NCBI GenBank assembly: GCA_014859065.1
Contig: JACUUU010000001.1
Location: forward strand, 1 to 52,613
Origin: Anaerolineales bacterium
GTDB lineage: Bacteria; Chloroflexota; Anaerolineae; Anaerolineales; UBA4823
Direction of reading: 5' to 3'
DNA length: 52,613 nt
Shown here: piece by piece, positions 1 through 52,613 of the stretch
How the letters are laid out: the number at the start of each line of letters is the position of its first letter
How positions within the stretch are numbered: position 1 is the stretch's first letter
Position numbers and translations under genes: made by a program
Notes under the pieces: generated by a model
The model's input: the letters and a program-made list of their open reading frames with translations, nothing else
Told to the model about the DNA's origin: nothing
The model's database searches: none

Positions 1-70
1 GTCCGCACACGGAGGTTCTATGTCCGCACACGGAGGTTCTATGTCCGCACACGGACGATCTTTGTCCGCA
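1..70. repeat. 21-bp tandem repeat, about 3.3 copies, truncated by the left window edge
   Basis: GTCCGCACACGGAGGTTCTAT occurs at 1-21 and 22-42 (identical copies), GTCCGCACACGGACGATCTTT at 43-63, and GTCCGCA at 64-70. Each unit contains a small inverted repeat TCCG-CACA-CGGA. The array abuts the dnaE stop codon (71-73 on the minus strand). Confidence 0.9.
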
Positions 71-3000
71 TTACTGAAACGTCAGCGGGTCCACTTTGAT
101 GTGCTCAACCTGGACGAACTCCTTCAAACGGTTGAGCAGGTCGGGGCACATCCCGGTAGTGAAGTTGGGGAACTCCACCAGGTAGCCGCGCCCGTGTTCA
201 TACACCTGGAAGGCGAAGCGGTCGTTGCCTGGATAGGTGATAAGCGTGCCATAAATTTGCCGGATGCGCAGGTTATCGCGTAACTTATCCCCCGTCGAGC
301 GCAGCACGATGGTGATCATGTGCACTTGCTCTCCGGGTAGGGGTGTGAGCGGTGCGATGATGTAGGGCGGAAGTTCTCCCTCTGGTGCGGGTTTCTTTTT
401 TATCTCGATGGGCTGCTCCAACGGCACGGTCAGTGCTGCCTGCGTTCCACCTGAAACTGTGGAGCTGGCCTGATCCCCTTCATCTTGCGCCTCTTCGGGT
501 AGGGGCTCGTTTTCGGGCAGCTCAGTTGGATGCCCAGCTTCAGCTAGCGCTTTGGAGACTTCAGGTTCGGTGACCGCCGCAATGACCGCCCCGGTGAGAC
601 CGCTACTGGCTGGGAAGTTGTCCGGCGGTGGTGGGCCATTCTCGAGCTCATCAATATCATCATCCTTTACACCACTCGTCTCGTCCTCGATTTCGGAAAT
701 GGAGAGCAGTTCTCGCCCGTCCCATTCCTGGTTGCGTTCCTCGGTAATGCGGGGTTCATCTTCCTCATGAGCAGGCGCTTGAGGGGCCGCTTCGATGAGG
801 CGTGAGTTGACAGGTTGTTTGGGGAGCGGCATGGCTGGGAGTGGTTTGACCTCCCCCAGGTCACTGTAAATGCGGTTCACCAGCACCTTTGCCTCTCTGC
901 CGCTCGAATCCAGACGCCCCTCGAACAGCAGTATCTTGTCGAAATCCAGAATTTCGGATTGCTGCTCCCAGATGCGCGGGAACATCACCAGTTCGATCGT
1001 CCCCTGGATATCTTCCAGGGTGACAAAACCCATGGGTTTACCCGCCTTGGTTTGGTGTGGGCGGATGTGGGTAACTAGCCCGGCGACCCGTACCATTTCC
1101 TTAGGCGTCGCTTCGGCGAGCTGCGCCGAGAAATGGGTCACCGTCTTGTTGAGCAATTCCAGGTAGGGGTTGAGGGGATGGTCCGAGACGTACAGGCCGA
1201 TCAGCTCGCGCTCCCAGTTGAGCTGCTCGCGCAGACTGATCTCGACCTCGGTCTGCTCCAGGGTGATCTCTTCGATCAGGTTGTTCTGTGAGCCGAACAG
1301 GCTCATCTGCCCGGCTTCCCTGGCGCGGAAGTGGGAGGCGCTCACCGAGATGATGCGGTCGAGGGCATGCAGTAGGGCTGGGCGTGGGCCGAAACGGTCC
1401 AGGGCGCCAACCCGCACCAAGCTTTCCAGCGGGCGTTTGCCAACCTGGCGAAGGTCGACACGGTGGGCAAAGTCGTTTACATCCACGAAGGGTCGCTCCT
1501 GGCGTGCCTCCAGGATTGCCTTGACTGGCGCGTGTCCCACGTTCTTTACGGCGCACAAACCGAAGCGGATAACTGCCTCTTTGCTTTCGCCTCCCTCCGT
1601 GACCTGACGATCTTCGATCGAGAAGTTCCATTCGCTGATGTTGATATCGGGCGGTTCCACAGCAATGCCCATACGGCGGCAATCAGCCACATACAGGGCA
1701 ACTTTCTCGGTATCGTTCTGGTTGATCGTCAGCAAAGCTGTCATATATTCGACTGGATAATGGGCCTTCAGGTAAGCGGTTTGGACGGCAAGGATGCCGT
1801 AATCGGCGGCGTGAGCCTTATTGAAGCCGTACCTGGCAAACTCTTCCCATTCTTCGAAGATGGCGTTGGCGGTGTTCTCGGCGATGCCCCGTTCTACCGC
1901 GCCAGCTACGAACTTCTGGTGATGCTTGAGCAGTTTCTCTTTTTGTTTCTTGGAAATGGCTTTACGCAGGTCGTCCGCTTCAGGGGCAGAATAACCGGCT
2001 AGTTCCATCGCCGCGAACATGAGCTGCTCCTGGTAAACCGGAAAACCGAATGTCTCTTTGAAGATCGATTCGAGGGCTGGGTGGCGGTATTCGACCTTTT
2101 CCTCGCCGTGCATCCTGCGGATGTAAGCGGGAATAAACTCCATCGGTCCTGGGCGGAAGAGCGCTACCATGGCAATCACGTTTGCCAGCTCCTTGGGCTT
2201 CATCTCCATAAGATAGCGGCGCATACCGCTGCCTTCCACCTGGAACACCCCGGCAGTCTCGCCGCGTCCCAGCAGCTCGTATGTGGCGCGGTCATCTGTG
2301 GGGATGTTCTGCAGGTTGAGCTCGAAGCCATAGCGGTCGCGAATCAGGTCGCAGGCGCGGGCCATGATGGTCAGCGTTGCCAAGCCCAGGAAATCTACCT
2401 TGAGCATGCCCAATGAATCCAGCGTGGACATCTCGAATTGGGTAACCGTCTTGATCGGGTTTTCGCTGCCGGCGCTGAGGGTGCCGCTGCCGGTGGGGCG
2501 GTGCAGTGGGATATACTCGATGATCGGCCTGTCTGCGATGATCACACCCGCGGCGTGCGTTCCGGCGTTGCGTACAACTCCTTCGACTTCCTTGGCGGTG
2601 TCGATCAGTTCTTTATAGTATGGGGCTGAGTTATATAGCTGTTTGAATTCAGGTGCTATCTGCAGTGCTTGAGGAATGGAAACTGGTTTACCGGGGATGT
2701 TGGGGATGAGTTTGGCAGCTTTATCCACTTCCCCCAGAGGGACATCCATCACCCGGCCGACATCACGGATGGCAGCCCGGTCACCCAAGGTGCCGAATTT
2801 GATGATCTGGGCGACCTTGTCGTCTCCGTATTTGCGGGCAGTGTATTCGAGCATCTCAGCCCGCCTGTCATCGCGGAAATCCAGGTCGATATCCGGCATG
2901 GAGATACGCCCCGGATTGAGGAAACGCTCGAAGATCAATCCGTGTTCGATGGGGTCAACCAGGGTGATTTCCAGCGTGTAGGCGACGATGGATCCGGCAG

Positions 3001-4081
3001 CGGAGCCGCGCGCGTTGTACCAGATACCCACTTCGCGCGCGTGTCTGCACAGGTCCCAAACAATCAAGAAGTAAGTGTCGAAACCCATCTGGTGGATGAT
3101 GCCCAGTTCGTAGTCCAACCTTTGGATGACTTCGGGATTGTTGGCGCGCTCTCCGTAGCGACTGCCTAAGCCTGTCTGGCACAGCTCTCGCAGGTAGCTT
3201 TCCGGTGTATAACCTTGAGGGACTTCGAATTCGGGCAGATGGTAGCCCTTGAATCCCAGGTCTAGACTGCAGCGATCAGCGATCAGCATTGTGTTTGCAA
3301 GCGCTTCGGGAAACTCAGCGAAAAGCGTAGACATTTCTTCTGGGGTGCGCAGGTAGTAGCTTTTGTCGGTCATCTTCATGCGGTTGGGGTCGCTGAGCAC
3401 TGCACCGGTCTGGATCGAGAGCATGATATCCTGCAGACGGGCATCCTGCGGGTTGATGTAATGGACATCGTTGGTGGCAACATAGCGCGCCTGGTAACGT
3501 TTCCCCAAATCGAGCAAAGCCTGATTGACAACAGCCAGTTCCTCGATGTCGTGCTGCTGCAGCTCCAGGAAGAAGCGCTCGTTTCCAAAGACTTCGTAAT
3601 ACCAGTCCAGCCTTTCTCGCGCTGACTGCAGTTTTTGATGCTTGATCAGGCGTGGGACCTCGGCTGAGATACAGCCGGAGGTGCAGATCAGCCCCTCAGA
3701 ATGGCGTGCCAGGAAATCAGCGTCTATGCGTGGGTAGTAGTAAAAACCTTCCAACTGTGAGTGGGTGGCGATATGCAGCAGGTTGCGGTAGCCGGTCTCG
3801 TTTTCTGCCAGCAGAAGCAGGTGGGAGGATTTCTTGTCCAGTTGGGGGTCGCGGTCCTGCATCCCCCTGGCTGCTAGATAAGCTTCGATCCCGATGATGG
3901 GCTTGATACCGGCATTGCGAGCCGCATTGTAGAAATCGATCACCCCAAAAAGGCTGCCGTGATCGGTAATTGCCAGAGCTGGCATCCCCAGCTCTTTAGC
4001 CCTTTTGACCAGCTTCTTAATGTTGCTGAAACCATCTAGGAGGGAATATTCGGTGTGGACGTGTAGGTGGACGAAGCTCAT
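71..4081 (-). CDS. dnaE: DNA polymerase III alpha subunit (DnaE1-type), 1336 aa with a long C-terminal extension
   Basis: The N-terminal PHP domain reads FVHLHVHTEYSLLDGF...ITDHG. Palm/fingers segments (GRISMPDIDLDF, NAGTHAAGVII, RPGPM, FNKAHAADYG) and an OB-fold segment (VRVAGLVTHIRPHQTKAGKPMGFVTLED) are present. An acidic/Pro-rich tail and a terminal ~95-aa domain follow. Confidence 0.95.
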   Translation of the reverse strand: MSFVHLHVHTEYSLLDGFSNIKKLVKRAKELGMPALAITDHGSLFGVIDFYNAARNAGIKPIIGIEAYLAARGMQDRDPQLDKKSSHLLLLAENETGYRNLLHIATHSQLEGFYYYPRIDADFLARHSEGLICTSGCISAEVPRLIKHQKLQSARERLDWYYEVFGNERFFLELQQHDIEELAVVNQALLDLGKRYQARYVATNDVHYINPQDARLQDIMLSIQTGAVLSDPNRMKMTDKSYYLRTPEEMSTLFAEFPEALANTMLIADRCSLDLGFKGYHLPEFEVPQGYTPESYLRELCQTGLGSRYGERANNPEVIQRLDYELGIIHQMGFDTYFLIVWDLCRHAREVGIWYNARGSAAGSIVAYTLEITLVDPIEHGLIFERFLNPGRISMPDIDLDFRDDRRAEMLEYTARKYGDDKVAQIIKFGTLGDRAAIRDVGRVMDVPLGEVDKAAKLIPNIPGKPVSIPQALQIAPEFKQLYNSAPYYKELIDTAKEVEGVVRNAGTHAAGVIIADRPIIEYIPLHRPTGSGTLSAGSENPIKTVTQFEMSTLDSLGMLKVDFLGLATLTIMARACDLIRDRYGFELNLQNIPTDDRATYELLGRGETAGVFQVEGSGMRRYLMEMKPKELANVIAMVALFRPGPMEFIPAYIRRMHGEEKVEYRHPALESIFKETFGFPVYQEQLMFAAMELAGYSAPEADDLRKAISKKQKEKLLKHHQKFVAGAVERGIAENTANAIFEEWEEFARYGFNKAHAADYGILAVQTAYLKAHYPVEYMTALLTINQNDTEKVALYVADCRRMGIAVEPPDINISEWNFSIEDRQVTEGGESKEAVIRFGLCAVKNVGHAPVKAILEARQERPFVDVNDFAHRVDLRQVGKRPLESLVRVGALDRFGPRPALLHALDRIISVSASHFRAREAGQMSLFGSQNNLIEEITLEQTEVEISLREQLNWERELIGLYVSDHPLNPYLELLNKTVTHFSAQLAEATPKEMVRVAGLVTHIRPHQTKAGKPMGFVTLEDIQGTIELVMFPRIWEQQSEILDFDKILLFEGRLDSSGREAKVLVNRIYSDLGEVKPLPAMPLPKQPVNSRLIEAAPQAPAHEEDEPRITEERNQEWDGRELLSISEIEDETSGVKDDDIDELENGPPPPDNFPASSGLTGAVIAAVTEPEVSKALAEAGHPTELPENEPLPEEAQDEGDQASSTVSGGTQAALTVPLEQPIEIKKKPAPEGELPPYIIAPLTPLPGEQVHMITIVLRSTGDKLRDNLRIRQIYGTLITYPGNDRFAFQVYEHGRGYLVEFPNFTTGMCPDLLNRLKEFVQVEHIKVDPLTFQ

Positions 4082-4118
4082 AGCACGAAGTTGGCAGGTA
4101 GTGGATGATGGCTATCAG

Positions 4119-4190
4119 GCGAACTGAAATCGTTCGGCGAACTAAAACCGTTCGGCGAAAGCAAATTATTCGACGAGTAGGGCTTATTCG
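4119..4190. repeat. Four decaying 18-nt tandem units in the dnaE upstream region; the first two are perfect CGAAC-N7-GTTCG inverted repeats
   Basis: CGAAC(4120-4124)-N7-GTTCG(4132-4136) and CGAAC(4138-4142)-N7-GTTCG(4150-4154). Degenerate copies follow: CGAAA-N7-ATTCG (4156-4172) and CGAGT-N7-ATTCG (4174-4190). The array lies 38-110 nt upstream of the dnaE ATG (4079-4081, minus strand). Confidence 0.8.
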
Positions 4191-4370
4191 ATGTTGGCAG
4201 ACGCGCCGAAAAGGTCAGGGCGTCATCGAATTCTAATCCAGGTGTATCAAGCAAATCGGTTTATCTTGATCGGTTATCAAGTTCATGAAGATTTTGGTGA
4301 TGGTCATACCAGCTCTGAGATTATAGCATGGGCGCTAGGGCTGTGCTGCTTAAGATGCCTTAAAATATTG

Positions 4371-4406
4371 ACGCCCATATGTCCAATTGATTTGGGGTAT
4401 GGGCGT
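4371..4406 (-). terminator. Hairpin just downstream of the VWA gene stop; possible terminator
   Basis: ACGCCCATA (4371-4379) pairs with TATGGGCGT (4398-4406): a 9-bp stem with an 18-nt loop. On the minus strand it is followed by CAATATTTTAAGG. The large loop makes it atypical. Confidence 0.35.
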
Positions 4407-4423
4407 TGTTTCGTTGGGCTTCC

Positions 4424-6799
4424 TTATCCCTGGCATTTTTGGCGTTGGAGCACCTTGGCGTTCAATCCGATGAACAGGCTGATCTCCTGGTTGGAGGCAA
4501 TCACCTGTTCAGGGGCTAACATGCGGAAATTACCTCGGACTGCACCCGTCTTGGCGTCCAGGAGCACAACTTTATCCTTCTGCTGGCTGACGATGAACTC
4601 AACTGGCTGCAGCCCCTCCACATGAATGTGGGCTTTCTTCGCGTCTCCACCGATTTTGATCTTGTTTCTACGCCGTTTCTTACCTACTTCACGCAAAGAA
4701 GTCGGTGGTAGGAGCACTTTGCCGCGCTTACAAACCATCAGGTATCCTTCAGGTGGTTTTCCAAAAGTACGCACCTTGAGCCAGGGAAGACCAAAGTAGA
4801 GAACTACAGCCAGCAGTCCAATTCCGAGCAGGTCTATCAGGCGCTGCAACCACGGCGGAAGTGGACATCCATCGAATATTGCCAGCCCTGCTTCATCCGG
4901 GCAGCGGTCGAGCGTATCGGGAATACCGTCGCCGTCGCGATCAGAGATAGGTGCTGGTAATGGCGTGGAGGTTGGCACTGGGGTTAACGTTGCTAGAGTA
5001 GGCGGGGGAGAGGTGGGAGTACAGGCCGCCGCCAGCACTTCTCCAGGAATGACCCGTTCTAAGGGCGGAAAGCTGCTGCGATCGACCAGGATAGCCTCGA
5101 AGGTTAATTTGAAATCCGCTGCAGTTCGCGTCGAGCAGACCAGACTTTCGATAAGGGGAGCACATAACTGCGTCAGGTCGCCGCGAAAAACCCCGGTTGG
5201 ACTGGCTTCGAGCAAGACCTCGCCAACCTCATGGCTGATCTTCACCTGTCCGGATCCTGGAACCACTGTGAAATAATCTCCAGCAGTGACAGTGATCTCG
5301 CTGGGCTGACCGGGAGAACAGACGATGCGGTCCGGTTCAAGATATTGGATGTATGGGCCAGCACCGACATTTATAAGAAGCCGGAGCGTGGCAATGGGGA
5401 TACGCTGTCCGGAGGATGGATCAGCTGAACCGGCTTTCAGTTCGAAAATAAAGCGCCCTGGCTCGATTTGAATGTCCGGGTAAGCCTCGGAAAAATTGAA
5501 ACTGAACTCATAGTCTCCGAAGATATCGGGTCTGAGATATTGAGGGACAGGCAGCTCGTGTTGGCTGCCATCCGGGTAGAATACATTGCCATAAATTGGC
5601 TGCAGGGTAGTAATTGGGGAACCATCCTCGAGCACCAGGTTGAACTGCAACACGAAATCACGATGCTGGTTTTGGCGTTCGGTCACTTCAAAAACATTGG
5701 TCAGGTTGGTTGGGTGGATGGACGGGTTGAGGATGTTGATGCGGTATCCACCCTCTCGATCCACGAACACCGTCACTTCTCGTTCGCTCTTAACCGTCCA
5801 GTTCGTATCCCTCAAAGATTGATTTAGCCTTTCTTCGCTGATGTAGATCACCTCAACCGGGTTAAAGTTTCCCCGAAAACGCACGACTCCGGGGTCCTCA
5901 TGAGACAAGACATGTCCTTCTGCATCCTCAATCCAAAGCAGCCCTCTTTCATCTTCTCTGGGATGGACAGTTGTAATGAGCAAACTTTTGGTGTATTGGC
6001 TGACAAAAAGCCGCAGTGGAGAGTCGGGTGTAACTGTGATGGCATCCGCAGGGACTGTATTGTGGAGTTGGGAGATAATGGTGTTGTATGTCTCTTCAAT
6101 ACCGGCCGCCTCTTCGATGTAATAGGTGAATACGTGGCTGTATTTGACCTGCATCTGCTGCCAGAAAAGCACGTATTCGTCAAATGCCTCCAGCAGTTCC
6201 CCCGGATCTTTCAACAGAAGGATGAAGAGAGGGATATCCTGATTTTCGACGATCAAGCGTTCGATATCGGCGTTGGTCTGACCTGCGCGCGGCCAGGGGA
6301 CTCCATCGGTGATCAGTACAATTGCCTGTAGGTTGTCATCCCTGCGGTTGGGGGATTGACGCAGCTCCTGGTAAGCCATGTTCATCGCTGGCACTATGTG
6401 GGTGGCACCCTGAGGCGGCAGGTCGGAGATCACTTCAGCCAGAAAGTCGCGCGAGTCAATCAAGGGGGTAAGCGGGCTGACCAATGTTGGGGGGTCTTCA
6501 CCCAGACTGATTACCCCTGCCTGGAAGTCTTGCTCATTGGGTTGAGCGAAACCCAGGCGAGCGATGAACAAATTAGCTCCCTGAATGCGCAGGAAATCAG
6601 GGTCGCTCCCCCAGACTGTGCAGCCTGGTATGATGAGGTCGCGAGGGAACATTGAGCAGGAGTCATCGATGACGATCATCATATCCACAGCCTGGGGTGT
6701 CTCGATCTCCTGTGCGTGTACACTGTCAACCAAAACGGCGGTGAGCAGGATCAAGAAGACTGCTGTGAATGCATTTGTCAGTCGCATAGAGTTACGCAT
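4424..6799 (-). CDS. Secreted, membrane-anchored von Willebrand factor A domain protein with a thrombospondin-type-3-like Ca-binding repeat and a cytoplasmic C-terminal tail
   Basis: N-terminal signal/TM (LTNAFTAVFLILLTAVLVDSVHA). MIDAS-like DxSxS in MMIVIDDSCSMF. DRDGDGIPDTLDRCPDE repeat. TM helix LIDLLGIGLLAVVLYFGLPWL, then a basic ~120-aa tail (KKRRRNKIKIGGD...). Confidence 0.75.
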   Translation of the reverse strand: MRNSMRLTNAFTAVFLILLTAVLVDSVHAQEIETPQAVDMMIVIDDSCSMFPRDLIIPGCTVWGSDPDFLRIQGANLFIARLGFAQPNEQDFQAGVISLGEDPPTLVSPLTPLIDSRDFLAEVISDLPPQGATHIVPAMNMAYQELRQSPNRRDDNLQAIVLITDGVPWPRAGQTNADIERLIVENQDIPLFILLLKDPGELLEAFDEYVLFWQQMQVKYSHVFTYYIEEAAGIEETYNTIISQLHNTVPADAITVTPDSPLRLFVSQYTKSLLITTVHPREDERGLLWIEDAEGHVLSHEDPGVVRFRGNFNPVEVIYISEERLNQSLRDTNWTVKSEREVTVFVDREGGYRINILNPSIHPTNLTNVFEVTERQNQHRDFVLQFNLVLEDGSPITTLQPIYGNVFYPDGSQHELPVPQYLRPDIFGDYEFSFNFSEAYPDIQIEPGRFIFELKAGSADPSSGQRIPIATLRLLINVGAGPYIQYLEPDRIVCSPGQPSEITVTAGDYFTVVPGSGQVKISHEVGEVLLEASPTGVFRGDLTQLCAPLIESLVCSTRTAADFKLTFEAILVDRSSFPPLERVIPGEVLAAACTPTSPPPTLATLTPVPTSTPLPAPISDRDGDGIPDTLDRCPDEAGLAIFDGCPLPPWLQRLIDLLGIGLLAVVLYFGLPWLKVRTFGKPPEGYLMVCKRGKVLLPPTSLREVGKKRRRNKIKIGGDAKKAHIHVEGLQPVEFIVSQQKDKVVLLDAKTGAVRGNFRMLAPEQVIASNQEISLFIGLNAKVLQRQKCQG

Positions 6800-7245
6800 G
6801 GCAATTCTTTGATGATCTTTCCAGGCTGTTGGTATCCCCAGGAATAGATTGGTTTAACCTTTCCTGTCTTTTAGTATATCATTTCTTGCTTGATGGATGG
6901 ATTAATATCCCCCAAGATTCTTAAGAGTTACCCCACAGCGCCAGCGCTCTTCAACCCAAAAGACACCCTCGCATGTCGCTGCGAGCTGAACTTTGGCCTA
7001 AGCGAAGCGACGCAGTCTCCACCAAATAAATTGTTGGAGTTTGCCACGTCACAAAGCCGACAAAGAACGTCGGTTGTTCCTCGCAAAGACATTAACTTTG
7101 GATGTTTCTTAAGAGAAAGTCACAATTCAAGACTCGCCAGAATGTCTCTCATTTAACCTAAGTATTAAATGTTTGCCAGTATCTCAAATACGGTCAAGAA
7201 TTTCAAGTCAAGATACTTGCATCTCCCGAGTAAACCATGGTCGGA

Positions 7246-7914
7246 TTACCTGAATAGGAGGATGAATATTGTCCCGCTGACCGCCGCCAAAGCATCCGTC
7301 AACAGAGCCCGCAGGGCGAATTTATTGGAATTATACGGCCAGTGGATAGCTGCTCCAGCCAGGAAAGCTCCAGGCAAGCCCTGTCCGAACCCGAACAAGA
7401 ACACGGTCACTAACAAAGCCCGGGAAGCCATGCGTGTCCAGGCAGTCCGGATGACTTCTTTACGGTATTCGGTGTTGGATACAACCATGACCCGCTCGCT
7501 GATATACCAGACATAGGTAACCAGCAGGTACCCGCTGGCATAAATGAAGAAATCCGAGGAAACTGGCAAGATCATTCCGGCGTACTCCCGTTCAACCAGA
7601 AAGGCGATAAGAGCGATGGATGTGAGGTGAAAAGACTGGTCAATGGTATACAATCTGATGTTCCAATTGGGACGGTATTTCTGCAGTTTGAGTTTGCCAA
7701 AGTCAATCCCAAAGTGAGTTACAGTCAGGATGAGCAAGTAAGGCCAGAGCAGCGTGCGAGCCTCGCCAGCCAGGGTGAGCAAGACAACTAAGTGAACGCT
7801 GACATGGATAAGCAAAACCCCCAATTTTTCCTTGTTTCTAGCCATCCATTCGGGTTGTAGGGGGTAATCACCAATCAGGTGAGAGAAGAAAAGGAACCAG
7901 AACATACCGTCCAC
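7246..7914 (-). CDS. DUF3307-like polytopic membrane protein
   Basis: The N-terminal motif FSHLIGDYPLQPEWMARNK is typical of DUF3307. Several hydrophobic helices are present. The start lies 2 nt after the stop of the upstream kinase gene. Confidence 0.65.
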   Translation of the reverse strand: MDGMFWFLFFSHLIGDYPLQPEWMARNKEKLGVLLIHVSVHLVVLLTLAGEARTLLWPYLLILTVTHFGIDFGKLKLQKYRPNWNIRLYTIDQSFHLTSIALIAFLVEREYAGMILPVSSDFFIYASGYLLVTYVWYISERVMVVSNTEYRKEVIRTAWTRMASRALLVTVFLFGFGQGLPGAFLAGAAIHWPYNSNKFALRALLTDALAAVSGTIFILLFR

Positions 7915-7916
7915 TC

Positions 7917-9761
7917 TTATGCCAACAAGCGCTGGTGCGTGGTGCGCATACAGGTGTCCATGATTACCTCCAAACCCGCTCGCCAGGCTAACTGGGCAGC
8001 TGCCTCGTTAATGATCCCTTCCTGCATCCATACGACCTTGGCATTAATCTGGATTGCTTGGTCAACGATTTCAGGGACGGCCTCACTCCGTCTGAAGATC
8101 AGGACGATATCGATAGGATCTGGAACAGCGGTTAAATCTGCATAAGCTGGCTCGGATAATAATTCCTTGAACTTAGGATTGACCGGGATGATACGGTATC
8201 CTTTAGATTGAAGGTAAGCAGGGACGCTGTGAGAAGGGCGTTCAGGGTGATCCGTTATCCCGACTACAGCGATGTTGTGACTGTCATTCAGGATTTGGCG
8301 AAGTTTCTCGTCGTTAGGCCTAAGATTATTCATAATGGGGCTCGGTCCTGCCCGTGCTTTTTCGAAGTTTACCGGCAAGATCACCTGGAAACAGGTAAAT
8401 CCTGGCTTGGAGAAAAGTTTGATATCACCTTTGTGTTTGTTGATGATGTTGTAGGTGATATTCAGACCCAGACCAGTACCTTTACCAACCGGTTTGGTGG
8501 TGAAAAATGGGCTGAACACCTTGGACTGGATGTCAGTTGGAATGCCTGGACCGTCATCTTCGATCTCTACAATTACCTCGTCACCATCTCTAGAGGTGCG
8601 GATTGTAATCTCACCTTTGCCATCCATGGCTTGGATTGAGTTATCGATAATGTTGGTCCAGACTTGATTTAGTTCACTGCCATAAGCTAGGATGGGTGGC
8701 ATGTCACTGGCGTATTGGCGCAGGACGTTGACGCCCTGTTTGAGTTTACTGCGCAGCATGACCAGCGTGTTATCCAGGCTTTCGTGCAGGTCGATTTCTT
8801 GGATGGGAGCCTGGTCGAGATAAGAGTAGGACATGAGGGATTTTACAATATCTGTAATTCTGGAGGCACCCTGGGAGATTTCCTCCAATAACGAATAGGT
8901 GTTGTAAATCTTTCCCAGCCATGAGACGATAACGGGCAGCTGTTGGGGGGAAAATTTCTCAGTCAGAAAATCTAACTGCTCATATTGGTAACCTAGGTTA
9001 ACAAGTGTTGGGGCGATTTCCCAGGCATCCTCGACACCTTTATTTTCCAACCACGCTTCTATCTCGGATTCGCGATCGCTGCGGTTAAGGGAGTTCAAGC
9101 TTTCAGGATTGCTCGAATGTTGCTTAGCGCGCTGATCCAACTCGGCGAGCGTATCCATCTGGCTTTGAGTCAGGTCCGCTTGGATCAGTCCGAGGTTTGC
9201 TTGCTGTAACTGCCCCAGGGATGCCTTTAATTGGTCAGCTCCGCGCTGTGTGGCAGAAGCCGGGTTATTGAGCTCGTGAGCGATCCCGGCAGTGAGTGAG
9301 CCTAACTGGGCCATTTTTTCACTGTCTCGCAAGAGCAATTCGGTGGTTTTCAAGCGGGCTGCTGTCGTGAATACCATAGCACGGGCTGCGGAGGGGCTGG
9401 TATCGAGTAGATGATTGAGATGATCGTGGCTGATGGCCAGCAGTTTGCTGTCGGTCAGCGCTCGGCCGCTGGCGTTGCGGGTAGATGTCTCTAACATAGA
9501 CATCTCTCCGATTACATCTCCCGGTTGGCGGACTGCAAGGTGCACCTTCTTACCGCCAGAGGTCTTGTAGATCTCGATTTGCCCTTCTTTGATTACATAA
9601 GCTTTGTCACCAGGACTGCCTTCAGTGAACAATTCCTCACCAGCATTGAGGTTTATCTCAGCGATCATCTCACTCAGACGCCTTAGATCGTCGTCAGGCA
9701 TACCAGCAAAAAACGGGATTTTTTTCAAGAATTCATACATTTTCAAGCCTGTGTGATCCAA
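7917..9761 (-). CDS. Sensor histidine kinase: cyclic-nucleotide-binding domain + HisKA/HATPase + C-terminal CoA-binding (YccU-like) domain
   Basis: cNMP-binding fold (FTEGSPGDKAYVIKEGQIEIYK...GDVIGEMS). H-box GIAHELNNPASA. ATPase N/G boxes (WTNIIDNSIQAM, DDGPGIP, GKGTGLGL). The C-terminal 125 aa (NIAVVGITDHPERPSHSVPAYLQSKGYRIIPVNP...VWMQEGIINEAAAQLAWRAGLEVIMDTC) aligns by eye with E. coli YccU-type CoA_binding_2 proteins. Confidence 0.9.
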   Translation of the reverse strand: MDHTGLKMYEFLKKIPFFAGMPDDDLRRLSEMIAEINLNAGEELFTEGSPGDKAYVIKEGQIEIYKTSGGKKVHLAVRQPGDVIGEMSMLETSTRNASGRALTDSKLLAISHDHLNHLLDTSPSAARAMVFTTAARLKTTELLLRDSEKMAQLGSLTAGIAHELNNPASATQRGADQLKASLGQLQQANLGLIQADLTQSQMDTLAELDQRAKQHSSNPESLNSLNRSDRESEIEAWLENKGVEDAWEIAPTLVNLGYQYEQLDFLTEKFSPQQLPVIVSWLGKIYNTYSLLEEISQGASRITDIVKSLMSYSYLDQAPIQEIDLHESLDNTLVMLRSKLKQGVNVLRQYASDMPPILAYGSELNQVWTNIIDNSIQAMDGKGEITIRTSRDGDEVIVEIEDDGPGIPTDIQSKVFSPFFTTKPVGKGTGLGLNITYNIINKHKGDIKLFSKPGFTCFQVILPVNFEKARAGPSPIMNNLRPNDEKLRQILNDSHNIAVVGITDHPERPSHSVPAYLQSKGYRIIPVNPKFKELLSEPAYADLTAVPDPIDIVLIFRRSEAVPEIVDQAIQINAKVVWMQEGIINEAAAQLAWRAGLEVIMDTCMRTTHQRLLA

Positions 9762-9779
9762 CCGCTAGACTGTCTTCAA

Positions 9780-11426
9780 TTATTGATGAATCAAAGCGAC
9801 TGCCATAGCACCTTCGCCAACCGCAGTGGCAACTCGTTTTATTGAGTGCTGGCGGACGTCGCCAGCCGCGAAGACGCCGGGGATGCTAGTCTCTAGAAAG
9901 AATGGGTCGCGTTTTAGAGTCCATCCCTTAGGACGTTTACCATCTTTGAGCAAATCCGTTCCGGTGATGATGAAACCTGTGCGGTTGCGTTCGACCAGGC
10001 CAGAAACGAGATCAGTAGGGGGCACTGCTCCAATGAAGATGAACAAGGCTGCTGCTGGATATTCCCGTATGGAGTTGCTGTCGATGTTCCGTAAATGGAT
10101 CTGTTCCAGGCGCCCATTGCCATTTACCTCTTCTACGACTGTGCGCGTCAGCACCTCAATATTGGGTGTGGAGGCGATCTGGTCTACCAGGTATTGCGAC
10201 ATACCCTTAGCAATAGAGCTGGCTCTGACTACTATGGTGACCTTGCGGGCGTAACGAGAAAAGTACATGGCTGCTTGACCGGCTGAGTTCGCCCCGCCTA
10301 CCACAAACACGTCTTGATCGCGGTAGTTAGCCGCTTCTGTCAACGCGGCACCATAGTAAACGCCGGCTCCGGTGAGGGTTGCAACCCCTGGTGCATCCAG
10401 GTGGCGAACATTGACACCGGTAGCCAGCAGGATTACGTGAGACGCCAGTTCGCTTCCATCGCTGAGTTGGACGTATCGGTATGGGTCTTCGATACGGATG
10501 CCAACAGCTTCCTCGGCAGTCAAGATCTCCACTCCGAAGCGTTTAGCTTGGGTGGTTGCCCGCCGGGCTAAGTCTGCCCCGCTCAACCCTTTTGGAAAAC
10601 CCAGATAATTCTCGATGCGAGAACTGGTGCCAGCTTGACCGCCAGTTGCCTCTTTTTCGATCATCACGGTACGCAACCCCTCGGAGCCTGCATAAACGGC
10701 AGCAGCCAACCCGGCTGGCCCAGCGCCGATGATGGTCAAGTCATAGAATGGCTGAGAGGCTTTATTGTAGAGGCCAGTTTTCTCAGCCAGGATACGGAGA
10801 TCCGGTTTTATCAATGCAGTCCCATCCTGGAAAAAGACAACCGGTATCTGGAATTTCTCCTCGCTGACACTTTCAACTAATTGGCGAGCTTCATGATCGC
10901 TATCGATATCGAGCCACAAGTATGGGATTTGGTTGCGCGCCAGGAAATCTTTCACGGTATGGCTGTGAGCAGACCAAAGGGTGCCTGCAACGCGGATGCC
11001 ATCGTAAGGCAGGGGGACGGTCGAAAGCCAATCGCTTAATAAATCCTCCAACACTGGGTAGAGGTTATCTTCTGGAGGTTCCCAGGGCTTCATTAGATAA
11101 TAGTCAAGTTCGATCTCGTTTATGCCCTTGATGGCTACTTCCGTGTCGGCATAAGCAGTCAGCAGGACTTTGCGAGCCTGAGGATAATATTTGACCGCTT
11201 CACTCAAGAATTGTATACCGGTCATGTTGGGCATACGTTGGTCTACCAAGAAAAGTGCCAACGGGGAATTACGCTGTTTGAGGCTTTTGACTGTTTCTAA
11301 AGCTTCGCTGCCCGAGGTTGATTTAACATAACGATAGTCGCTTTTGAAATGTTGACGAAGATCACGTTCGACTGCATTGAGCACCTGGGGCTCATCATCG
11401 ACCAGCATGATTACAGGTTTTGCCAT
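9780..11426 (-). CDS. Response-regulator receiver fused to a thioredoxin/glutaredoxin-like domain and a thioredoxin-reductase-like FAD/NAD(P) flavoprotein; contains no cysteine
   Basis: The REC domain is complete (MLVDDEP, FLVDQRMPNMTG, LLTAY, YLMKPW). The middle Trx-like fold has WSAHS where WCxxC is expected. The TrxR-like part has IIGAGPAGLAAA, VVGGANSAGQAA and GVFAAGDV, but YGAALTEA where CATCDG is expected. Confidence 0.9.
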   Translation of the reverse strand: MAKPVIMLVDDEPQVLNAVERDLRQHFKSDYRYVKSTSGSEALETVKSLKQRNSPLALFLVDQRMPNMTGIQFLSEAVKYYPQARKVLLTAYADTEVAIKGINEIELDYYLMKPWEPPEDNLYPVLEDLLSDWLSTVPLPYDGIRVAGTLWSAHSHTVKDFLARNQIPYLWLDIDSDHEARQLVESVSEEKFQIPVVFFQDGTALIKPDLRILAEKTGLYNKASQPFYDLTIIGAGPAGLAAAVYAGSEGLRTVMIEKEATGGQAGTSSRIENYLGFPKGLSGADLARRATTQAKRFGVEILTAEEAVGIRIEDPYRYVQLSDGSELASHVILLATGVNVRHLDAPGVATLTGAGVYYGAALTEAANYRDQDVFVVGGANSAGQAAMYFSRYARKVTIVVRASSIAKGMSQYLVDQIASTPNIEVLTRTVVEEVNGNGRLEQIHLRNIDSNSIREYPAAALFIFIGAVPPTDLVSGLVERNRTGFIITGTDLLKDGKRPKGWTLKRDPFFLETSIPGVFAAGDVRQHSIKRVATAVGEGAMAVALIHQ

Positions 11427-11834
11427 TTAATAAAACTCCTTCATTTTACTTTGCTGATTGCTCAATAATAATCTATATCCCCAGGCCTAAAGACATTTAG
11501 GTTGGGTGAAACTTGCGCTCAAAATGATGATTTATCGACTCAACTGTGCCTCGAGTGCTAATGCTGATTGGACATCCGCGCAATTCGTGGATGACATCCA
11601 TAACTAATCTTGAATGAATTTTATAAACCAATAAGGGTCTATAAAGTAGTAATTATATCACGAAGCTCTTTGAAGGAGGGAGATTAATTTGTATAATCTA
11701 TGAGTGTTGGTATAGGGATCCTTAACTTTGATTTCGAAATCTTGCTGTCAGTAGCTCTTTTATACCTTGCCTGAAGCCTTAATGATACAATATTACCCAC
11801 AAATATCCTAAACCATAAATCTGACTTGTCCACG

Positions 11835-13754
11835 ATGAAACTCACCAGCATCCGAGCAAGGATGGGCTTGCTATTTTTGGCTTTCACCCTTCTCGTAGCA
11901 ATATCAGCCGGAGCAACACTTTGGGGAGTTGAGGCTCAAAAGACTGACGCCCTGGTTGTAAACCTGGCGGGACGTCAGCGGATGTTGGTTCAGCAGATGA
12001 CCCGCCTGGCACGGGAGATTGAATCAGGTAGTGGAGATGGTCAGCGTTTGCTGCTGCTGGAGTCTGTTGAAACCTTTGAACAGACCCAGCAAGCTTTGCG
12101 GTTTGGAGGTCAAGCACCTTACATTCAAAGTCAAAGGGTATATCTTCCCCAAACCCGAGATTTAAATATACAGGATCAATTAGAACTTGTTTCTACTTTG
12201 TGGGTCGATTTTCGCCGCTCGATTGATCTCATCCTCTCTTCCACGCCAGAAAGCGCGACATATCTCAGTGCATTGCATAATATGGAGAGTTCTGCATCAA
12301 TGCTCGCTGCGGAAACGGATGTGGCTGTACGTATGTTTGAGTCAGCTTCAGCGCGGAAGTTGGTAAAAATTCGTTGGGTGCAAGCCGGCTTTCTAGTAAG
12401 TGCGCTATCACTGCTTGTGGTGGGATTTGTGATTACCCATCGATCTATAATAAAGCCGTTGAGAGGATTGGAGGAATCCACGAACCGCATTCGCAGTGGA
12501 GATTTAGATACACCGGTACGGGTTACCGGACCTGATGAAATAAATCTACTTGGGGGAAGTTTTGAATCTATGCGGGTTCAAATGAAAGAAGCTCGCCTTG
12601 AGCTGCAGAATTGGACCAATACACTGGAGAATCGGGTAGATCAACGAACTGAGGAATTAAATGCACTTTTCCAGGTTAGCCGAGAGATTTCATCCCGGCT
12701 GGAGATTGGGCATGTACTTGATTCGGTAACTACCAAGGCTGGAGAACTGCTCAAAGCGGAGGCGGCGTTTTTGTGTCTTCTGGACGAGGAGGGCAGTCAG
12801 TTAACTTTACATTCTGCCAGTGGCCCAAACGAATCTGTTCTGCAACCCAGGACATCAGCGAGGGAATCTGTAGCTGGAAAGGTGCTTGGCGGTTTGACAG
12901 CTTTACCGTGTGGAGTAGATGGTTGTTTTGGTGTGTGCAGCATCATGGCTGAGCCTCTTCAGGCGAGTCACTTGGCTGCACCTTTGCGGGTGCGTGACCG
13001 GGTGATTGGGGCACTATGTGTCGGCAGCTCCCAGACTGAAGCTTTCAATGATGAGTCAGCATTACTACTGGCGAGGTTAGCCAACTCAGCCGCAATTGCT
13101 TTGGAGAATGCCCGTCTGTATGCTGAAGCGGAACGGTTAGGTATTTTGGAAGAACGCCAGCGGATCGCAGCTGAGATGCATGATGGATTGGCTCAAACGA
13201 TAAGCTATTTGCACATCCATGTTGATTTGGCACGCGAGCAGGTCGAAAAAGGTCAATCAAAGTTGGCTATAGATACCCTGAACCAAGTCGAGTCTGTCAT
13301 GGGACAGGGTTTGGTAGAAATTCGGCGGGCTATTGATAGTTTACATGTGGAAACGCCCTTGCGTTTTACCTTGCAAGAACAACTATCAGAGATCGTTCAG
13401 GAATTTACTACTACAAACACAGGTGTATTCTGGCAAACAAATACTGTAACCCCTTTGGTCTTGTCTAATGAGCAAGGTGAACAGGTACAAAGGATTGTAC
13501 GTGAAGCTTTGACAAATGCGATTCGACATGCTGGAGCTCAACGGATCTCGGTGCGGTTAGAAAGTGTTAATGAGAAAATCCGGATTATTATTGATGATGA
13601 TGGTTGTGGTTTTGACCCAAATAAAATAACGTCAAGTGATGGGCAGCTTCACTTTGGCTTGAAGATCATGCGCGCACGTGCCAGTCGGGTAGGAATTCAG
13701 TTAAACATCATTTCCACTTTAGGTGAAGGTACACGAGTAATATTGACTTTATGA
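11835..13754 (+). CDS. NarX-like sensor histidine kinase (PilJ/NarX-type periplasmic sensor, HAMP, GAF, HisKA_3, HATPase)
   Basis: TM1 followed by a P-box-like LAGRQRMLVQQMTRLA, then TM2 and HAMP. GAF-like region. HisKA_3 H-box ERQRIAAEMHDGLAQT. ATPase boxes (REALTNAIRHA, DDDGCGF, GLKIMRARA). The ORF opens at TTG 11826; ATG 11835 is preferred. Confidence 0.85.
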   Translation: MKLTSIRARMGLLFLAFTLLVAISAGATLWGVEAQKTDALVVNLAGRQRMLVQQMTRLAREIESGSGDGQRLLLLESVETFEQTQQALRFGGQAPYIQSQRVYLPQTRDLNIQDQLELVSTLWVDFRRSIDLILSSTPESATYLSALHNMESSASMLAAETDVAVRMFESASARKLVKIRWVQAGFLVSALSLLVVGFVITHRSIIKPLRGLEESTNRIRSGDLDTPVRVTGPDEINLLGGSFESMRVQMKEARLELQNWTNTLENRVDQRTEELNALFQVSREISSRLEIGHVLDSVTTKAGELLKAEAAFLCLLDEEGSQLTLHSASGPNESVLQPRTSARESVAGKVLGGLTALPCGVDGCFGVCSIMAEPLQASHLAAPLRVRDRVIGALCVGSSQTEAFNDESALLLARLANSAAIALENARLYAEAERLGILEERQRIAAEMHDGLAQTISYLHIHVDLAREQVEKGQSKLAIDTLNQVESVMGQGLVEIRRAIDSLHVETPLRFTLQEQLSEIVQEFTTTNTGVFWQTNTVTPLVLSNEQGEQVQRIVREALTNAIRHAGAQRISVRLESVNEKIRIIIDDDGCGFDPNKITSSDGQLHFGLKIMRARASRVGIQLNIISTLGEGTRVILTL

Positions 13755-14410
13755 ACAAGATAACGATATTGCTTGCTGACGATCACAATCTTTTTCGAGA
13801 AGGTCTGGCTGGAATTCTTAATTCTCAACCTGATATGCAGGTTATCGGTCAAGCAAACGATGGTTTGGAAGCCATTCTAATGGCTGAGGATCTGAAGCCT
13901 GACCTGGTATTGATGGATATACAGATGCCTGGTTGCGATGGTTTGGAGGCAACTCGTAAGATCAAGAACGAAATTCCTAAGACAGTGGTAGTGATGCTGA
14001 CTGTGCGAGATGAGGATGAGAAGCTATTTGAGGCGATCAAGTTTGGCGCTCAGGGTTACTTATTGAAGAGTATCCGTTCAAGGGAGATGTTAGATATGGT
14101 GCGAGGTGCGATGCGAGGAGAGGCTGCCATATCACCCAGATTAGCGAGCCGGATGCTAGATGAATTTCGCCGCATGAGCAGAATATTGCCTGCCCAATCC
14201 GATGATGATATCGTTGATCTAACCCTACGTGAGCAGGAGGTTCTCGCTCTCGCAGCTTCTGGAGCCGCGGACAAAGAGATTGCCAGCAGTTTGAATATCA
14301 GCCTGGCAACAGTTAAGACTCATATGCGTAATATTCTAGCTAAACTTCAGGTCAACAGTCGCCGCGAGGCAGCTAGGGAAGCAAAGCGGAGAGGTTTGTT
14401 GGGATTCTAA
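13751..14410 (+). CDS. NarL/FixJ-family response regulator (REC + LuxR-type HTH)
   Basis: ILLADDH, DLVLMDIQMPGCDG, GAQGYLLKS. C-terminal LTLREQEVLALAASGAADKEIASSLNISLATVKTHMRNILAKL. The start ATG overlaps the kinase stop (ATGA). Confidence 0.9.
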   Translation: MNKITILLADDHNLFREGLAGILNSQPDMQVIGQANDGLEAILMAEDLKPDLVLMDIQMPGCDGLEATRKIKNEIPKTVVVMLTVRDEDEKLFEAIKFGAQGYLLKSIRSREMLDMVRGAMRGEAAISPRLASRMLDEFRRMSRILPAQSDDDIVDLTLREQEVLALAASGAADKEIASSLNISLATVKTHMRNILAKLQVNSRREAAREAKRRGLLGF

Positions 14411-14476
14411 TACCAATTTAAATAGTTTGGTGATAGAATAATAATAACTGTCAATCAGATTTGCGTGTGTAGCTTT

Positions 14477-14513
14477 GCCGCTGGTCTGCTGGATAAGGCC
14501 AGCGGAAATTTTT
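14477..14513 (+). terminator. Possible intrinsic terminator after the NarL-like gene
   Basis: CCGCTGG (14478-14484) pairs with CCAGCGG (14499-14505), followed by AAATTTTT. Confidence 0.4.
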
Positions 14514-14551
14514 CACCACGGATCTACCACTTATTTAGGAGAAAAAGAAGA

Positions 14552-14890
14552 ATGGAAAAGAAATTGTATGTTGGGAATCTGTCTTACAACACCACTGAGG
14601 CAGAGTTACGTGATTTATTCAGTCAGGCTGGCGAGGTGGCATCCGTGGAGCTGATCAAAGATCGAGAAACGGGTAGGTCAAAAGGTTTTGCGTTCGTTGA
14701 AATGAGCAGTCAGAGTGAGGCTGAAAAAGCGATCAGCACATTTAACAGCTATAACCTGGATGATCGTGTAATAAAGGTCAATTTAGCAAGACCTCGGGAG
14801 GAGCGACCTCGAGGGGGGGGTTGGTACAAAGATTCCTCATCTAGAAGGTCTTCGAACCGCGGACGGCGCGATAGAGATCGTCGAAACTAA
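14552..14890 (+). CDS. RRM-type RNA-binding protein with an Arg/Gly/Ser-rich tail
   Basis: RNP-2 KLYVGNL and RNP-1 KGFAFVEM. AGGAG at 14538-14542 precedes ATG 14552. The upstream part of the ORF (from 14465) has no RBS and no homology signal. Confidence 0.9.
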   Translation: MEKKLYVGNLSYNTTEAELRDLFSQAGEVASVELIKDRETGRSKGFAFVEMSSQSEAEKAISTFNSYNLDDRVIKVNLARPREERPRGGGWYKDSSSRRSSNRGRRDRDRRN

Positions 14891-14898
14891 TCCTTTGA

Positions 14899-14931
14899 TA
14901 AAAAACCCGCCATACTAGGTGGGTTTTTTCA
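14899..14931 (+). terminator. Rho-independent terminator after the RRM gene
   Basis: AAAAAACCCGCC-ATACTA-GGTGGGTTTTTT: a GC-rich stem (one G-U pair) followed by a T-run. Confidence 0.7.
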
Positions 14932-14953
14932 AAATAAATATCGTTCTTTTTTC

Positions 14954-14978
14954 ATCCCTCTTTGATATCAAGAGGGAT
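14954..14978. other. Perfect 9-bp inverted repeat (ATCCCTCTT-N7-AAGAGGGAT) upstream of the pseudo-receiver gene; second terminator or operator
   Basis: The arms are 14954-14962 and 14970-14978, centred on GATATC, 35 nt upstream of ATG 15013. Confidence 0.5.
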
Positions 14979-15012
14979 TACTTTTGGTTGGGAAAGTTGT
15001 TAATATCATTTT

Positions 15013-15390
15013 ATGGAGGAAGTCAGACGTTATCAACGGGTGCTTCTGCTATGTGATCTCCAACTTTTAGGTGAATCCTTAGAACACCTGATGAGTAGTA
15101 TTGCTGAGATAGAAATTGTTGCTTCCTGGTTGATTTCTCAAACTGACCCGAAGAGGATCAAGGAACACGCACCCGATTTAGTGATTATCGCTGAAGGTGA
15201 TTCATCCACTGAGGAGACCAACCTTTTGGCTGCTGATATCTTGGGTTCATATCCTGATTTATCTGTAATACGGATTAAGCTCTCTCAAAACGTTTTTCAT
15301 ATTTACACCTCACAAGTGTTTGCAGCCGATCATTCCCATTTAATCGAGGCTATAAGGCGAATGTGCCTGCGAACAAACAAGATTGTCTGA
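15013..15390 (+). CDS. Small receiver-like (pseudo-receiver) protein, function unknown
   Basis: The alternating beta/alpha pattern resembles CheY (RVLLLCD ... EIVASW ... DLVIIAEGD ... LSVIRIK), but the acidic pocket and phospho-acceptor Asp context are not canonical. It ends 14 nt before the molybdoenzyme alpha gene. Confidence 0.5.
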   Translation: MEEVRRYQRVLLLCDLQLLGESLEHLMSSIAEIEIVASWLISQTDPKRIKEHAPDLVIIAEGDSSTEETNLLAADILGSYPDLSVIRIKLSQNVFHIYTSQVFAADHSHLIEAIRRMCLRTNKIV

Positions 15391-15404
15391 TAAGGAGTTT
15401 GCCT

Positions 15405-18400
15405 ATGTCATCAATGTCGCGTCGTGAATTTTTCAAACTATCTGGGATCGCTGCGTTGGGTCTAGCTATGTCACAAATGGATTTGAATCTGCTCGATCCA
15501 ATTAACGTTACGAATCCTTTAGATGTTTATCCAGACCGTGATTGGGAGAGGGTTTATCGAGATCAATATCGCTATGACACATCCTTTACTTATGTCTGCT
15601 CTCCAAATGACACCCATGCCTGCCGCATGCGGGCATTTGTGCGCAATGGGGTTATTCTACGGTCAGAAACAAACTATGATGTGGAGCGATACAGCGATCT
15701 ATATGGAAATAAAGCCACAGCTCACTGGCATCCACGCGGCTGCAAGAAGGGGATGACATTTCACCGGCGTATCTATGGACCTCACCGGTTGAAGGGACCT
15801 CTAATGCGTAAGGGTTGGAAGGAATGGGCTGATGATGGCTTCCCGGATTTAGATGCCGAAAATAAAGCAAAATATAAATTCGACTCACGGGGACTGGATG
15901 ATCTTCTTCCAGTCTCCTGGGAGACGGCGTATGACTACATTGCCAGAGGGATGGTCGCAATTGCTCAGCGATACTCTGGTGAACAGGGGGCTGACAGGTT
16001 GCGTGCCCAAGGTTATCCTGAAGAAATGATCACTGAGGTGGGAGGTGCTGGTACCCGGACCTTCAAGTGCCGGGGTGGAATGGGTTTGTTGGGTGTGATC
16101 GGAAAATACGGAATGTATCGTTTTGCCAACTCATTGGCACTTCTCGACCAGAATGTACGAGGAATTGAGAAGGAACAGGCATTAGGTGGGCGAACATGGT
16201 CTAACTACACCTGGCATGGTGACCAGGCTCCGGGACACCCATTCGTGACCGGTTTGCAAGCCTCTGACGAGGATTTCAATGATTTGCGCAACTCAAGGCT
16301 GCATATCGGGTGTGGGAAAAACCTGGTTGAAAATAAGATGCCCGAATCCCACTTCTTTATTGAAGCCATGGAAAGAGGGGCAAAGATCGTGACCATCACT
16401 CCCGAATATTCACCTCCGGCAACAAAAGCTGATTATTGGATCCCGATCAGGCCTGCTACGGACACCGCCCTTTTCTTAGGAATAACTCGTTGGATGATGG
16501 ACAATGAGAAATACAATACTGAATTTGTAAAACGGTTTACAGATTTTCCGCTGCTAGTACGTTTGGATACCCTCGAACGGCTGCGAGCTGAGCATGTATT
16601 TCCGAATTACCAACCAGGTCTTGACCTTGAAGGTCCCAGCTTTAAGCTGCAGGGACTTACCCAGGAACAGTACACCAGGCTGGGGGACTATGTTGTTCGC
16701 GACCAACAAACAGGTGAACTTGCTTCTATTACTCGAGATGATGTTGGGGAAAATCTGGAAGTCAGAGGTCTTGACCCCCAATTGGAATGGTCCGGCAGTG
16801 TCAGGTTAATAGACGGAAGAGAAGTCGAGGTAATCACTCTTTGGTCGATGTACCGCGAGCATCTTGAGGATTATGATCTGGACACTGTAGCTGAAATTAC
16901 ACATGCGCCGAAAAGTATGATCGAGCAGCTGGCAAATGACATCGCCACCCTCAGCCCGGTAGCTATTCATATTGGGGAGGGGATCAACCATTGGTTCCAT
17001 GCCACCCTGGCAAACCGGGCACAATTCTTACCGCTGATGCTAACGGGTGATATCGGCAAGCCCGGTGCTGGCTGCTACACCTGGGCTGGGAATTATAAAG
17101 CCGCAGTCTTTCAGGGATCACCCACTAGTGGGCCTGGTTTCAAGGGGTGGGTAGGTGAAGACCCCTTTGAACCAAATCTGGATCCACAAGCACATGGAAA
17201 AGATATTAGCACTCATTTCTTTACCAAGGATGAAGAACCAGCTTATTGGAACCACTCTGAGCGTCCGTTGATTGTTGACACACCTGAATTCGGGCGGAAG
17301 GTCTTCACTGGTCAAACCCACATGCCCACTCCGACCAAGGTTCAATTCTTCACTAATGTCAACCTGTTGAATAATGCCAAACACCACTACGAGATGATCA
17401 AAAATGTCAATCCCAACATCGAATTAATCATCGCAGTGGATATCGAGATGAATTCTTCGGTCGAATACGCAGACTTCGCGCTGGCAGCAAATTCTTGGGC
17501 TGAGTTTGAAACCTATGAGATAACAGCCTCGTGCTCTAACCCATTCTTGCAGATTTGGAAGGGTGGTATTCCACCTATATACGACACACGTGACGATTCT
17601 CGAATTCTGGCTGAAGTGGCTGCCGCGATTGGGGATACCATTGGTGATCGACGCTTCCGGGAGCATTGGAAATTTATCCTGGAAGGTAAACCTGAAGTTT
17701 ATATCCAACGCTTACTCGATTCATCGATAACAACCAGCGGGTACCAGTTCGATGATATCGTCAGTGGAAAATTTGGAGAGCCTGGTGCTGCTTTAATGCT
17801 TTTCCGAACCTACCCGCGCATTCCCTTCTGGGAACAGGTTCATGATTCAGTCCCCTTTTATACAGACACTGGTCGGCTTAACTCCTACAGTGACATCCCG
17901 GAAGCTATTGAATATGGTGAGAATATCATCAGTCACCGCGAAAGCCCTGAAGCCACCCCGTTCCTGCCTAATGTTATCGTCTCCACCAGCCGGTTTATTC
18001 GCCCCGAGGATTACGGAGTTCCTAGCGATCATATGGGTTGGGATGAACGAACTATACGCAACATTGCGATGGCTTGGGATGAAGTTAAAAGGACTTCTAA
18101 CCCTCTCTGGGAGCAAGGCTATCATTTTTACTGCCTGACCCCCAAGACACGTCACCGGGTCCATTCCTCCTGGAGCACTGTAGATTGGACCATAATTCTG
18201 GACTCGAACTTTGGAGACCCATACCGCATGGACAAACGCCTGCCTGGTGTCGGAGATCACCAACTGCATATGAATCCTCAAGCAGCCATGGATCTAGGAA
18301 TTGAAGATGGCGATTACGTATACGTGGATGCCAACCCAGCTGACAGACCCTATGTTGGGTGGAAGCCTGAAGATGCCTTTTACAAAGTTGCCCGGCTTAT

Positions 18401-18842
18401 GCTGCGAGTGAAGTTCAACCCTGCTTATCCTTACCATATTGTTATGCTCAAACATGGACCCTTCATGGCTACTGAGAAGTCCGTGTTAGCGCATGAGACC
18501 CGTCCAGATGGGCTGGCAAAATCAGCCGGTTCAGGTTATTTGGCCAACCTGAGGTATGGTTCGCAACAATCGATTACTCGCGATTGGTCGATGCCTATGC
18601 ACCAGACGGATACCCTATTCCACAAGCAGAAAGCAGGGATGCAGTTTATCTTTGGTGGTGAGGCTGATAACCACGCCATTAACACAGTTCCCAAAGAAAC
18701 ACTGGTGAAGATCGTAAAAGCTGAGGACGGCGGTCTGAACGGTGAAGGCAAGTGGGAGCCATCTCAAACTGGATTCACCCCAGGGCACGAGAGTGAGTTC
18801 ATGCGCCGTTACTTGAATGGTGAAAATGTTGAAGTTGATTAA
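15405..18842 (+). CDS. Tat-exported molybdopterin oxidoreductase alpha subunit, type II DMSO-reductase family (NarG/NxrA-like, periplasmic clade)
   Basis: AAGGAG RBS at 15392-15397, then ATG 15405. Twin-arginine signal SRREFFKLSGIAALGLAMS. FS0 motif C-x3-D-x3-C (CSPNDTHAC) plus a downstream PRGCKKG. The segment NYTWHGDQAPGHP resembles NarG FYDWYCDLPPASP. Length is 1145 aa. Confidence 0.88.
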   Translation: MSSMSRREFFKLSGIAALGLAMSQMDLNLLDPINVTNPLDVYPDRDWERVYRDQYRYDTSFTYVCSPNDTHACRMRAFVRNGVILRSETNYDVERYSDLYGNKATAHWHPRGCKKGMTFHRRIYGPHRLKGPLMRKGWKEWADDGFPDLDAENKAKYKFDSRGLDDLLPVSWETAYDYIARGMVAIAQRYSGEQGADRLRAQGYPEEMITEVGGAGTRTFKCRGGMGLLGVIGKYGMYRFANSLALLDQNVRGIEKEQALGGRTWSNYTWHGDQAPGHPFVTGLQASDEDFNDLRNSRLHIGCGKNLVENKMPESHFFIEAMERGAKIVTITPEYSPPATKADYWIPIRPATDTALFLGITRWMMDNEKYNTEFVKRFTDFPLLVRLDTLERLRAEHVFPNYQPGLDLEGPSFKLQGLTQEQYTRLGDYVVRDQQTGELASITRDDVGENLEVRGLDPQLEWSGSVRLIDGREVEVITLWSMYREHLEDYDLDTVAEITHAPKSMIEQLANDIATLSPVAIHIGEGINHWFHATLANRAQFLPLMLTGDIGKPGAGCYTWAGNYKAAVFQGSPTSGPGFKGWVGEDPFEPNLDPQAHGKDISTHFFTKDEEPAYWNHSERPLIVDTPEFGRKVFTGQTHMPTPTKVQFFTNVNLLNNAKHHYEMIKNVNPNIELIIAVDIEMNSSVEYADFALAANSWAEFETYEITASCSNPFLQIWKGGIPPIYDTRDDSRILAEVAAAIGDTIGDRRFREHWKFILEGKPEVYIQRLLDSSITTSGYQFDDIVSGKFGEPGAALMLFRTYPRIPFWEQVHDSVPFYTDTGRLNSYSDIPEAIEYGENIISHRESPEATPFLPNVIVSTSRFIRPEDYGVPSDHMGWDERTIRNIAMAWDEVKRTSNPLWEQGYHFYCLTPKTRHRVHSSWSTVDWTIILDSNFGDPYRMDKRLPGVGDHQLHMNPQAAMDLGIEDGDYVYVDANPADRPYVGWKPEDAFYKVARLMLRVKFNPAYPYHIVMLKHGPFMATEKSVLAHETRPDGLAKSAGSGYLANLRYGSQQSITRDWSMPMHQTDTLFHKQKAGMQFIFGGEADNHAINTVPKETLVKIVKAEDGGLNGEGKWEPSQTGFTPGHESEFMRRYLNGENVEVD

Positions 18843-18861
18843 TCGCTAAAGTGAGTATGAT

Positions 18862-19116
18862 ATGCCAAAAGACGAATTTGTTGTGGAAGACCCAATGGAA
18901 CTGGTAGGGATGGTTATGCCAGGAAATGAAGATGACCTGGAAATGATGGCGGAGTGCATTGTGGATGAATATATCCGATTGGGTTGGGGTGAGGAGCGCC
19001 TGATGAATCTGTTTACCAATCCGATGTTCTTAGGAACGCACCGAATTTATCGCTATAAAGGCGAAGATTACGTGCGCGACTTGATCCAAAGAACCAAACT
19101 GCGGTGGCATCCATGA
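18862..19116 (+). CDS. Hypothetical small acidic protein (84 aa) between the alpha and beta genes
   Basis: An uninterrupted ORF fills the alpha-beta gap on the same strand. There is no signal peptide and no recognisable motif. The RBS is weak. Confidence 0.5.
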   Translation: MPKDEFVVEDPMELVGMVMPGNEDDLEMMAECIVDEYIRLGWGEERLMNLFTNPMFLGTHRIYRYKGEDYVRDLIQRTKLRWHP

Positions 19117-19209
19117 TATCTCTAACGAGGAATGATACAAATATTCAGCCATCTGCAGAGTTTTTCCAGCTAAAAAAACAAAAGGTAAAAGAATTCAGAT
19201 TGTGGAGAG

Positions 19210-20475
19210 ATGACTATGCCTGAAGTATACAACTGGCAACTTGGTCGCAACATGGATTACGCGTTCGAAGAGGCGCATCCGGAAAAACAGTTTGTTGCCG
19301 TCTTCAATATTAACCGCTGTATCGGCTGCCAAACCTGCACTGGGGCATGCAAGGCTACGTGGACATTCTCAAAAGGGCAGGAATATATGTGGTGGAATAA
19401 CGTTGAGACCAAGCCCTACGGAAGCTACCCGCAGCATTGGGACATAAAAATTTTACAGAAGCTGGATGAGGCACATGAAGCCGCAAATGTGAAATCAAGC
19501 TGGGACACAAGTCAGCTCAGCGAGCATGCGCCCTATGGTGTCTATAATGGAATGACAATCACAGAAGCTGCTGGGCTGAATGAACAAGCGCTTGGGTATT
19601 TGCCAGAGGACAAAGAGTGGCGCGCTCCAAATTTTTATGAGGACACCTCCACAGCATTCCAGGGAGACAACTTGGGATTGAGCACCGAAGGCGCCTCTTT
19701 ACCTGAACACCAGACGTGGTTCTTTTACTTACAGCGAATATGCAATCACTGTAGTTACCCTGCTTGTGCGGCGGCTTGTCCGCGCAAAGCGATCTATAAA
19801 AGACCTGAGGACGGAATTGTTTTGATCGACCAGGCACGCTGCCGTGGATATCGAAAATGTGTCGAACAATGTCCCTATAAAAAATCGATGTACAGGTCGA
19901 CCACTCGCACCAGTGAAAAATGTGTTGCCTGTTATCCACGTGTTGAGGGGAAAGACCCCTTGTTCGAAGGCGTTCCTATGGAAACCCGTTGTATGACCGT
20001 TTGTCCGGGAAAAATCCGTCTCAATGGGCTGGTTGACATAGCTCCGGATGGTGCCTGGATGGAAGATCGATACAACCCGATATATTATCTGGTGATGGTC
20101 GAAAAAATTGCCTTGCCGTTGTATCCACAATTTGGCACCGGGCCGCACGTTTATTATATTCCTCCCCGTTGGGCACCGCGTCCATACCTGCGCCAGATGT
20201 TTGGGCCGGGAGTGGATGAGGCTATAGCCAGGTACACGGCGCCTTCCAGGGAACTATTAGCCGTTCAGCAGCTTTTCCGGACCACTCAACGGATGATCTT
20301 CCGTTATGAGATCGAGGAAGGACCCTTGGTTCTGGAAACTGAGATCAACGGGCAACCCTGGCAAATGTATGACGATGTAGTCATTGGCTACGATGCAAAA
20401 GGTCAGGTAGCTTCACGGTTGAGTGTTATTGAGCCTTTACATGAACGACCACCAGAAAGGTTGAATTCGATATGA
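19210..20475 (+). CDS. Fe-S beta subunit (NarH/NxrB-like, four-cluster ferredoxin)
   Basis: Cys groups CIGCQTCTGACK, CNHCSYPACAAACP, CRGYRKCVEQCP and CVACYPRVEG. GGAGAG RBS upstream. No signal peptide, consistent with Tat hitch-hiking. Confidence 0.9.
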   Translation: MTMPEVYNWQLGRNMDYAFEEAHPEKQFVAVFNINRCIGCQTCTGACKATWTFSKGQEYMWWNNVETKPYGSYPQHWDIKILQKLDEAHEAANVKSSWDTSQLSEHAPYGVYNGMTITEAAGLNEQALGYLPEDKEWRAPNFYEDTSTAFQGDNLGLSTEGASLPEHQTWFFYLQRICNHCSYPACAAACPRKAIYKRPEDGIVLIDQARCRGYRKCVEQCPYKKSMYRSTTRTSEKCVACYPRVEGKDPLFEGVPMETRCMTVCPGKIRLNGLVDIAPDGAWMEDRYNPIYYLVMVEKIALPLYPQFGTGPHVYYIPPRWAPRPYLRQMFGPGVDEAIARYTAPSRELLAVQQLFRTTQRMIFRYEIEEGPLVLETEINGQPWQMYDDVVIGYDAKGQVASRLSVIEPLHERPPERLNSI

Positions 20476-21185
20476 ACCCAGAAATTGCAATCCGAAATGC
20501 TCAAGTCTATCGTTTCTTGGCTGATGCATTAATTTATCCTCAATACAATTGGCTGGAAAACCTCGCCTCATTAAACAGGATTTTTCACGAACTTGGTTTA
20601 CCAGAACTCGAGGTAAACGCAAACCCGGTAGATTTACCATCTCTTCAATCAGAACACCGGCAAATTTTTGGCTTGACAGGTTCTTTATGTTATGAAACTG
20701 AATTCGGTTTACCTCATGAATTTCGACAGGTTCAAGAGCTGGCTGATATCACTGGCTTTTACCAAGCATTTGGATTTAAATTAGGCGGAAGTGTGCGTGA
20801 ACGGCCCGATCACATAGCAGTAGAGGTGGAGTTCATGCATCTACTGGCACTTAAGGAAGCGTATGCAATTTCCAATGGGACGAAGGAACAGGTAGAGACC
20901 TGTATCGATGGTCAAAAAAATTTCCTAAAGGAACACCTGGGTCGATGGATTGGGTTGTTTTCCCAGGCTGTATGCCTCAACCAGAATAATCAGGGAAGTG
21001 AGATGCCTTATTTTGAGGCGGAAAAAGACGTTTATCCAAAAATCGTTACTTGTGCAGCAGCTTTCGTCGAATATCATGCCAAGAATTTGGGATTGAAAAT
21101 TGAACCTCCGCAGCTTTCTGAAGTTCGTCCTACTCCTCTGGGAGCAGACTTATCCTGTGGTGAATGTCAAGTCGCAGGACATTAG
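20472..21185 (+). CDS. TorD/NarJ-family redox-enzyme maturation chaperone (delta)
   Basis: Shows the family-typical PDHIAVEVEFMHLLALKE segment. The start overlaps the beta stop (ATGA). Its position between beta and gamma matches Ebd/Ser/Ddh/Nxr-type clusters. Confidence 0.75.
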   Translation: MNPEIAIRNAQVYRFLADALIYPQYNWLENLASLNRIFHELGLPELEVNANPVDLPSLQSEHRQIFGLTGSLCYETEFGLPHEFRQVQELADITGFYQAFGFKLGGSVRERPDHIAVEVEFMHLLALKEAYAISNGTKEQVETCIDGQKNFLKEHLGRWIGLFSQAVCLNQNNQGSEMPYFEAEKDVYPKIVTCAAAFVEYHAKNLGLKIEPPQLSEVRPTPLGADLSCGECQVAGH

Positions 21186-21298
21186 AATGAATTGCTGAGG
21201 CACATATGACTGGCAAATTGCCACTCATATACCAAGCAAAGTCTTGACCTTGGAGGCGGAGGTTATCTGTTGAGTTCAAACCTGACTGGAGTAACACT

Positions 21299-22330
21299 AT
21301 GAATAAAAGATTTCTCTTTTTCATGATCACATTACTTGTCGCTGGGGTTCTCACATTTCTGAAAATCCCATTGGCCAGCTCGCAGGGGTTAACATTGGTG
21401 CCAGCATTGGTTACAGATGATTTGCCGATAAAGGATCCATCCTCTGATTTGTGGCAGACCACAACAGCAGTCACGGTGCCGTTGAGCGCCCAGAATATAA
21501 CCAAGCCCATTTCAGTCGAAACGAACGTACGCGAGGTAGTTGCGAGAGCACTCCAAAGCGAAGATACTCTCGCAATCATGCTCGAATGGGTTGACCAAAC
21601 CCCAAATGACTCTGTCGTGAGGGTGCAGGATTTTTCGGATATGGCTGCACTCCAGTTTTCTCTCAGTGATGGACAACCATTTTTCTGTATGGGACAGGAA
21701 GGAGGTGACGTAAATATTTGGGCATGGAAGGCAGATTGGCAATCTGATTTGTTGGCATGGCAAGATCTGGAAGACGTCTATGAAACGATGTATGTGGAGC
21801 AGTACCCATTCACTCAGGTAGAAGGAGATCAACAGCCTGGACCAGGGGATTATATCGAGACCGCCTATTTACCAGCCTTAGAGGTCGGAAACCTTGTTGC
21901 CGTACCCGGTCGAGGGACACCGGTAGAGAATTTGGTGGCAGGTGGGTTTGGAACTCTGACAGCGCTACCAGTCCAGCAACAAACGATCCAAGGCTATGGG
22001 GAATGGGCAGATGGTAAATGGCGTGTAATATTCTCGCGCCAGCTGAATGTTGACACATCTAAAGAGGTGAACTTTGAACCAGGAAGAATGTATTCCTTGG
22101 CGATTGCTGTATGGGATGGTGAGTTTGGGGAGCGAAATGGGCAGAAATCCACTTCACAGTGGTTATCTATGCAAGTGACCAGTGAACTTCCTGCCCGTCC
22201 ACCTGCAGCGGTTGAACCTGCAGCCATGCCATGGTGGCGCTCGGCTGAAATAGTTGGTTTTATTTTGGTTGGGGGAGTAGTTTTATTGCTGATAATTGGC
22301 GCGATCATCTATTTGCGTCTCCCTGAATGA
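21299..22330 (+). CDS. Gamma subunit candidate: Sec-exported ethylbenzene-dehydrogenase-gamma-like (haem b) domain with a C-terminal TM anchor
   Basis: Signal peptide MNKRFLFFMITLLVAGVLTFLKIPLASSQG. Beta-rich domain with features like LSIAVWDGEFGERNGQKSTSQW. C-terminal helix IVGFILVGGVVLLLIIGAIIYL. Confidence 0.65.
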   Translation: MNKRFLFFMITLLVAGVLTFLKIPLASSQGLTLVPALVTDDLPIKDPSSDLWQTTTAVTVPLSAQNITKPISVETNVREVVARALQSEDTLAIMLEWVDQTPNDSVVRVQDFSDMAALQFSLSDGQPFFCMGQEGGDVNIWAWKADWQSDLLAWQDLEDVYETMYVEQYPFTQVEGDQQPGPGDYIETAYLPALEVGNLVAVPGRGTPVENLVAGGFGTLTALPVQQQTIQGYGEWADGKWRVIFSRQLNVDTSKEVNFEPGRMYSLAIAVWDGEFGERNGQKSTSQWLSMQVTSELPARPPAAVEPAAMPWWRSAEIVGFILVGGVVLLLIIGAIIYLRLPE

Positions 22331-22340
22331 GGAGGATACG

Positions 22341-23300
22341 ATGAAATACCCCTTGTTTTTCCTCCCTTGGTTAGTCACAGCTGCTTTATTCGAATGGTTG
22401 GTGGTGCGCACTCTAACCCGCCTGGCGATTTTCATGCCAAAATCAGATCTCATCACATCAATTTACAGATCTCTGACAAGTATCGGGAATCTGGCTTCTA
22501 CCCTGAGTGCGGTTCTGGTCATGGCTGCTCTGATTTGGATAATCTGGAAATCTTTTCGTCCAGATAGTTTGCATATAGCAGCTCTGATTTGGATGAGTGC
22601 GCTGGCGTTGAACCTGATCTTCCTGGTATTGCCAGGAGTGGGTGTCCTCGCGGTCGTATTTCAGGTTTTTATGCTGCTGGCGGTGATTGTAGTCGGTTGG
22701 CGCGCAATCTCTACTGCATCAGAAAGCCCTCAAAAGTTCTCTATTTTGATTCCGGTATTGGCGCTTGTTTGCGGCCGGCTATACCAGATCTTCCCGTTGG
22801 CATATGAAGCCTTTGGTTTGCCTGGTCCTGTGCTTTTTTCTGGATTTCTCTTTAATGCAGGAGAATTGTTCGTGGTTGCCAGCTCCTTCATTTTGTGGTG
22901 GACATACGCACGGAAAGCGCCTTTGAGCAGCTATATAATGGCTTTAATACCGGTGTTGGCTTTCACTGGTTTACGTTTAATGAACCCTTCCATGGCTGGT
23001 ATTCTTTCAATTTGGTCAATGGGATTGACCCTTTACCTGCCCTGGCCGTTGTATGCGATTAGCCTGTGGTTGGCAGTTGTTGTAGTCTTAGCGAATATCA
23101 ATCAAGATCGACATGTAGCTGTGGCGGTGATTTTATTAGCTGCTGGTGGGTATGCTCCACAGCTCACCACACAAGCTTTCTATGGGTTGGTTGCATTATG
23201 GTGTTTTATGCTGGATGAAAGGTGGGTAAAAAATGAGGCTGATGTGGATTTTGACAATTCGCTTCAATTGGAGCGCGCCTTCAATTCAAAGATGAGCTAA
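22341..23300 (+). CDS. Polytopic membrane protein (about 9-10 TM), unknown function, coupled to the gamma gene
   Basis: GAGGAGG RBS at 22329-22335 and ATG at 22341, 10 nt after the gamma stop. The protein is hydrophobic throughout. Only two intramembrane His candidates are seen (SLHIAAL, DRHVAVAV). Confidence 0.7.
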   Translation: MKYPLFFLPWLVTAALFEWLVVRTLTRLAIFMPKSDLITSIYRSLTSIGNLASTLSAVLVMAALIWIIWKSFRPDSLHIAALIWMSALALNLIFLVLPGVGVLAVVFQVFMLLAVIVVGWRAISTASESPQKFSILIPVLALVCGRLYQIFPLAYEAFGLPGPVLFSGFLFNAGELFVVASSFILWWTYARKAPLSSYIMALIPVLAFTGLRLMNPSMAGILSIWSMGLTLYLPWPLYAISLWLAVVVVLANINQDRHVAVAVILLAAGGYAPQLTTQAFYGLVALWCFMLDERWVKNEADVDFDNSLQLERAFNSKMS

Positions 23301-23577
23301 AGATCAGAATTCACGCAACCCAAGATAGGAACAGCAGGTTCCAGCTGGTTGTAAATTTGCTTATATCTTCAACCAATTTTAGGATAGAATTTAACAACCC
23401 GCAAAACCAGATAGAGCCTGGTTGGACCAGCGACCATGGTCTAAAGCCATTGTGTTAGCTGATCAAATCAAAACAAGAACGTTTACTAACCTATGAGCCT
23501 AACGAGCAAAGGAAAAAAGCTATCAGGTGTACCTTGGTAAAATACCAACTAAATCCTAACTTTAGAGAGTAGGAGCA

Positions 23578-23901
23578 ATGGAACTTCCCTATAAATACAT
23601 TGAAGACCTGACCAACCAAATACCCGAAATTCCCGCCGACAGTATTGTTAGCCAAACAATAATCTCTGATGAAAGGTTGAAAATCGTCTTATTCGGATTT
23701 GCTCAGGGGCAGGAACTGTCAGAGCACACTGCTTCTCAACCAGCCATATTACACCTGCTGGCTGGAGAAGCAACCTTTACTTTGGGACAAGATAGGTTTG
23801 AAGCCCGTGCAGGAACCTGGGTGCACATGCCACCCAATCTACCTCACAGTGTACATGCAAAAACCAAGTTAATGATGCTGCTTACTTTGCTCAGGCAATA
23901 A
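23578..23901 (+). CDS. Cupin-domain protein
   Basis: Cupin motifs GQELSEHTA...HLLAGEA and GTWVHMPPNLPHSV. AGGAG RBS lies just upstream. Confidence 0.8.
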   Translation: MELPYKYIEDLTNQIPEIPADSIVSQTIISDERLKIVLFGFAQGQELSEHTASQPAILHLLAGEATFTLGQDRFEARAGTWVHMPPNLPHSVHAKTKLMMLLTLLRQ

Positions 23902-24102
23902 ACAATTTGACCGCGAAATTTTCCTAGCCGGGTTGAAGTTCTGTTAATATAATTCTGGGGATTGTTTGGAGGCGAACAGAGTTATAAGTATCTCCTGCTT
24001 CAACCAACGGGCAACTAAAGCGGTCAGCAGTAGCTTCCTTCCCACATTAGTGGGTTTCATAAAAACTTATATTCAGCAGATTTTCTAGGTGTAGGAGGAA
24101 TA

Positions 24103-24864
24103 GTGCACATCCTGGCAATTGTAACTGGCGATTATGGCAACCGTCATGTATCCAATATTCGTAGTCGAAAACCAGAAGATTGGGAACTCCAATCTTATCA
24201 GGCGCCGGTTCAACTACCCCTAATCATTGATTATCCAGAAGATTATTTGCCTACAGACCTCCCCCAGGCAGAGCTGGTGCTTTCATTCGCTGAACACAAA
24301 GGGGTAGCCGAATTACTGCCGGATATCGTGCGTTTATGTGGTGGGCAAGCGGTGATTGCGCCAGTTGATAATGAAGCCTGGTTGCCGCGTGGTTTAGCTC
24401 GCCAATTGCGAGGCTGGCTTGATGCAATGGGGGTCGTGTGCGTGACTCCAAAACCTCTTTGTACTCTAACAGAGAGCCGTTACCGAATTTCTCGCAGAGA
24501 TTGGGTTGAGTTCGAAGACCCATTGATCTCTGAATTCGCTCGTCATTTCGGAAAACCCGAAATGGACATTCAAGTGGATGCAGAAACTAGAGAGATTGTC
24601 TCTGTAGAAGTCAGACGTGATGCGGTTTGTGGTTGTGCGAGTTACGTAGCCGAAGGCTTGCGCGGTGTGCATGTCGATGAGGCGGAAAAGCAAGCCGGAC
24701 TGCTTCACCATCACTATCCATGTCTAGCCAGTATGGGCATTGACAGCGATTATGGCGACACTTTGATGCATATTTCGGGGAATATTATCAAAGATGTCGT
24801 TGCTTCTCAAATCAAAGAATATAGACATTTCACCTATATTGAGCCTGGGAAACGAGCGGAATGA
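24103..24864 (+). CDS. Hypothetical protein (possibly DUF166-like; not verified)
   Basis: GGAGGAA RBS before GTG 24103. Clean 253-aa ORF with Cys/His-rich segments (CGCASYV, HHHYPCLASMG). The family assignment is from memory only. Confidence 0.55.
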   Translation: MHILAIVTGDYGNRHVSNIRSRKPEDWELQSYQAPVQLPLIIDYPEDYLPTDLPQAELVLSFAEHKGVAELLPDIVRLCGGQAVIAPVDNEAWLPRGLARQLRGWLDAMGVVCVTPKPLCTLTESRYRISRRDWVEFEDPLISEFARHFGKPEMDIQVDAETREIVSVEVRRDAVCGCASYVAEGLRGVHVDEAEKQAGLLHHHYPCLASMGIDSDYGDTLMHISGNIIKDVVASQIKEYRHFTYIEPGKRAE

Positions 24865-24876
24865 GGCACTCTGTGT

Positions 24877-24907
24877 GACGACAGCCTAATCTGTGGTCAG
24901 CTTTTTT
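24877..24907 (+). terminator. Possible intrinsic terminator after the 24103-24864 gene
   Basis: GACGACAG-CCTAAT-CTGTGGTC (8-bp stem with one mismatch) followed by AGCTTTTTTG. Confidence 0.45.
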
Positions 24908-25244
24908 GTTGGGCAGGGTAGTGTAATCACTATTCGAGATGGCTTTCAGGACTTTTACAAAGAGTTCACGCAGAATCAGACTGCGGTGATGGACAGGTCT
25001 TTATTTTGGCCTCTGTATTGCGTAATCTGTGTTTATAGCTATTATTTAGAACTCCACGACCCTCATAACCCTCACTGGGGTGGGTTGCTCAAATTGGTAT
25101 GATCTTGGCTTTCTTTTGGTATGCAGACTGAACTGAGAGCAATATGAAGCACGTCGGGATTATGTGGAGGTGGTAAACGATTTCGTTAGCCATGCGTTGA
25201 TAAAGTGGGGAACGCGGTATAATCGGAATTAACCAAATCGATCA

Positions 25245-25667
25245 ATGGGAGGCACGATGAGTGAGCGAAAAATCCGTGTCCTGGTGGCTAAACCTGGACT
25301 GGATGGACATGATCGAGGAGCTAAAGTTGTAGCACGTGCACTGCGAGATGCTGGCATGGAGGTAATTTACACCGGCTTGCGACAGACTCCGGAAATGATC
25401 GCTGAAGCTGCTTTACAAGAAGACGTGGATGCGGTCGGACTTTCAATCTTGTCTGGTGCTCATATGGCTCTTGTTCCCCGAATACTAAAACTACTGAAAG
25501 CCAATGGGCAGGAGCATGTGAAGGTATTTATAGGTGGGATAATTCCAGATGAGGACATTCCCCGGTTACAGGAAATGGGGGTTGCCGGGGTATATGGACC
25601 TGGTACTTTGACCGAGGAAATAATCCAGAATATTCGACAGGCTGTATTAGGCGAGTCGGTTCCGTGA
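25245..25667 (+). CDS. Methylmalonyl-CoA mutase-type B12-binding small subunit/domain
   Basis: [36 protein letters not shown] contains the DxHxxG cobalamin-binding signature, followed by GLSILSG and VFIGGIIP. Confidence 0.9.
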
Positions 25668-25683
25668 ATCAACTGTTAGTGAC

Positions 25684-26718
25684 GTGAGAATGAACCTAGC
25701 GCCATCAATATTGGCAGGTGAACGCTTAGCATTAGCTCGCTTGCTTTCGAAAATCGAAAACAACATGCAGGAAGGTCTGACAGCGCTGAATGAGTTATTT
25801 CCGCATACAGGACAAGCACATCTTGTAGGAGTGACTGGCGCACCAGGTACTGGAAAATCTTCTCTAGTTAACCAATTAGCTTATTATTATCGCCACCCAA
25901 TACAGGGACAAACGCCCCGAAAAATAGCAATCATTGCGGTAGATCCATCCAGCCCGTTTACTGGTGGAGCAATTCTGGGGGACCGAATTCGTATGCAGGA
26001 TTTAGCCGGAGATCCTGGGGTGTTCATTCGTTCTATGGCGGCGCGGGGATCATTAGGAGGGCTTGCCCAAACGACTGCCAGCCTTGTTCAGGTATTTGAT
26101 GCTGCTGGTTTTGAGACTATCTTGATTGAAACAGTAGGAGCCGGTCAAGCTGAGGTGGATATCGCTCGTTTAGCGCACACTACGATTGTGGTCGAAGCCC
26201 CTGGCTTGGGTGATGAGATTCAGGCTATTAAGGCAGGTATATTGGAAATCGCCGATATCCTGGTGGTAAATAAAGCAGATCGTCCAGGTGTGGAGAGCAC
26301 CGAGCGGGCTTTACAAAATATGCTGCAACTTGGACATCCAATTCGTAATATGAAAAGACCAGAGGATGCCCAAGACCGGGATGATGAACAACAAGCACAA
26401 GCCATTCTTCCCATATGGGTGCCACCCATACTCCGCACTGTTGCAACCCAAGGAGATGGTGTATCAGAATTGGTAAGAGCTATTTCAGATCATTATCAAT
26501 ATCTGCATGATACCGGGCAGTGGAAAAAGAGGGAACGCAATCGCCTTCAAAATGAACTAGATAACTTATTAAAGGACAGTCTTGTCGCTCGTTGGCGGGC
26601 GACTATTTCGAAATCTGAGTATAAGTACATCCTGGATAGTTTGGTTGAGCGTCGGATTTCACCACATCAGGCTGTTGAGAGTTTGCTTGATGGAGGCAGT
26701 CCAGGAAAAAGTTTTTAG
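25684..26718 (+). CDS. meaB: MeaB/ArgK-type methylmalonyl-CoA mutase-associated GTPase
   Basis: P-loop GVTGAPGTGKSS, then IAVDPSSPFTGGAILGDRIRM, ETVGAGQ and VNKAD. The ORF opens at GTG 25684; ATG 25690 is an alternative start. Confidence 0.9.
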   Translation: MRMNLAPSILAGERLALARLLSKIENNMQEGLTALNELFPHTGQAHLVGVTGAPGTGKSSLVNQLAYYYRHPIQGQTPRKIAIIAVDPSSPFTGGAILGDRIRMQDLAGDPGVFIRSMAARGSLGGLAQTTASLVQVFDAAGFETILIETVGAGQAEVDIARLAHTTIVVEAPGLGDEIQAIKAGILEIADILVVNKADRPGVESTERALQNMLQLGHPIRNMKRPEDAQDRDDEQQAQAILPIWVPPILRTVATQGDGVSELVRAISDHYQYLHDTGQWKKRERNRLQNELDNLLKDSLVARWRATISKSEYKYILDSLVERRISPHQAVESLLDGGSPGKSF

Positions 26719-26746
26719 GGAAGAAAAGGAGTGATCGGAGAATAAA

Positions 26747-27739
26747 ATGCCTGCTTATACCCCGCCACGCGATTGTGGCATGTACGGTGAAATCAAATTA
26801 TTTGCCGGGACATCATGTCCGGAATTGGCTGCAGAAATAGCGGAGTATCTGGAGCTACCACTCAGTGGACGTGACATAACCCTGTTTCCCAACGATAACC
26901 TGTTTATCAAATTACACAGCAGCGTGCGTGGACAGGATGTTTATGTGATCCAGACGACGTCCAGACCGGTACACCGCAACCTGATGGAGCTCTTAATCTT
27001 GCTACAAACTCTCAGCTTGGATTCAGCTGGGCGTGTAACTGCAGTAATCCCCTATATGGCTTACGCTCGCTCGGATAAGAAGGATAAACCCCGTGTACCT
27101 ATCACCGCTCGTTTGGTGGCTGATATGATCGAAATTGCCGGGGCTGACCGCTATATGACCCTTGACTTACATGCTGGGCAAATTCAGGGCTTTTTCTCCA
27201 TTCCAGGTGATGTATTAAGTGCTTTTCATATTTTGATGGATCATGTAAATGATCTGCTTCCGAAGTTGAAGGATCCGGTTGTTGTTGCAGCTGACCTCGG
27301 TTTTGCCAAGAAAGGAAGAAACTTTGCTGCCCAAATTGGGGCTCCGATTGCATTTGTGGAAAAACGGCGTACAGGAAGTGATAACCATGCGGTAGCTCTT
27401 ACAGTAATTGGGAATGTCACTAATCTGGATGTGATCATTATTGACGATGAGATCGACACTGCAGGAACAATCGTCCAGGCAGTAAATTTGGTGAAAGAGC
27501 AAGGTGCGCTTGATGTTTATGTTATTACGGTTCACCCGGTCTTTTCTGAACCAGCAGCCGAAGATCTGTCACAGGCGCCGATTAAAAAATTAATTACAAC
27601 CAATACAGTCCCAATCCCGCCTAAAGACCAGGCACTCTTGAATGATAAGCTTGAGGTGCTTTCAGTTGCCCCATTGTTGGGTGAGGTAATCCGTAGAGCG
27701 CATGAAGGCCGCAGTGTAGGAGAGATGTTTAACGAGTAG
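26747..27739 (+). CDS. prs: Ribose-phosphate pyrophosphokinase
   Basis: IKLFAGTSCPELAAEIA, VRGQDVYVIQ, YMAYARSDKK, and the PRPP-binding loop VIIIDDEIDTAGT. Confidence 0.9.
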   Translation: MPAYTPPRDCGMYGEIKLFAGTSCPELAAEIAEYLELPLSGRDITLFPNDNLFIKLHSSVRGQDVYVIQTTSRPVHRNLMELLILLQTLSLDSAGRVTAVIPYMAYARSDKKDKPRVPITARLVADMIEIAGADRYMTLDLHAGQIQGFFSIPGDVLSAFHILMDHVNDLLPKLKDPVVVAADLGFAKKGRNFAAQIGAPIAFVEKRRTGSDNHAVALTVIGNVTNLDVIIIDDEIDTAGTIVQAVNLVKEQGALDVYVITVHPVFSEPAAEDLSQAPIKKLITTNTVPIPPKDQALLNDKLEVLSVAPLLGEVIRRAHEGRSVGEMFNE

Positions 27740-27742
27740 CAT

Positions 27743-28576
27743 ATGCCGGAGCTTCCAGAGGTTGAAACGATAGCAGCAAGGTTGCGGAAAGGGGGGCGGA
27801 ACCATGCATCCACACCGCCGCTGTTAGGGAAACGAATCATATCTGCTCAAGTCTTCTGGGAACGTACCCTAGCTGAGCCTACTCTGGAAAAGTTCAAGCA
27901 AAAAATTTCGGGGCAGCTTATCCGTGAAATCAGCCGCAGAGGCAAGTTTTTGCTCATGGATGTGTCTGGAGAGACCTTACTGATTCACTTACGTATGAGT
28001 GGCGACTTATTGGTAGAGACTGACGATAAACTTTTATCTACCTATTACCGAATGGTGTTATCTTTTGAAGATGGGATTCGTCTGGCACTCAATGACCCAC
28101 GTAAGTTCGCGCGTGTATGGTTGACAGCAAACCCTGATGCGTTGCTAAGCCACCTTGGACCCGAACCTTTAGCAGCGGATTTCGCCCCAGATTTGTTTTA
28201 CAGGCGATTAGTGGCACGCCGACGCCAGCTTAAACCACTGCTCATGGATCAGAGTTTCCTGGCTGGTTTAGGAAATATTTACACCGATGAAGCGCTGCAC
28301 CAAGCTGGATTACACCCTCAACGCATATCAACAAGCTTAGATATCCGCGATGCTGAACGCCTCTGGATGAGCATCCGGCATGTTCTTAAAGAAGGTATCC
28401 GCCGTAATGGGGCGTCAATCGATTGGGTGTATCGAGGAGGTGACTTCCAAAATTATTTTCGTGTTTATCAACGCAATGGTGAGCCGTGCCCTGTGTGCGA
28501 TACTCCCATTCAACGCATCACAGTCGGGCAACGTGGGACACATTTCTGCCCCCAATGCCAAAGGTTGGAGGAATAA
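27743..28576 (+). CDS. mutM: Formamidopyrimidine-DNA glycosylase
   Basis: N-terminal MPELPEVE, H2TH region LMDQSFLAGLGNIYTDEALH, and C-terminal zinc finger CPVCDTPI...GTHFCPQCQ. Confidence 0.95.
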   Translation: MPELPEVETIAARLRKGGRNHASTPPLLGKRIISAQVFWERTLAEPTLEKFKQKISGQLIREISRRGKFLLMDVSGETLLIHLRMSGDLLVETDDKLLSTYYRMVLSFEDGIRLALNDPRKFARVWLTANPDALLSHLGPEPLAADFAPDLFYRRLVARRRQLKPLLMDQSFLAGLGNIYTDEALHQAGLHPQRISTSLDIRDAERLWMSIRHVLKEGIRRNGASIDWVYRGGDFQNYFRVYQRNGEPCPVCDTPIQRITVGQRGTHFCPQCQRLEE

Positions 28577-28577
28577 T

Positions 28578-28615
28578 ACTGGGTATTGGCTTGTTTTTGA
28601 CTACCCAGTTTTCAT
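28578..28615 (+). terminator. Possible intrinsic terminator after mutM
   Basis: ACTGGGTA (28578-28585) pairs with TACCCAGT (28602-28609), followed by TTTTCATC. The loop is 16 nt. Confidence 0.5.
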
Positions 28616-28657
28616 CGTCAAACAGTACCCATCCAATAATTCCTCAAGGAGGGCATT

Positions 28658-29368
28658 ATGGATATGGTTTTAGTTGGAATATTTGCGTTTGTCTGCATTC
28701 TTGTTGGGTTTGTGTTGAGCTCGTTCCTGCAGGCACTACGCAGCAGTAAAGAGGAGAGTAGGGAAACCATTCAAACTGCACCAGGCTTGAAAGAGGTAGC
28801 CAGGTTGTCACGTGATGTGCGCACAAAACACCTGGTGGTCGAGATTGGTGATCAGGCTTTTAAGTCAGTGGGGGATTTGAATCCCGATGACCGCCAACAG
28901 CTAACTATGACGGCTGTCGACCTACGAACCTGGTTGGGCATCTTTCCCTCTGAAGAGGAATCCGGAGAGAGGGAAGTCTACTCCGCTCAGCCTGCGGATT
29001 TCTCCGTGTCGACACCATCATCGCCGGATGCTGACCTGCAAAGTATGCCAGAGGTGGCTCAGCGAAAACCCAGCCTTAATCCATTGAAAATGTTTAGTGA
29101 AGCGATACAAGAATCTCGAAAACCAGTAGAAGGGGAAATACCAAAGAGAATTGTGGCGCAAATCGATGAAATTCTGCAGGGTAAGCTGGAAACTTCTCCG
29201 CTCTCAGGTCGAGGTGTACGATTGGTGGAGCTTCCTGGAGAGGGGATTGCTGTTATGGTGGGGTTAACGCGCTACAATGATGTTGAGGATGTCCCCGATG
29301 CCGAGATTCGCGACATCATTCATGAGGCGGTGAATGAGTGGGAGAGCGGCTTGACGGCTAGGTTGTGA
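28658..29368 (+). CDS. Hypothetical single-pass membrane protein
   Basis: AAGGAGG RBS. N-terminal TM VLVGIFAFVCILVGFVLSSFL, then an acidic soluble region with no recognisable motif. Confidence 0.6.
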   Translation: MDMVLVGIFAFVCILVGFVLSSFLQALRSSKEESRETIQTAPGLKEVARLSRDVRTKHLVVEIGDQAFKSVGDLNPDDRQQLTMTAVDLRTWLGIFPSEEESGEREVYSAQPADFSVSTPSSPDADLQSMPEVAQRKPSLNPLKMFSEAIQESRKPVEGEIPKRIVAQIDEILQGKLETSPLSGRGVRLVELPGEGIAVMVGLTRYNDVEDVPDAEIRDIIHEAVNEWESGLTARL

Positions 29369-29398
29369 GCAGGGCTCAAGCTGCGAGTTTATTATCCA

Positions 29399-32300
29399 TC
29401 AGCGTTTCCGCCGGCGACGCTTAGATTTGCTGGGCTTTTTCTCTCTTACTTTTTCCGCTACTGGTTGAGGTTCAGCTGTCTTCTCGGGTTCGGCTGCAAC
29501 GGAAGCCTGGATTGAGGTTATGTTGCGTGGTTGAAAAGTGAACATGCGGGTGACAACACCTAAACGCATGTTGCTCAATAGTTCTTGGAACATTTCGAAG
29601 GCGCGATTTTTGTATTGAACCAATGGATCACGCTGACCGTAAGCTTCCAGACCAATAGACACGCGGAGTGCTTCCATACTGGTGAGATACTCTACCCACA
29701 ATTCTGAAATTACTCCTAATAAGAGTTGGCGGTAAACTTCAGTCAAAGCCTGGCGTCCCAATTCATCGGAAACGGCGACCCTTATTTCGCCTTCCAGGGA
29801 TTGGAGCGGCTGGTCTTGAACCTCTTTATAGCGGTTTTCCCCAAGTGTTCTAGCTAAACCTTTTCTGGCGGTCTCATTCAGGTCGATGGGCCGATAATTT
29901 GCCAAACGATCCCATTCGCTCTGACCCCAGGCATGCAACATAGCAGATTGAGCTGTTTCAAGGTGGCGCAGCACTTCAGCAGAGATTTCATCAGGATCGC
30001 GATTCTCCAGAAAACGAGCGGACATATAGATATAAGTCAGTCTGGTCGTTCGTCGCCATACCCGGCGGTGGGTGCGCTTATCGAATACCGCTCGTGCTCC
30101 TTGCGGCATTTGCATAAGCAGAAAGAGAAGCTGTGATTCGTTCAAAAAACCATCTACTTTTGCGATCTCTGTTTCAAGATCTTTGGCGATCAAGCCACTG
30201 CCGTTCTCTCCGATAAGCTTTTCCCGACGGCGTTGATAAAGATTTTGGATGGCTGCCAACACCTGGTCGGCCAAGGTGTCCCAATCCTCACTTTCTAGTT
30301 GGGCAGGGTTCAAGCCAAGTTCTTCTTCCAATCGGCGTTCAACTGCACCTACCAGCCTTGTAATTGATTGTTCGATTAATGCATCCTCAACTTGCTGTTG
30401 GACGATGTCGATTGCCTGCTCCGGGTCAGCCTGGAAGGTTTGCAACTCTTCGGACGAAAGCTTGAGAGGCACATGAACTAAGCTGGAAATCTCATCTGAA
30501 AGCTGGCGAGGCGAGCGGATTTCAGTTTCATCTTCCAGGTCTAGCCCTTCAAAAAATGTATCGATGGTCTCCAATCTCTCTTTTAGAGTGCTTTCAAGCC
30601 TTTGGCGAGTGATTTCGAGCAGGTCATCCACTGTGCGCAGCATGTGTTCTTCTTCTGCTTTCAAGGCATTATCAGCAACTTCAAGTAAAGCTTGAAGTGT
30701 TTCCTGCTTTGCCACCCTTCCATCTGTACGCCCTTCATCACCCTTTTGTAGAGGCAGCTCGGGTATTAATTGTTCCATCAGTAAACGCAATGTATAGGAG
30801 GGGAAGATATTGCTGTTCGTGGAAAGTGGAGGTTGGATTTGGTCTAACCAGGCTAATAATTTCCAAGGTCCTTCAGGGTCTTCGAGAGCATGGGGTATCC
30901 GTCGCTGCACTTCGGTTTTCAACATCTCACGCACATCTTCGTTTAAATCATCTTTTTGAAAGATTCGGTTGCGTTGAGCATAGATCTTTACGCGCTGAGT
31001 GTTTAGCACATCATCATATTCTAAGAGGTGTTTACGGACATCAAAATTGGCACCTTCTACGCGGGATTGGGATTGTTCGACGATTCTTCCTACCAAGCCA
31101 ATTTCCAGAGGCAGAGCGTCATCGATCTTTAAACGCTGCATTAAGTTATCTGCTTGCTGTCCACCAAATAAACGCATCAATTCGTCTTCCATGGACAGGT
31201 AGAAACGGGATGAGCCAGGGTCACCTTGCCGGGCGGCACGACCACGCAGCTGGTTATCAATCCGCCTGGATTCATGACGTTCCGAACCAACGACATGTAA
31301 ACCACCTAACTTGCGCACCTGTTCCATATCTTCCATATACTGCAAGAAGTACTTGACCTCGCTCTCGTAAATCCCATAATCTTCCGGGTTCATGTTGAGT
31401 AAGGCATCCCGGCGTTCTTCCATGGTCATATCGAATGGATCGATATCTTGACCTGATTTACGTAAAACCCGGCTGATGGCAGTGATTACTTCCTCAGCCA
31501 TTTCACCGCCCAATTTAATATCAACCCCACGACCGGCCATATTGGTAGCGATGGTAACAGCTCCAAAAGCGCCAGCACCGGCGATGATTTGGCTTTCTTC
31601 GGTATGTTTGCGAGCGTTGAGAACTTCGTGAGGGATACCTGCCTGTAAGACTTTAATCAACCGCTCCCTGTCATCTTCTGTCAAGTTCAAGATGGACAAG
31701 AGCCGTTCTATGTTTTCAGGAGCTTCGGGGTTAAAGGGGAGATCAAGCTCACGAGCCATCTTGCGCATATCTGGAAGGGGAAGTTGTTCCAAAGGTTTGT
31801 TTAGAAAAGCTAATTCTTGGATAACCCTTCCGTCTTCCGTATAATGATTCTTTTGAATCCAAGCATGCCTGAGCAACAGCACCTGAAGCAAACGTCGTAA
31901 AGGTTCTGAGCGCAAGCGGTTGGAGACACGCTCAGAAAGTTCCACCGAGGTGGTGCCTACCAGGATTGGCCTTCCAATTACATGATATTCGATAATCTCT
32001 TCAGCGATGGCGCGCAGCTTAGCTTCTTCTGTGCGGTAAATCATGTCTGGAAAATCTTTCCGCTTCCAGAAGAGTGGTTTGCGATCAGGATTGTCCTTCA
32101 AGGTGTAATAAAAATATTTATAACCATTTTCGTCGCGGTCTTCGATTTCGATCAAGTCAGTATCAGCCCGCGAGGCTATGTATTCCAAGTTGGTGGGGAT
32201 CGCCACCACATCTAACTTGTAGATCTTATCGAACTCTTCCGCTTCCGTCAAAGCTGTACCGGTCATGCCAGCCAGTTTTTCGTACATCCGGAAGTAGTTC

Positions 32301-33562
32301 TGGATAGTGATTGTGGCGTAGGTGACATTCTCACGCTGTACTTTGGCGCCTTCTTTAGCCTCAACTGCCTGGTGGAGACCATCTGACCAGCGACGACCGG
32401 GCATCAAACGTCCGGTGAACTCGTCGATGATAACGACTTTTCCTGCCTGCACCAGGTAGTCTTTGTTACGTTTAAAGAGGAATTGGGCACGTAAAGCTTG
32501 TTCCAGATAGCCCAAGATGCGCGCTTGTTCGGGTGTAATATCTTCAGGGCGTTCTGGGTCGCGAAGAGCCATGGAAAGCAAGCGTTCTACATGACTTTCA
32601 CCCAACTCTGTCAGCGACACAGTCCGGTCGCGCTCATTGATCTCAAAATCTTCCGAATTTAGATTTTTTACTACCTGAGCCATGCGAATGTACCATTCAG
32701 TATCATCCTGGGCTGGTCCGGAAATAATCAAAGGAGTGCGCGCCTCATCGATTAGGACATTGTCAACCTCATCTACAATGGCAAAATAATGACCGCGCTG
32801 AACACGATCTTCAAGACGCATCGCCATATTATCGCGTAAATAATCAAAGCCAAACTCACTGTTTGTGCCATAGGTGATATCGGCTGTATAAGATTCTTTG
32901 CGATCTTCCATGCGGAGGAAGTGTTGGTCCTCATGGGGAGATTCGCGTTCGAAGTCCACCAGAAATGCTTTGCGTCCGTTTTCGGTACGGGAAGCCATCT
33001 GTAAGACACCTACACTTAAGCCTAGCAGGTGGTAAATTGGAGCCATCCAACGAGCATCACGACGAGCGAGATAATCGTTCACGGTGATCAGGTGTGTACC
33101 TCGTCCGACTGGTAAGCCATTTAGAGGTTCAAACTTCCAACTTTGGGGGTCTTCTCCCCATTTTCCCCGAGCGAGTTTTATCCACTCGGGGTTCAAGGAT
33201 AATGCGTTAAGATACATCGGCAGCGTAGCGACTAAGGTCTTACCTTCGCCAGTGCGCATCTCAGCAATCTTACCCTCGTGTAAGCCAATACCGCCGATTA
33301 ATTGCACGTCATAATGCCTTTGTCCCAGCGTGCGTTTACTCGCCTCGCGGACTGCCGCGAACGCTTCGGGCAGGACGTCGTCCAATGTTTCTCCTTGAGC
33401 TAAGCGAAGACGCAACTCAATGGTAGTAGCGCGTAACTGCTCTTCGCTGTAAGCTTCAAACTGCTGCTCAAGGGAATTAATCAGATCTACTGTTTGTGAG
33501 TAATTTTCTATTTGACGTTTGTTGGGGTCACCCCCAATGACTTTTACAATTTTCTGAAGCAT
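29399..33562 (-). CDS. secA: Preprotein translocase ATPase SecA, unusually long (1387 aa)
   Basis: RHYDVQLIGG, MRTGEGKTLV, TVNDYLARRD, DEVDNVLIDEARTPLIISG, TNMAGRGVDIKLGG and ESRRIDNQLRGRAARQGDPG. There are several insertions and a basic Cys-free C-terminus (KSKRRRRKR). Confidence 0.95.
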   Translation of the reverse strand: MLQKIVKVIGGDPNKRQIENYSQTVDLINSLEQQFEAYSEEQLRATTIELRLRLAQGETLDDVLPEAFAAVREASKRTLGQRHYDVQLIGGIGLHEGKIAEMRTGEGKTLVATLPMYLNALSLNPEWIKLARGKWGEDPQSWKFEPLNGLPVGRGTHLITVNDYLARRDARWMAPIYHLLGLSVGVLQMASRTENGRKAFLVDFERESPHEDQHFLRMEDRKESYTADITYGTNSEFGFDYLRDNMAMRLEDRVQRGHYFAIVDEVDNVLIDEARTPLIISGPAQDDTEWYIRMAQVVKNLNSEDFEINERDRTVSLTELGESHVERLLSMALRDPERPEDITPEQARILGYLEQALRAQFLFKRNKDYLVQAGKVVIIDEFTGRLMPGRRWSDGLHQAVEAKEGAKVQRENVTYATITIQNYFRMYEKLAGMTGTALTEAEEFDKIYKLDVVAIPTNLEYIASRADTDLIEIEDRDENGYKYFYYTLKDNPDRKPLFWKRKDFPDMIYRTEEAKLRAIAEEIIEYHVIGRPILVGTTSVELSERVSNRLRSEPLRRLLQVLLLRHAWIQKNHYTEDGRVIQELAFLNKPLEQLPLPDMRKMARELDLPFNPEAPENIERLLSILNLTEDDRERLIKVLQAGIPHEVLNARKHTEESQIIAGAGAFGAVTIATNMAGRGVDIKLGGEMAEEVITAISRVLRKSGQDIDPFDMTMEERRDALLNMNPEDYGIYESEVKYFLQYMEDMEQVRKLGGLHVVGSERHESRRIDNQLRGRAARQGDPGSSRFYLSMEDELMRLFGGQQADNLMQRLKIDDALPLEIGLVGRIVEQSQSRVEGANFDVRKHLLEYDDVLNTQRVKIYAQRNRIFQKDDLNEDVREMLKTEVQRRIPHALEDPEGPWKLLAWLDQIQPPLSTNSNIFPSYTLRLLMEQLIPELPLQKGDEGRTDGRVAKQETLQALLEVADNALKAEEEHMLRTVDDLLEITRQRLESTLKERLETIDTFFEGLDLEDETEIRSPRQLSDEISSLVHVPLKLSSEELQTFQADPEQAIDIVQQQVEDALIEQSITRLVGAVERRLEEELGLNPAQLESEDWDTLADQVLAAIQNLYQRRREKLIGENGSGLIAKDLETEIAKVDGFLNESQLLFLLMQMPQGARAVFDKRTHRRVWRRTTRLTYIYMSARFLENRDPDEISAEVLRHLETAQSAMLHAWGQSEWDRLANYRPIDLNETARKGLARTLGENRYKEVQDQPLQSLEGEIRVAVSDELGRQALTEVYRQLLLGVISELWVEYLTSMEALRVSIGLEAYGQRDPLVQYKNRAFEMFQELLSNMRLGVVTRMFTFQPRNITSIQASVAAEPEKTAEPQPVAEKVREKKPSKSKRRRRKR

Positions 33563-33724
33563 AAACTCATTCGTGCCAATTAGTTTTTGTAAGTTCTACC
33601 GGTTTAGGGTTCACCTTGGATAAAAGATTATAGCATAAATGCTAGTCGGCATGATCTACACGAACACCATAGATTACCGCGAAAAGGTTCAATGCTCAAT
33701 AAACAATTTTGCCCCAATGGTTCT

Positions 33725-33753
33725 TTGACATATCCGCTCTCTTCAGGTAATAT
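33725..33753 (+). promoter_or_regulatory. Sigma-70-like promoter candidate
   Basis: TTGACA (33725-33730), a 17-nt spacer, then TAATAT (33748-33753). It lies about 190 nt upstream of the aldehyde dehydrogenase start. Confidence 0.5.
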
Positions 33754-33946
33754 TTGCTTATTCAGCTTTATCAACCATTATGATATCTCGATTATTTCAG
33801 GGGTGTCTGGATCAAGATGGGATCAAAAGATTGAACCTTTATAAAGCTGGAATTAGCAGGTAAAAAGCCAATTCCATAAATCCCGATTGGGGATTTTGCC
33901 CTGGATTATTGTTTCCCAGGTCATGCATTCCTGGAAAATCTAGCTC

Positions 33947-35389
33947 GTGTGGAGTTCAACCTTGAAAGAGTATAAGCTTTTCATCAATGGTCGTTGGGTA
34001 GATGGTGGTGCTGTCATAGAGGTAAGAAATAAATATACCCAAGATGTGTTTGCGATCCTACCAAGCGCTCGTCATGAAGATGTGGATGAGGCGATATCAG
34101 CTGCACAGAAAGCTGCCCCAATTTTGGCGGGCATGCCAGCCCATCAGCGGAGTGTTATCTTAAGCCAGACGGCGCACCTCCTAAAGGCACGTAAAGAAGA
34201 ATTCGCGCAGACGATAGCTACTGAAGCCGGCAAAGCGTTAAAATTTGCCCGCATTGAAGTAGATCGTGCCATAAGCACATTCACGATTGCATCTGAAGAG
34301 GCAAAACGTATCTCAGGGGAAACCATTCCACTCGATGCTGTCCCTGCTGGGGAGGGTTACTTTGGGTTCTGGTTGCGTCGTCCGGTTGGGGTTGTTGGGG
34401 CAATAAGCCCCTTTAATTTCCCACTCAATCTCGTAGCCCACAAAGTCGCTCCAGCAATAGCAGCTGGGAATACGGTTGTTTTAAAACCGGCTTCAAGCAC
34501 ACCTGTGACTGCAGTGATATTGTGCGAAATTTTAAGTGAGGCAGGCTTACCATCTGGTGGGATCAATCTGGTTGTGGGATCAGGTTCCACCGTTGGGGAG
34601 TGGTTGGTGACGGATCCACGCGTGTCTAAGGTTACCTTTACAGGAAGTCCGGTGGTTGGGGAACGCATTACCCAAATTGCGGGGATAAAAAAGATCACAT
34701 TAGAGTTAGGTAACAATTCACCGGTTATCGTGGCAGCCGATGCTGACTTGGAACAAGTGGTAAAACGATGTGCAATTGGCGCTTATTATAATTCCGGACA
34801 GGTATGTATCTCGGTTCAGAACATTTTTAGCCACCGCGAAATTCATGAACCCTTCTTGGAGAAATTCGTGCATGCCAGTCGTGATATGGTCGTGGGTGAT
34901 CCGCTGGATGAGCGAGTGGATGTAGGCCCTATGATCGACCTGAAGGAAGTTGATCGCATCGATGCCTGGGTGCACGAGGCAGTCGATGACGGTGCACAAG
35001 TATTGACTGGTGGCAGACGTGACAAATGCGTTTATTGGCCTACAGTGTTGGATAATGTTAAACCGGAAATGAAGATCGTAGCTCAGGAAGCTTTTGCTCC
35101 AATCGCATCTGTGATTAGTTATGACGATTTTGAAGAAGCTCTGCAGCTGGCAAATAACACTGAATACGGTCTCCAAGCAGGGATTTTTACCCGGGACATT
35201 CAACGTGTACTAAAGGCTATTCGGCAGCTCAATTTTGGTGGTGTGATTATTAACGATACGCCCGCATTTAGGGCAGATCATATGCCATATGGGGGTAACC
35301 GCCGGAGCGGAATCGGCCGTGAAGGGGTGCGCTTTGCCATTGAAGATATGACCAATATCCAAATGGTTGCCATCCGTCAAAATCAATGA
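33947..35389 (+). CDS. NAD(P)-dependent aldehyde dehydrogenase family protein
   Basis: FNFPLNLVAHKVAPAIAAGN, catalytic Glu context LELGNNSP, catalytic Cys context GQVCISVQ, and C-terminal PYGGNRRSGIGREG. The start is GTG and uncertain by a few codons. Confidence 0.9.
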   Translation: MWSSTLKEYKLFINGRWVDGGAVIEVRNKYTQDVFAILPSARHEDVDEAISAAQKAAPILAGMPAHQRSVILSQTAHLLKARKEEFAQTIATEAGKALKFARIEVDRAISTFTIASEEAKRISGETIPLDAVPAGEGYFGFWLRRPVGVVGAISPFNFPLNLVAHKVAPAIAAGNTVVLKPASSTPVTAVILCEILSEAGLPSGGINLVVGSGSTVGEWLVTDPRVSKVTFTGSPVVGERITQIAGIKKITLELGNNSPVIVAADADLEQVVKRCAIGAYYNSGQVCISVQNIFSHREIHEPFLEKFVHASRDMVVGDPLDERVDVGPMIDLKEVDRIDAWVHEAVDDGAQVLTGGRRDKCVYWPTVLDNVKPEMKIVAQEAFAPIASVISYDDFEEALQLANNTEYGLQAGIFTRDIQRVLKAIRQLNFGGVIINDTPAFRADHMPYGGNRRSGIGREGVRFAIEDMTNIQMVAIRQNQ

Positions 35390-35452
35390 TTTTTTCGTGT
35401 CAGCAGACCCATTGTTTTACCTAGTTATGATTATTGGCAAACAGACTCGATT

Positions 35453-37537
35453 ATGTGGAGATCTCTCATCCAAATGGTAGCAGGAACAGCTGTGAGAAGG
35501 ATCATTAATATTCGATTGCCAGTTTGGTTTATTAGCCTCGTTTTTTTGACTTCCTGTTCCCTGTTTGAAGGTCCTGGTCCTGCACCAGAGCAAAACACAC
35601 CAGGCGTTGGAGATCAGCAGCACAGCACTCCCACCCAGACACCTATCCCGTCTCCTACCCCAATCCCGCGTAAATTGAATGTCTGTATTGGATCAGAACC
35701 GGATGACCTGTTTATTTATTCCGGCAGATCATTGGCTAAAAGCCATGTGATGGAAGCAATTTACGACGGACCGATCGATACACGTGGATTTGATTTCCAG
35801 GCAGTGATACTTGAAAAATTGCCTGACCTGTCGGATGGGGACGCATGGATCGAGCCAGTCCAGGTCTTTCAAGGAGACTGGGTAGTCAATGATGCTGGTG
35901 TGCTGGTTCAACTCATTCCGGGTGAGGTGGTGCGACCTTACGGATGTAATCAAGCAGATTGTGCAATTCCATGGGAGGGGGATCACTTGGAGATGGCACA
36001 GCTCTCGGTTGAATTCACGATATTGGAAGGTGTCAATTGGTCTGATGGACAACCTTTGAGCAGTTCTGATTCAGTGTTCAGCTTTGAGATTGCCCAACAA
36101 TGCCAGATTGAGGGGGTTGGCGCTTGTGGAGGGAATGGTCTGGTTCTTCCCAATCAGCGCACAGTTGATAATACTGCAGCGTATATACCAATGGATGATA
36201 GGGGTGTAAGGTGGGTAGGAGTGCCAGGTTACCTCGACCCTGATTATCGGGCAAATTTCTTTATCCCATTACCTGAGCATATATTAGGAGAACTTCCTGT
36301 CGAGCAAATGTTTTCAGCCCCTGAAACCACGCAGATGCCTATTGGTTGGGGAGCTTATACGGTTTCAGAATGGGTCGCTGGTGAGCAGATCCGGTTGAAT
36401 GCAAATCCGCATTACTTCCGCGCTCGGGAGGGGTTGCCTCTTTTCGATGAGTTGGTTTACCGGTTTATTGGCAATGAACCAGAGTCAAACCTGGCTTCGC
36501 TGGCATCAGGTGAGTGTGATATTCTCGATCAGGAAGCCAGCCAGCTGGTGAGAATGATTGAAGGTGAACGAGCTTCGCTTCTGCAACAACAAGGAGAGAT
36601 CGTCAATCACATCACATCTGGCTCCGTCTGGGAACAAGTTGCCTTTGGGATCCAACCCAGGTCGTATGATGGTGGCTACCTGCTTGGAATACACCGGGCA
36701 GACTTTTTTGGTGATCCACGCACGCGCCAGGCAATAGCGATGTGTATGGACCGGCAAAAAGTTGTGGACGAGGTTTTCTCTGGCACAACCCTGGTTGCGG
36801 ACAGCTATATCCCCCCATCTCATCCACTTTTCAACCCAGATATCGTTCGTTATGGATATAATCCTCAAGCAGGTATTGATTTACTGGAAGAGGTGGGTTG
36901 GGTTGATCACGATGACAACCCGGAGACACCACGCGTTGCCCGAGGTGTCCCCAATGTGATTAATGGCACACAATTATCATTGAATTATTTTACATCCTCC
37001 GCAAACCAACGCCAACAAGCAGCGGTCATCCTGGTTGAATCGCTGGAAGAATGTGGGGTTCAAATTGACCTGCATGTACTGCCAGCCAGTGAGGTATATG
37101 CTGAGGGTCCTGAAGGTCCGGTTTTTGGACGCCAATTTGACCTGGCTCAGCTGGCATGGATGACCGGACACCAACCGCTATGTAATTTATTCAACTCGGA
37201 TGAGGTGATGGGACCACCGCAGGAAACCTGGAAGCCTGCCGGCAGTGAACGTGTGATGGAATTCCTTTATGGATGGGGAGGGCAAAATCTGACCGGCTTC
37301 AGCGATGTGGAGTATGATGCAGCCTGTTATTCTGCCCTAGGAACATTGCCTGGGCAGGATGGTTATCTGGATGCTCACTACAGGGTTCAGGAAATCTTCG
37401 CTTCCCAGTTACCAGCAATCCCTCTTTACCTGCATACCAGGATGGTGCTCACGCGAGCAGATCTGGATGGTTTCATTTTAGATGCCACTGCAGCCAGCGA
37501 GCTGTGGAACATCGAGGAGTTTGATCGTATCGAGTGA
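35453..37537 (+). CDS. ABC-transporter family-5 (peptide/nickel-type) solute-binding lipoprotein, orphan
   Basis: Lipobox-like FLTSC followed by a Pro/Thr linker. SBP_bac_5-like segments (NPHYFRAREGLPLFDELVYRFI, ADSYIPPSHP). No permease or ATPase genes are adjacent. Confidence 0.75.
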   Translation: MWRSLIQMVAGTAVRRIINIRLPVWFISLVFLTSCSLFEGPGPAPEQNTPGVGDQQHSTPTQTPIPSPTPIPRKLNVCIGSEPDDLFIYSGRSLAKSHVMEAIYDGPIDTRGFDFQAVILEKLPDLSDGDAWIEPVQVFQGDWVVNDAGVLVQLIPGEVVRPYGCNQADCAIPWEGDHLEMAQLSVEFTILEGVNWSDGQPLSSSDSVFSFEIAQQCQIEGVGACGGNGLVLPNQRTVDNTAAYIPMDDRGVRWVGVPGYLDPDYRANFFIPLPEHILGELPVEQMFSAPETTQMPIGWGAYTVSEWVAGEQIRLNANPHYFRAREGLPLFDELVYRFIGNEPESNLASLASGECDILDQEASQLVRMIEGERASLLQQQGEIVNHITSGSVWEQVAFGIQPRSYDGGYLLGIHRADFFGDPRTRQAIAMCMDRQKVVDEVFSGTTLVADSYIPPSHPLFNPDIVRYGYNPQAGIDLLEEVGWVDHDDNPETPRVARGVPNVINGTQLSLNYFTSSANQRQQAAVILVESLEECGVQIDLHVLPASEVYAEGPEGPVFGRQFDLAQLAWMTGHQPLCNLFNSDEVMGPPQETWKPAGSERVMEFLYGWGGQNLTGFSDVEYDAACYSALGTLPGQDGYLDAHYRVQEIFASQLPAIPLYLHTRMVLTRADLDGFILDATAASELWNIEEFDRIE

Positions 37538-37603
37538 CAGGATGAATTTTCCAATTAAGGGGGATAAACAGACGAATTTCTTTTTCTCATCCATACAAAC
37601 TGT

Positions 37604-39742
37604 GTGCGAATGGATTCTTTCTCTTTAACTAGCAACCAGCTAAAGCTTGTCGAGATGCCCTTGAATGAAAAGGTCTTCCTGGAGGGACCTGCGGGTACCG
37701 GGAAGACGACAGCAGCAGTCCACAATCTGGAGCGTATGGTTATTAAGGGCGTTGACAGTGGTTCAATCTTGATACTCTTGCCGCAGCGCACCCTGGCAGC
37801 TCCGTATACCCGCACCCTGGCTAAGATGGGGTTCCCAGATGGAGGTGTCGCCGGCATCATGACTTTAGCAGGGCTGGCGCGCAGGATGGTTGACCTCTTC
37901 TGGCCGTTAGTGGTGGAGGAGGCTGGTTTTGAAAGACCTGACAAAGCACCAGTTTTTCTGAACATGGAAACCGCCCAATACTTCATGGCACGTGTTGTCA
38001 GACCACTGTTCAGCCGGGGTTTTTTCGAATCGGTGACAATCCACCGAAATCGGCTCTACAGCCAAATACTTGATAATCTCAACAAGTCGGCTGTGGTTGG
38101 ATTTCCATACACCACGATTGCTGCTCGATTAAAGAGTGCCTGGAAAGGGGAACCTGGTCAGGCGCGTGTTTACGATGATGCTCAAGAATGTGCTGTCCTA
38201 TTTCGTCGTTATTGCCTTGAGCACAATCTCCTTGATTTCTCTCTTCAGATTGAGGTGTTTGCCAAGCACATTTGGACGAACCAACTTTGCAGGGCGTATT
38301 TATGCACTCGATACAAACATTTATTCTTCGATAACCTGGAAGAAGACACCCCCATAACGCATGATCTCATCAGGGAGTGGTTACCCCAATTTGAGTCTGC
38401 ACTGTTGATCTTCGACCAAGATGGAGGTTACCGGCGTTTTCTAGGAGCTGATCCTGTGACCGGAAAAACCCTCAAGGATGTGTGTGGGAATAAAATGGTT
38501 TTCACAAACTCATTTACCAATCCCCCGGAATTAGAGGCGACGGCAACCCATTTTGGTCGAGTTATGAACTATCCGGTTAAGACACAAAGCGCGGACAGTC
38601 GCGCAGATAGTTTTATTAAGGGGAGGAAAACTAAATCACCTCTTGTGGTGCAATTTAACCGATATTACCCGCAAATGCTTGATTGGGTTGCCGAGACGAT
38701 CTCGCACCTGATTCACAACCAAAAGATCAGTCCAGGTGAAATTGTAGTATTAGCTCCGTATCTATCCGACTCCTTACGGTTCTCGTTGATCGAAAGATTA
38801 CATCGTTTCGAGATCCCGGCAATTTCTCACCGACCATCACGACCATTGAGGGAAGAACCTGCTGCCCAATGTTTGTTGACTTTGGCTACATTAGCTCATC
38901 CTGAATGGGAAATAAGACCCAGTAAGTATGAGGTCGTTTATGCGTTGGTAGAAGCTGTCGCGGGGATGGATCTCGTTCGAGCACAGCTCCTGACAGAGAT
39001 TGTCTATCGAACACGTGTAGGGCAACCTGTGATGACACCTTTCTCGAGCATCAAGGCAGACTTTCAAGAGCGGATTACCTATACTCTAGGTGAGAGGTTC
39101 GACCATTTACGAAATTGGATTGAAGATTACCGGCAAGATCCACTGAATGAACTGGATCACTTTTTCAGTCGATTATTTGGAGAGGTCCTATCACAACCAG
39201 GGTATGGCTTTCACTTCGATTATCGGTCCGGTAGAATTGCTGCAAACCTGATCGAGTCGGCAAGAAAATTTCGCCAGGTAATGAGTGAGGTTGAATTCAA
39301 TTCAGGCAAATCTATCAGCCAGGAATACATCGAGATGGTTTATGAAGGGGTTGTAGCAGCTCAATATATCGGCAGCTGGGATAGCCGACCAGGTGACGCT
39401 GTATTTCTGTCTCCAGCATATACGTTTCTTATGAGCAACAGACCAGTAGAATTTCAATTCTGGCTCGATATAGGTTCGACAGGATGGTTTGAACGCCTTT
39501 ACCAACCACTTACTCATCCTTATGTGCTAAGCCGTCATTGGAAAGATGGAACACCTTGGAATGATTCAGATGAACTCCAGGCGGCTCATCAGTCACTGAC
39601 TCTGCTTATCTTGGGCTTGATACGGCGCTGCCGTAATAAGATTTACCTGGCAACCAGTGAGTTAGGAGAACAAGGGTATGAGCAGAAAGGGAATTTATTG
39701 AGAATCGTTCATCAGGTATCTCGGCAAATTCAAAATGGGTAG
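37604..39742 (+). CDS. AddB/RexB-like SF1 helicase-like protein lacking a nuclease domain
   Basis: Walker A LEGPAGTGKTT. AddB-like Walker-B region LFFDNLEEDTPITHDLI. Divergent C-terminal half (IRRCRNKIYLATSE). No PD-(D/E)XK motif. The ORF opens at GTG 37604; ATG 37610 is an alternative start. Confidence 0.65.
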   Translation: MRMDSFSLTSNQLKLVEMPLNEKVFLEGPAGTGKTTAAVHNLERMVIKGVDSGSILILLPQRTLAAPYTRTLAKMGFPDGGVAGIMTLAGLARRMVDLFWPLVVEEAGFERPDKAPVFLNMETAQYFMARVVRPLFSRGFFESVTIHRNRLYSQILDNLNKSAVVGFPYTTIAARLKSAWKGEPGQARVYDDAQECAVLFRRYCLEHNLLDFSLQIEVFAKHIWTNQLCRAYLCTRYKHLFFDNLEEDTPITHDLIREWLPQFESALLIFDQDGGYRRFLGADPVTGKTLKDVCGNKMVFTNSFTNPPELEATATHFGRVMNYPVKTQSADSRADSFIKGRKTKSPLVVQFNRYYPQMLDWVAETISHLIHNQKISPGEIVVLAPYLSDSLRFSLIERLHRFEIPAISHRPSRPLREEPAAQCLLTLATLAHPEWEIRPSKYEVVYALVEAVAGMDLVRAQLLTEIVYRTRVGQPVMTPFSSIKADFQERITYTLGERFDHLRNWIEDYRQDPLNELDHFFSRLFGEVLSQPGYGFHFDYRSGRIAANLIESARKFRQVMSEVEFNSGKSISQEYIEMVYEGVVAAQYIGSWDSRPGDAVFLSPAYTFLMSNRPVEFQFWLDIGSTGWFERLYQPLTHPYVLSRHWKDGTPWNDSDELQAAHQSLTLLILGLIRRCRNKIYLATSELGEQGYEQKGNLLRIVHQVSRQIQNG

Positions 39743-39903
39743 AATGAAAATATTCTTCGGCTGCGATGGGGTTGGTTTTGAAGATCTGCAAGTGACTTTC
39801 CCCAAGATCAAGAATTGTGCTGGAGGAAAAATTCGCCTGCCTGGAAGCTTTGGCATTTTGACACAAGCGCGCTGCAGCCGGATTAATTTAATTGGTGGAG
39901 ATC

Positions 39904-42144
39904 ATGTTCCAACCACGCCCTAAGCAAGAAGAAGTTTTGAGTTACCGGAGAGGCAAGATGGGCGTAGCTGCTGTTCCGGGGAGCGGCAAAACACATACCT
40001 TATCCTATTTGGCAGCTAATATTATCCTTCGCGAGGAGCTGGAGGAGGATCAGGAAGTCTTAATCGTCACGCTGGTGAACTCAGCCGTGGACAACTTTGC
40101 CGGTCGGATTTCTGGCTTCCTGCATGAAAATGAGATCTTCGCTTACCCGGGATTTGGTTACTGCGTGCGAACGCTGCACGGTTTATCTCATGATATCGTG
40201 AGGGAACGACCTTCTTTGGTTGGCTTGGCGGATAATTTCCAAATAATCGATGAACAAACCGCAAACCAGATCCGCAGTGAGGCTGCCAGGGCATGGCTGC
40301 ATGCCAATATTGGGGTATTGGATGAATATTTCAGATCGGATCTGGATGAAAGGCAACGTGAGCTCGTTCGCCGTAAAGATCTGCTCGAGTTAGTCACGGG
40401 CATCGCCAACAGTGTTATCCGATCCGCTAAGGATCAGCAGATCACTCCGGAGAAATTACGCCTGCAATTAGATGGCTTGCCGCTGCCTCTCCGCTTGGCT
40501 GAAATGAGCTGTGAAATTTATTCAGACTACCAACGCGGCTTGAACTATAGAGGCGCAGTTGATTTTGATGATCTTACCAGGTTGGCGTTACAAGCTTTAA
40601 AATCAGATGAAGAATACCTGCAGCGCTTGCGCCATCGTTGGCATTATATCCTGGAGGATGAGGCGCAGGACAGCAGCCGTCTCCAGGAAGAGATCTTAGA
40701 GTTATTGGTCGGGGAGAATGGGAATTGGGTGCGTGTTGGTGATCCCAATCAAGCCATTTATGAGACCTTTACGACTGCAAATCCAGAATATTTACGGAGT
40801 TTTCTGAAGCGAGATGACGTATATGCAAGAGAATTGCCTAACTCTGGTCGTTCTACTCTCAGCATCATTTCACTGGCTAACCAGTTGATCCACTGGACAC
40901 AACATGAACACCCAAACGAAAATGTTCGTAACGCTCTAGCGCCACCTGAAATTGCCCCCACTCCCCATGGAGATCCCCAACCAAATCCGGAAGATAATCC
41001 TGCTGCTATAAGGTTTATCCCCAACAAATTCACCTCCCAGGAAGAGGTGCGAGCAGTGGCGGATTCTGTAGCTCGTTGGCTGCCTAAACATAACCAAGAA
41101 ACAGTTGCTATGCTGGTGCCTCGTAATCAAAGGGGCTTCGAAGTAGCTAAGGAATTGGGTAGAAGAAACATTGATTACGTAGAAAACTTACAGAGTTCAT
41201 CGACTACAAGGGCCACCGCAGGTGCTCTGGGTAATATAGTCAATTATCTGGCTGAGCCTCAATCCGCTAAAAAGCTGGCAACAGTTTATCGAGTTTGGCA
41301 AAGGGAAAATATCGAACAAAAAGGGCATACATCCAGGATTGCCGCATTGATAAGCTCCTGCAATCATGTTGAGAGCTTTATTTGGCCAAAAGTCAACCGT
41401 GATTGGCTGGATGAGGTAGAAACCCAACCAGAAGAAGGAGAATTTTTAGAAAAGTTGCGGGATTTTCGCCAGGTAGTCCAGAGGTGGCAGGGTTTGGTGC
41501 TGCTGCCCATCGATCAGGTAATCCTGACCCTTGCGCAAGACTTATTTGAGGATTTAACCCAGCTGGCTATCGCCCATAAGATAGCCCTGGTATTGCGGCG
41601 GGCGAGTGACTTGAACCCTGATTGGCGCTTGCCCCAGCTGGCTGGAGAACTGGCATTGGTGGCGAAAAATGAACGCAGATTCATCGGTTTTAGTGAGGAT
41701 GACCGATCATTTGATCCGGAAAATTATCGCGGTCGCGTTTATGTGACTACAATTCACAAAGCTAAAGGCTTGGAATGGGACCGCGTTTATCTGATGTCTA
41801 TCAACAACTACGATTTCCCCTCTGCAATCCAAGGTGACAAGTATATATCTGAGAAGTGGTTCCTGCGTGATGCGCTCAATCTCGAAGCTGAAGCGCTCGC
41901 TCAACTTAGAGCTGCATTTTCGAAGGATGAGTATAGCTGGTATCAAAAGGGAGAAGCGACACACAGCGCCCGTTTAGATTACGCTGCTGAACGATTGCGC
42001 CTGCTCTTTGTAGGCATTACCCGTGCGAAAAAGGAATTAATACTTACCTGGAATACAGGCCGTAATGGTGAATGCCGGGAAGCGCAGCCATTTACCGCAT
42101 TAAAGTACTTTTGGGAAGAATTCATCCATGACCATACCTCCTGA
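39904..42144 (+). CDS. UvrD/PcrA/AddA-type SF1A DNA helicase (no nuclease domain)
   Basis: Motif I AVPGSGKTH, motif II ILEDEAQDS, motif III VGDPNQAIY, motif V TIHKAKGLEW and motif VI LLFVGITRAKKEL. GGTGGAG RBS before ATG 39904. Confidence 0.9.
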   Translation: MFQPRPKQEEVLSYRRGKMGVAAVPGSGKTHTLSYLAANIILREELEEDQEVLIVTLVNSAVDNFAGRISGFLHENEIFAYPGFGYCVRTLHGLSHDIVRERPSLVGLADNFQIIDEQTANQIRSEAARAWLHANIGVLDEYFRSDLDERQRELVRRKDLLELVTGIANSVIRSAKDQQITPEKLRLQLDGLPLPLRLAEMSCEIYSDYQRGLNYRGAVDFDDLTRLALQALKSDEEYLQRLRHRWHYILEDEAQDSSRLQEEILELLVGENGNWVRVGDPNQAIYETFTTANPEYLRSFLKRDDVYARELPNSGRSTLSIISLANQLIHWTQHEHPNENVRNALAPPEIAPTPHGDPQPNPEDNPAAIRFIPNKFTSQEEVRAVADSVARWLPKHNQETVAMLVPRNQRGFEVAKELGRRNIDYVENLQSSSTTRATAGALGNIVNYLAEPQSAKKLATVYRVWQRENIEQKGHTSRIAALISSCNHVESFIWPKVNRDWLDEVETQPEEGEFLEKLRDFRQVVQRWQGLVLLPIDQVILTLAQDLFEDLTQLAIAHKIALVLRRASDLNPDWRLPQLAGELALVAKNERRFIGFSEDDRSFDPENYRGRVYVTTIHKAKGLEWDRVYLMSINNYDFPSAIQGDKYISEKWFLRDALNLEAEALAQLRAAFSKDEYSWYQKGEATHSARLDYAAERLRLLFVGITRAKKELILTWNTGRNGECREAQPFTALKYFWEEFIHDHTS

Positions 42145-43000
42145 TTTTTACTTCAGCCAGGCAAGACTCCAAGACTATGTAGAGTGCCGCCGTCGCTTCC
42201 AACTACGGTATTTGCTTGATATCGCTTGGCCCGCGGTAGAGGCTGAACCGGTAATTGAGAACGAAAGCCACTTGCAGATGGGAGAGCAATTCCATCATCT
42301 TATTCATCAGCATTTGGTTGGTATCAATTCCGAGCAGCTTTCTCGCCTGTCTCAGGGAAAACCTCTCCAAGGTTGGTGGCAAAATTACCTTGACTTTATG
42401 GAAGACCCTTTAATTAAGCCGCGGTTTTCTGGGCTTAATTCCAAATGCTTTGCAGAGATCAGCTTATCATCGACTTTGGGAGGCTACCGACTAATTGGCA
42501 AATTTGATGCCATCGCTGACTTTGAGGACCAGGGTGGTGTTAATGTGAGCATCTACGACTGGAAGACCTCTACCAACCGACCACCACGGGTTTGGTTAGC
42601 AAACCGCTTACAAACTCGAATCTATCCTTATTTGCTGATAAACGCGGGTGCTTCACTTATTCAGAGACAACCTATCCATCCAGATCAGGTAGAAATGATT
42701 TATTGGTTTGCTAATTTCCCTAACGATCCAGAGTATTTTAGTTACACACAATCCCAATTCGATCTAGATCATCGATATCTGACAGCGCTGGTCGATGAAA
42801 TTATACAACTACCTGCGGATGCATATTCATTAGCCTCAAATGACAGGAATTGCCGATTCTGTACCTATCGTTCTTTATGTGACCGCGGGACTAAGGCGGG
42901 GTTGATGGATGAAATCGAATTTGAAGGCTATGAGGAGGATAGAGACCAACCGGTTATCCCAATTCTAGATTTTGAGCAGATTGGTGAAATAGAATTTTAA
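42128..43000 (+). CDS. PD-(D/E)XK nuclease, Cas4/AddB-type with a four-Cys Fe-S cluster signature
   Basis: N-terminal SQARLQDYVECRRRFQLRYL (first Cys). Nuclease core GKFDAIAD...VSIYDWKTS and QTRIYPYLL. C-terminal CRFCTYRSLC. The start overlaps the helicase stop by 17 nt. Confidence 0.85.
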   Translation: MTIPPDFYFSQARLQDYVECRRRFQLRYLLDIAWPAVEAEPVIENESHLQMGEQFHHLIHQHLVGINSEQLSRLSQGKPLQGWWQNYLDFMEDPLIKPRFSGLNSKCFAEISLSSTLGGYRLIGKFDAIADFEDQGGVNVSIYDWKTSTNRPPRVWLANRLQTRIYPYLLINAGASLIQRQPIHPDQVEMIYWFANFPNDPEYFSYTQSQFDLDHRYLTALVDEIIQLPADAYSLASNDRNCRFCTYRSLCDRGTKAGLMDEIEFEGYEEDRDQPVIPILDFEQIGEIEF

Positions 43001-43006
43001 GATTCG

Positions 43007-45385
43007 ATGATGAGAAACTGGGTTGAACCTCATAAAGTGACCATACCAGCAGGTCTGGAGAATGAAGTTGGTGGACACCGGCTACTTAGCCAGCTATTGG
43101 TTCAGCGTGGGATCACTGATGTTGATGCAGCCAGGGCTTTTCTTGATTCACAATATTACCGCCCAACACCACCTGGTGAACTGGCGGGAATGGAAAAGGC
43201 AGTTGAACGTATAGAGAAGGCTATCCAAATTGGTGAAATCATTGGGGTGTGGGGAGATTTTGATGTCGATGGGCAGACTGCGACAGCGTTGTTGGTATCA
43301 GCTTTAAGAGGGTTGGGTGGTAAAGTCGAATATCACATTCCAATCCGAGAACGTGAATCACATGGCATAAACCTTCCGAGACTGAAACCTTTTTTAGATG
43401 GAGGTGTCGGATTACTAATAACCTGTGATACCGGAATTTCAGAGCACGAAGCGGTTAATTGTGCAAGTAAACGAGGGGTGGATGTGGTGATTACTGACCA
43501 CCATGAACTGCCCCCCAGATTGCCAAAGGCTTATGCTATCCTGAACCCAAAGTTGTTGCCTTCAAGCAGCCCACTTGCCAACCTTCCTGGGGTTGGTGTC
43601 GCATTCAAATTGGTTGAAGCTCTGTACCAAAACGCCGGACATGCAGGAGTGGTCGATTCCTATCTTGACCTGGTGGCTTTAGGTATCGTCGCTGATGTGG
43701 CTATCCAAGTTGGCGATACTCGCTATCTGCTTCAACGCGGCTTAGACGTTTTGAGGGATAATCAACGAGTTGGCCTACAAGTCATGATGGAATTGGCGGA
43801 TCTTCAGTCAGCCTCGCTATCTGAGGAACATATCGGTTTTGTGATAGCCCCGAGGCTGAACTCGCTTGGTCGATTGGCAGATGCCAATCCAGCTGTTGAA
43901 TTCCTGATAACTCAGGATATAAACAAAGCCAAAAAGTTGGGAGAGGAGTTGGAGTCATTAAATGCCAGGCGAAGGTTACTGACTGACCAGGTTTTCCAGG
44001 CTGCACAAACACAGATCGAAAAGGAGCCTACACTTTTATCTCAGGCTGCGTTGGTGCTGTCACACCAGACCTGGCCAGCTGGGGTGATAGGGATCGTCGC
44101 TGGTCGTCTGGCTGAACGCTATCAAAAACCAGCAGTCCTAATATCTGAACCACCAAGTGAATTAACACGTGGTTCGGCAAGATCGGTAGAGGGTTGTGAT
44201 ATATTCGAGGCGATCTCCTCTTGCCGCGAATTGTTGACAGGTTTTGGGGGCCACAGCATGGCTGCTGGTTTCTCTTTGGAGGCGGAACTAATCCCTGATT
44301 TCAGGCGGGCGTTGTCTGCAGTAGTTCAAAGCATGCTGGGGGAAGTCATATCTCCACCGAAACTGATTATCGATGGTTATTATGAACTGGGAGATTTAGC
44401 ATTTGAGTTTGTGAAGGAACTTGAACGTCTATCACCATTTGGTCCGGGAAATCCTGCCCCCATCCTGGTGAGCACGGGGTTAACCGTGAAGCAATTTAAC
44501 CCGATTGGAAGAAATTACGAGCATCTCAGGGTACTGGTTGAAGATAAGTACGGGCAGGTAAACAAGGTCATTTGGTGGAACGGGGCGGGATGGAAGTCTC
44601 GCGATCCTCTGGAAAACAGTGAGCCTTTCGACCTGGCTTATGTCGTGCGAACCAGCGATTATCGCGGGCAAAGCGATATTCAGATCGAATGGGTGGATAT
44701 CCGCCCGGCTGAAACCGCCCAGATTGAAGTGAATGGCGACCAACTCCTGATGGAGGTTCATGACTTCCGAGGTGAACCTGACCCCCTCGACCGTTTGAAA
44801 GGCTTGCTTGAGGAGAATGAACCCCAGATCTGGTGTGAGGGACTAGACCGACGCATGTTGGCTAACTTGGGTATCAAATCTTCCGATCGAGAGGAATTGA
44901 CCAAATCTAACAATCTGGTAATCTGGACTACACCTGCGGGGCGGAATGAGCTGATGGCTGCAATTGACAAAGTCTCTCCATCAGTGATTTCCTTGATTGC
45001 TGTGGAACCGCAAAACACTCAAGTTGAACCTTTCCTCAGATACCTGGCTGGTTTGTGCAAGTATGCCATTAACCACACCCAGGGTAAGGTCAAAGTAGCG
45101 TTGCTGGCAGCGGCTACCTCCCAATCTAAAGCGACTGTGAGGTTGGGCATATCCTGGTTAGAGAAAAGTGGTTTTCTTGCAGTGATGAACGAAGAAGCTG
45201 GTGAGCTTTCATTGGCGAAGGGAAAACAAACAGCTGTTGACGAACATACATATCTGCTTGATCAGCTCAAGGAATTGTTGGCAGAGACTGCCGCTTATCG
45301 AGCCTTCTTTTCTACAGCTGATGTTGACAGCTTACTTCCAACAACAAAGAACCCCACCAACCAGTTGAGGGGGGCAACCGGCTGA
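43007..45385 (+). CDS. recJ: Single-stranded-DNA-specific exonuclease RecJ with a C-terminal extension
   Basis: DHH motifs VWGDFDVDGQTA, ITCDTG and VVITDHH. DHHA1 motif GGHSMAAG. 792 aa. The start lies 6 nt after the nuclease stop. Confidence 0.9.
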   Translation: MMRNWVEPHKVTIPAGLENEVGGHRLLSQLLVQRGITDVDAARAFLDSQYYRPTPPGELAGMEKAVERIEKAIQIGEIIGVWGDFDVDGQTATALLVSALRGLGGKVEYHIPIRERESHGINLPRLKPFLDGGVGLLITCDTGISEHEAVNCASKRGVDVVITDHHELPPRLPKAYAILNPKLLPSSSPLANLPGVGVAFKLVEALYQNAGHAGVVDSYLDLVALGIVADVAIQVGDTRYLLQRGLDVLRDNQRVGLQVMMELADLQSASLSEEHIGFVIAPRLNSLGRLADANPAVEFLITQDINKAKKLGEELESLNARRRLLTDQVFQAAQTQIEKEPTLLSQAALVLSHQTWPAGVIGIVAGRLAERYQKPAVLISEPPSELTRGSARSVEGCDIFEAISSCRELLTGFGGHSMAAGFSLEAELIPDFRRALSAVVQSMLGEVISPPKLIIDGYYELGDLAFEFVKELERLSPFGPGNPAPILVSTGLTVKQFNPIGRNYEHLRVLVEDKYGQVNKVIWWNGAGWKSRDPLENSEPFDLAYVVRTSDYRGQSDIQIEWVDIRPAETAQIEVNGDQLLMEVHDFRGEPDPLDRLKGLLEENEPQIWCEGLDRRMLANLGIKSSDREELTKSNNLVIWTTPAGRNELMAAIDKVSPSVISLIAVEPQNTQVEPFLRYLAGLCKYAINHTQGKVKVALLAAATSQSKATVRLGISWLEKSGFLAVMNEEAGELSLAKGKQTAVDEHTYLLDQLKELLAETAAYRAFFSTADVDSLLPTTKNPTNQLRGATG

Positions 45386-45464
45386 TGGGGTTGCTGAGAT
45401 TATGCCATAGATTAGCAAATTGTGCAAGCTCCAATTGTCCCCCAAATTTTCACATTAGGGGTTG

Positions 45465-45692
45465 TTATCCACAGGTGGCGCAGTGACCTCCAGCACAGCT
45501 TGAACAGGCAGCTGCGGTGCTTTGCTGTGCCACAACACGACCATCTGAGTGAGCGAAAAACAAAGAAAGCATGCGCGAGGTGTGTTCACTCTGGCACTGC
45601 TTGCAGGGGATGGGCGCATCCGCTTCAGTCATCGACCGAAGTGCATCGAACTGAGTCTTACAATCCAAACAAACGTATTCGTAAATAGGCAT
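45465..45692 (-). CDS. FmdB-family zinc-ribbon protein
   Basis: MPIYEYVCLDCKTQFD...PCKQCQS (CxxC...CxxC), plus a C-terminal CSSCAGGHCATCG. ATG 45692 is preferred over the TTG at 45698. Confidence 0.85.
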   Translation of the reverse strand: MPIYEYVCLDCKTQFDALRSMTEADAPIPCKQCQSEHTSRMLSLFFAHSDGRVVAQQSTAAACSSCAGGHCATCG

Positions 45693-45733
45693 AGACAAAC
45701 CTTTAAATCAAGGATTTCCAGTAAATTACTCAC

Positions 45734-48223
45734 CTAAATTTTAATCCCAAGAGTGGTGGAGGTCAATAGGTGGGGAAAAAGAGGAGTGTGTGTTTCTCTG
45801 ACCCTGCGTGATCCTTTGGGTTGGGGAGGCAAGACACCCGGCGGGGCGGCATAACCAGCGTTGCTGAAAAGCCACAGGCGTAGGGTTTCTTCGTTCACCC
45901 CAAATGGGCCCAGAACTGTGCTGGCAGCACGCAGCAGCAGCTCAGCATAACGGACGGTGTCAACACTGGCTGGGTCAGGTGAGGTGGGCAAATCCCAGGC
46001 GTGCACGCCTGGATCACCCCGCGTGTAGAGAAAGCGGACGTACTGACCGGGGCTGATGGTTTTGCCGGCTGCCACCAGCTGTGCTACCGCGCGCGCTACA
46101 GGTGAGGGTGTGCGGTATTCATCCAGTACGCGGCTGAGTTTTTGGGTGACCAGCAGGTCCTCCAGGGGGAGGTGACCGGCGCGCAGAGCTGCCAAGCGGC
46201 GGCGCAGCAGCGACAATGCTCTGGGCAGGATAGACGCCTCCTGTTCAGGGGTATGCGCATGTGCCAATTCCTGCAATAACTCCAGCTGGGTGTGAATGAT
46301 GAAGGGCGGGGTATCGTGGCGGCGAGCCTCGATCCCCCGATATTTAAGTGACCCATCCTGGAAAACGCCAAAGTAGCGATTAGCGACCGGCACGCGCTGG
46401 TTAGAACGAGAGGGAAGGAAAGCCACCCAGCGATAAATACCTTCCAGGGCCACCGGCAAGCCAGTGCGGTTCATAATCTCGTCCAGCAGAGGCTGAACAG
46501 CGGAGACGGTCGAGGCGCCGGGTTTGTGCACCCACATACCGTCAACGTACAGGTGCAGCACGGTGAAACCCTGGTCTTCAGCAGCCTCTTTGGCGCGCAG
46601 CAGTGCCTCGCGCCCATAGGCAGTGACCGCCTCGTGAGCTTCGATACGTCCAAAGCGGGCATTCTTATATCCCAGGTAGCCGAAGCAGGTTACCAGCAGC
46701 CATTTGTGGGCTGATGTGCGCGCTTTATAAGCCTTGCGCTTAGGATGCCAGGGAGGCTGGCTGGTCAGGCGCAATTTAAGGGATAGCCGTTTCTCCAGCA
46801 AAGGGGAAAGTGTCTGGGGCACCAAGCCGGGTTGGGCGGGTGGTCCGGGCAAATCCAGCTCTTGCGCAGCCTGGGTGATAGCCTCGGAAGTGCCTACAGT
46901 TTCGGGGGAGATGTTAAAGCGCGCCATGATTCCAGGGTACATGGAGACAAAGTCAATCTCGGCCACGTCGCGGTGTAAGCCAATGATGGGATGGTAAACC
47001 AGGCCGCCCTGATCGGCGTGCAGCAAATCCAGCGCGCTCTTGGGACGTTCAGACTGCTGTTTGTGCCATGGGATCAAAATGCCCTGACGCAGGGCAGTGA
47101 GCATCTGCATGGACGAGATGCCCGTGCCAGGCGAGACCCGAGCGGCGGTTTGCAGCGGCAAGCCGGTGACGCGCGCCATCTCTTGAGCGCCTTCTATACC
47201 GTAGTCGTGAAACAAGATGGCATTGTAGCGGTCGATATGCCAGCGACCGAAGAGGTGAACCTGCCGACCCTGATGGATAATTTGACCGTAAGAAAAATAG
47301 GTATGCTCGCGCCGTTCATCTACACCCCGGTTGGGTTCCCGGTTGAGAGGTAAGGTGATGTGCAAGCGTTGGGCTAATTCAAGCAGGTGTGGCAACAACC
47401 AGGTGTCGCCCCAGGATGTGAGCAGCAAGTCAGGATCGTGCCGGTTCAGGATAGCGCACAGCCCTAGCAAGAGAGGTCGAGTCGGTTGTAGAGACAGGCG
47501 GTAGTCAAAGCGACCACAGCGGATAGTCAGATGTGAGGGTGGTGCGTGCTCTGGGTCACAATTCGGAGCGATGGTTATCACCCGTAAAGGTGGGATGATG
47601 GGGTCCAAGTCCCAGGGGGAGTCGAGTGGGGTAACATTCTCAATGCGGTTGTTTATGCTGGTGGTGAAGCGGCAGTAAGCCAGGGGGAAAACGTGGTGGG
47701 CTGCAGCGTAGCGCAACGCCAGGTGAACGTCAGCATCGTAATAAGTCAAGTCAGGGAATTGATGAGCAGTCTGTTGGAACAGCCGCGGTTGAGCGGCAGG
47801 TTGGTTGACCTGTACAGCCAGCACGGTCAGCGGCTGCTGACAGAAGAGATCGCGGCGTTCTACCCAATCCAGGTTAACGGGAATGGGTTGGTTCTCCAGT
47901 CGCTTTTGCAGGGCGCGCAGACGTGCAGTTGGGCCAGCTGCGTAGAAAGTGACCGGAAAAGGCTGGCACAAGCGGCGGCGGACACCATCCTCACCCAACA
48001 ACCAGAGCACCACCCCGTGCGGGGATGCCATTGAGGGAACGTGCTCTCCTTGATTGGAGCGACTCTGTGAGGCAAACACGTCGAGCACCCAGCCAGTATA
48101 TTCCACCGAAGGCACCTTATCCACCGGATGAATTTTATGCGCCTGATGTGCTTTATCCACCAGAATCAATCTGTGCGCTCTGCTCATCCCCATGCGCGGG
48201 AGGCAATCGATCCACCTGTTCAT
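45734..48223 (-). CDS. Family-B DNA polymerase, Pol-epsilon-like motifs, proofreading site lost
   Basis: Motif A EIDFVSMYPGIM, motif B KWLLVTCFGYLGYKNARF and motif C LHLYVDGMWV. The ExoI position reads VITIAP (no DxE). The start is uncertain (ATG 48223, 48193 or 48187, or GTG 48160), and all candidates overlap the upstream gene. Confidence 0.85.
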   Translation of the reverse strand: MNRWIDCLPRMGMSRAHRLILVDKAHQAHKIHPVDKVPSVEYTGWVLDVFASQSRSNQGEHVPSMASPHGVVLWLLGEDGVRRRLCQPFPVTFYAAGPTARLRALQKRLENQPIPVNLDWVERRDLFCQQPLTVLAVQVNQPAAQPRLFQQTAHQFPDLTYYDADVHLALRYAAAHHVFPLAYCRFTTSINNRIENVTPLDSPWDLDPIIPPLRVITIAPNCDPEHAPPSHLTIRCGRFDYRLSLQPTRPLLLGLCAILNRHDPDLLLTSWGDTWLLPHLLELAQRLHITLPLNREPNRGVDERREHTYFSYGQIIHQGRQVHLFGRWHIDRYNAILFHDYGIEGAQEMARVTGLPLQTAARVSPGTGISSMQMLTALRQGILIPWHKQQSERPKSALDLLHADQGGLVYHPIIGLHRDVAEIDFVSMYPGIMARFNISPETVGTSEAITQAAQELDLPGPPAQPGLVPQTLSPLLEKRLSLKLRLTSQPPWHPKRKAYKARTSAHKWLLVTCFGYLGYKNARFGRIEAHEAVTAYGREALLRAKEAAEDQGFTVLHLYVDGMWVHKPGASTVSAVQPLLDEIMNRTGLPVALEGIYRWVAFLPSRSNQRVPVANRYFGVFQDGSLKYRGIEARRHDTPPFIIHTQLELLQELAHAHTPEQEASILPRALSLLRRRLAALRAGHLPLEDLLVTQKLSRVLDEYRTPSPVARAVAQLVAAGKTISPGQYVRFLYTRGDPGVHAWDLPTSPDPASVDTVRYAELLLRAASTVLGPFGVNEETLRLWLFSNAGYAAPPGVLPPQPKGSRRVRETHTPLFPHLLTSTTLGIKI

Positions 48224-48479
48224 GGCAGCTCTGCAGGTCTTCTACCAGCTGGCGCAGCCGCACGACCTCCTTGTGTTCCTCAAGCAGCATAGCCAGTAGA
48301 AAAGTCTCCAGCGGCAGGGCATGGGTGGCGTAGGCAGCTGCGGCCAGGTGTTGGCGGGCAGCGGAGAACAGGTCGTCCAGGGCCAGCTGGTCGCCGCGCC
48401 GCAATGCCCTGCGGAAGCGTGCGAACGCTTCTTGTTGTTGTAAGAAGGCTTGGGTAATAGAAGGCAGCGTTCGTCCCAT
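48153..48479 (-). CDS. Hypothetical small helical protein (108 aa)
   Basis: GGAGGAG RBS 5 nt upstream of ATG 48479. Predicted all-helical and Ala/Leu/Gln-rich. The TAA stop (48153-48155) lies inside the polymerase ORF. Confidence 0.55.
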   Translation of the reverse strand: MGRTLPSITQAFLQQQEAFARFRRALRRGDQLALDDLFSAARQHLAAAAYATHALPLETFLLAMLLEEHKEVVRLRQLVEDLQSCHEQVDRLPPAHGDEQSAQIDSGG

Positions 48480-48500
48480 AAAAATCTCCTCCAATCAAGT

Positions 48501-49097
48501 TCACAGCAGGCGGGGCTGCGATGGGGGCACATGCGTTTCCAGCGTCCACACCTGACCAGCCGCGGCCTGTAAGGTCTTGAGCAGTTCTGGGCGGTGAGTG
48601 AGCGCTTCTGGTCGGGCGCTGACAGCTACCGGCGCAAGGTGGTTCAGCCGACGCAGTTGGGCAATGCAGGTCTGCAGCAGCTGCAAGCTTTCTCTGGCTG
48701 CCACACTTTCGTCATGGAAGGTGGACAGCAAGTCCAGAACGATGGTTGGGAGTGCTTGGGCTTCCGTCTCTCTCAGCAGGCTTTCCACCTGGTAGCAGGT
48801 GAAGGCGCGTGCCAGCTGGATACGCTCAAGGATAACGGGCAGTTCAGCTGTCTGGTCGCCTAAGGCGCGAGCGATGGCGGTGTTGCAGCGGTAAACGTCA
48901 AAACGGTTGCCGCCATCCAGCAGGAGCAATCGCCCGCGAAGCGCCAGGCGGGCTATGATCTCTATCATGAGCGCGCCGCCAGCATGGGGCGCTATCACTA
49001 AAAAGAAGGGGTGGGTGTGCTCAAGAGCTGTCAGGCTGATCCCATTCCTGGAAACCAGCCTATTTTCAACAGGAGGTGTGTTTGAAGGTATGTTCAC
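48501..49097 (-). CDS. Hypothetical protein, possible P-loop-less RecA/KaiC/ImuA-like fold
   Basis: The beta-strand/helix pattern resembles RecA-superfamily cores: FFLVIAPHAGGALMIEII sits where a Walker A would be (no GKT/S), and PTIVLDLLSTFHDE is a Walker-B-like strand. GTG start with no obvious RBS. Confidence 0.5.
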   Translation of the reverse strand: MNIPSNTPPVENRLVSRNGISLTALEHTHPFFLVIAPHAGGALMIEIIARLALRGRLLLLDGGNRFDVYRCNTAIARALGDQTAELPVILERIQLARAFTCYQVESLLRETEAQALPTIVLDLLSTFHDESVAARESLQLLQTCIAQLRRLNHLAPVAVSARPEALTHRPELLKTLQAAAGQVWTLETHVPPSQPRLL

Positions 49098-49193
49098 ACC
49101 CCAAACTTAGCGCAAATGGACGTCGAGTGCAATCCCTAAGTGGGGGGAAAACCGGAAGAAAATGGGGGTAACCCGCGCGGGGGATAATCAGTA

Positions 49194-50408
49194 TCAGGTC
49201 ACCACTCGCAGGAAACGGCGTTTGCCAGCCTGGAGTATTCCGGGATGTGGGAAGGGTTGATTAGGATCTTTCAGGGTCTCGCCATCCAGGCGCACCCCAT
49301 TCTGGGCAATCAGTCGCCGACCTTCACCGCGACTGCTGATCAGTCCACCCGATTCGAGAACATCCAATACGGTCTGCCCGGGAAGTAAATGATATTCACC
49401 CATTTCTTCGGGCACATCGCCTCGCTGGAAGACCCTCACGAAATTAGACTGGGCTTGGTTAGCTGCTTGATCACCATGGAAGATATCGACGATTTCATAG
49501 GCAAGTTTCATCTTCAAGTCACGCGGGTGCAACAATCCGGCATCCAAATTGTGTTCCAGTTCAGCGATCTCTCCGACAGACCAGCGTGTAACCAGGCGGC
49601 AGTAATCCCCCATCGCCTGGTCTGGGAGGCTCATCACTTTGCCGTACATATCGTCGGGTGAAGCCAGGATGGGGATATGGTTGCCCAGCGACTTGCTCAT
49701 GCGGATAACGCCATCAGTTCCTGGGAGGATACCCATGATGATGGCTATATTGGGTTTCTTGCCCAAGAAGGTCATCAACTTACGGGCGGCAGTGACAATG
49801 TTAAAGAGCTGGTCAGTCCCGCCGACTTGAACATCGGTGTTCAGGGCAAAGGCGTCATAACCCTGCATCAGCGCGTAGAAAGTCTCGTGTAGATAAACGG
49901 CATCTCCTTGCTCAAAGCGCAGTTTGAAATTATCTCGAGTGAGGAACTGCTGGATGGTGAAGTTAGAGGCCATTTTAATCAGATCGGCGAAGTCCAACTG
50001 TGAAAGCCATTCGTGGTTGAAGCGGACAATGGTCTTATTGCGATCCAGGATTTTGAATGCTTGTTCGGCGTAAGTACGAGCGTTATGTTCAACCTCGTCA
50101 AAGGTCAGTTGTGGGCGTAATTGGTCTTGATCTGAAGGGTCACCGATCAAGGATGTGTAAGTACCGATTAAAAAAACGACCTCATGTCCCAGGTCTTGAA
50201 ACTGGCGTAACTTTCTCATTGTGATGGTGTGACCCAGATGCAGGTCGGTGGTGCGGGGGTCGTAACCGCAGTAGACTCGCAGAGAACGGCCTTCTTGGTG
50301 AGCCTCGATTAATCGCTGCCGCAGCTCGTCAGCCATTGCCTGCTGAAGTGTTTCGTCCCCATATTCGGTTCCCTGCATCAGGGTTGTAACTTGTTCGTCG
50401 ATGTTCAT
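49194..50408 (-). CDS. tyrS: Tyrosyl-tRNA synthetase
   Basis: HIGH-type motif DLHLGH, KMSKS-type motif RMSKS, and a C-terminal S4-like domain (GLISSRGEGRRLIAQNGVRLDG). Confidence 0.95.
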   Translation of the reverse strand: MNIDEQVTTLMQGTEYGDETLQQAMADELRQRLIEAHQEGRSLRVYCGYDPRTTDLHLGHTITMRKLRQFQDLGHEVVFLIGTYTSLIGDPSDQDQLRPQLTFDEVEHNARTYAEQAFKILDRNKTIVRFNHEWLSQLDFADLIKMASNFTIQQFLTRDNFKLRFEQGDAVYLHETFYALMQGYDAFALNTDVQVGGTDQLFNIVTAARKLMTFLGKKPNIAIIMGILPGTDGVIRMSKSLGNHIPILASPDDMYGKVMSLPDQAMGDYCRLVTRWSVGEIAELEHNLDAGLLHPRDLKMKLAYEIVDIFHGDQAANQAQSNFVRVFQRGDVPEEMGEYHLLPGQTVLDVLESGGLISSRGEGRRLIAQNGVRLDGETLKDPNQPFPHPGILQAGKRRFLRVVT

Positions 50409-50512
50409 TAATTTCTCCTCGATGTAATTGATGTGTGCAGAAGATCAATTCTTGTGTCAGTTAGAATCAGCATGCTCTATTGTGGAGTAAAACTCCGATA
50501 AAAAAATCGCTA

Positions 50513-50544
50513 CAACCAAAACGCCCCCTCTGCGGAGAGGGCGT
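50513..50544 (-). terminator. Rho-independent terminator after the 179-aa membrane-protein gene
   Basis: ACGCCCCCTC-TGCG-GAGAGGGCGT (50521-50544), a 10-bp stem with one mismatch. On the minus strand it is followed by TTTGGTTG. Confidence 0.6.
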
Positions 50545-50566
50545 AAGATGCTCACCGCAGATATTT

Positions 50567-51106
50567 TTATTGGCGAGTGTAATAATAAACGTTTCCCTTT
50601 TGATCAGCGTTTCCCTGGCTCGATTTGGGAGCTGGTTTCAGGTTTGCCTGAGAGATGATCTGCTCTAATATGTATTTTCCTTCAGGAAAGCCCATGCGGC
50701 CTTTCACTTCACCCTGAAATTTTACTTCACCTAAGGTACGAAATTGAAAGTGAGCCTGGTCACTGATTACATGAACTTTATTGCCCCAATTTGATGGTAA
50801 CACTTTAACCTGCTTAATATCAGCCCACCTCAGATGAAGATTACGGAGACCGTTACGGAAGGCAATCCCAGCTGCACTCAAGTGGATCACAGTCTGTCGA
50901 TCCATCCAATTACCCAGGCTGATGCTCAAGGAAGCGAACAGTAAAATGAGTGCCAATAGTGGTACAGCAAAGGGGATGCGTTGATCGGCTTGAGATAAAA
51001 TAATCCAAGCCAGGGTTACTAAAACTGTCGATGACCAGGCTAGAAGCTCACCTCTGCGAGATACCAATTCAGGAGTAAACTCATTCATGTCTTTGGTTGT
51101 GTCCAT
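50567..51106 (-). CDS. Membrane protein with two TM helices and a PH-like (YdbS/bPH-like) C-terminal domain
   Basis: TM helices LLAWSSTVLVTLAWIILS and FAVPLLALILLFASLSISL, then the soluble segment IAFRNGLRNLHLRWADIKQVKV. The family assignment is tentative. Confidence 0.6.
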   Translation of the reverse strand: MDTTKDMNEFTPELVSRRGELLAWSSTVLVTLAWIILSQADQRIPFAVPLLALILLFASLSISLGNWMDRQTVIHLSAAGIAFRNGLRNLHLRWADIKQVKVLPSNWGNKVHVISDQAHFQFRTLGEVKFQGEVKGRMGFPEGKYILEQIISQANLKPAPKSSQGNADQKGNVYYYTRQ

Positions 51107-51237
51107 AATAGAATTATAAATTAATTCGTCCAGATGGAAATGGAGATTAATATAAGGAATCTGTTTGAAGGAGTAGATCAGTAAACCAACTACATTTTTT
51201 CCATCCCATGCTATAATTCTTGGGGTATGGAGGTAGT

Positions 51238-51741
51238 ATGTACGAACCGGTTTTGGTGCTTAACGCCAATTTCGAGCCACTCAATGTATGTAATACCCGC
51301 CGTGCCATTGGTTTGGTCTTGACCGGTAAGGCTAACCTGGTGTTGAACGGACGTGGTGAGATCAAAACTGTCAAGAGGTCTTTTCCCCGTCCCTCTATTA
51401 TTCGCCTGGAAAGGATGATCAAGAGGCCGCGCCCAACCGTCAAATTGAACAAGCGTGAGGTTTTACGCCGTGATAACTATACATGTCAGTATTGTGGGAA
51501 TCGCTTGAGTCAGCTCACCATTGACCATGTTGTTCCCCGAAGATTGGGGGGCAGGCATGTGTGGGAAAACCTGGTAGCTGCCTGTCCATCTTGCAATCAC
51601 CGGAAGGGTGGTAGGACAATCGAGCAAGCTCAGATGCGTTTATTGCATCACCCTTCTGAACCACCTTCATCAGCACACTATCTTTTCGCGCGACATTTAG
51701 ATGAAAACGCTGATTGGGTCCCATTTATTGAAGGTTGGTAA
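51238..51741 (+). CDS. HNH endonuclease family protein
   Basis: CQYCGNRLSQLTIDHVVPRRLGGRHVWENLVAACPSCNHRKG (CxxC...H-N-H...CxxC). GGAGG RBS at 51228-51232. TATAAT at 51212-51217. Confidence 0.9.
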   Translation: MYEPVLVLNANFEPLNVCNTRRAIGLVLTGKANLVLNGRGEIKTVKRSFPRPSIIRLERMIKRPRPTVKLNKREVLRRDNYTCQYCGNRLSQLTIDHVVPRRLGGRHVWENLVAACPSCNHRKGGRTIEQAQMRLLHHPSEPPSSAHYLFARHLDENADWVPFIEGW

Positions 51742-51771
51742 TCACCCTGATTATTGAATTGAATCGAGTAC

Positions 51772-51824
51772 ATCTCAGCAGGTAAAAGGGTGAAATTTTG
51801 TCGTGTGTTTGCCTGTACTGAGAT
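51772..51824. terminator. Interrupted hairpin between convergent genes; possible bidirectional terminator
   Basis: ATCTCAGCAGG (51772-51782) pairs with CCTG-TA-CTGAGAT (51812-51824). The loop is 29 nt, and no clean T-run follows. Confidence 0.3.
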
Positions 51825-51860
51825 TGTTCTAATGATAAAGACAGCCTTAATCCAGCAGAC

Positions 51861-52607
51861 TTAGAAATCCAAATCCATCAAATCCTTCGCTAAAGCAACC
51901 CGCCCGTTGAATGTCTTAGAGGCTTCTGAAACCAGCCCCTGTGTTCCATGAGGTCCAGAGGGATAGTGGATCAAATAAAGCGTTTTAGCATCTGCCTCTG
52001 ATGCAATTTTTCCAGCCTGGGATGCGGAAGAATGACCCATCGAGTTACCAGCAGCTTCATGGATTAATATATCTGCACCTTTAGCAAGTAGTACCAATTC
52101 CGGACAGGGCTCCGTATCGCTGGAATAACTAAGCACCTTCTCAGATTTGGTAAATTCTATGCGTAAGCCTATGTTGGGGATGATATGGCGCACTGGAGAG
52201 GCAAAAACCTTCCACTCATCACCTTTGAAAACCGGCATCATCTCCTGCTCAGGAATTCTATATAAATCTACCTGGAAGAAATTTGGCCATTGGGACCAAG
52301 AATGAAGTTCCATCATCTTCTCAAACCGGTCGATCGTGTAGTCAAGACCATAAATATTCAGCGCTCGTTGACGACCTAGCAACCACATGTTCATCAAGAA
52401 TAGTGGTACACCTGATACATGGTCGGGGTGGAAATGGGTCAAAACCAGATCTGTGACATCTTCAAACCCGATGTTGAGCTGGTCCAGACGGATTAGTGGG
52501 TTGCTGCCGCAATCGATCAGCATAGTGCAGTTTTCGCCTACTACGACCAGATGGGTGTTGTCATGATCTTTCTGGGGGATAGCGTTGGAAGACCCAAGTA
52601 CAATCAC
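51861..52607 (-). CDS. MBL-fold metallo-hydrolase (RNase Z/beta-lactamase superfamily); the N-terminus may extend past the window edge
   Basis: HxHxDH motif LTHFHPDHVSG, then later HEAAG and the H of GHSS. The reading frame remains open to position 52613. Confidence 0.8.
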   Translation of the reverse strand: MIVLGSSNAIPQKDHDNTHLVVVGENCTMLIDCGSNPLIRLDQLNIGFEDVTDLVLTHFHPDHVSGVPLFLMNMWLLGRQRALNIYGLDYTIDRFEKMMELHSWSQWPNFFQVDLYRIPEQEMMPVFKGDEWKVFASPVRHIIPNIGLRIEFTKSEKVLSYSSDTEPCPELVLLAKGADILIHEAAGNSMGHSSASQAGKIASEADAKTLYLIHYPSGPHGTQGLVSEASKTFNGRVALAKDLMDLDF

Positions 52608-52613
52608 TTTTGG

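Follow-up and report, generated by a model that had tools for sequence, protein, structure and literature searches.

A nitrate/nitrite oxidoreductase gene cluster of the NXR clade with a putative membrane tether in an uncultured Anaerolineales bacterium

An uncultured Anaerolineales bacterium (Chloroflexota) carries a gene cluster that sequence comparison assigns to the Nitrospira/Nitrospina/anammox 'periplasmic NXR' clade of nitrate/nitrite oxidoreductases, within the type II DMSO-reductase family. The analysis covers one 52.6-kb contig from a MAG that NCBI lists as 'Anaerolineales bacterium', the whole of which is referred to as the window; a first-pass annotation of the same DNA had correctly guessed a Chloroflexota-like host. 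The cluster is confirmed as real, and all the genes of that annotation are found on the plus strand at the positions assigned to them. Four features of the interval had gone undescribed: an RRM gene, a pseudo-receiver gene, a gene for an 84-aa protein, and the identity of the last open reading frame as a conserved partner of the gamma subunit. The enzyme core is already well known, and the distinctive part is its apparent wiring into the membrane, in which an uncharacterised protein stands in for cytochrome c. New here are the 84-aa gene, the pseudo-receiver gene, the co-occurrence of a helix on the gamma subunit with a 319-aa protein, the cytochrome-c-fused gamma subunit of most relatives without this module, and a putative promoter/operator element.

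All three structural subunits have full-length homologues in NXR-ABC of Kuenenia stuttgartiensis (PDB 7B04; Chicano et al. 2021, PMC8387239), at 1784, 601 and 104 bits for alpha, beta and gamma. The catalytic (alpha) subunit NxrA (15405..18842, plus strand; 1145 aa) is of the type that binds Mo-bisMGD and a [4Fe-4S] cluster, FS0. It is 62.5% identical to NXR-A (7b04_B) over 955 residues, whereas PcrA, EbdA and NarG give partial matches of 182, 169 and 125 bits. The iron-sulfur (beta) subunit NxrB (19210..20475, plus strand; 421 aa) keeps every Cys cluster motif in its alignment with NXR-B (7b04_A) and scores 198, 189 and 168 bits against the Pcr, Ebd and Nar counterparts. As in Kuenenia, alpha has a Tat signal, the twin-arginine motif SRREFFK being read, as first claimed, in the N-terminus MSSMSRREFFK. 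The alignment also retains the 3Cys/1Asp ligands of FS0 (C67/D71/C75/C115), the Mo ligand Asp275 and the substrate residue Asn70, a position occupied by Ile in EbdA (PMC8387239). A neighbour-joining tree places alpha beside the Kuenenia enzyme with clade support of 100/100, apart from more distant type II enzymes, and the Chloroflexota clade of alpha is likewise supported at 100/100. Subunit size, from which the first-pass annotation had argued for NXR, agrees with the solved chains (NXR-A/B 1148/410, PcrA/B 899/333, EbdA/B 976/352 and NarG/H 1247/512 aa). Bit scores, active site and tree thus uphold the NXR-family assignment; neither a grouping of alpha with the Ebd/Ser/Clr/Pcr enzymes nor altered active-site residues, the two observations set against it in advance, was found.

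The gamma subunit NxrC (21299..22330, plus strand; PF09459, 109 bits) has the EB_dh fold of haem-b proteins and matches 7b04_C. Its haem ligands, Met155 and Lys305 in Kuenenia, are kept at M131 and K283 of the window protein and are invariant in 60 of 60 NxrC sequences. The N-terminus, a predicted signal peptide, contains a signal-like hydrophobic stretch and the C-terminal 19-mer has a Kyte-Doolittle value of 3.03, bearing out the earlier description of an exported haem-b subunit with a C-terminal transmembrane (TM) anchor. Such a C-terminal helix is present in all 25 NxrC of the Chloroflexota clade. The window gamma contains no CxxCH motif; across related loci this motif occurs in 25 of 33 soluble NxrC open reading frames versus none of 30 that are TM-anchored.

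The gene downstream of nxrC encodes mem334 (IBX69_00075; 22341..23300, plus strand), a polytopic membrane protein of 319 aa with about 10 helices. It belongs to no Pfam or NCBIfam family and its 171 homologues are each annotated as 'hypothetical'. An AlphaFold2 model (pLDDT 89.6, pTM 0.86) finds nothing in a Foldseek search of the PDB (best E 0.9, TM below 0.31), and this search detects no relation to the NarI or NrfD/PsrC folds. The protein has no conserved His or Cys to hold a cofactor. The family is encoded in 30 of 30 loci with a TM-anchored NxrC versus 0 of 28 with a soluble NxrC, loci that are not phylogenetically independent but come from no fewer than four lineages. Two of these are Chloroflexota clades, and the family is also carried by an Actinomycetes MAG and by one archaeal MAG of the Hydrothermarchaeaceae (L069). 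Distant members are supported by hhalign at 99.8% and 95.6% probability. The co-occurrence makes mem334 a candidate membrane partner of TM-anchored NxrC; it is possibly a quinone-side module, and it could also be a scaffold or assembly factor.

Two further genes of the cluster point to maturation. NxrD (20472..21185, plus strand) is a chaperone of the TorD/NarJ family (PF02613, 61 bits), as proposed at first reading; it scores 65 bits with TIGR03482, under the cut-off of 152. Between nxrA and nxrB lies o84 (18862..19116, plus strand), the gene for a conserved cytoplasmic protein of 84 aa with an acidic disordered N-terminus, carrying an invariant DP..LVG...P, followed by a four-helix domain. 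It occupies this position in 73 of 80 loci from many phyla, has no Pfam or NCBIfam family, and all 101 database homologues are 'hypothetical'. An AlphaFold2 model (pLDDT 81) has no PDB match better than E 7 by Foldseek. We infer an assembly or maturation factor.

Directly upstream lie the genes of a sensor and a regulator, in keeping with the original reading of a nitrate/nitrite-type sensor with a P-box next to a NarL-type regulator. The NarX-like histidine kinase (11835..13754, plus strand) is counted from ATG 11835 in a frame that opens at TTG 11826. It consists of TM1, an extracytoplasmic PilJ/NarX-type four-helix sensor with the P-box, TM2, HAMP, GAF, HisKA_3 and HATPase domains (Pfam PilJ 53-57 bits against a cut-off of 26.6, plus HAMP, GAF_3, HisKA_3 and HATPase_c). 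The best PDB match of the sensor domain is the nitrate-binding domain of McpN (6gcv_A, E 0.0012), in which NVAGAQRMLSQKM aligns with NLAGRQRMLVQQM of the kinase. The P-box-like string LAGRQRMLVQQM of the first-pass annotation is confirmed. The P-box, NLAGRQRML, is invariant across 16 linked kinase homologues and fits the published nitrate-binding G-x-x-R motif (PMC8199190; McpN R61, PMC6381276). The response regulator (13751..14410, plus strand) joins a receiver to a GerE helix-turn-helix (Response_reg 101 bits, GerE 67 bits). Architecture and motif thus sustain the likeness to NarX and NarL, but the scores fall below the NCBIfam equivalog cut-offs: the kinase reaches 173 with NarQ (cut-off 553) and 115 with NarX (cut-off 578), so it is not an equivalog, and the regulator reaches 173.7 with NarL (cut-off 250). 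Kinase and regulator genes accompany the nxr cluster in 17-18 Chloroflexota loci, the regulator in 17.

A consensus scan places a terminator-like hairpin with a T-run (14478..14515, plus strand; 10-bp stem, 7 GC pairs) after the regulator genes. It is followed by a gene for an RRM-type RNA-binding protein (about 14552..14890, plus strand; RRM_1 88 bits, NF058537 104 bits against a cut-off of 100), with a second hairpin and T-run on its 3' side at 14905-14929. The RRM gene is absent from 80 of 80 related loci and is seen only on this contig; it is an insertion between the regulators and the nxr operon, outside the conserved cluster. The candidate nxr promoter/operator (14944..15012, plus strand) combines a T-rich box, a 9-7-9 inverted repeat, ATCCCTCTT-N7-AAGAGGGAT, at 14954-14978 and a -10-like hexamer, TAATAT, at 15001-15006. 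The hexamer ends six bases 5' of ATG 15013, which suggests a leaderless or near-leaderless transcript. A related element, ATC.CTCTTTTTTCAT.CTTTG..CC-N6-ACGGATAG, is found 416-563 nt upstream of nxrA in 18 Chloroflexota loci, always on the plus strand, with two weak off-target matches in 2.6 Mb and no family in Rfam. This upstream DNA is probably the promoter/operator of the nxr operon. ATG 15013 opens the gene for a stand-alone receiver-like protein of 125 aa that lacks the phospho-acceptor Asp (15013..15390, plus strand). This pseudo-receiver has no Pfam or NCBIfam match, and hhalign relates its family to the receiver domains of the linked regulators (probability 96%, E 2.7e-9). The family is encoded directly 5' of nxrA in 14 loci, and 13 of the 14 members have Ala in place of the acceptor.

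These features are consistent with the following scheme. NxrA, carrying Mo-bisMGD, an Asp-ligated FS0 and a twin-arginine signal, would be matured in the cytoplasm with NxrD and probably also with the 84-aa protein. NxrB, with its four Fe-S clusters, has no signal peptide of its own and would leave through Tat together with NxrA. NxrC, with its Met/Lys-ligated haem b, is exported by Sec and keeps its C-terminal helix in the membrane, thereby tethering the enzyme to the outside of the cytoplasmic membrane. The active site, first described as 'periplasmic', would indeed face outwards, but the outer face of the cytoplasmic membrane is the better wording. Electrons would pass along Mo, FS0-FS4 and haem b and then to or from the membrane via the co-inherited 319-aa protein, a route that may take the place of the cytochrome c route in relatives with a soluble, c-haem-fused NxrC. 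The NarX-like kinase would sense external nitrate and/or nitrite by its P-box, and the NarL-type regulator would act on the conserved operator/promoter ahead of the pseudo-receiver-nxrA operon.

Sequence does not reveal in which direction the enzyme works, and the first-pass annotation had allowed for either. Enzymes of this type are reversible in vitro, and Kuenenia NXR runs both reactions (PMC8387239). We lean slightly towards a tethered enzyme that mainly respires nitrate, drawing on the menaquinol pool for electrons and forming nitrite, a bacterial 'pNar'. Menaquinone is a plausible partner because c-type haem is missing and the enzyme appears to be wired into the membrane. Nitrite (+0.42 V) is unable to reduce menaquinone by established redox potentials. 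NarXL-type control is a hallmark of nitrate respiration, but the regulators do not discriminate the direction because NarX-type sensors respond to nitrite too. The surroundings of the cluster in related loci show no conserved gene for an oxidase, cytochrome c or carbon fixation. The same broad clade includes proven nitrate reducers, Methanoperedens and Thermogutta (PMC10732223, PMC4683180), and Anaerolineae of anammox reactors are reported to be heterotrophs that transcribe 'nar', which may there be another gene type (PMC5460018, PMC9942424). Against nitrate reduction stands the fact that the closest characterised relatives are nitrite oxidisers.

The host might instead be an unrecognised nitrite oxidiser, possibly facultative or mixotrophic, in which nitrite feeds electrons into a genuine energy-conserving enzyme and haem b hands them on to an oxidase or high-potential acceptor in the membrane, with mem334 as the dock to that acceptor. 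This is rather unlikely, although the nearest characterised enzymes are the NXRs of nitrite oxidisers and anammox bacteria and the Met/Lys haem-b ligation, tied to high potential, is kept (PMC8387239). New nitrite oxidisers have repeatedly been postulated where NXR-clade genes turned up in unexpected phyla (PMC10732223, PMC11265455, PMC7814187, PMC11009272), and such sensors can respond to nitrite (PMC6381276, PMC8199190). However, neither the cluster nor its flanks show a conserved gene for a c-type cytochrome or an oxidase in 34 Chloroflexota loci, and mem334 offers no conserved metal or haem ligand. The known Chloroflexota oxidisers Nitrolancea, Ca. Nitrocaldera and Ca. Nitrotheca have other NXR types (PMC10732223, PMC11009272), and the literature describes the Anaerolineae as heterotrophs that ferment or respire anaerobically (PMC9942424, PMC5460018). 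An enzyme with no fixed direction, a reversible redox valve like that of anammox bacteria, would reduce nitrate under excess reductant and oxidise or detoxify nitrite when oxygen or another acceptor is present. Catalysis of both reactions by Kuenenia NXR (PMC8387239) and the frequency of relatives in MAGs of oxic/anoxic-interface systems would suit such a valve, which we nevertheless hold to be improbable: with menaquinone as the partner, thermodynamics rules out its oxidative direction, and dedicated substrate-responsive regulation suggests one main use. Already disfavoured, and very improbable, is a different substrate of the kind used by Pcr, Clr, Ser and Ebd, for instance chlorate, perchlorate, selenate or a hydrocarbon. 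The superfamily and subunit plan are common to all (type II alpha/beta, EB_dh gamma, TorD-like chaperone) and the subfamily models TIGR03479, TIGR03478 (245 bits with beta) and TIGR03477 match all three subunits, but PcrA, EbdA and their beta subunits score three- to ten-fold below NXR. The nitrate/nitrite-coordinating Asn70, Ile in EbdA, is retained (PMC8387239), the linked sensor has a nitrate-binding P-box, and no chlorite dismutase or similar gene is found in the neighbourhood.

Among known systems the archaeal pNar enzymes (Methanoperedens NarGH-Orf7, Haloferax, Pyrobaculum NarGHM; PMC4683180 and references therein) provide the best functional analogy to a tethered nitrate reductase. Their alpha and beta subunits are exported by Tat outside a cell without an outer membrane, they have a haem-b protein of the EB_dh type (Orf7) and/or are anchored by the single helix of NarM, their operons encode membrane partners other than NarI, and nitrate reduction is proven; Methanoperedens NarG falls within the NXR clade (PMC10732223). 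The membrane partners differ, being NapH-like, Rieske/cytochrome b or NarM in archaea and mem334 here. Kuenenia NXR differs in its soluble NXR-C, where the window has a gamma with a C-terminal helix and a polytopic partner, and in forming tubules with the cytochrome c NXR-T in the anammoxosome, whereas the window encodes neither NXR-T nor another c-type cytochrome; the NarXL-type regulators and the pseudo-receiver are attached to the window cluster. In Nitrospira, nxr goes with regulation of the sigma-54 type and with cytochrome c/bd-like oxidases as partners; it is not known to be associated with NarXL or mem334. The periplasmic NXRs of Nitrospira and Nitrospina belong to the clade of the anammox enzyme, with about 60% identity to Kuenenia NxrA (PMC8387239), and by the literature they share the outward-facing active site and Tat export. 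EbdABC and PcrAB (PDB 2IVF, 4YDD) are likewise Tat-exported enzymes of type II DMSO-reductase architecture, with a TorD-like chaperone and an EB_dh gamma whose haem b is held by Met/Lys, but differ in their scores of 169-198 bits, shorter subunits, soluble gamma and, in EbdA, the Ile substrate residue. E. coli NarGHI shares the superfamily and a NarJ-like chaperone; unlike the window enzyme, NarG lacks a Tat signal and is oriented towards the cytoplasm, the relationship is distant (125 bits, partial), and the dihaem cytochrome b NarI is missing from the window cluster. NarX/NarQ and NarL/NarP share the kinase domain order, the P-box G-x-x-R and the REC plus GerE regulator (PMC8199190), the window proteins differing in scores far under the equivalog cut-offs.

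The window alpha is 100% identical to MBE0408105.1. None of the 80 best loci comes from a cultured organism. This enzyme type is common, and its rarity was overrated at first reading: relatives occur in at least 593 species-level genomes. By record titles and names, relatives of the cluster are frequent in MAGs from oxic/anoxic interfaces such as anammox and nitritation reactors, sand filters and groundwater.

The nxr cluster is a compact run of genes, all on the forward strand, that extends from 11.8 to 23.3 kb of the window. By homology it encodes a Mo-bisMGD/Fe-S/haem-b nitrate/nitrite oxidoreductase with a predicted Tat signal on the catalytic subunit and a predicted membrane anchor on the haem-b subunit. 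NxrA (alpha; 15405-18842) is a molybdopterin protein of 1145 aa, NxrB (beta; 19210-20475) an Fe-S protein of 421 aa and NxrC (gamma; 21299-22330) an EB_dh-type haem-b protein (PF09459, 109 bits). The best solved relative of all three is the NXR of Kuenenia stuttgartiensis (7B04). Alpha matches chain B over its full length (residues 18-1159) with 1784 bits, followed at a distance by PcrA (182), EbdA (169) and NarG (125). Beta matches chain A with 601 bits and aligned Cys motifs, ahead of EbdB (198), PcrB (189) and NarH (168), and contains the four Fe-S cluster Cys motifs. Gamma matches chain C with 104 bits, the next relative being EbdC (43). The window alpha is 62.5% identical to Kuenenia NXR-A, whose residues 3-961 were rebuilt from a printed alignment with a numbering that agrees with the residues named in PMC8387239. 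In Kuenenia numbering (PMC8387239), FS0 is bound by C67, D71, C75 and C115, the substrate is coordinated by Asn70 and Mo by Asp275. All six residues are identical in the window alpha, and they are kept in 81-91 of 91 aligned alpha sequences. The gamma haem ligands Met155 and Lys305 are invariant in 60 of 60 homologues. A substrate other than nitrate or nitrite is very unlikely.

The first-pass annotation had described the enzyme as NXR/pNAR-like, and this holds. Its domain calls agree with Pfam and NCBIfam searches, and the finding as it was written, the cluster together with its family assignment, is correct overall. Alpha does not group with the Ebd/Ser/Clr/Pcr type (1784 against at most 182 bits) and its active-site ligands are kept, so its place in the 'periplasmic NXR' clade (Nitrospira/Nitrospina/anammox type) of the type II DMSO reductase family is upheld. 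Matches to Ebd/Ser/Clr/Pcr/Ddh enzymes reach 169-198 bits as opposed to 601-1784 for NXR, and the NCBIfam EbdA model scores 169 against a cut-off of 2000. The subunit sizes of 1145 and 421 aa, to which attention had already been drawn, differ from the approximately 900-980 and 330-350 aa of those families. Cytoplasmic NarGHI is also a poor fit. In that system NarG faces the cytoplasm and has no Tat signal, NarH has about 510 aa and NarI is a dihaem cytochrome b anchor. Here NarG and NarH are matched over part of their length only (125 and 168 bits), the cluster has no gene for a NarI-like protein and a twin-arginine motif, read earlier from the sequence, is present in the alpha N-terminus MSSMSRREFFKLSGIAALGLAMS. 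TAT_signal (PF10518) is annotated on some alpha homologues. This signal would put the active site outside the cell, and NxrB would be exported together with NxrA. Membership of the NXR group, as used here, denotes a sequence clade and not a physiological NXR.

There is nothing unusual about the catalytic core, which belongs to a well-populated and already annotated clade found in hundreds of public genomes. The window alpha is 100% identical to MBE0408105.1 from an 'Anaerolineales bacterium' MAG. More than 2,200 relatives of alpha are present in the protein database at an E of 1e-50 or better. The best 120 share 79-91% identity, and those with names come from Anaerolineae, Anaerolineales, Thermoflexales or Chloroflexota MAGs; the JGI label for such proteins is 'nitrate reductase / nitrite oxidoreductase, alpha subunit'. 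When GTDB was scanned with each species represented by one genome, at least 593 genomes had a relative. The closest 34 (74-83% identity) are Chloroflexota only (Anaerolineae, Caldilineaceae, Ardenticatenaceae and Thermoflexales) and form one clade with a neighbour-joining bootstrap of 100/100. The next tier, at 63-71% identity, comprises Methylomirabilota, Armatimonadota, Omnitrophota, Elusimicrobia, Planctomycetota, Binatia, Rokubacteria, other Chloroflexota, one Actinomycetes MAG and one archaeon. Kuenenia lies inside this wider clade, whose support is likewise 100/100 in a distance-based tree with a partial Kuenenia sequence and with Nitrospira and Nitrospina NxrA left out. Outgroup identity is 30-47%, the outgroups coming from a 50%-identity representative search in which the whole NXR clade is a single representative (P0121), with no named nitrite-oxidiser references. 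NXR-clade genes in phyla other than nitrifiers are a known theme (PMC10732223, PMC11265455, PMC7814187, PMC11009272). The best 80 loci are all from MAGs, and hence there is no cultured organism to anchor the physiology.

Gene order around these 80 loci was compared by tblastn, BLAST clustering and profile searches. The order in the Chloroflexota clade is kinase, regulator, pseudo-receiver, nxrA, o84, nxrB, nxrD, nxrC and mem334, with the kinase-regulator pair downstream of the cluster at a few loci. The last gene, mem334 (22341-23300; IBX69_00075), encodes a polytopic membrane protein of 319 aa. Its presence follows the form of gamma. In every NxrC of the Chloroflexota clade the C-terminal 19-mer is strongly hydrophobic (Kyte-Doolittle 2.25-3.32). 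Anchored NxrC is also found in a second Chloroflexota group (L041, L043 and L051) and in an Actinomycetes MAG (L065), and the C-terminus of a Hydrothermarchaeaceae archaeon (L069) has a weaker score of 1.74. No such helix terminates the NxrC of Methylomirabilota, Omnitrophota, Planctomycetota, Binatia and others. The mem334 profile matches at 30 of 30 loci with anchored NxrC as against 0 of 28 with soluble NxrC, counts that are not phylogenetically independent and span at least four lineages; distant members were confirmed by profile-profile comparison with probabilities of 99.8% and 95.6%. Conversely, one or two CxxCH motifs, which represent fused c-type cytochrome domains, occur in 25 of 33 soluble NxrC ORFs and in none of the 30 anchored ones. 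Apparent NxrC-mem334 fusions in L041 and L065 are artefacts, produced where high-GC DNA leaves long ORFs without stop codons. The upstream parts of these apparent fusions are an Arg/Pro/Gly-rich out-of-frame translation without a match to the NxrC profile. In most of the relatives outside Chloroflexota (L030, L035, L040, L046, L049, L052 and others) gamma has about 530-620 aa and two CxxCH motifs, its haem-b EB_dh domain being joined to a dihaem cytochrome c, and its gene is often upstream of nxrA instead of downstream.

The predicted structure of mem334 (pLDDT 89.6, pTM 0.86) has about 10 helices. A Foldseek search of the PDB gives no structural neighbour (best E 0.9, TM below 0.31), so the protein has no detectable relation to NarI, NrfD/PsrC or other solved anchors. 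The homologue alignment contains no conserved His or Cys; its invariant residues are W19, R23, T24, R27, P33, K34, G174, E175, W186, W225, S226, G228, L231, L233, P234, W235, Y238, G270, P273 and Q274. Electrons would be exchanged with the membrane through mem334. It is possible, if still doubtful, that anchored NxrC and mem334 form a new module by which prokaryotes without a closed periplasm (Chloroflexota, some Actinomycetes and an archaeon) couple NXR-clade enzymes directly to their quinone pool, with mem334 as a cofactor-less quinol-oxidising anchor of a fold absent from the PDB. Such a module would be like NarI or NrfD/PsrC in its proposed role and unrelated to them in fold. Among known systems, the best parallel to the cluster is offered by the outward-facing Nar of archaea ('pNar'), anchored by Orf7 or NarM (PMC4683180). 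In pNar, Tat-exported alpha and beta subunits sit on the outer face of the membrane with a haem-b (Orf7-like) and/or a single-TM (NarM) subunit, in cells that lack a periplasm bounded by an outer membrane. The predicted architecture here is similar: gamma is of the EB_dh type and ends in a TM helix, a combination confined to the Chloroflexota, Actinomycetes and archaeal loci. The likeness is one of architecture, and supposes a host envelope of that type.

The direction of catalysis cannot be read from the sequence, and nitrate reduction is slightly favoured. The anchored type has no c-type cytochrome and faces into the membrane, where menaquinol is the likely partner. Menaquinol can be a donor to nitrate; it cannot be an acceptor from nitrite. 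Control of the NarXL type is typical of nitrate respiration, and the cluster is not accompanied by oxidase or carbon-fixation genes. Across the 34 Chloroflexota loci no nir, nrf, nor, oxidase, cytochrome c, bc or ACIII gene recurs beside it. Anaerolineae of anammox reactors are described as heterotrophs transcribing 'nar' genes (PMC5460018, PMC9942424), the gene type not being distinguished there, and this too speaks for nitrate reduction. Nitrite oxidation as the physiological direction is a weaker contender. The wider clade includes nitrite oxidisers and anammox bacteria as well as proven nitrate reducers such as Methanoperedens and Thermogutta (PMC10732223, PMC4683180). The Kuenenia enzyme works in both directions (PMC8387239). 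Facultative two-way use has that precedent, with the oxidative direction closed if menaquinone is the partner; it is improbable.

These alternatives bear on how such genes are read. Metagenome surveys label genes of this clade either 'nxrA', implying nitrite oxidation, or 'narG', implying nitrate reduction, which are opposite nitrogen fluxes. Anaerolineae and Caldilineae that carry the cluster abound in aquifers as well as in wastewater and anammox systems, and the direction of the enzyme together with its wiring decides whether these hosts are a nitrite source for anammox bacteria or rival them for nitrite. The split in gamma provides a sequence-level criterion for two physiological types, one soluble and fused to cytochrome c, the other anchored and accompanied by mem334. 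It also puts a name, mem334, to the membrane partner that has been missing, as a concrete candidate. The finding as a whole offers a testable handle on the membrane link of outward-facing NXR/Nar enzymes and on the scoring of 'narG/nxrA' genes in Chloroflexota. If the quinol-anchor reading is true, the very common Chloroflexota 'narG/nxrA' of anammox reactors, wastewater and groundwater would be a distinct bacterial outward-facing nitrate reductase, and the way in which periplasmic NXR-type enzymes connect with the membrane would become testable. In the literature searched, the module of anchored gamma and mem334, strictly complementary to the cytochrome-c-fused gamma, appears undescribed, as do the pseudo-receiver, the conserved putative operator and the conserved small protein encoded between nxrA and nxrB. 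The search, whose incomplete coverage makes it weak evidence, found this Chloroflexota cluster type lumped as narG/nxrA and no description of an anchored gamma with a membrane protein.

Upstream of the structural genes are a sensor kinase (11835-13754) and a response regulator (13751-14410), both assigned by Pfam and NCBIfam. In the kinase two hydrophobic segments enclose a predicted extracytoplasmic PilJ/NarX-type sensor (residues about 36-183; IPR029095/PF13675, 53-57 bits against a cut-off of 26.6), followed by HAMP, GAF, HisKA_3 and HATPase domains; the partner regulator consists of REC and GerE. This layout is the NarX architecture of PMC8199190, a review in which kinases of this kind already include a Chloroflexi cluster. 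Among solved structures the sensor is best matched by the nitrate-binding domain of McpN (6GCV, E 0.0012), in which NVAGAQRMLSQKM aligns with NLAGRQRMLVQQM of the window kinase; nitrate is contacted in McpN by G58, A59, R61 and M62 (PMC6381276). The N-L-A-G-R-Q-R-M of the window kinase agrees with the P-box consensus A-I-N-x-A-G-S-L-R-M and its nitrate-binding core G-x-x-R (PMC8199190), and the motif is invariant in 16 cluster-linked kinases. Equivalog cut-offs of NCBIfam are not reached (NarQ 173.5 against 553, NarX 115.4 against 578, NarL 173.7 against 250), and the proteins are therefore termed NarXL-like and not NarX/NarL orthologues. NarX and NarQ respond to nitrate and nitrite and McpN to nitrate only, so that the predicted ligand may be nitrate and/or nitrite. 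The conserved linkage and a conserved upstream DNA element suggest that the NarXL-like pair controls expression of the adjacent operon.

In 18 Chloroflexota loci this element, ATC.CTCTTTTTTCAT.CTTTG..CC-N6-ACGGATAG, precedes the pseudo-receiver gene. It has a GAAYTAGTTC palindrome about 45 nt upstream of it, and a TAnnnT box is only 6-10 nt 5′ of the start codon. The window equivalent at 14944-14978 contains a perfect 9-7-9 inverted repeat, with TAATAT at 15001-15006. The arrangement resembles a promoter with operator sites that would yield a near-leaderless transcript. No E. coli-type NarL heptamer (TACYYMT; background 0.65 per kb) occurs upstream of the operon or the kinase. A known RNA element such as a Moco riboswitch is ruled against, with no Rfam match at gathering scores anywhere in the window and chance-level matches only at E up to 1.

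Three products of the cluster, o84, o125 and mem334, match no Pfam or NCBIfam family at E up to 10, and only o125 (125 aa; 15013-15390) could be placed. It is receiver-like, aligning in hhalign with the REC domains of linked regulators (probability 96%, E 2.7e-9), and 13 of 14 members have Ala at the position of the phospho-acceptor Asp, which identifies it as a predicted pseudo-receiver. The 84-aa o84 (18862-19116) lies between nxrA and nxrB at 73 of the 80 loci, across phyla, and its 101 homologues are all 'hypothetical'. Its motif DP..LVG...P....MA...EE..R.G is invariant. The AlphaFold2 model (pLDDT 81) has an acidic disordered N-terminus followed by a four-helix domain for which Foldseek finds no match in the PDB. 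The absence of a signal peptide and the conserved position beside a Tat substrate suggest a cytoplasmic assembly or proofreading accessory. Maturation of the enzyme would be shared by o84 and NxrD, the TorD/NarJ-type chaperone assigned by Pfam and NCBIfam (20472-21185). A gene for an RRM RNA-binding protein (about 14552-14890) separates the regulators from the nxr operon. It is peculiar to this contig, and none of the 80 related loci has it at this place. It scores 104 bits against the NCBIfam 'RNA-binding regulator' NF058537 (cut-off 100). The protein is of the bacterial RRM type with an Arg/Ser/Gly/Asp-rich tail, and terminator-like hairpins lie on either side of its gene (14478-14515 and 14905-14929).

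The cluster is flanked by housekeeping genes (such as DnaE, SecA, Prs, Fpg, RecJ, MeaB and TyrRS) and has a uniform G+C of 0.45-0.49, the same as its flanks, which points to chromosomal DNA with no obvious island and gives no evidence of recent horizontal acquisition. G+C rises to 0.56-0.59 at the contig ends (1-4000 and 46000-50000) compared with 0.45-0.50 in the intervening 40 kb. These ends cover DnaE (71-4081) and a family-B DNA polymerase gene (45734-48223), and the difference could reflect ordinary gene-to-gene variation, foreign DNA or an assembly/binning chimera. The sole recurring extra neighbour of the cluster is an FmdE-like gene, at 8 of the 34 Chloroflexota loci. It follows directly after the mem334 homologue (L023:18941-19567 and seven others) and encodes an FmdE-domain protein (PF02663, 99 bits) with a C-terminal zinc-ribbon. 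FmdE proteins are companions of other molybdo- and tungsto-enzyme operons. The window has no FmdE gene after mem334; cupin and DUF166 genes are there instead. Just upstream of the kinase and divergent from it are two unusual signalling fusions, which are not conserved beside nxr elsewhere. One (9780-11426, reverse strand) joins a receiver, a glutaredoxin-like segment and a thioredoxin-reductase-type pyridine nucleotide-disulfide oxidoreductase, and the other (7917-9761, reverse strand) a cNMP-binding domain, a HATPase kinase core and a CoA-binding domain. SecA (29399-33562, reverse strand) is unusually long at 1387 aa; its DEAD and wing/scaffold domains are each matched as two separated stretches, which suggests large insertions. 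Close to the contig end an HNH endonuclease gene (51220-51741, forward strand; PF01844, 57 bits) has small unassigned ORFs on either side, and is adjoined by TyrRS and a metallo-beta-lactamase-fold gene.

Follow-up and report, generated by a model that had tools for sequence, protein, structure and literature searches.

An Anaerolineales (Chloroflexota) genome carries an operon of four genes, g1, g2, g3 and recJ (Table 1), which is conserved, uncharacterised and most likely an unbundled relative of AddAB/AdnAB. The products of the first three genes would together constitute a single helicase-nuclease of AddAB/AdnAB type that has been divided into three polypeptides, a reading to which we assign a probability of roughly 0.55. 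The analysed stretch of 52,613 nt (the window) is otherwise of housekeeping character and includes dnaE, secA, fpg, prs and tyrS.

Table 1. Positions of the operon genes and the adjoining hairpin within the window
Feature	Position	Strand	Description	Source
g1	37604..39742	+	712 aa, degenerate UvrD-like (SF1A-fold) protein	ORF list
g2	39892..42144	+	750 aa, intact SF1A UvrD/PcrA/Rep-like helicase	ORF list
g3	42128..43000	+	290 aa, stand-alone Cas4-family PD-(D/E)XK nuclease	ORF list
g4 (recJ)	43007..45385	+	792 aa, RecJ	ORF list
Hairpin, 18-bp stem	45350..45392	.	straddles recJ stop codon	terminator-like scan

The four co-directional genes reported by the first-pass annotation are present as open reading frames, all on the forward strand, and direct reading of the junctions confirms both of its tight spacings. 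The g3 ATG (42128) lies upstream of the g2 TGA (42142–42144), so that the two genes overlap by 17 nt; the gap from g3 to recJ is 6 nt. The gap between g1 and g2 is 149 nt, in agreement with the view that coupling is limited to the last three genes. The true start of g1 is likely the ATG at 37610 rather than the called 37604; that of g2 is likely the ATG at 39904, with a GGAG 5 nt upstream, rather than 39892. The hairpin is a probable operon-closing (bidirectional) terminator facing the convergent polB. No LexA box of the Gram-positive type was found upstream.

Gene order was surveyed at 63 loci from related Chloroflexota species with enough sequence to be informative. The g1-g2-g3 order is present at 57 of these; recJ follows at 45, is absent within 10 kb at the other 12, and a further five loci have g1-g2 alone. 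Given this 45/12/5 split, the core consists of the two helicase-like genes and the nuclease gene, with recJ a frequent but optional partner. The genes thus do form the conserved module that had been claimed and the proposed check of four-gene synteny bears this out, while the statement that RecJ is built into the operon applies to 45 of 57 trios and not as an obligate feature. Junctions across the surveyed loci are mostly <70 nt, and the g3-recJ gap is ≤30 nt in 29 of the 45 four-gene loci. In some relatives g1 and g2 are parted by inserted genes, with gaps of up to 2.4 kb. The module is found at >580 species loci, all in one phylum, where order is stable and flanks vary; throughout the class g1-g2-g3 stay in the same order and close together, although the genes around them have turned over completely. 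Conservation of g1 (52–59 % identity) matches that of the active motor g2 (53–65 %). A vertically inherited housekeeping function of the class Anaerolineae is proposed as part of the best explanation.

The description of g2 as a complete UvrD/AddA-type helicase lacking a nuclease is upheld. Motifs I (GSGKT), II (DEAQD), III (GDPNQAIY), V (TIHKAKGLE) and VI (VGITRAKKEL) are read in the translation, Pfam matches are UvrD-helicase (2.2e-44) and UvrD_C (1.3e-22), and a profile search returned no nuclease domain in g2, which is predicted to be a 3′→5′ motor. NCBIfam scores are 120–135 bits for rep/pcrA/uvrD, 96 for recB and 82 for addA, all far under the equivalog cut-offs; those for UvrD/PcrA/Rep exceed 900 bits, and g2 is therefore not an orthologue of these helicases. 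Among PDB sequences the matches are UvrD (3.6e-21), AddA (1.2e-8) and AdnB (6e-8), and homologues at 60–76 % identity all belong to Chloroflexota.

In g1, Walker A (GPAGTGKTT, residues 28–36) and motif II (FDNLEEDTP, residues 242–250) are legible in the translation. An alignment of 30 family members at 52–68 % identity contains ~190 invariant positions, including long invariant blocks, which points to strong purifying selection. Walker A residues G28, G31, G33, K34 and T35 are invariant, as are E246 and E247 of motif II (D243-N244-x-E246-E247-D248). Both HMMER and hhalign align this motif with the UvrD VDEFQD, placing N244, an Asn in 30/30 sequences, at the position of the catalytic Glu. The motif III Gln is gone; Q12, R353 and R675/R677 are retained. 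g1 is predicted to bind ATP but has no catalytic Glu. The Asn suggests, short of proof, that ATPase activity is deficient, although E246/E247 might compensate for the lost Glu, and a candidate role for g1 is that of a scaffold or DNA-scanning subunit without motor function.

The first-pass annotation called g1 AddB-like. Its only Pfam match is a marginal one to UvrD-helicase (25.9 bits, residues 9–58), there is no NCBIfam match, and no AddB model in either collection matches. A family profile found UvrD among PDB sequences (E 3e-4) and did not recover AddB even at E≤10; in hhalign, UvrD aligns over 237 columns at 93 % probability, whereas a verified Bacillus subtilis AddB sequence reaches 60 % over 96 columns, all in the Walker A region. 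The AF2 model (pLDDT 72, pTM 0.69) has the four-subdomain fold of UvrD/AddB/AdnB, with Foldseek matches to UvrD (3.5e-19), AddB (6.6e-17), then AdnB, AddA and RecB; UvrD, Rep and PcrA rank slightly ahead of AddB, AdnB and RecB. A specific relationship to AddB is therefore not supported, and ‘AddB-like’ is valid only as an analogy. What survives of the claim is the UvrD-type fold and the state of the ATP site, since AddB is likewise described as retaining Walker A and the Asp of motif II while lacking the catalytic Glu (PMC3321194); the ‘AddB-style’ FDNLEEDTP is a superficial resemblance. By sequence g1 is nearer to UvrD than to AddB, and its catalytic Glu is invariantly Asn. The family comprises 566 representative clusters below 1e-30. 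Among the best 150 representatives, complete relatives are nearly all ~700 aa, no fused ‘Rosetta-stone’ forms occur, and the three over-long or offset relatives scanned contain no nuclease domain.

The g3 translation contains C20, C242-x2-C245-x5-C251, D127, D144-x-K146 and Q162..Y166. All four Cys, D127, K146, Q162 and Y166 are invariant in the family alignment, and D144 is retained in at least 90 % of sequences. CxxCx5C and a C-terminal peptide, LDFEQIxEIE[F/Y], each occur in 30/30 sequences, and Pfam matches PDDEXK_1 (8.4e-26). g3 is an Fe-S ‘iron-staple’ nuclease of Cas4/AddB/AdnA/Dna2 type, as its four-Cys PD-(D/E)XK signature had been interpreted. The nearest solved fold to the AF2 model (pLDDT 78) is ACE1 (Foldseek 2.5e-7; profile match weak, E 0.025). 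The AdnA nuclease domain follows (TM 0.51–0.56, rmsd 3.9–5.2), and further matches are Cas4, Exo5, the AddB nuclease domain, Dna2 and MGME1. Homologues are named ‘Cas4 (RecB family)’ by JGI, and g3 itself scores under the Cas4 equivalog cut-off (20 versus 65 bits). The nearest folds ACE1, AdnA, Cas4, AddB, Dna2 and Exo5 are nucleases that cut ssDNA or the 5′ strand, the polarity of AddB and AdnA being summarized in PMC12094033, and g3 is predicted to be a 5′-strand ssDNA nuclease.

By its profile matches g4 is a true RecJ equivalog, a 5′→3′ ssDNA exonuclease (TIGR00644, 509 bits against a cut-off of 397). Pfam finds DHH, DHHA1 and RecJ_OB, the DHH motif is read in the translation, and the PDB match is RecJ 8y30 (2.5e-84). 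The length of this RecJ, described as ‘long’ in the first-pass annotation, is not unusual, as 8y30 has 757 aa. A C-terminal extension of ~225 aa, with no Pfam family match, is also present in relatives of the gene that lie in such operons, where tblastn matches span ~2.3 kb.

The closest architectural parallel is AddAB (RexAB) of B. subtilis (PDB 3U44/3U4Q), in which clustered genes of one operon encode two UvrD-fold, SF1A-like subunits with one active motor, a second whose crippled ATP site still has Walker A and the Asp of motif II, and an iron-staple nuclease of the RecB family with C-x(n)-CxxCx5C. However, that nuclease is the C-terminal domain of AddB, whereas g3 is a separate polypeptide; g2 has no nuclease domain, hence no 3′-strand nuclease; g1 has no specific relationship to AddB that its sequence reveals and keeps more UvrD-like motif remnants; and here the operon includes recJ. 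Actinobacterial AdnAB (PDB 6PPR, 7SJR) also pairs two UvrD-like subunits, with AdnB as leading motor, and one of the closest structural counterparts of g3 is the Fe-S nuclease of AdnA, which cuts the displaced 5′ strand. Both Adn subunits, however, have fused nucleases and complete ATPase motifs, in contrast to the single unfused nuclease and Glu-less g1. RecQ/UvrD with RecJ (Escherichia coli RecF pathway; Deinococcus UvrD-RecJ) and eukaryotic Sgs1/BLM-Dna2 combine a 3′→5′ helicase with nucleases confined to the 5′ strand, RecJ or the Fe-S Cas4-like nuclease of Dna2, yielding Chi-independent 3′ tails. Their genes, however, are not grouped with one for a degenerate helicase-like protein, and Dna2 has its own SF1B helicase. 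No paper found in the literature searches describes a Cas4-type nuclease and RecJ coupled in one operon. g3 shares its family with UvrD-linked solo-Cas4 and Cas4-like nucleases (Hudaiberdiev et al. 2017, PMC5704561) and with cyanobacterial ACE1 (PMC12094033), but has no CRISPR or Argonaute association here. Passages of PMC5704561 describe a monophyletic solo-Cas4 in many Chloroflexi and also, chiefly in Clostridiales, operons of unfused uvrD and cas4-like genes, regarded as repair-like rather than defensive; ‘recj’ has 0 occurrences in its text, and these passages include neither g1 nor the four-gene Chloroflexota operon.

We infer that the three core proteins would form a complex acting on double-strand breaks or forks. 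g2 would be the single active SF1A 3′→5′ motor, tracking on the 3′-ended strand. Its UvrD-fold partner g1, binding ATP probably without hydrolysis, would serve as a scaffold, strand guide or regulatory switch, as AddB, RecC or AdnA does. g3 would act in trans, possibly tethered through its conserved C-terminal peptide, and cut the displaced 5′ strand like the homologous AddB and AdnA domains, and processive degradation of this strand would fall to RecJ, which is co-translated in most species. The only nucleases of the gene set are g3 and RecJ; since a RecB/AddA-type 3′-strand nuclease is lacking, the enzyme is predicted to produce a 3′ ssDNA tail with no Chi-dependent attenuation of nuclease activity. 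The outcome would be functionally akin to that of RecQ/UvrD with RecJ or Sgs1-Dna2, and RecFOR would then load RecA. Points against this reading are the 149-nt spacing of g1 and g2 with its insertions in some relatives, the 12 of 57 trios that lack recJ, the want of fused forms among the best 150 family representatives and the missing LexA box.

An unlikely alternative, though the one that survives best, is a housekeeping transaction other than end resection at double-strand breaks, with g1 and g3 as accessory factors. Candidate tasks are work on stalled or reversed forks, the repair of gaps, Dna2-like flap or Okazaki-fragment processing, and mismatch/excision repair in which g2 would be the general UvrD of the cell and RecJ the excision exonuclease. 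UvrD and RecJ cooperate in mismatch repair and at stalled forks, which counts in its favour, as do the location of fpg in the same window and the resemblance of g3 to the flap or ssDNA nucleases Dna2, Exo5 and MGME1. g2 is nearer to UvrD/Rep/PcrA than to AddA/RecB and could be the organism's general UvrD/PcrA, a point against the helicase-nuclease reading. However, its scores are not those of an orthologue, mutS/mutL and uvrABC are unlinked to the operon in the window, and the gene set shares the hallmark of the AddAB/AdnAB end-processing enzymes, an active and a degenerate UvrD-like protein alongside an Fe-S nuclease of the RecB family.

Defence, the alternative offered by the first-pass annotation, is less probable still. 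In this scenario the helicase and Cas4-type nuclease, with or without RecJ, would destroy incoming DNA, linear or plasmid, or produce small DNA guides. The ACE1 match of g3, an Argonaute-associated Cas4 nuclease, is consistent with this, as is the plasmid-interference phenotype common to cas4, uvrD and recJcy mutants of Synechococcus elongatus, in which loss of solo-Cas4, UvrD or a RecJ paralogue improves transfer or maintenance of an RSF1010-based plasmid, like Argonaute loss (PMC10653904). Additionally, UvrD-Cas4 fusions are linked to defence, with type III restriction-modification, in passages of PMC5704561, and PADLOC returns a weak Aga_Cas4-like_Nuc match (E 0.0018) and GajB-type UvrD matches. 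These PADLOC matches reflect generic UvrD/Cas4 similarity, however, with none specific to a defence system, and no Argonaute, GajA, restriction-modification or cas gene adjoins the operon in the window. No relatives occur on viral contigs and no phage homologues were found. The distribution within one phylum, with stable order between varying flanks, is that of a vertical core set rather than a mobile defence island, and sequence conservation of 50–65 % across the class is at a typical housekeeping level. Together with the housekeeping context, this disfavours defence.

Mere adjacency of four independent DNA-metabolism genes, held together by operon inertia and with g1 a decaying helicase paralogue, would accommodate the loose g1-g2 junction and the dispensability of recJ in one-fifth of trios, but is very improbable given the purifying selection on g1 and a g1-g2-g3 order and spacing that outlast the turnover of their flanks.

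Four co-directional genes encode a degenerate UvrD-like protein (g1), a UvrD-like helicase (g2), a stand-alone Cas4-type nuclease (g3) and RecJ (g4), and the ORF table reproduced the coordinates given by the first-pass annotation. The last three had been described as coupled, and direct inspection of the junctions bears this out: g2 runs 17 nt into g3 and only 6 nt lie between g3 and recJ, while 149 nt lie between g1 and g2. The likely true start of g2 has a GGAG 5 nt upstream.

Features of the window and their coordinates
Feature	Position	Strand	Remarks
dnaE	71–4081		
Two unusual domain fusions	7917–11426	−	614 aa and 548 aa, side by side
Type II DMSO-reductase-family cluster	15363–22330	+	
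prs	26747–27739		
fpg	27743–28576		
secA	29399–33562	−	1387 aa
g1	37604–39742	+	712 aa; likely true start ATG 37610
g2	39892–42144	+	750 aa; likely true start ATG 39904
g3	42128–43000	+	290 aa
g3 C-terminal region	42890–43000		residues ~255–290
g4 (recJ)	43007–45385	+	792 aa
Hairpin	45350–45392		18-bp stem; spans recJ stop codon; terminator-like scan
Family B DNA polymerase gene	45734–48223	−	convergent with recJ
ORF adjoining polymerase gene	48501–49097		198 aa; no family
tyrS	49194–50408		

The hairpin is a probable bidirectional terminator separating recJ from the polymerase gene. The polymerase itself scores 370 bits on NCBIfam NF004416, below the cut-off of 516. Its gene lies in a GC-rich stretch (0.586 against ~0.47 in neighbours), is absent from 80/80 related loci and may be a strain-specific acquisition.

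A search that took one genome from each GTDB species found at least 587 loci encoding a g1 relative; the best 80 of these are all from Chloroflexota, nearly all from Anaerolineae. The four window proteins were run by tblastn against related loci, and the 63 in which the sequence continues for 6 kb or more past g1 were counted. The order g1-g2-g3-recJ is present in 45, g1-g2-g3 with recJ absent within 10 kb in 12, g1-g2 only in 5 and g1 alone in 1. The ORFs that follow the 12 trios vary in kind and frequently lie on the opposite strand, with nothing consistent that could stand in for recJ. The core is therefore g1, g2 and g3, with recJ frequent (~70 %) yet optional, so that conservation of the order extends to relatives but not as an obligatory set of four. 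Most junctions are shorter than 70 nt, and the g3–recJ gap is at most 30 nt in 29/45 loci. A subset of relatives carries an unrelated gene between g1 and g2, such as a Pyr_redox_2 oxidoreductase (12252–13352 in loci L002/L005), and several other loci have a g1–g2 gap of 0.5–2.4 kb. The g1–g2 link thus tolerates interruption, while g2–g3 and g3–recJ are usually tight. Genes flanking the module differ completely from locus to locus. The closest database proteins (98–99 % identity) are from an Anaerolineales MAG. Across the class, identity is 52–59 % for g1, 53–65 % for the motor g2, 37–52 % for g3 and 45–60 % for RecJ; judged from these values, the ‘inactive’ g1 is constrained as strongly as the motor.

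By Pfam, g1 gives only a marginal UvrD-helicase match around the Walker A motif, and no NCBIfam model matched. In an alignment of 30 family members, Walker A residues G28, G31, G33, K34 and T35 are invariant, as are R675/R677, and at least 90 % of sequences retain Q12, R353 and D243. Motif II reads D243-N244-x-E246-E247-D248 with N244 invariant, and because HMMER and hhalign both align it with UvrD VDEFQD, the catalytic Glu position is occupied by an invariant Asn. The motif III Gln is also lost. The AF2 model (pLDDT 72) predicts a four-subdomain SF1A fold. Foldseek places UvrD, Rep and PcrA at the top (3.5e-19), then AddB chain B (6.6e-17), with AdnB, AddA and RecB close after; all are generic SF1A, and the modelled fold cannot separate UvrD from AddB, AdnB or RecB.

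Sequence comparison is more discriminating and places g1 nearer UvrD than AddB. The family profile found UvrD among PDB sequences at 3e-4, and did not find AddB 3U44_B even at E≤10. By hhalign, g1 matched UvrD with 93 % probability over 237 columns, using a UvrD sequence of which residues 9–98 and 170–296 agree with the PDB chain. Against residues 1–785 of Bacillus subtilis AddB, in a sequence 100 % identical to 3U44_B, the probability was 60 % over 96 columns, in the Walker A region only. With no AddB match in NCBIfam or Pfam at E≤0.01 either, homology to AddB is rejected. The ‘AddB-style’ FDNLEEDTP reported earlier resembles the genuine AddB motif, VDGFYQFTPQE, only superficially (D-x5-TP). 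In AddB, catalysis is lost although Walker A, the Asp of motif II and an Arg of motif IV persist (Saikrishnan et al., PMC3321194), and the ATP site of g1, as read from its residues, matches that description. Since the site resembles AddB and the sequence relationship fails, ‘AddB-like’ holds as a functional analogy only, not as family membership.

The g1 family comprises at least 566 representative clusters (50 % identity) below 1e-30 in an exhaustive profile search. As first annotated, g1 lacks a nuclease domain: it ends at 712 aa and Pfam finds none. Of the best 150 relatives, the complete ones nearly all measure ~700 aa, and no Rosetta-stone fusion to a nuclease emerged among them. The three over-long or offset relatives scanned contain no nuclease domain: they either lack any Pfam domain or owe their length to gene calls that join them to an unrelated neighbour, a methyltransferase or FtsX. 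Recent paralogy with g2 was also rejected, hhalign giving no significant match. The most distant full-length relatives with a source name are almost all from Chloroflexota (Caldilineae, Anaerolineaceae), the sole exception among named distant relatives being a truncated cluster member of 608 aa whose MAG bears the label Acidimicrobiales. One locus labelled Ca. Aquidulcis (class Limnocylindria) is likewise from Chloroflexota.

The description of g2 as a complete helicase without a nuclease is upheld. Pfam assigns UvrD-helicase (2e-44) and UvrD_C (1e-22) and no PDDEXK domain, all SF1A motifs can be read in the translation, and the protein stops ~25 residues past motif VI. PDB matches are to UvrD/Rep/PcrA (3.6e-21), AddA (1e-8) and AdnB (6e-8). 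The addA and recB models give 63–96 bits (cut-offs >690), and the UvrD, PcrA and Rep models (TIGR01075, TIGR01073 and TIGR01074) about 122–136 bits (cut-offs 911–1144). Orthology to UvrD, PcrA or Rep is thus rejected, and since g2 scores far under every equivalog cut-off, it represents a distinct clade within SF1A.

The stand-alone PD-(D/E)XK nuclease with a four-Cys Fe-S signature, g3, is likewise confirmed (PDDEXK_1, 8e-26 by Pfam). Catalytic residues D127, D144-x-K146, Q162 and Y166 and cysteines C20 and C242-x2-C245-x5-C251 are conserved in 30/30 homologues or nearly so. The protein has the features of the Cas4 family, namely D...(D/E)xK, QxxxY, C-x(n)-CxxCx5C and a Cas4/AddB-nuclease fold. 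A CRISPR Cas4 proper is rejected (TIGR00372, 20.3 bits; cut-off 65), and the ORFs scanned near the operon include neither cas1 nor cas2. The best Foldseek matches of the AF2 model (pLDDT 78) are cyanobacterial ACE1, the AdnA nuclease domain (TM 0.51–0.56), Cas4, Exo5, the AddB nuclease domain and Dna2. These nucleases are of the ‘iron-staple’ type, through which ssDNA is threaded. Of these, the AddB and AdnA domains cleave the displaced 5′ strand (summary in PMC12094033). The g3 C-terminus reads LDFEQI(A/G)EIE(F/Y)-COOH in 30/30 homologues and is preceded by a variable acidic linker, where model confidence is low. This terminal peptide looks like a tethering or docking motif, reminiscent of the SSB C-terminal tail, and RecJ, g1 or g2 may be its partner.

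A true RecJ is encoded by g4 (TIGR00644, 509 bits against a cut-off of 396.9), with DHH, DHHA1 and RecJ_OB by Pfam and a PDB RecJ match at 2.5e-84. Its C-terminal extension of ~225 residues has no family match in Pfam. It had been called a long RecJ; the assignment stands, but the length is unremarkable (the 8y30 RecJ has 757 aa), and g4 is an ordinary RecJ.

Like AddAB and AdnAB, the module combines two UvrD-fold subunits, one of them crippled, with an Fe-S RecB-family nuclease. Unlike them, it has the nuclease as a separate gene, a motor without a nuclease, and recJ within the operon. The likeness of g1 to AddB lies in a predicted four-subdomain UvrD-like fold and an apparently inactivated helicase site in which Walker A and the Asp of motif II persist, but AddB has a fused C-terminal Fe-S RecB-family nuclease, here supplied as g3. 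AddA and RecB carry a fused C-terminal 3′-strand nuclease, whereas g2 has no PDDEXK domain. In AdnAB both subunits have motor, nuclease and complete ATPase motifs, whereas g1 and g2 are both free of nuclease domains, and the catalytic Glu and motif III Gln are missing from g1. By sequence and by the fused nuclease, the module belongs to none of AddB, AddA or AdnAB.

We infer, as the best-supported reading, that g1, g2 and g3, with RecJ where present, form a helicase-nuclease making 3′ tails. The only motor would be g2, moving 3′→5′, with g1 as an ATP-binding, probably hydrolysis-deficient partner in the role of AddB, RecC or AdnA. The displaced 5′ strand would be cleaved in trans by g3 and processively degraded by RecJ, usually co-translated with g3. 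Since no RecB/AddA-type 3′-strand nuclease is in the set, the 3′ tail is predicted to form without Chi-controlled attenuation. The predicted output is functionally like that of UvrD/RecQ with RecJ and of Sgs1-Dna2. In its fullest form, to which a probability of roughly one in three may be given, this reading holds that Anaerolineae may lack canonical AddAB/RecBCD and that ends would instead be resected by a hitherto unrecognised three-subunit machine, in which an ATP-binding pseudo-helicase and a UvrD-type motor act with a trans-acting Fe-S Cas4 nuclease tethered by its C-terminal peptide and wired to RecJ. Only the 5′ strand would be degraded, so Chi would not be needed; the machine would be a bacterial counterpart of Sgs1-Dna2 and a plausible evolutionary intermediate between free UvrD and Cas4 modules and fused AddAB/AdnAB. 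Alternatively, though less probably, the module may serve another repair role, in fork, gap, flap or mismatch processing.

A role in defence or in processing of foreign DNA, offered earlier as a helicase-nuclease defence module, is disfavoured. In S. elongatus, plasmid interference is a phenotype common to Cas4, UvrD and RecJcy (PMC10653904), and the fold of ACE1 is similar to that of g3. However, the housekeeping surroundings, the vertical inheritance of the module and the lack of partner genes count against such a role. The window, which holds dnaE, prs, fpg, secA and tyrS together with respiratory and regulatory genes, is no defence island. PADLOC returned only generic GajB-type UvrD and weak Cas4 matches, and the signature partners GajA, reverse transcriptase and Argonaute (of Gabija, DRT and pAgo-ACE) are absent from the flanking ORFs scanned; membership in a known defence system was rejected on both counts. 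No g1 relatives were found in 2.9 million viral contigs, and an origin in phage or mobile elements was likewise rejected. SOS regulation was dropped, with no GAAC-N4-GTTC box upstream of g1 (the Gram-positive-type LexA box) and matches across the window at or below chance. Coincidental adjacency is unlikely, because g1 is under purifying selection and gene order is conserved.

Passages of Hudaiberdiev et al. (PMC5704561) describe a monophyletic solo-Cas4 in many Chloroflexi and, chiefly in Clostridiales, unfused uvrD-cas4-like operons for which repair is the suggested role; they make no mention of a degenerate helicase-like partner, and ‘RecJ’ is absent from the text of that paper. Literature searches returned no description of this module, whether as a helicase-nuclease of Chloroflexota or as a uvrD-cas4-recJ operon.

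Present understanding of end resection in bacteria rests on three fused helicase-nucleases (RecBCD, AddAB and AdnAB) and on the RecQ/RecJ route. If the proposed reading is correct, a conserved, unfused set in which a dead UvrD-like subunit is paired with a live one, alongside a single 5′-strand Fe-S nuclease and a linked RecJ, would reveal modular assembly of such machines, and a natural design independent of Chi. It would give a function to ‘solo-Cas4’ in an abundant, poorly studied phylum and to a large ‘hypothetical’ helicase-like family, and would define a role for a pseudo-helicase with an ATP site seemingly made to bind, not hydrolyse. Anaerolineae are a large, environmentally abundant class.

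Several other features of the window are unusual. SecA is ~450 residues above the usual length; by Pfam, its SecA_DEAD domain is broken into two segments and P-loop_SecA is stretched over 315 residues against a 205-position model, which implies large insertions. The first of the adjacent fusions joins cNMP-binding, histidine-kinase ATPase and CoA-binding domains (614 aa), and the second a response-regulator receiver, glutaredoxin and a thioredoxin-reductase-like Pyr_redox_2 (548 aa). The DMSO-reductase-family cluster encodes a molybdopterin oxidoreductase (1159 aa), a 4Fe-4S subunit, a NarJ-like chaperone and an ethylbenzene-dehydrogenase-type haem subunit.

Follow-up and report, generated by a model that had tools for sequence, protein, structure and literature searches.

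Three closely spaced genes on the minus strand of a contig from an uncultured Anaerolineales bacterium (Chloroflexota) are very probably a typical copy of the described iRadA-PPB2-PolB2 "mutasome" operon. Makarova et al. (2014) were the first to note the association of these genes. The operon composition, the bacterial gene order, the MGRT arm, the clamp motifs and the nearby lexA were described by Timinskas, Timinskas & Venclovas (2025; PMC11791011), whose supplement contains more than 80 Chloroflexota/Anaerolineae type 1a entries with YVD. The composition is already known and is not a new Pol-epsilon-like system; the statement in a preliminary description of this DNA that no characterised system has such a composition does not hold against these two publications. 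Established here are what each protein is, which features of sequence and fold define it, and that the gene order is conserved.

At this locus the window (the whole stretch of 52,613 nucleotides that was analysed) carries minus-strand ORFs of 198 aa (48501..49097), 113 aa (48153..48494, in which an ATG at 48479 gives a 108-aa protein) and 829 aa (45734..48223). The packing, quoted motifs, codon coordinates, 21-nt gap with GGAGGAG and GC excess reported in the preliminary description were all verified on the sequence. A 77-aa zinc-ribbon ORF (45465..45698), which had not been taken up there, also lies within the interval. All features are listed in Table 1.

Table 1 Features of the PolB2 locus and its borders in the window
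Feature	Coordinates	Strand	Basis or remark
iRadA, catalytically inactive RadA/Rad51 homologue, core domain only	48501..49097	-	Profile, AF2, Foldseek
PPB2 ("partner of PolB2", arCOG07300, Pfam PF26485/DUF8156)	48153..48479	-	108 aa; MGRT arm and three helices
PolB2, bacterial group G2 family-B polymerase	45734..48106	-	790 aa from GTG 48106; ORF open back to ATG 48223
iRadA-PPB2 spacer, 21 nt	48480..48500	-	GGAGGAG ribosome-binding site at 48492-48486
PPB2-PolB2 spacer, or N-terminal extension given an upstream start	48107..48152	-	Sequence reading
Promoter-like element upstream of iRadA	49104..49132	-	TTGCAC (49132-49127), 17-nt spacer, TAAGTT (49109-49104)
FmdB-family zinc-ribbon gene (starts MPIYEY)	45465..45692	-	Pfam Zn_ribbon_8 1.9e-14; TIGR02605 1.5e-15
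Terminator-like hairpin closing the minus-strand gene block	45350..45392	-	18 pairs, then T-rich tail

The sequence identifies the polymerase as a PolB2 of the bacterial group G2, whose origin lies in archaeal B2. It matched Pfam DNA_pol_B (5e-24) and NCBIfam NF004416 (2.5e-110, under that model's cut-off), and was 48% identical over about 400 residues (3e-134) to an Anaerolineaceae PolB2 classified by Timinskas et al. In a phmmer search of the PDB, archaeal PolB (9e-42) was followed by Pol alpha (1e-17), Pol delta (2e-10) and E. coli Pol II (5e-8). Chains of Pol epsilon were absent at E <= 1e-3; the family profile, too, matched archaeal PolBs best among solved structures (2e-108). It had been proposed that the polymerase resembles Pol epsilon more than E. 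coli Pol II and that, with a RecA/ImuA-type adaptor, it forms an undescribed mutasome parallel to ImuA-ImuB-DnaE2. Motifs A to C do superficially resemble Pol epsilon, as in all PolBs, and a bacterial group related to the N-terminal half of Pol epsilon does exist (PMC7544198), but the exonuclease-dead, single-Asp group of that study is G2/PolB2, to which this polymerase belongs. In the Pol-epsilon-like group G3 the exonuclease and polymerase sites are intact (PMC12926913), and here neither is. With the family-B fold and motifs A and B the likeness to G3 and to E. coli Pol II (G1) ends: in those enzymes both the exonuclease and the DxD site are intact, the polymerase works as a single subunit and itself bears a beta-clamp motif, none of which applies here. 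The adaptor moreover matches RadA/Rad51 rather than RecA, and the composition has been published before. A novel Pol-epsilon-like mutasome was thus rejected on the PDB matches, the exonuclease and motif C columns and the identity to classified PolB2, and can hardly be credited.

Motif A (EIDFVSMYPGIM, Asp codon 46952-46954) and motif B (KWLLVTCFGYLGYKNARF) are present as reported and intact, and in motif C (LHLYVDGMWV, with YVD) the Asp at 46541-46543 is kept while Tyr replaces the first Asp. Among 60 diverse homologues the motif A Asp, the KxxxxxxxGY core of motif B and the second motif C Asp were invariant or nearly so (the last kept in 60/60), while the column of the first motif C Asp held I, Y, L, N or V in 59 sequences and Asp in none. 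The sequence further indicates an inactivated exonuclease domain. Leu stands in place of the ExoII Asp (GDTWLLPHL vs GDNFDFPYL), no ExoI DxE was found in the PolB2 alignment, and the ExoIII region was unalignable. VITIAP, earlier placed at the ExoI position, is present in the polymerase ORF, but the register is uncertain, as the HMMER alignment to P. abyssi PolB sets DIE against NVTP; neither register supplies the two ExoI carboxylates. The homologue columns and the P. abyssi alignment therefore uphold a family-B polymerase whose exonuclease is dead and whose motif C has a single Asp. The loss of both the first motif C Asp and the exonuclease site, together with the long-standing prediction that PolB2 is inactive, could also be read in the older way: the polymerase would be a catalytically dead remnant, and the complex of the three proteins would bind DNA or act as a scaffold without any synthesis. 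Such a reading is improbable, since the invariance of the catalytic residues over the 60 homologues argues for selection on catalysis, and Sulfolobus Dpo2 with the same substitution is active and required for damage-induced mutagenesis.

The TAA stop of PPB2 (48155..48153) lies inside the long polymerase ORF, from which translational coupling by overlap had been suggested. The stop is indeed so placed, but the PolB2 start is probably GTG 48106, because the conserved part of the homologues sets in at EYTGW (ORF residue 41), with MEYTGW or MEHTGW as the first residues of many; this gives a 46-nt gap instead of an overlap. AAGGTG (48118-48113) lies 6 nt ahead of this codon. The 9-mer GGTGGATAA is present twice, 36 nt apart (48161-48153 and 48125-48117), and HP(A/V)DK-like repeats are found at the PPB2-PolB2 junction in close relatives. 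At the related locus L088, PolB2 begins MEYTGW 20 nt past the PPB2 stop.

The 108-aa protein was 42-44% identical (1e-20, 5e-17) to PPB2 proteins classified by the authors of the operon study, and PF26485 (named DUF8156) is the precomputed annotation on all PPB2 matches. Its N-terminal MGRT was invariant in the 39 aligned homologues. The small helical partner described earlier agrees with the three helices of the AF2 model (8-28, 31-51 and 58-91); a fold search with this low-confidence monomer (pLDDT 66) gave no significant match. For the 198-aa protein, a RecA-superfamily fold with no functional P-loop was confirmed, but it is of the RadA/Rad51 type, not RecA/ImuA as had been thought. The family profile matched P. 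furiosus RadA (1.4e-5), the best 50 Foldseek hits of the AF2 model (pLDDT 85.4) were all RadA, Rad51, DMC1 or RAD51 paralogues (prob 1.00), and the protein was 39% identical (8e-28) to an author-classified iRadA. The P-loop Lys is missing (APHAGGA, within APHAGGAL) and the Walker-B Asp is kept (IVLDLL; TIVLDLLSTFHDE is present as quoted). The protein also carries RAFTCYQ and a C-terminal QPRLL; in homologues this tail begins mostly with Pro, not the canonical Gln of clamp-binding motifs.

Co-conservation of the three genes was borne out: of 71 related loci whose upstream sequence extends for 1 kb or more, 68 have iRadA, PPB2 and PolB2 in this order on one strand. The median iRadA-PPB2 gap in these 68 loci was 11 nt, vs 21 nt here, and the median projected PPB2-PolB2 distance in related loci was -8 nt. 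The three genes have a GC content of 0.58-0.60 (GC3 0.63-0.66) against 0.44-0.52 in their neighbours. This excess of 7-15 points, together with a nearby HNH endonuclease gene, might suggest recent acquisition of a mobile or defence island with a polymerase on it. However, relatives show an equal excess, the synteny MBL-HNH-179aa-TyrS-iRadA-PPB2 is common to relatives and the whole neighbourhood to the closest metagenomic ones, and cassette and flanking proteins diverge in step from those of locus L085 (TyrS 89%, PolB2 86%, iRadA 84% and MBL 83% identity). No tRNA gene was found in the window, and its large ORFs gave no integrase or transposase in Pfam scans. Vertical inheritance accounts for the GC excess, which is not a mark of recent acquisition, and from this genomic context an island is very hard to sustain.

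RecJ, a PD-(D/E)XK nuclease and two UvrD-like helicases adjoin the operon in convergent orientation, in L085 as well. With the Rad51-like subunit as recruiter, and no LexA box at the window copy, they could point to recombination-associated or gap-filling synthesis. This reading has little probability: the link to RecJ is not conserved (five unrelated genes lie between in L088, and most other loci are without these neighbours), iRadA has neither an ATPase site nor a DNA-binding domain at its N terminus, and archaeal genetics favour translesion synthesis and mutagenesis. Apart from the replicative DnaE (71-4081), the window has no C-family polymerase.

From its sequence, the operon seems to be served by a promoter of its own directly upstream of iRadA. 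The pattern TTGnnn-17-TAAnnT, at equal distance to the start codon, and an invariant GGGATTG are conserved in the window and in L085, L088 and L081, the last having a GerE gene, not tyrS, upstream of iRadA; a generic promoter scan made no call at this element. Because the -10 hexamer ends 6 nt ahead of the GTG start, the transcript may lack a leader or have just a very short one. The preliminary description had advised looking for a LexA box in 49098-49193. None was found there (best site with 3 mismatches, the background level), and the window holds no lexA, SRAP or DUF72 neighbour, so that damage induction is unsupported in this genome. Some relatives do have such a box, which links their operons to SOS: the palindrome AGAAC-N4-GTTCT, allowing up to 1 mismatch, occurred upstream of iRadA in 18/67 related loci vs 17/670 control windows. 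The zinc-ribbon gene is downstream of PolB2 only in this subclade, has its own promoter (TTGACC-17-TAAAAT, 45766-45738; conserved in L085 and L088) and is probably transcribed separately and probably lies outside the system.

Compared with the bacterial type 1a operon (PMC11791011), the window copy has the same three components on one strand in the sole arrangement reported from bacteria, a PolB2 with a dead exonuclease and YVD motif C, the PPB2 MGRT arm, and an iRadA without the N-terminal domain and P-loop Lys. The differences are minor and lineage-specific: a 19-residue N-terminal extension of iRadA (198 aa vs about 179 aa), a longer C-terminal tail of PPB2 (108 aa vs about 88 aa), a 46-nt spacer with a repeated 9-mer before PolB2 in place of the usual small overlap, and Asp-Gln instead of Asp-Lys/Arg in PolB2, where the PolB2-specific Asp is followed by K, R or Q and was present in 60/60 homologues. 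Unlike the type 1a operon, the copy is also without a LexA box and a lexA, SRAP or DUF72 neighbour. All three proteins are homologous to those of Sulfolobus islandicus (PolB2/Dpo2, arCOG07300 and a RadA paralogue), whose Dpo2 shares the inactivated exonuclease, the single-Asp motif C and a proposed damage-tolerance extender role. The Sulfolobales gene order, however, is PPB2-PolB2-iRadA, the archaeal complexes have PCNA-binding instead of beta-clamp-binding motifs, and regulation is by Orc1-2, not LexA. Like E. coli Pol V (UmuD'2C-RecA) and ImuA-ImuB-DnaE2, the operon combines an error-prone polymerase with a subunit of the RecA/Rad51 superfamily and a small oligomeric accessory protein, and a damage-tolerance role is proposed for all three. 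Its catalytic subunit, though, belongs to family B instead of Y or C, its recombinase-like subunit is an intrinsically inactive Rad51/RadA type, and it has no UmuD, ImuB or DnaE2 homologue.

Experimental data come from the archaeal Dpo2 enzyme only, and activity, stoichiometry and clamp binding of the bacterial complex are extrapolated. By analogy with the archaeal experiments, PolB2 would be an active polymerase that lacks proofreading and would extend mismatched or lesion-distorted primer ends in DNA-damage tolerance. Published AlphaFold models suggest a heteropentamer that joins a PPB2 trimer to single copies of PolB2 and iRadA, in which PolB2 would contact iRadA via a Rad51-oligomerisation-like beta-alpha element preceding the conserved Asp-(Lys/Arg/Gln) motif, and one PPB2 would put its MGRT arm into the cleft beside the active site and DNA. 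The conserved C-terminal [P/Q]-P-R-L-[F/L] tail of iRadA would probably tether the complex to the beta clamp. Judged from these models and the archaeal analogy, a PolB2:iRadA:PPB2(3) complex likely serves in lesion and mismatch extension, and the mutasome-like translesion role of the preliminary description is also the one proposed in the literature. The operon would thus encode an error-prone polymerase for DNA-damage bypass, which bacteria acquired from archaea.

The three packed minus-strand genes encode iRadA (198 aa), PPB2 (108 aa) and PolB2 (829-aa ORF), and the locus is one more copy of the known bacterial PolB2 mutasome operon. The genes are adjacent, on one strand and in the order iRadA-PPB2-PolB2, the only order that bacteria have according to the study which coined the names PPB2 and iRadA (Timinskas, Timinskas & Venclovas 2025; PMC11791011). 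The 21-nt spacer between iRadA and PPB2, the GGAGGAG within it and the PPB2 stop codon (TAA) were read directly from the sequence, and every motif quoted in the preliminary description, together with two Asp codons of the polymerase (46952-46954 and 46541-46543), was recovered by script. Since the ORFs, motifs, Asp codons and GC values were all confirmed, the underlying observation was real and accurately reported.

Features of the operon and of the surrounding DNA
Feature	Position	Strand	Remark
DnaE gene, 1336 aa	71-4081	-	
Fpg glycosylase gene	27743-28576	+	
Two UvrD-like helicase genes, PD-(D/E)XK nuclease gene and RecJ gene	37604-45385	+	converge on the operon
Terminator-like hairpin, 18 bp	45392-45350		within the 3' end of convergent recJ
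Zinc-ribbon ORF, 77 aa	45465-45698	-	within the interval assigned to the cassette in the preliminary description
FmdB-family zinc-ribbon gene	45465-45692	-	
Promoter-like site of the zinc-ribbon gene	45766-45738		overlaps the PolB2 end
Polymerase ORF, 829 aa	45734-48223	-	
Conserved PolB2 start (GTG)	48106		AAGGTG 6 nt upstream
Variable spacer or N-terminal extension	48107-48161	-	
Two copies of GGTGGATAA	48161-48153, 48125-48117		36 nt apart
PPB2 stop codon (TAA)	48155-48153		
113-aa ORF	48153-48494	-	internal ATG 48479 gives the 108-aa PPB2
GGAGGAG	48492-48486		in the iRadA/PPB2 spacer
iRadA gene, 198 aa	48501-49097	-	GTG start
Rejected GAAC-N4-GTTC site	49084-49095		overlaps the iRadA start codon

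The polymerase is best placed in PolB2 (bacterial group G2 of the family-B polymerases), judging from its closest homologues and its motifs. In BLASTP comparisons it was 48% identical over about 400 residues to both the Anaerolineaceae protein NMC86067 (E 3e-134) and the Bacteroidota protein RMD96860 (E 7e-124), and 37% identical to the Myxococcota protein MDA8180269 (E 9e-79); all three are PolB2 sequences from the supplementary tables of PMC11791011. DNA_pol_B was the only Pfam model recognised. Among the NCBIfam models, the two top ones were archaeal-type 'type B' models (2.5e-110 and 4.7e-97), and the Pol II models reached only about 1e-14. When all PDB chains were searched with phmmer, archaeal PolBs led (P. 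abyssi, 9e-42) and Sulfolobus Dpo1 came next, followed further down by Pol alpha (1e-17), Pol delta (2e-10) and E. coli Pol II (5e-8). A profile built from 60 diverse homologues gave the same order, with E-values of 2e-108, 8e-51, 2e-41 and 1e-32. The polymerase had been described as resembling Pol epsilon, an affinity that these searches did not bear out: a Pol epsilon chain was absent both from the 58 phmmer matches at E <= 1e-3 and from the first 60 matches of the profile.

The active sites agree with the same assignment. In the window polymerase the ExoII motif reads GDTWLLPHL against GDNFDFPYL (canonical GDxFDxPYL), with the catalytic Asp changed to Leu; no DxE was found at ExoI in either of the two plausible registers, and the ExoIII region (P. 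abyssi residues 270-353) gave no alignment. Motif C is LHLYVDG. Its first-Asp column (59/60 homologues) is occupied by Ile (24), Tyr (17), Leu (11), Asn (3) or Val (3) and by Asp in 0/60, and the second Asp is present in all 60. The earlier reading of an exonuclease-dead family-B enzyme with a single-Asp motif C was thus sound, ExoI and ExoII being lost and YVD retaining only its second Asp. Loss of the exonuclease and replacement of the first motif C Asp are described features of G2/PolB2 (PMC7544198). In the Pol-epsilon-like group G3, by contrast, exonuclease and polymerase sites are conserved (PMC12926913), whereas both the exonuclease site and the DxD are degenerate here. The segment LLHADQGG contains an Asp found in 60/60 homologues, followed by Lys (26), Arg (19) or Gln (11), the window carrying the Gln variant; from its position, this Asp probably corresponds to the published D(K/R) motif, whose loop touches the PPB2 arm.

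The 198-aa protein was identified as iRadA, a member of the Rad51/RadA subfamily rather than of RecA/ImuA. A profile of 51 iRadA homologues matched P. furiosus RadA in the PDB at 1.4e-5, pairing RAFTCYQ with ARAFNSNHQ and LVLDLLSTFYDE with LLIVDSLTSHFRSEY. The AlphaFold2 model (pLDDT 85.4, pTM 0.80) was compared with the PDB by Foldseek, and the top 50 matches were all RadA, Rad51, DMC1 or RAD51 paralogues (probability 1.00, TM about 0.6), with RecA absent from these 50. With an iRadA from the classification of Timinskas et al. the window protein shares 39% identity (8e-28). It consists of the core domain only, the N-terminal domain being absent; the P-loop position reads APHAGGA, without Lys-Thr/Ser, and the Walker-B Asp is invariant. 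Because profile and structure searches both return RadA/Rad51 proteins, the RecA-superfamily fold proposed for a RecA/ImuA-type core stands, and only the subfamily has to be changed.

At the C-terminus, 101 of the 120 cluster representatives of iRadA have P-x-P-[P/Q]-[P/A/L]-R-L-[F/L], and the window protein ends in QPRLL. This end aligns with the ...TLW and ...LSLW tails of other iRadA proteins, which look like the QLVLW and QMELW motifs flagged in PMC11791011. Position 1 is mostly Pro where the canonical residue is Gln, so binding of the beta clamp by this tail is uncertain. PolB2 has a similar pentapeptide, QPRLF, within its N-terminal domain (AAQPRLFQQ; residues 143-147 of the 829-aa ORF). 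It is conserved in Chloroflexota and Bacteroidota homologues and resembles the iRadA tail [P/Q]PRL[F/L] (SQPRLL in the window), and is probably part of a structural helix.

The 108-aa protein was identified as PPB2. An identical protein, from a MAG labelled Anaerolineales bacterium (Chloroflexota), is deposited at NCBI (locus tag IBX69_00165), and all PPB2 homologues carry Pfam PF26485 (DUF8156). The N-terminal MGRT is invariant in 39/39 aligned sequences, and this places the start firmly at the internal ATG of the 113-aa ORF. AlphaFold2 gave a low-confidence monomer model of three helices with the N-terminal arm free, in agreement with the published three-helix protein whose MGRT arm lies between PolB2 and iRadA; a fold search with this low-confidence model returned nothing significant. 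Downstream, the PPB2 stop lies inside the polymerase ORF, as was pointed out before, but this holds at the ORF level and not as a real gene overlap. Conservation among PolB2 homologues begins at EYTGW, MEYTGW is the N-terminus of many of them, and the AAGGTG fits a PolB2 start at the GTG which it precedes. The spacer before PolB2 would then be 46 nt, and in close relatives the called N-terminus has HP(A/V)DK-like variable repeats there. The stretch may be a variable spacer, or else an N-terminal extension that contains repeats. The repeat GGTGGATAA was found twice in the interval from the PPB2 stop to the conserved PolB2 start.

Relatives were surveyed using one genome per GTDB species. At least 590 species have a relative, and 830 clusters (50% identity) score E <= 1e-30. 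The best 80 of these at least 590 mostly carry Anaerolineae or other Chloroflexota labels, with two loci (L009 and L074) labelled Proteobacteria, and the cultured Leptolinea tardivitalis and Levilinea saccharolytica are among them. Gene order was counted at the 71 loci, among the matches listed, that offered 1 kb or more of sequence ahead of PolB2. In 68 of these 71, iRadA, PPB2 and PolB2 follow each other on one strand with median gaps of 11 nt and about -8 nt, and the three genes are thus co-conserved. The whole neighbourhood of MBL, HNH, 179-aa, TyrS, iRadA, PPB2, PolB2 and zinc-ribbon genes is common to the window and its nearest metagenomic relatives (75-86% identity). One exception is L055, where PPB2 is present and iRadA was undetected. 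The other two, L001 and L002, are the closest GTDB relatives among the matches listed and show only PolB2 (6001-8295) with the zinc-ribbon gene, behind a divergent TPR/transglycosylase gene. In loci L081-L084, iRadA (6001-6540) and PPB2 (6585-6842) are still behind tyrS at a separate site, with a gene for a GerE-type regulator in front of them and unrelated metabolic genes after them. These loci and L001/L002 appear to be the same lineage, in which the operon is split.

The three genes have a GC content of 58-60% (GC3 0.63-0.66) against 44-52% in TyrS, RecJ and other neighbours, as the preliminary description had indicated. Similar values for cassette and flanks were obtained in related loci (L001, 0.637/0.492; L005, 0.608/0.457; L046, 0.572/0.485; L085, about 0.55/about 0.46). 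Because the excess recurs in relatives and the divergence of the cassette proteins tracks that of the flanks, the data point to vertical inheritance of a GC-rich cassette. Recent horizontal transfer as the source of the excess was rejected, since synteny is kept, divergence matches the flanks and the relatives have the excess too. Across the window, L001, L005, L008, L046, L081 and L085 the excess is 7-15 points (GC3 about 0.64 vs about 0.45), and it persists even in the split operon. The dnaE gene has a likewise high GC3 (0.69).

For the regulation of the operon, 18 of 67 Anaerolineae loci have a palindrome ATAGAAC-N4-GTTCTAT (<= 1 mismatch) ahead of iRadA, compared with 17 of 670 control windows (2.5%). 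At these loci, which are L007, L010, L014, L024, L032, L046, L058, L077 and ten more, it is 25-190 nt upstream of the gene, and in L046 (Leptolinea tardivitalis YMTK-2) an exact LexA-type box is at -56. We take this sequence to be of the Gram-positive LexA-box type and regard it as a candidate SOS box of the Anaerolineae. In the window, the best match to AGAAC-N4-GTTCT, with 3 mismatches, is at background level, and the 14 sites for GAAC-N4-GTTC with 1 mismatch compare with 19.7 expected. One such site overlapping the iRadA start codon was considered as a LexA box and rejected as no more than chance. The LexA box that had been anticipated in 49098-49193 was not present, the 14-mer consensus from relatives was also missing there, and no lexA gene was found in the window. 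The tyrS-iRadA spacer instead holds a conserved GGGATTG and TTGnnn-17-TAAnnT, with the -10 hexamer ending 6 nt upstream of the iRadA start codon in four lineages. This arrangement may be a promoter of the operon itself, and the transcript could then be leaderless.

Among the matches listed, it is in this subclade alone that the FmdB-family zinc-ribbon gene directly follows PolB2, and it keeps that place even in the sister lineage, in which PolB2 and iRadA-PPB2 have parted. Its reading as a co-transcribed fourth subunit is weakened by the gene's own conserved TTGACC-17-TAnAAT promoter-like site (sigma-70-like). A role in offsetting the lost Cys cluster after motif A was rejected because 61 of 68 related PolB2s are without the cluster regardless of the zinc-ribbon gene. 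The zinc-ribbon gene is treated as a neighbour and not as a component; four apparent zinc-ribbon matches were read as probable ribosomal protein L32. It seems to us quite improbable that the PolB2 complex of this Anaerolineales subclade has lost SOS control, acquired a constitutive promoter (possibly with a leaderless mRNA) and gained an FmdB-type zinc-ribbon partner. Elsewhere in the window, DNA-repair genes converge on the operon, the first UvrD-like helicase gene being very degenerate, and the Fpg gene is further upstream. DnaE scored above the cut-off of NF005298 (replicative alpha subunit) and below that of NF004225 (error-prone), and about 260 of its residues lie C-terminal to where the profile ends. 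Neither the Rfam scan nor the tRNA scan gave a match in the window.

Makarova et al. 2014 are cited as the first to point out the association of the three genes in archaea and bacteria. Models for 40 species predict a PolB2:iRadA:PPB2(3) heteropentamer, beta-clamp motifs are mainly on bacterial iRadA, and lexA is enriched nearby (PMC11791011). In the supplementary table of the same study, Chloroflexota/Anaerolineae account for more than 80 type 1a entries that have the HLYVDG motif, and clamp complexes were modelled for iRadA of Longilinea, Pelolinea and Brevefilum. The mutasome reading of the preliminary description is essentially this published conclusion, reached independently; its polymerase clade does not hold, nor does its claim of an undescribed composition. 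Compared with ImuA-ImuB-DnaE2, the PolB2 operon is without a C-family or Y-family gene, and its adaptor is a RadA/Rad51 rather than a RecA protein. Identity and anatomy of the three proteins are shown by the data above; from published archaeal experiments and published models we infer that the exonuclease-free PolB2 would extend distorted primer termini and would bind iRadA via the beta-alpha element ahead of the invariant Asp (LLHADQGG in the window), that a single MGRT arm would reach the active-site cleft, and that the predicted contact with the beta clamp would probably, with the uncertainty of the tail motif, be made by the iRadA C-terminus (QPRLL).

The locus leaves existing knowledge unchanged, and its residual value is practical. 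In the sources as cited, experiments are on archaeal Dpo2 (the Sulfolobus PolB2) only, which is damage-inducible, needed for targeted mutagenesis and an extender of mismatches and lesions. The bacterial PolB2 mutasome is widespread and experimental data are for archaeal Dpo2 alone, and two cultured Anaerolineae with the complete operon, Leptolinea tardivitalis YMTK-2 (L046) and Levilinea saccharolytica KIBI-1 (L052), would be sensible organisms with which to begin biochemistry.
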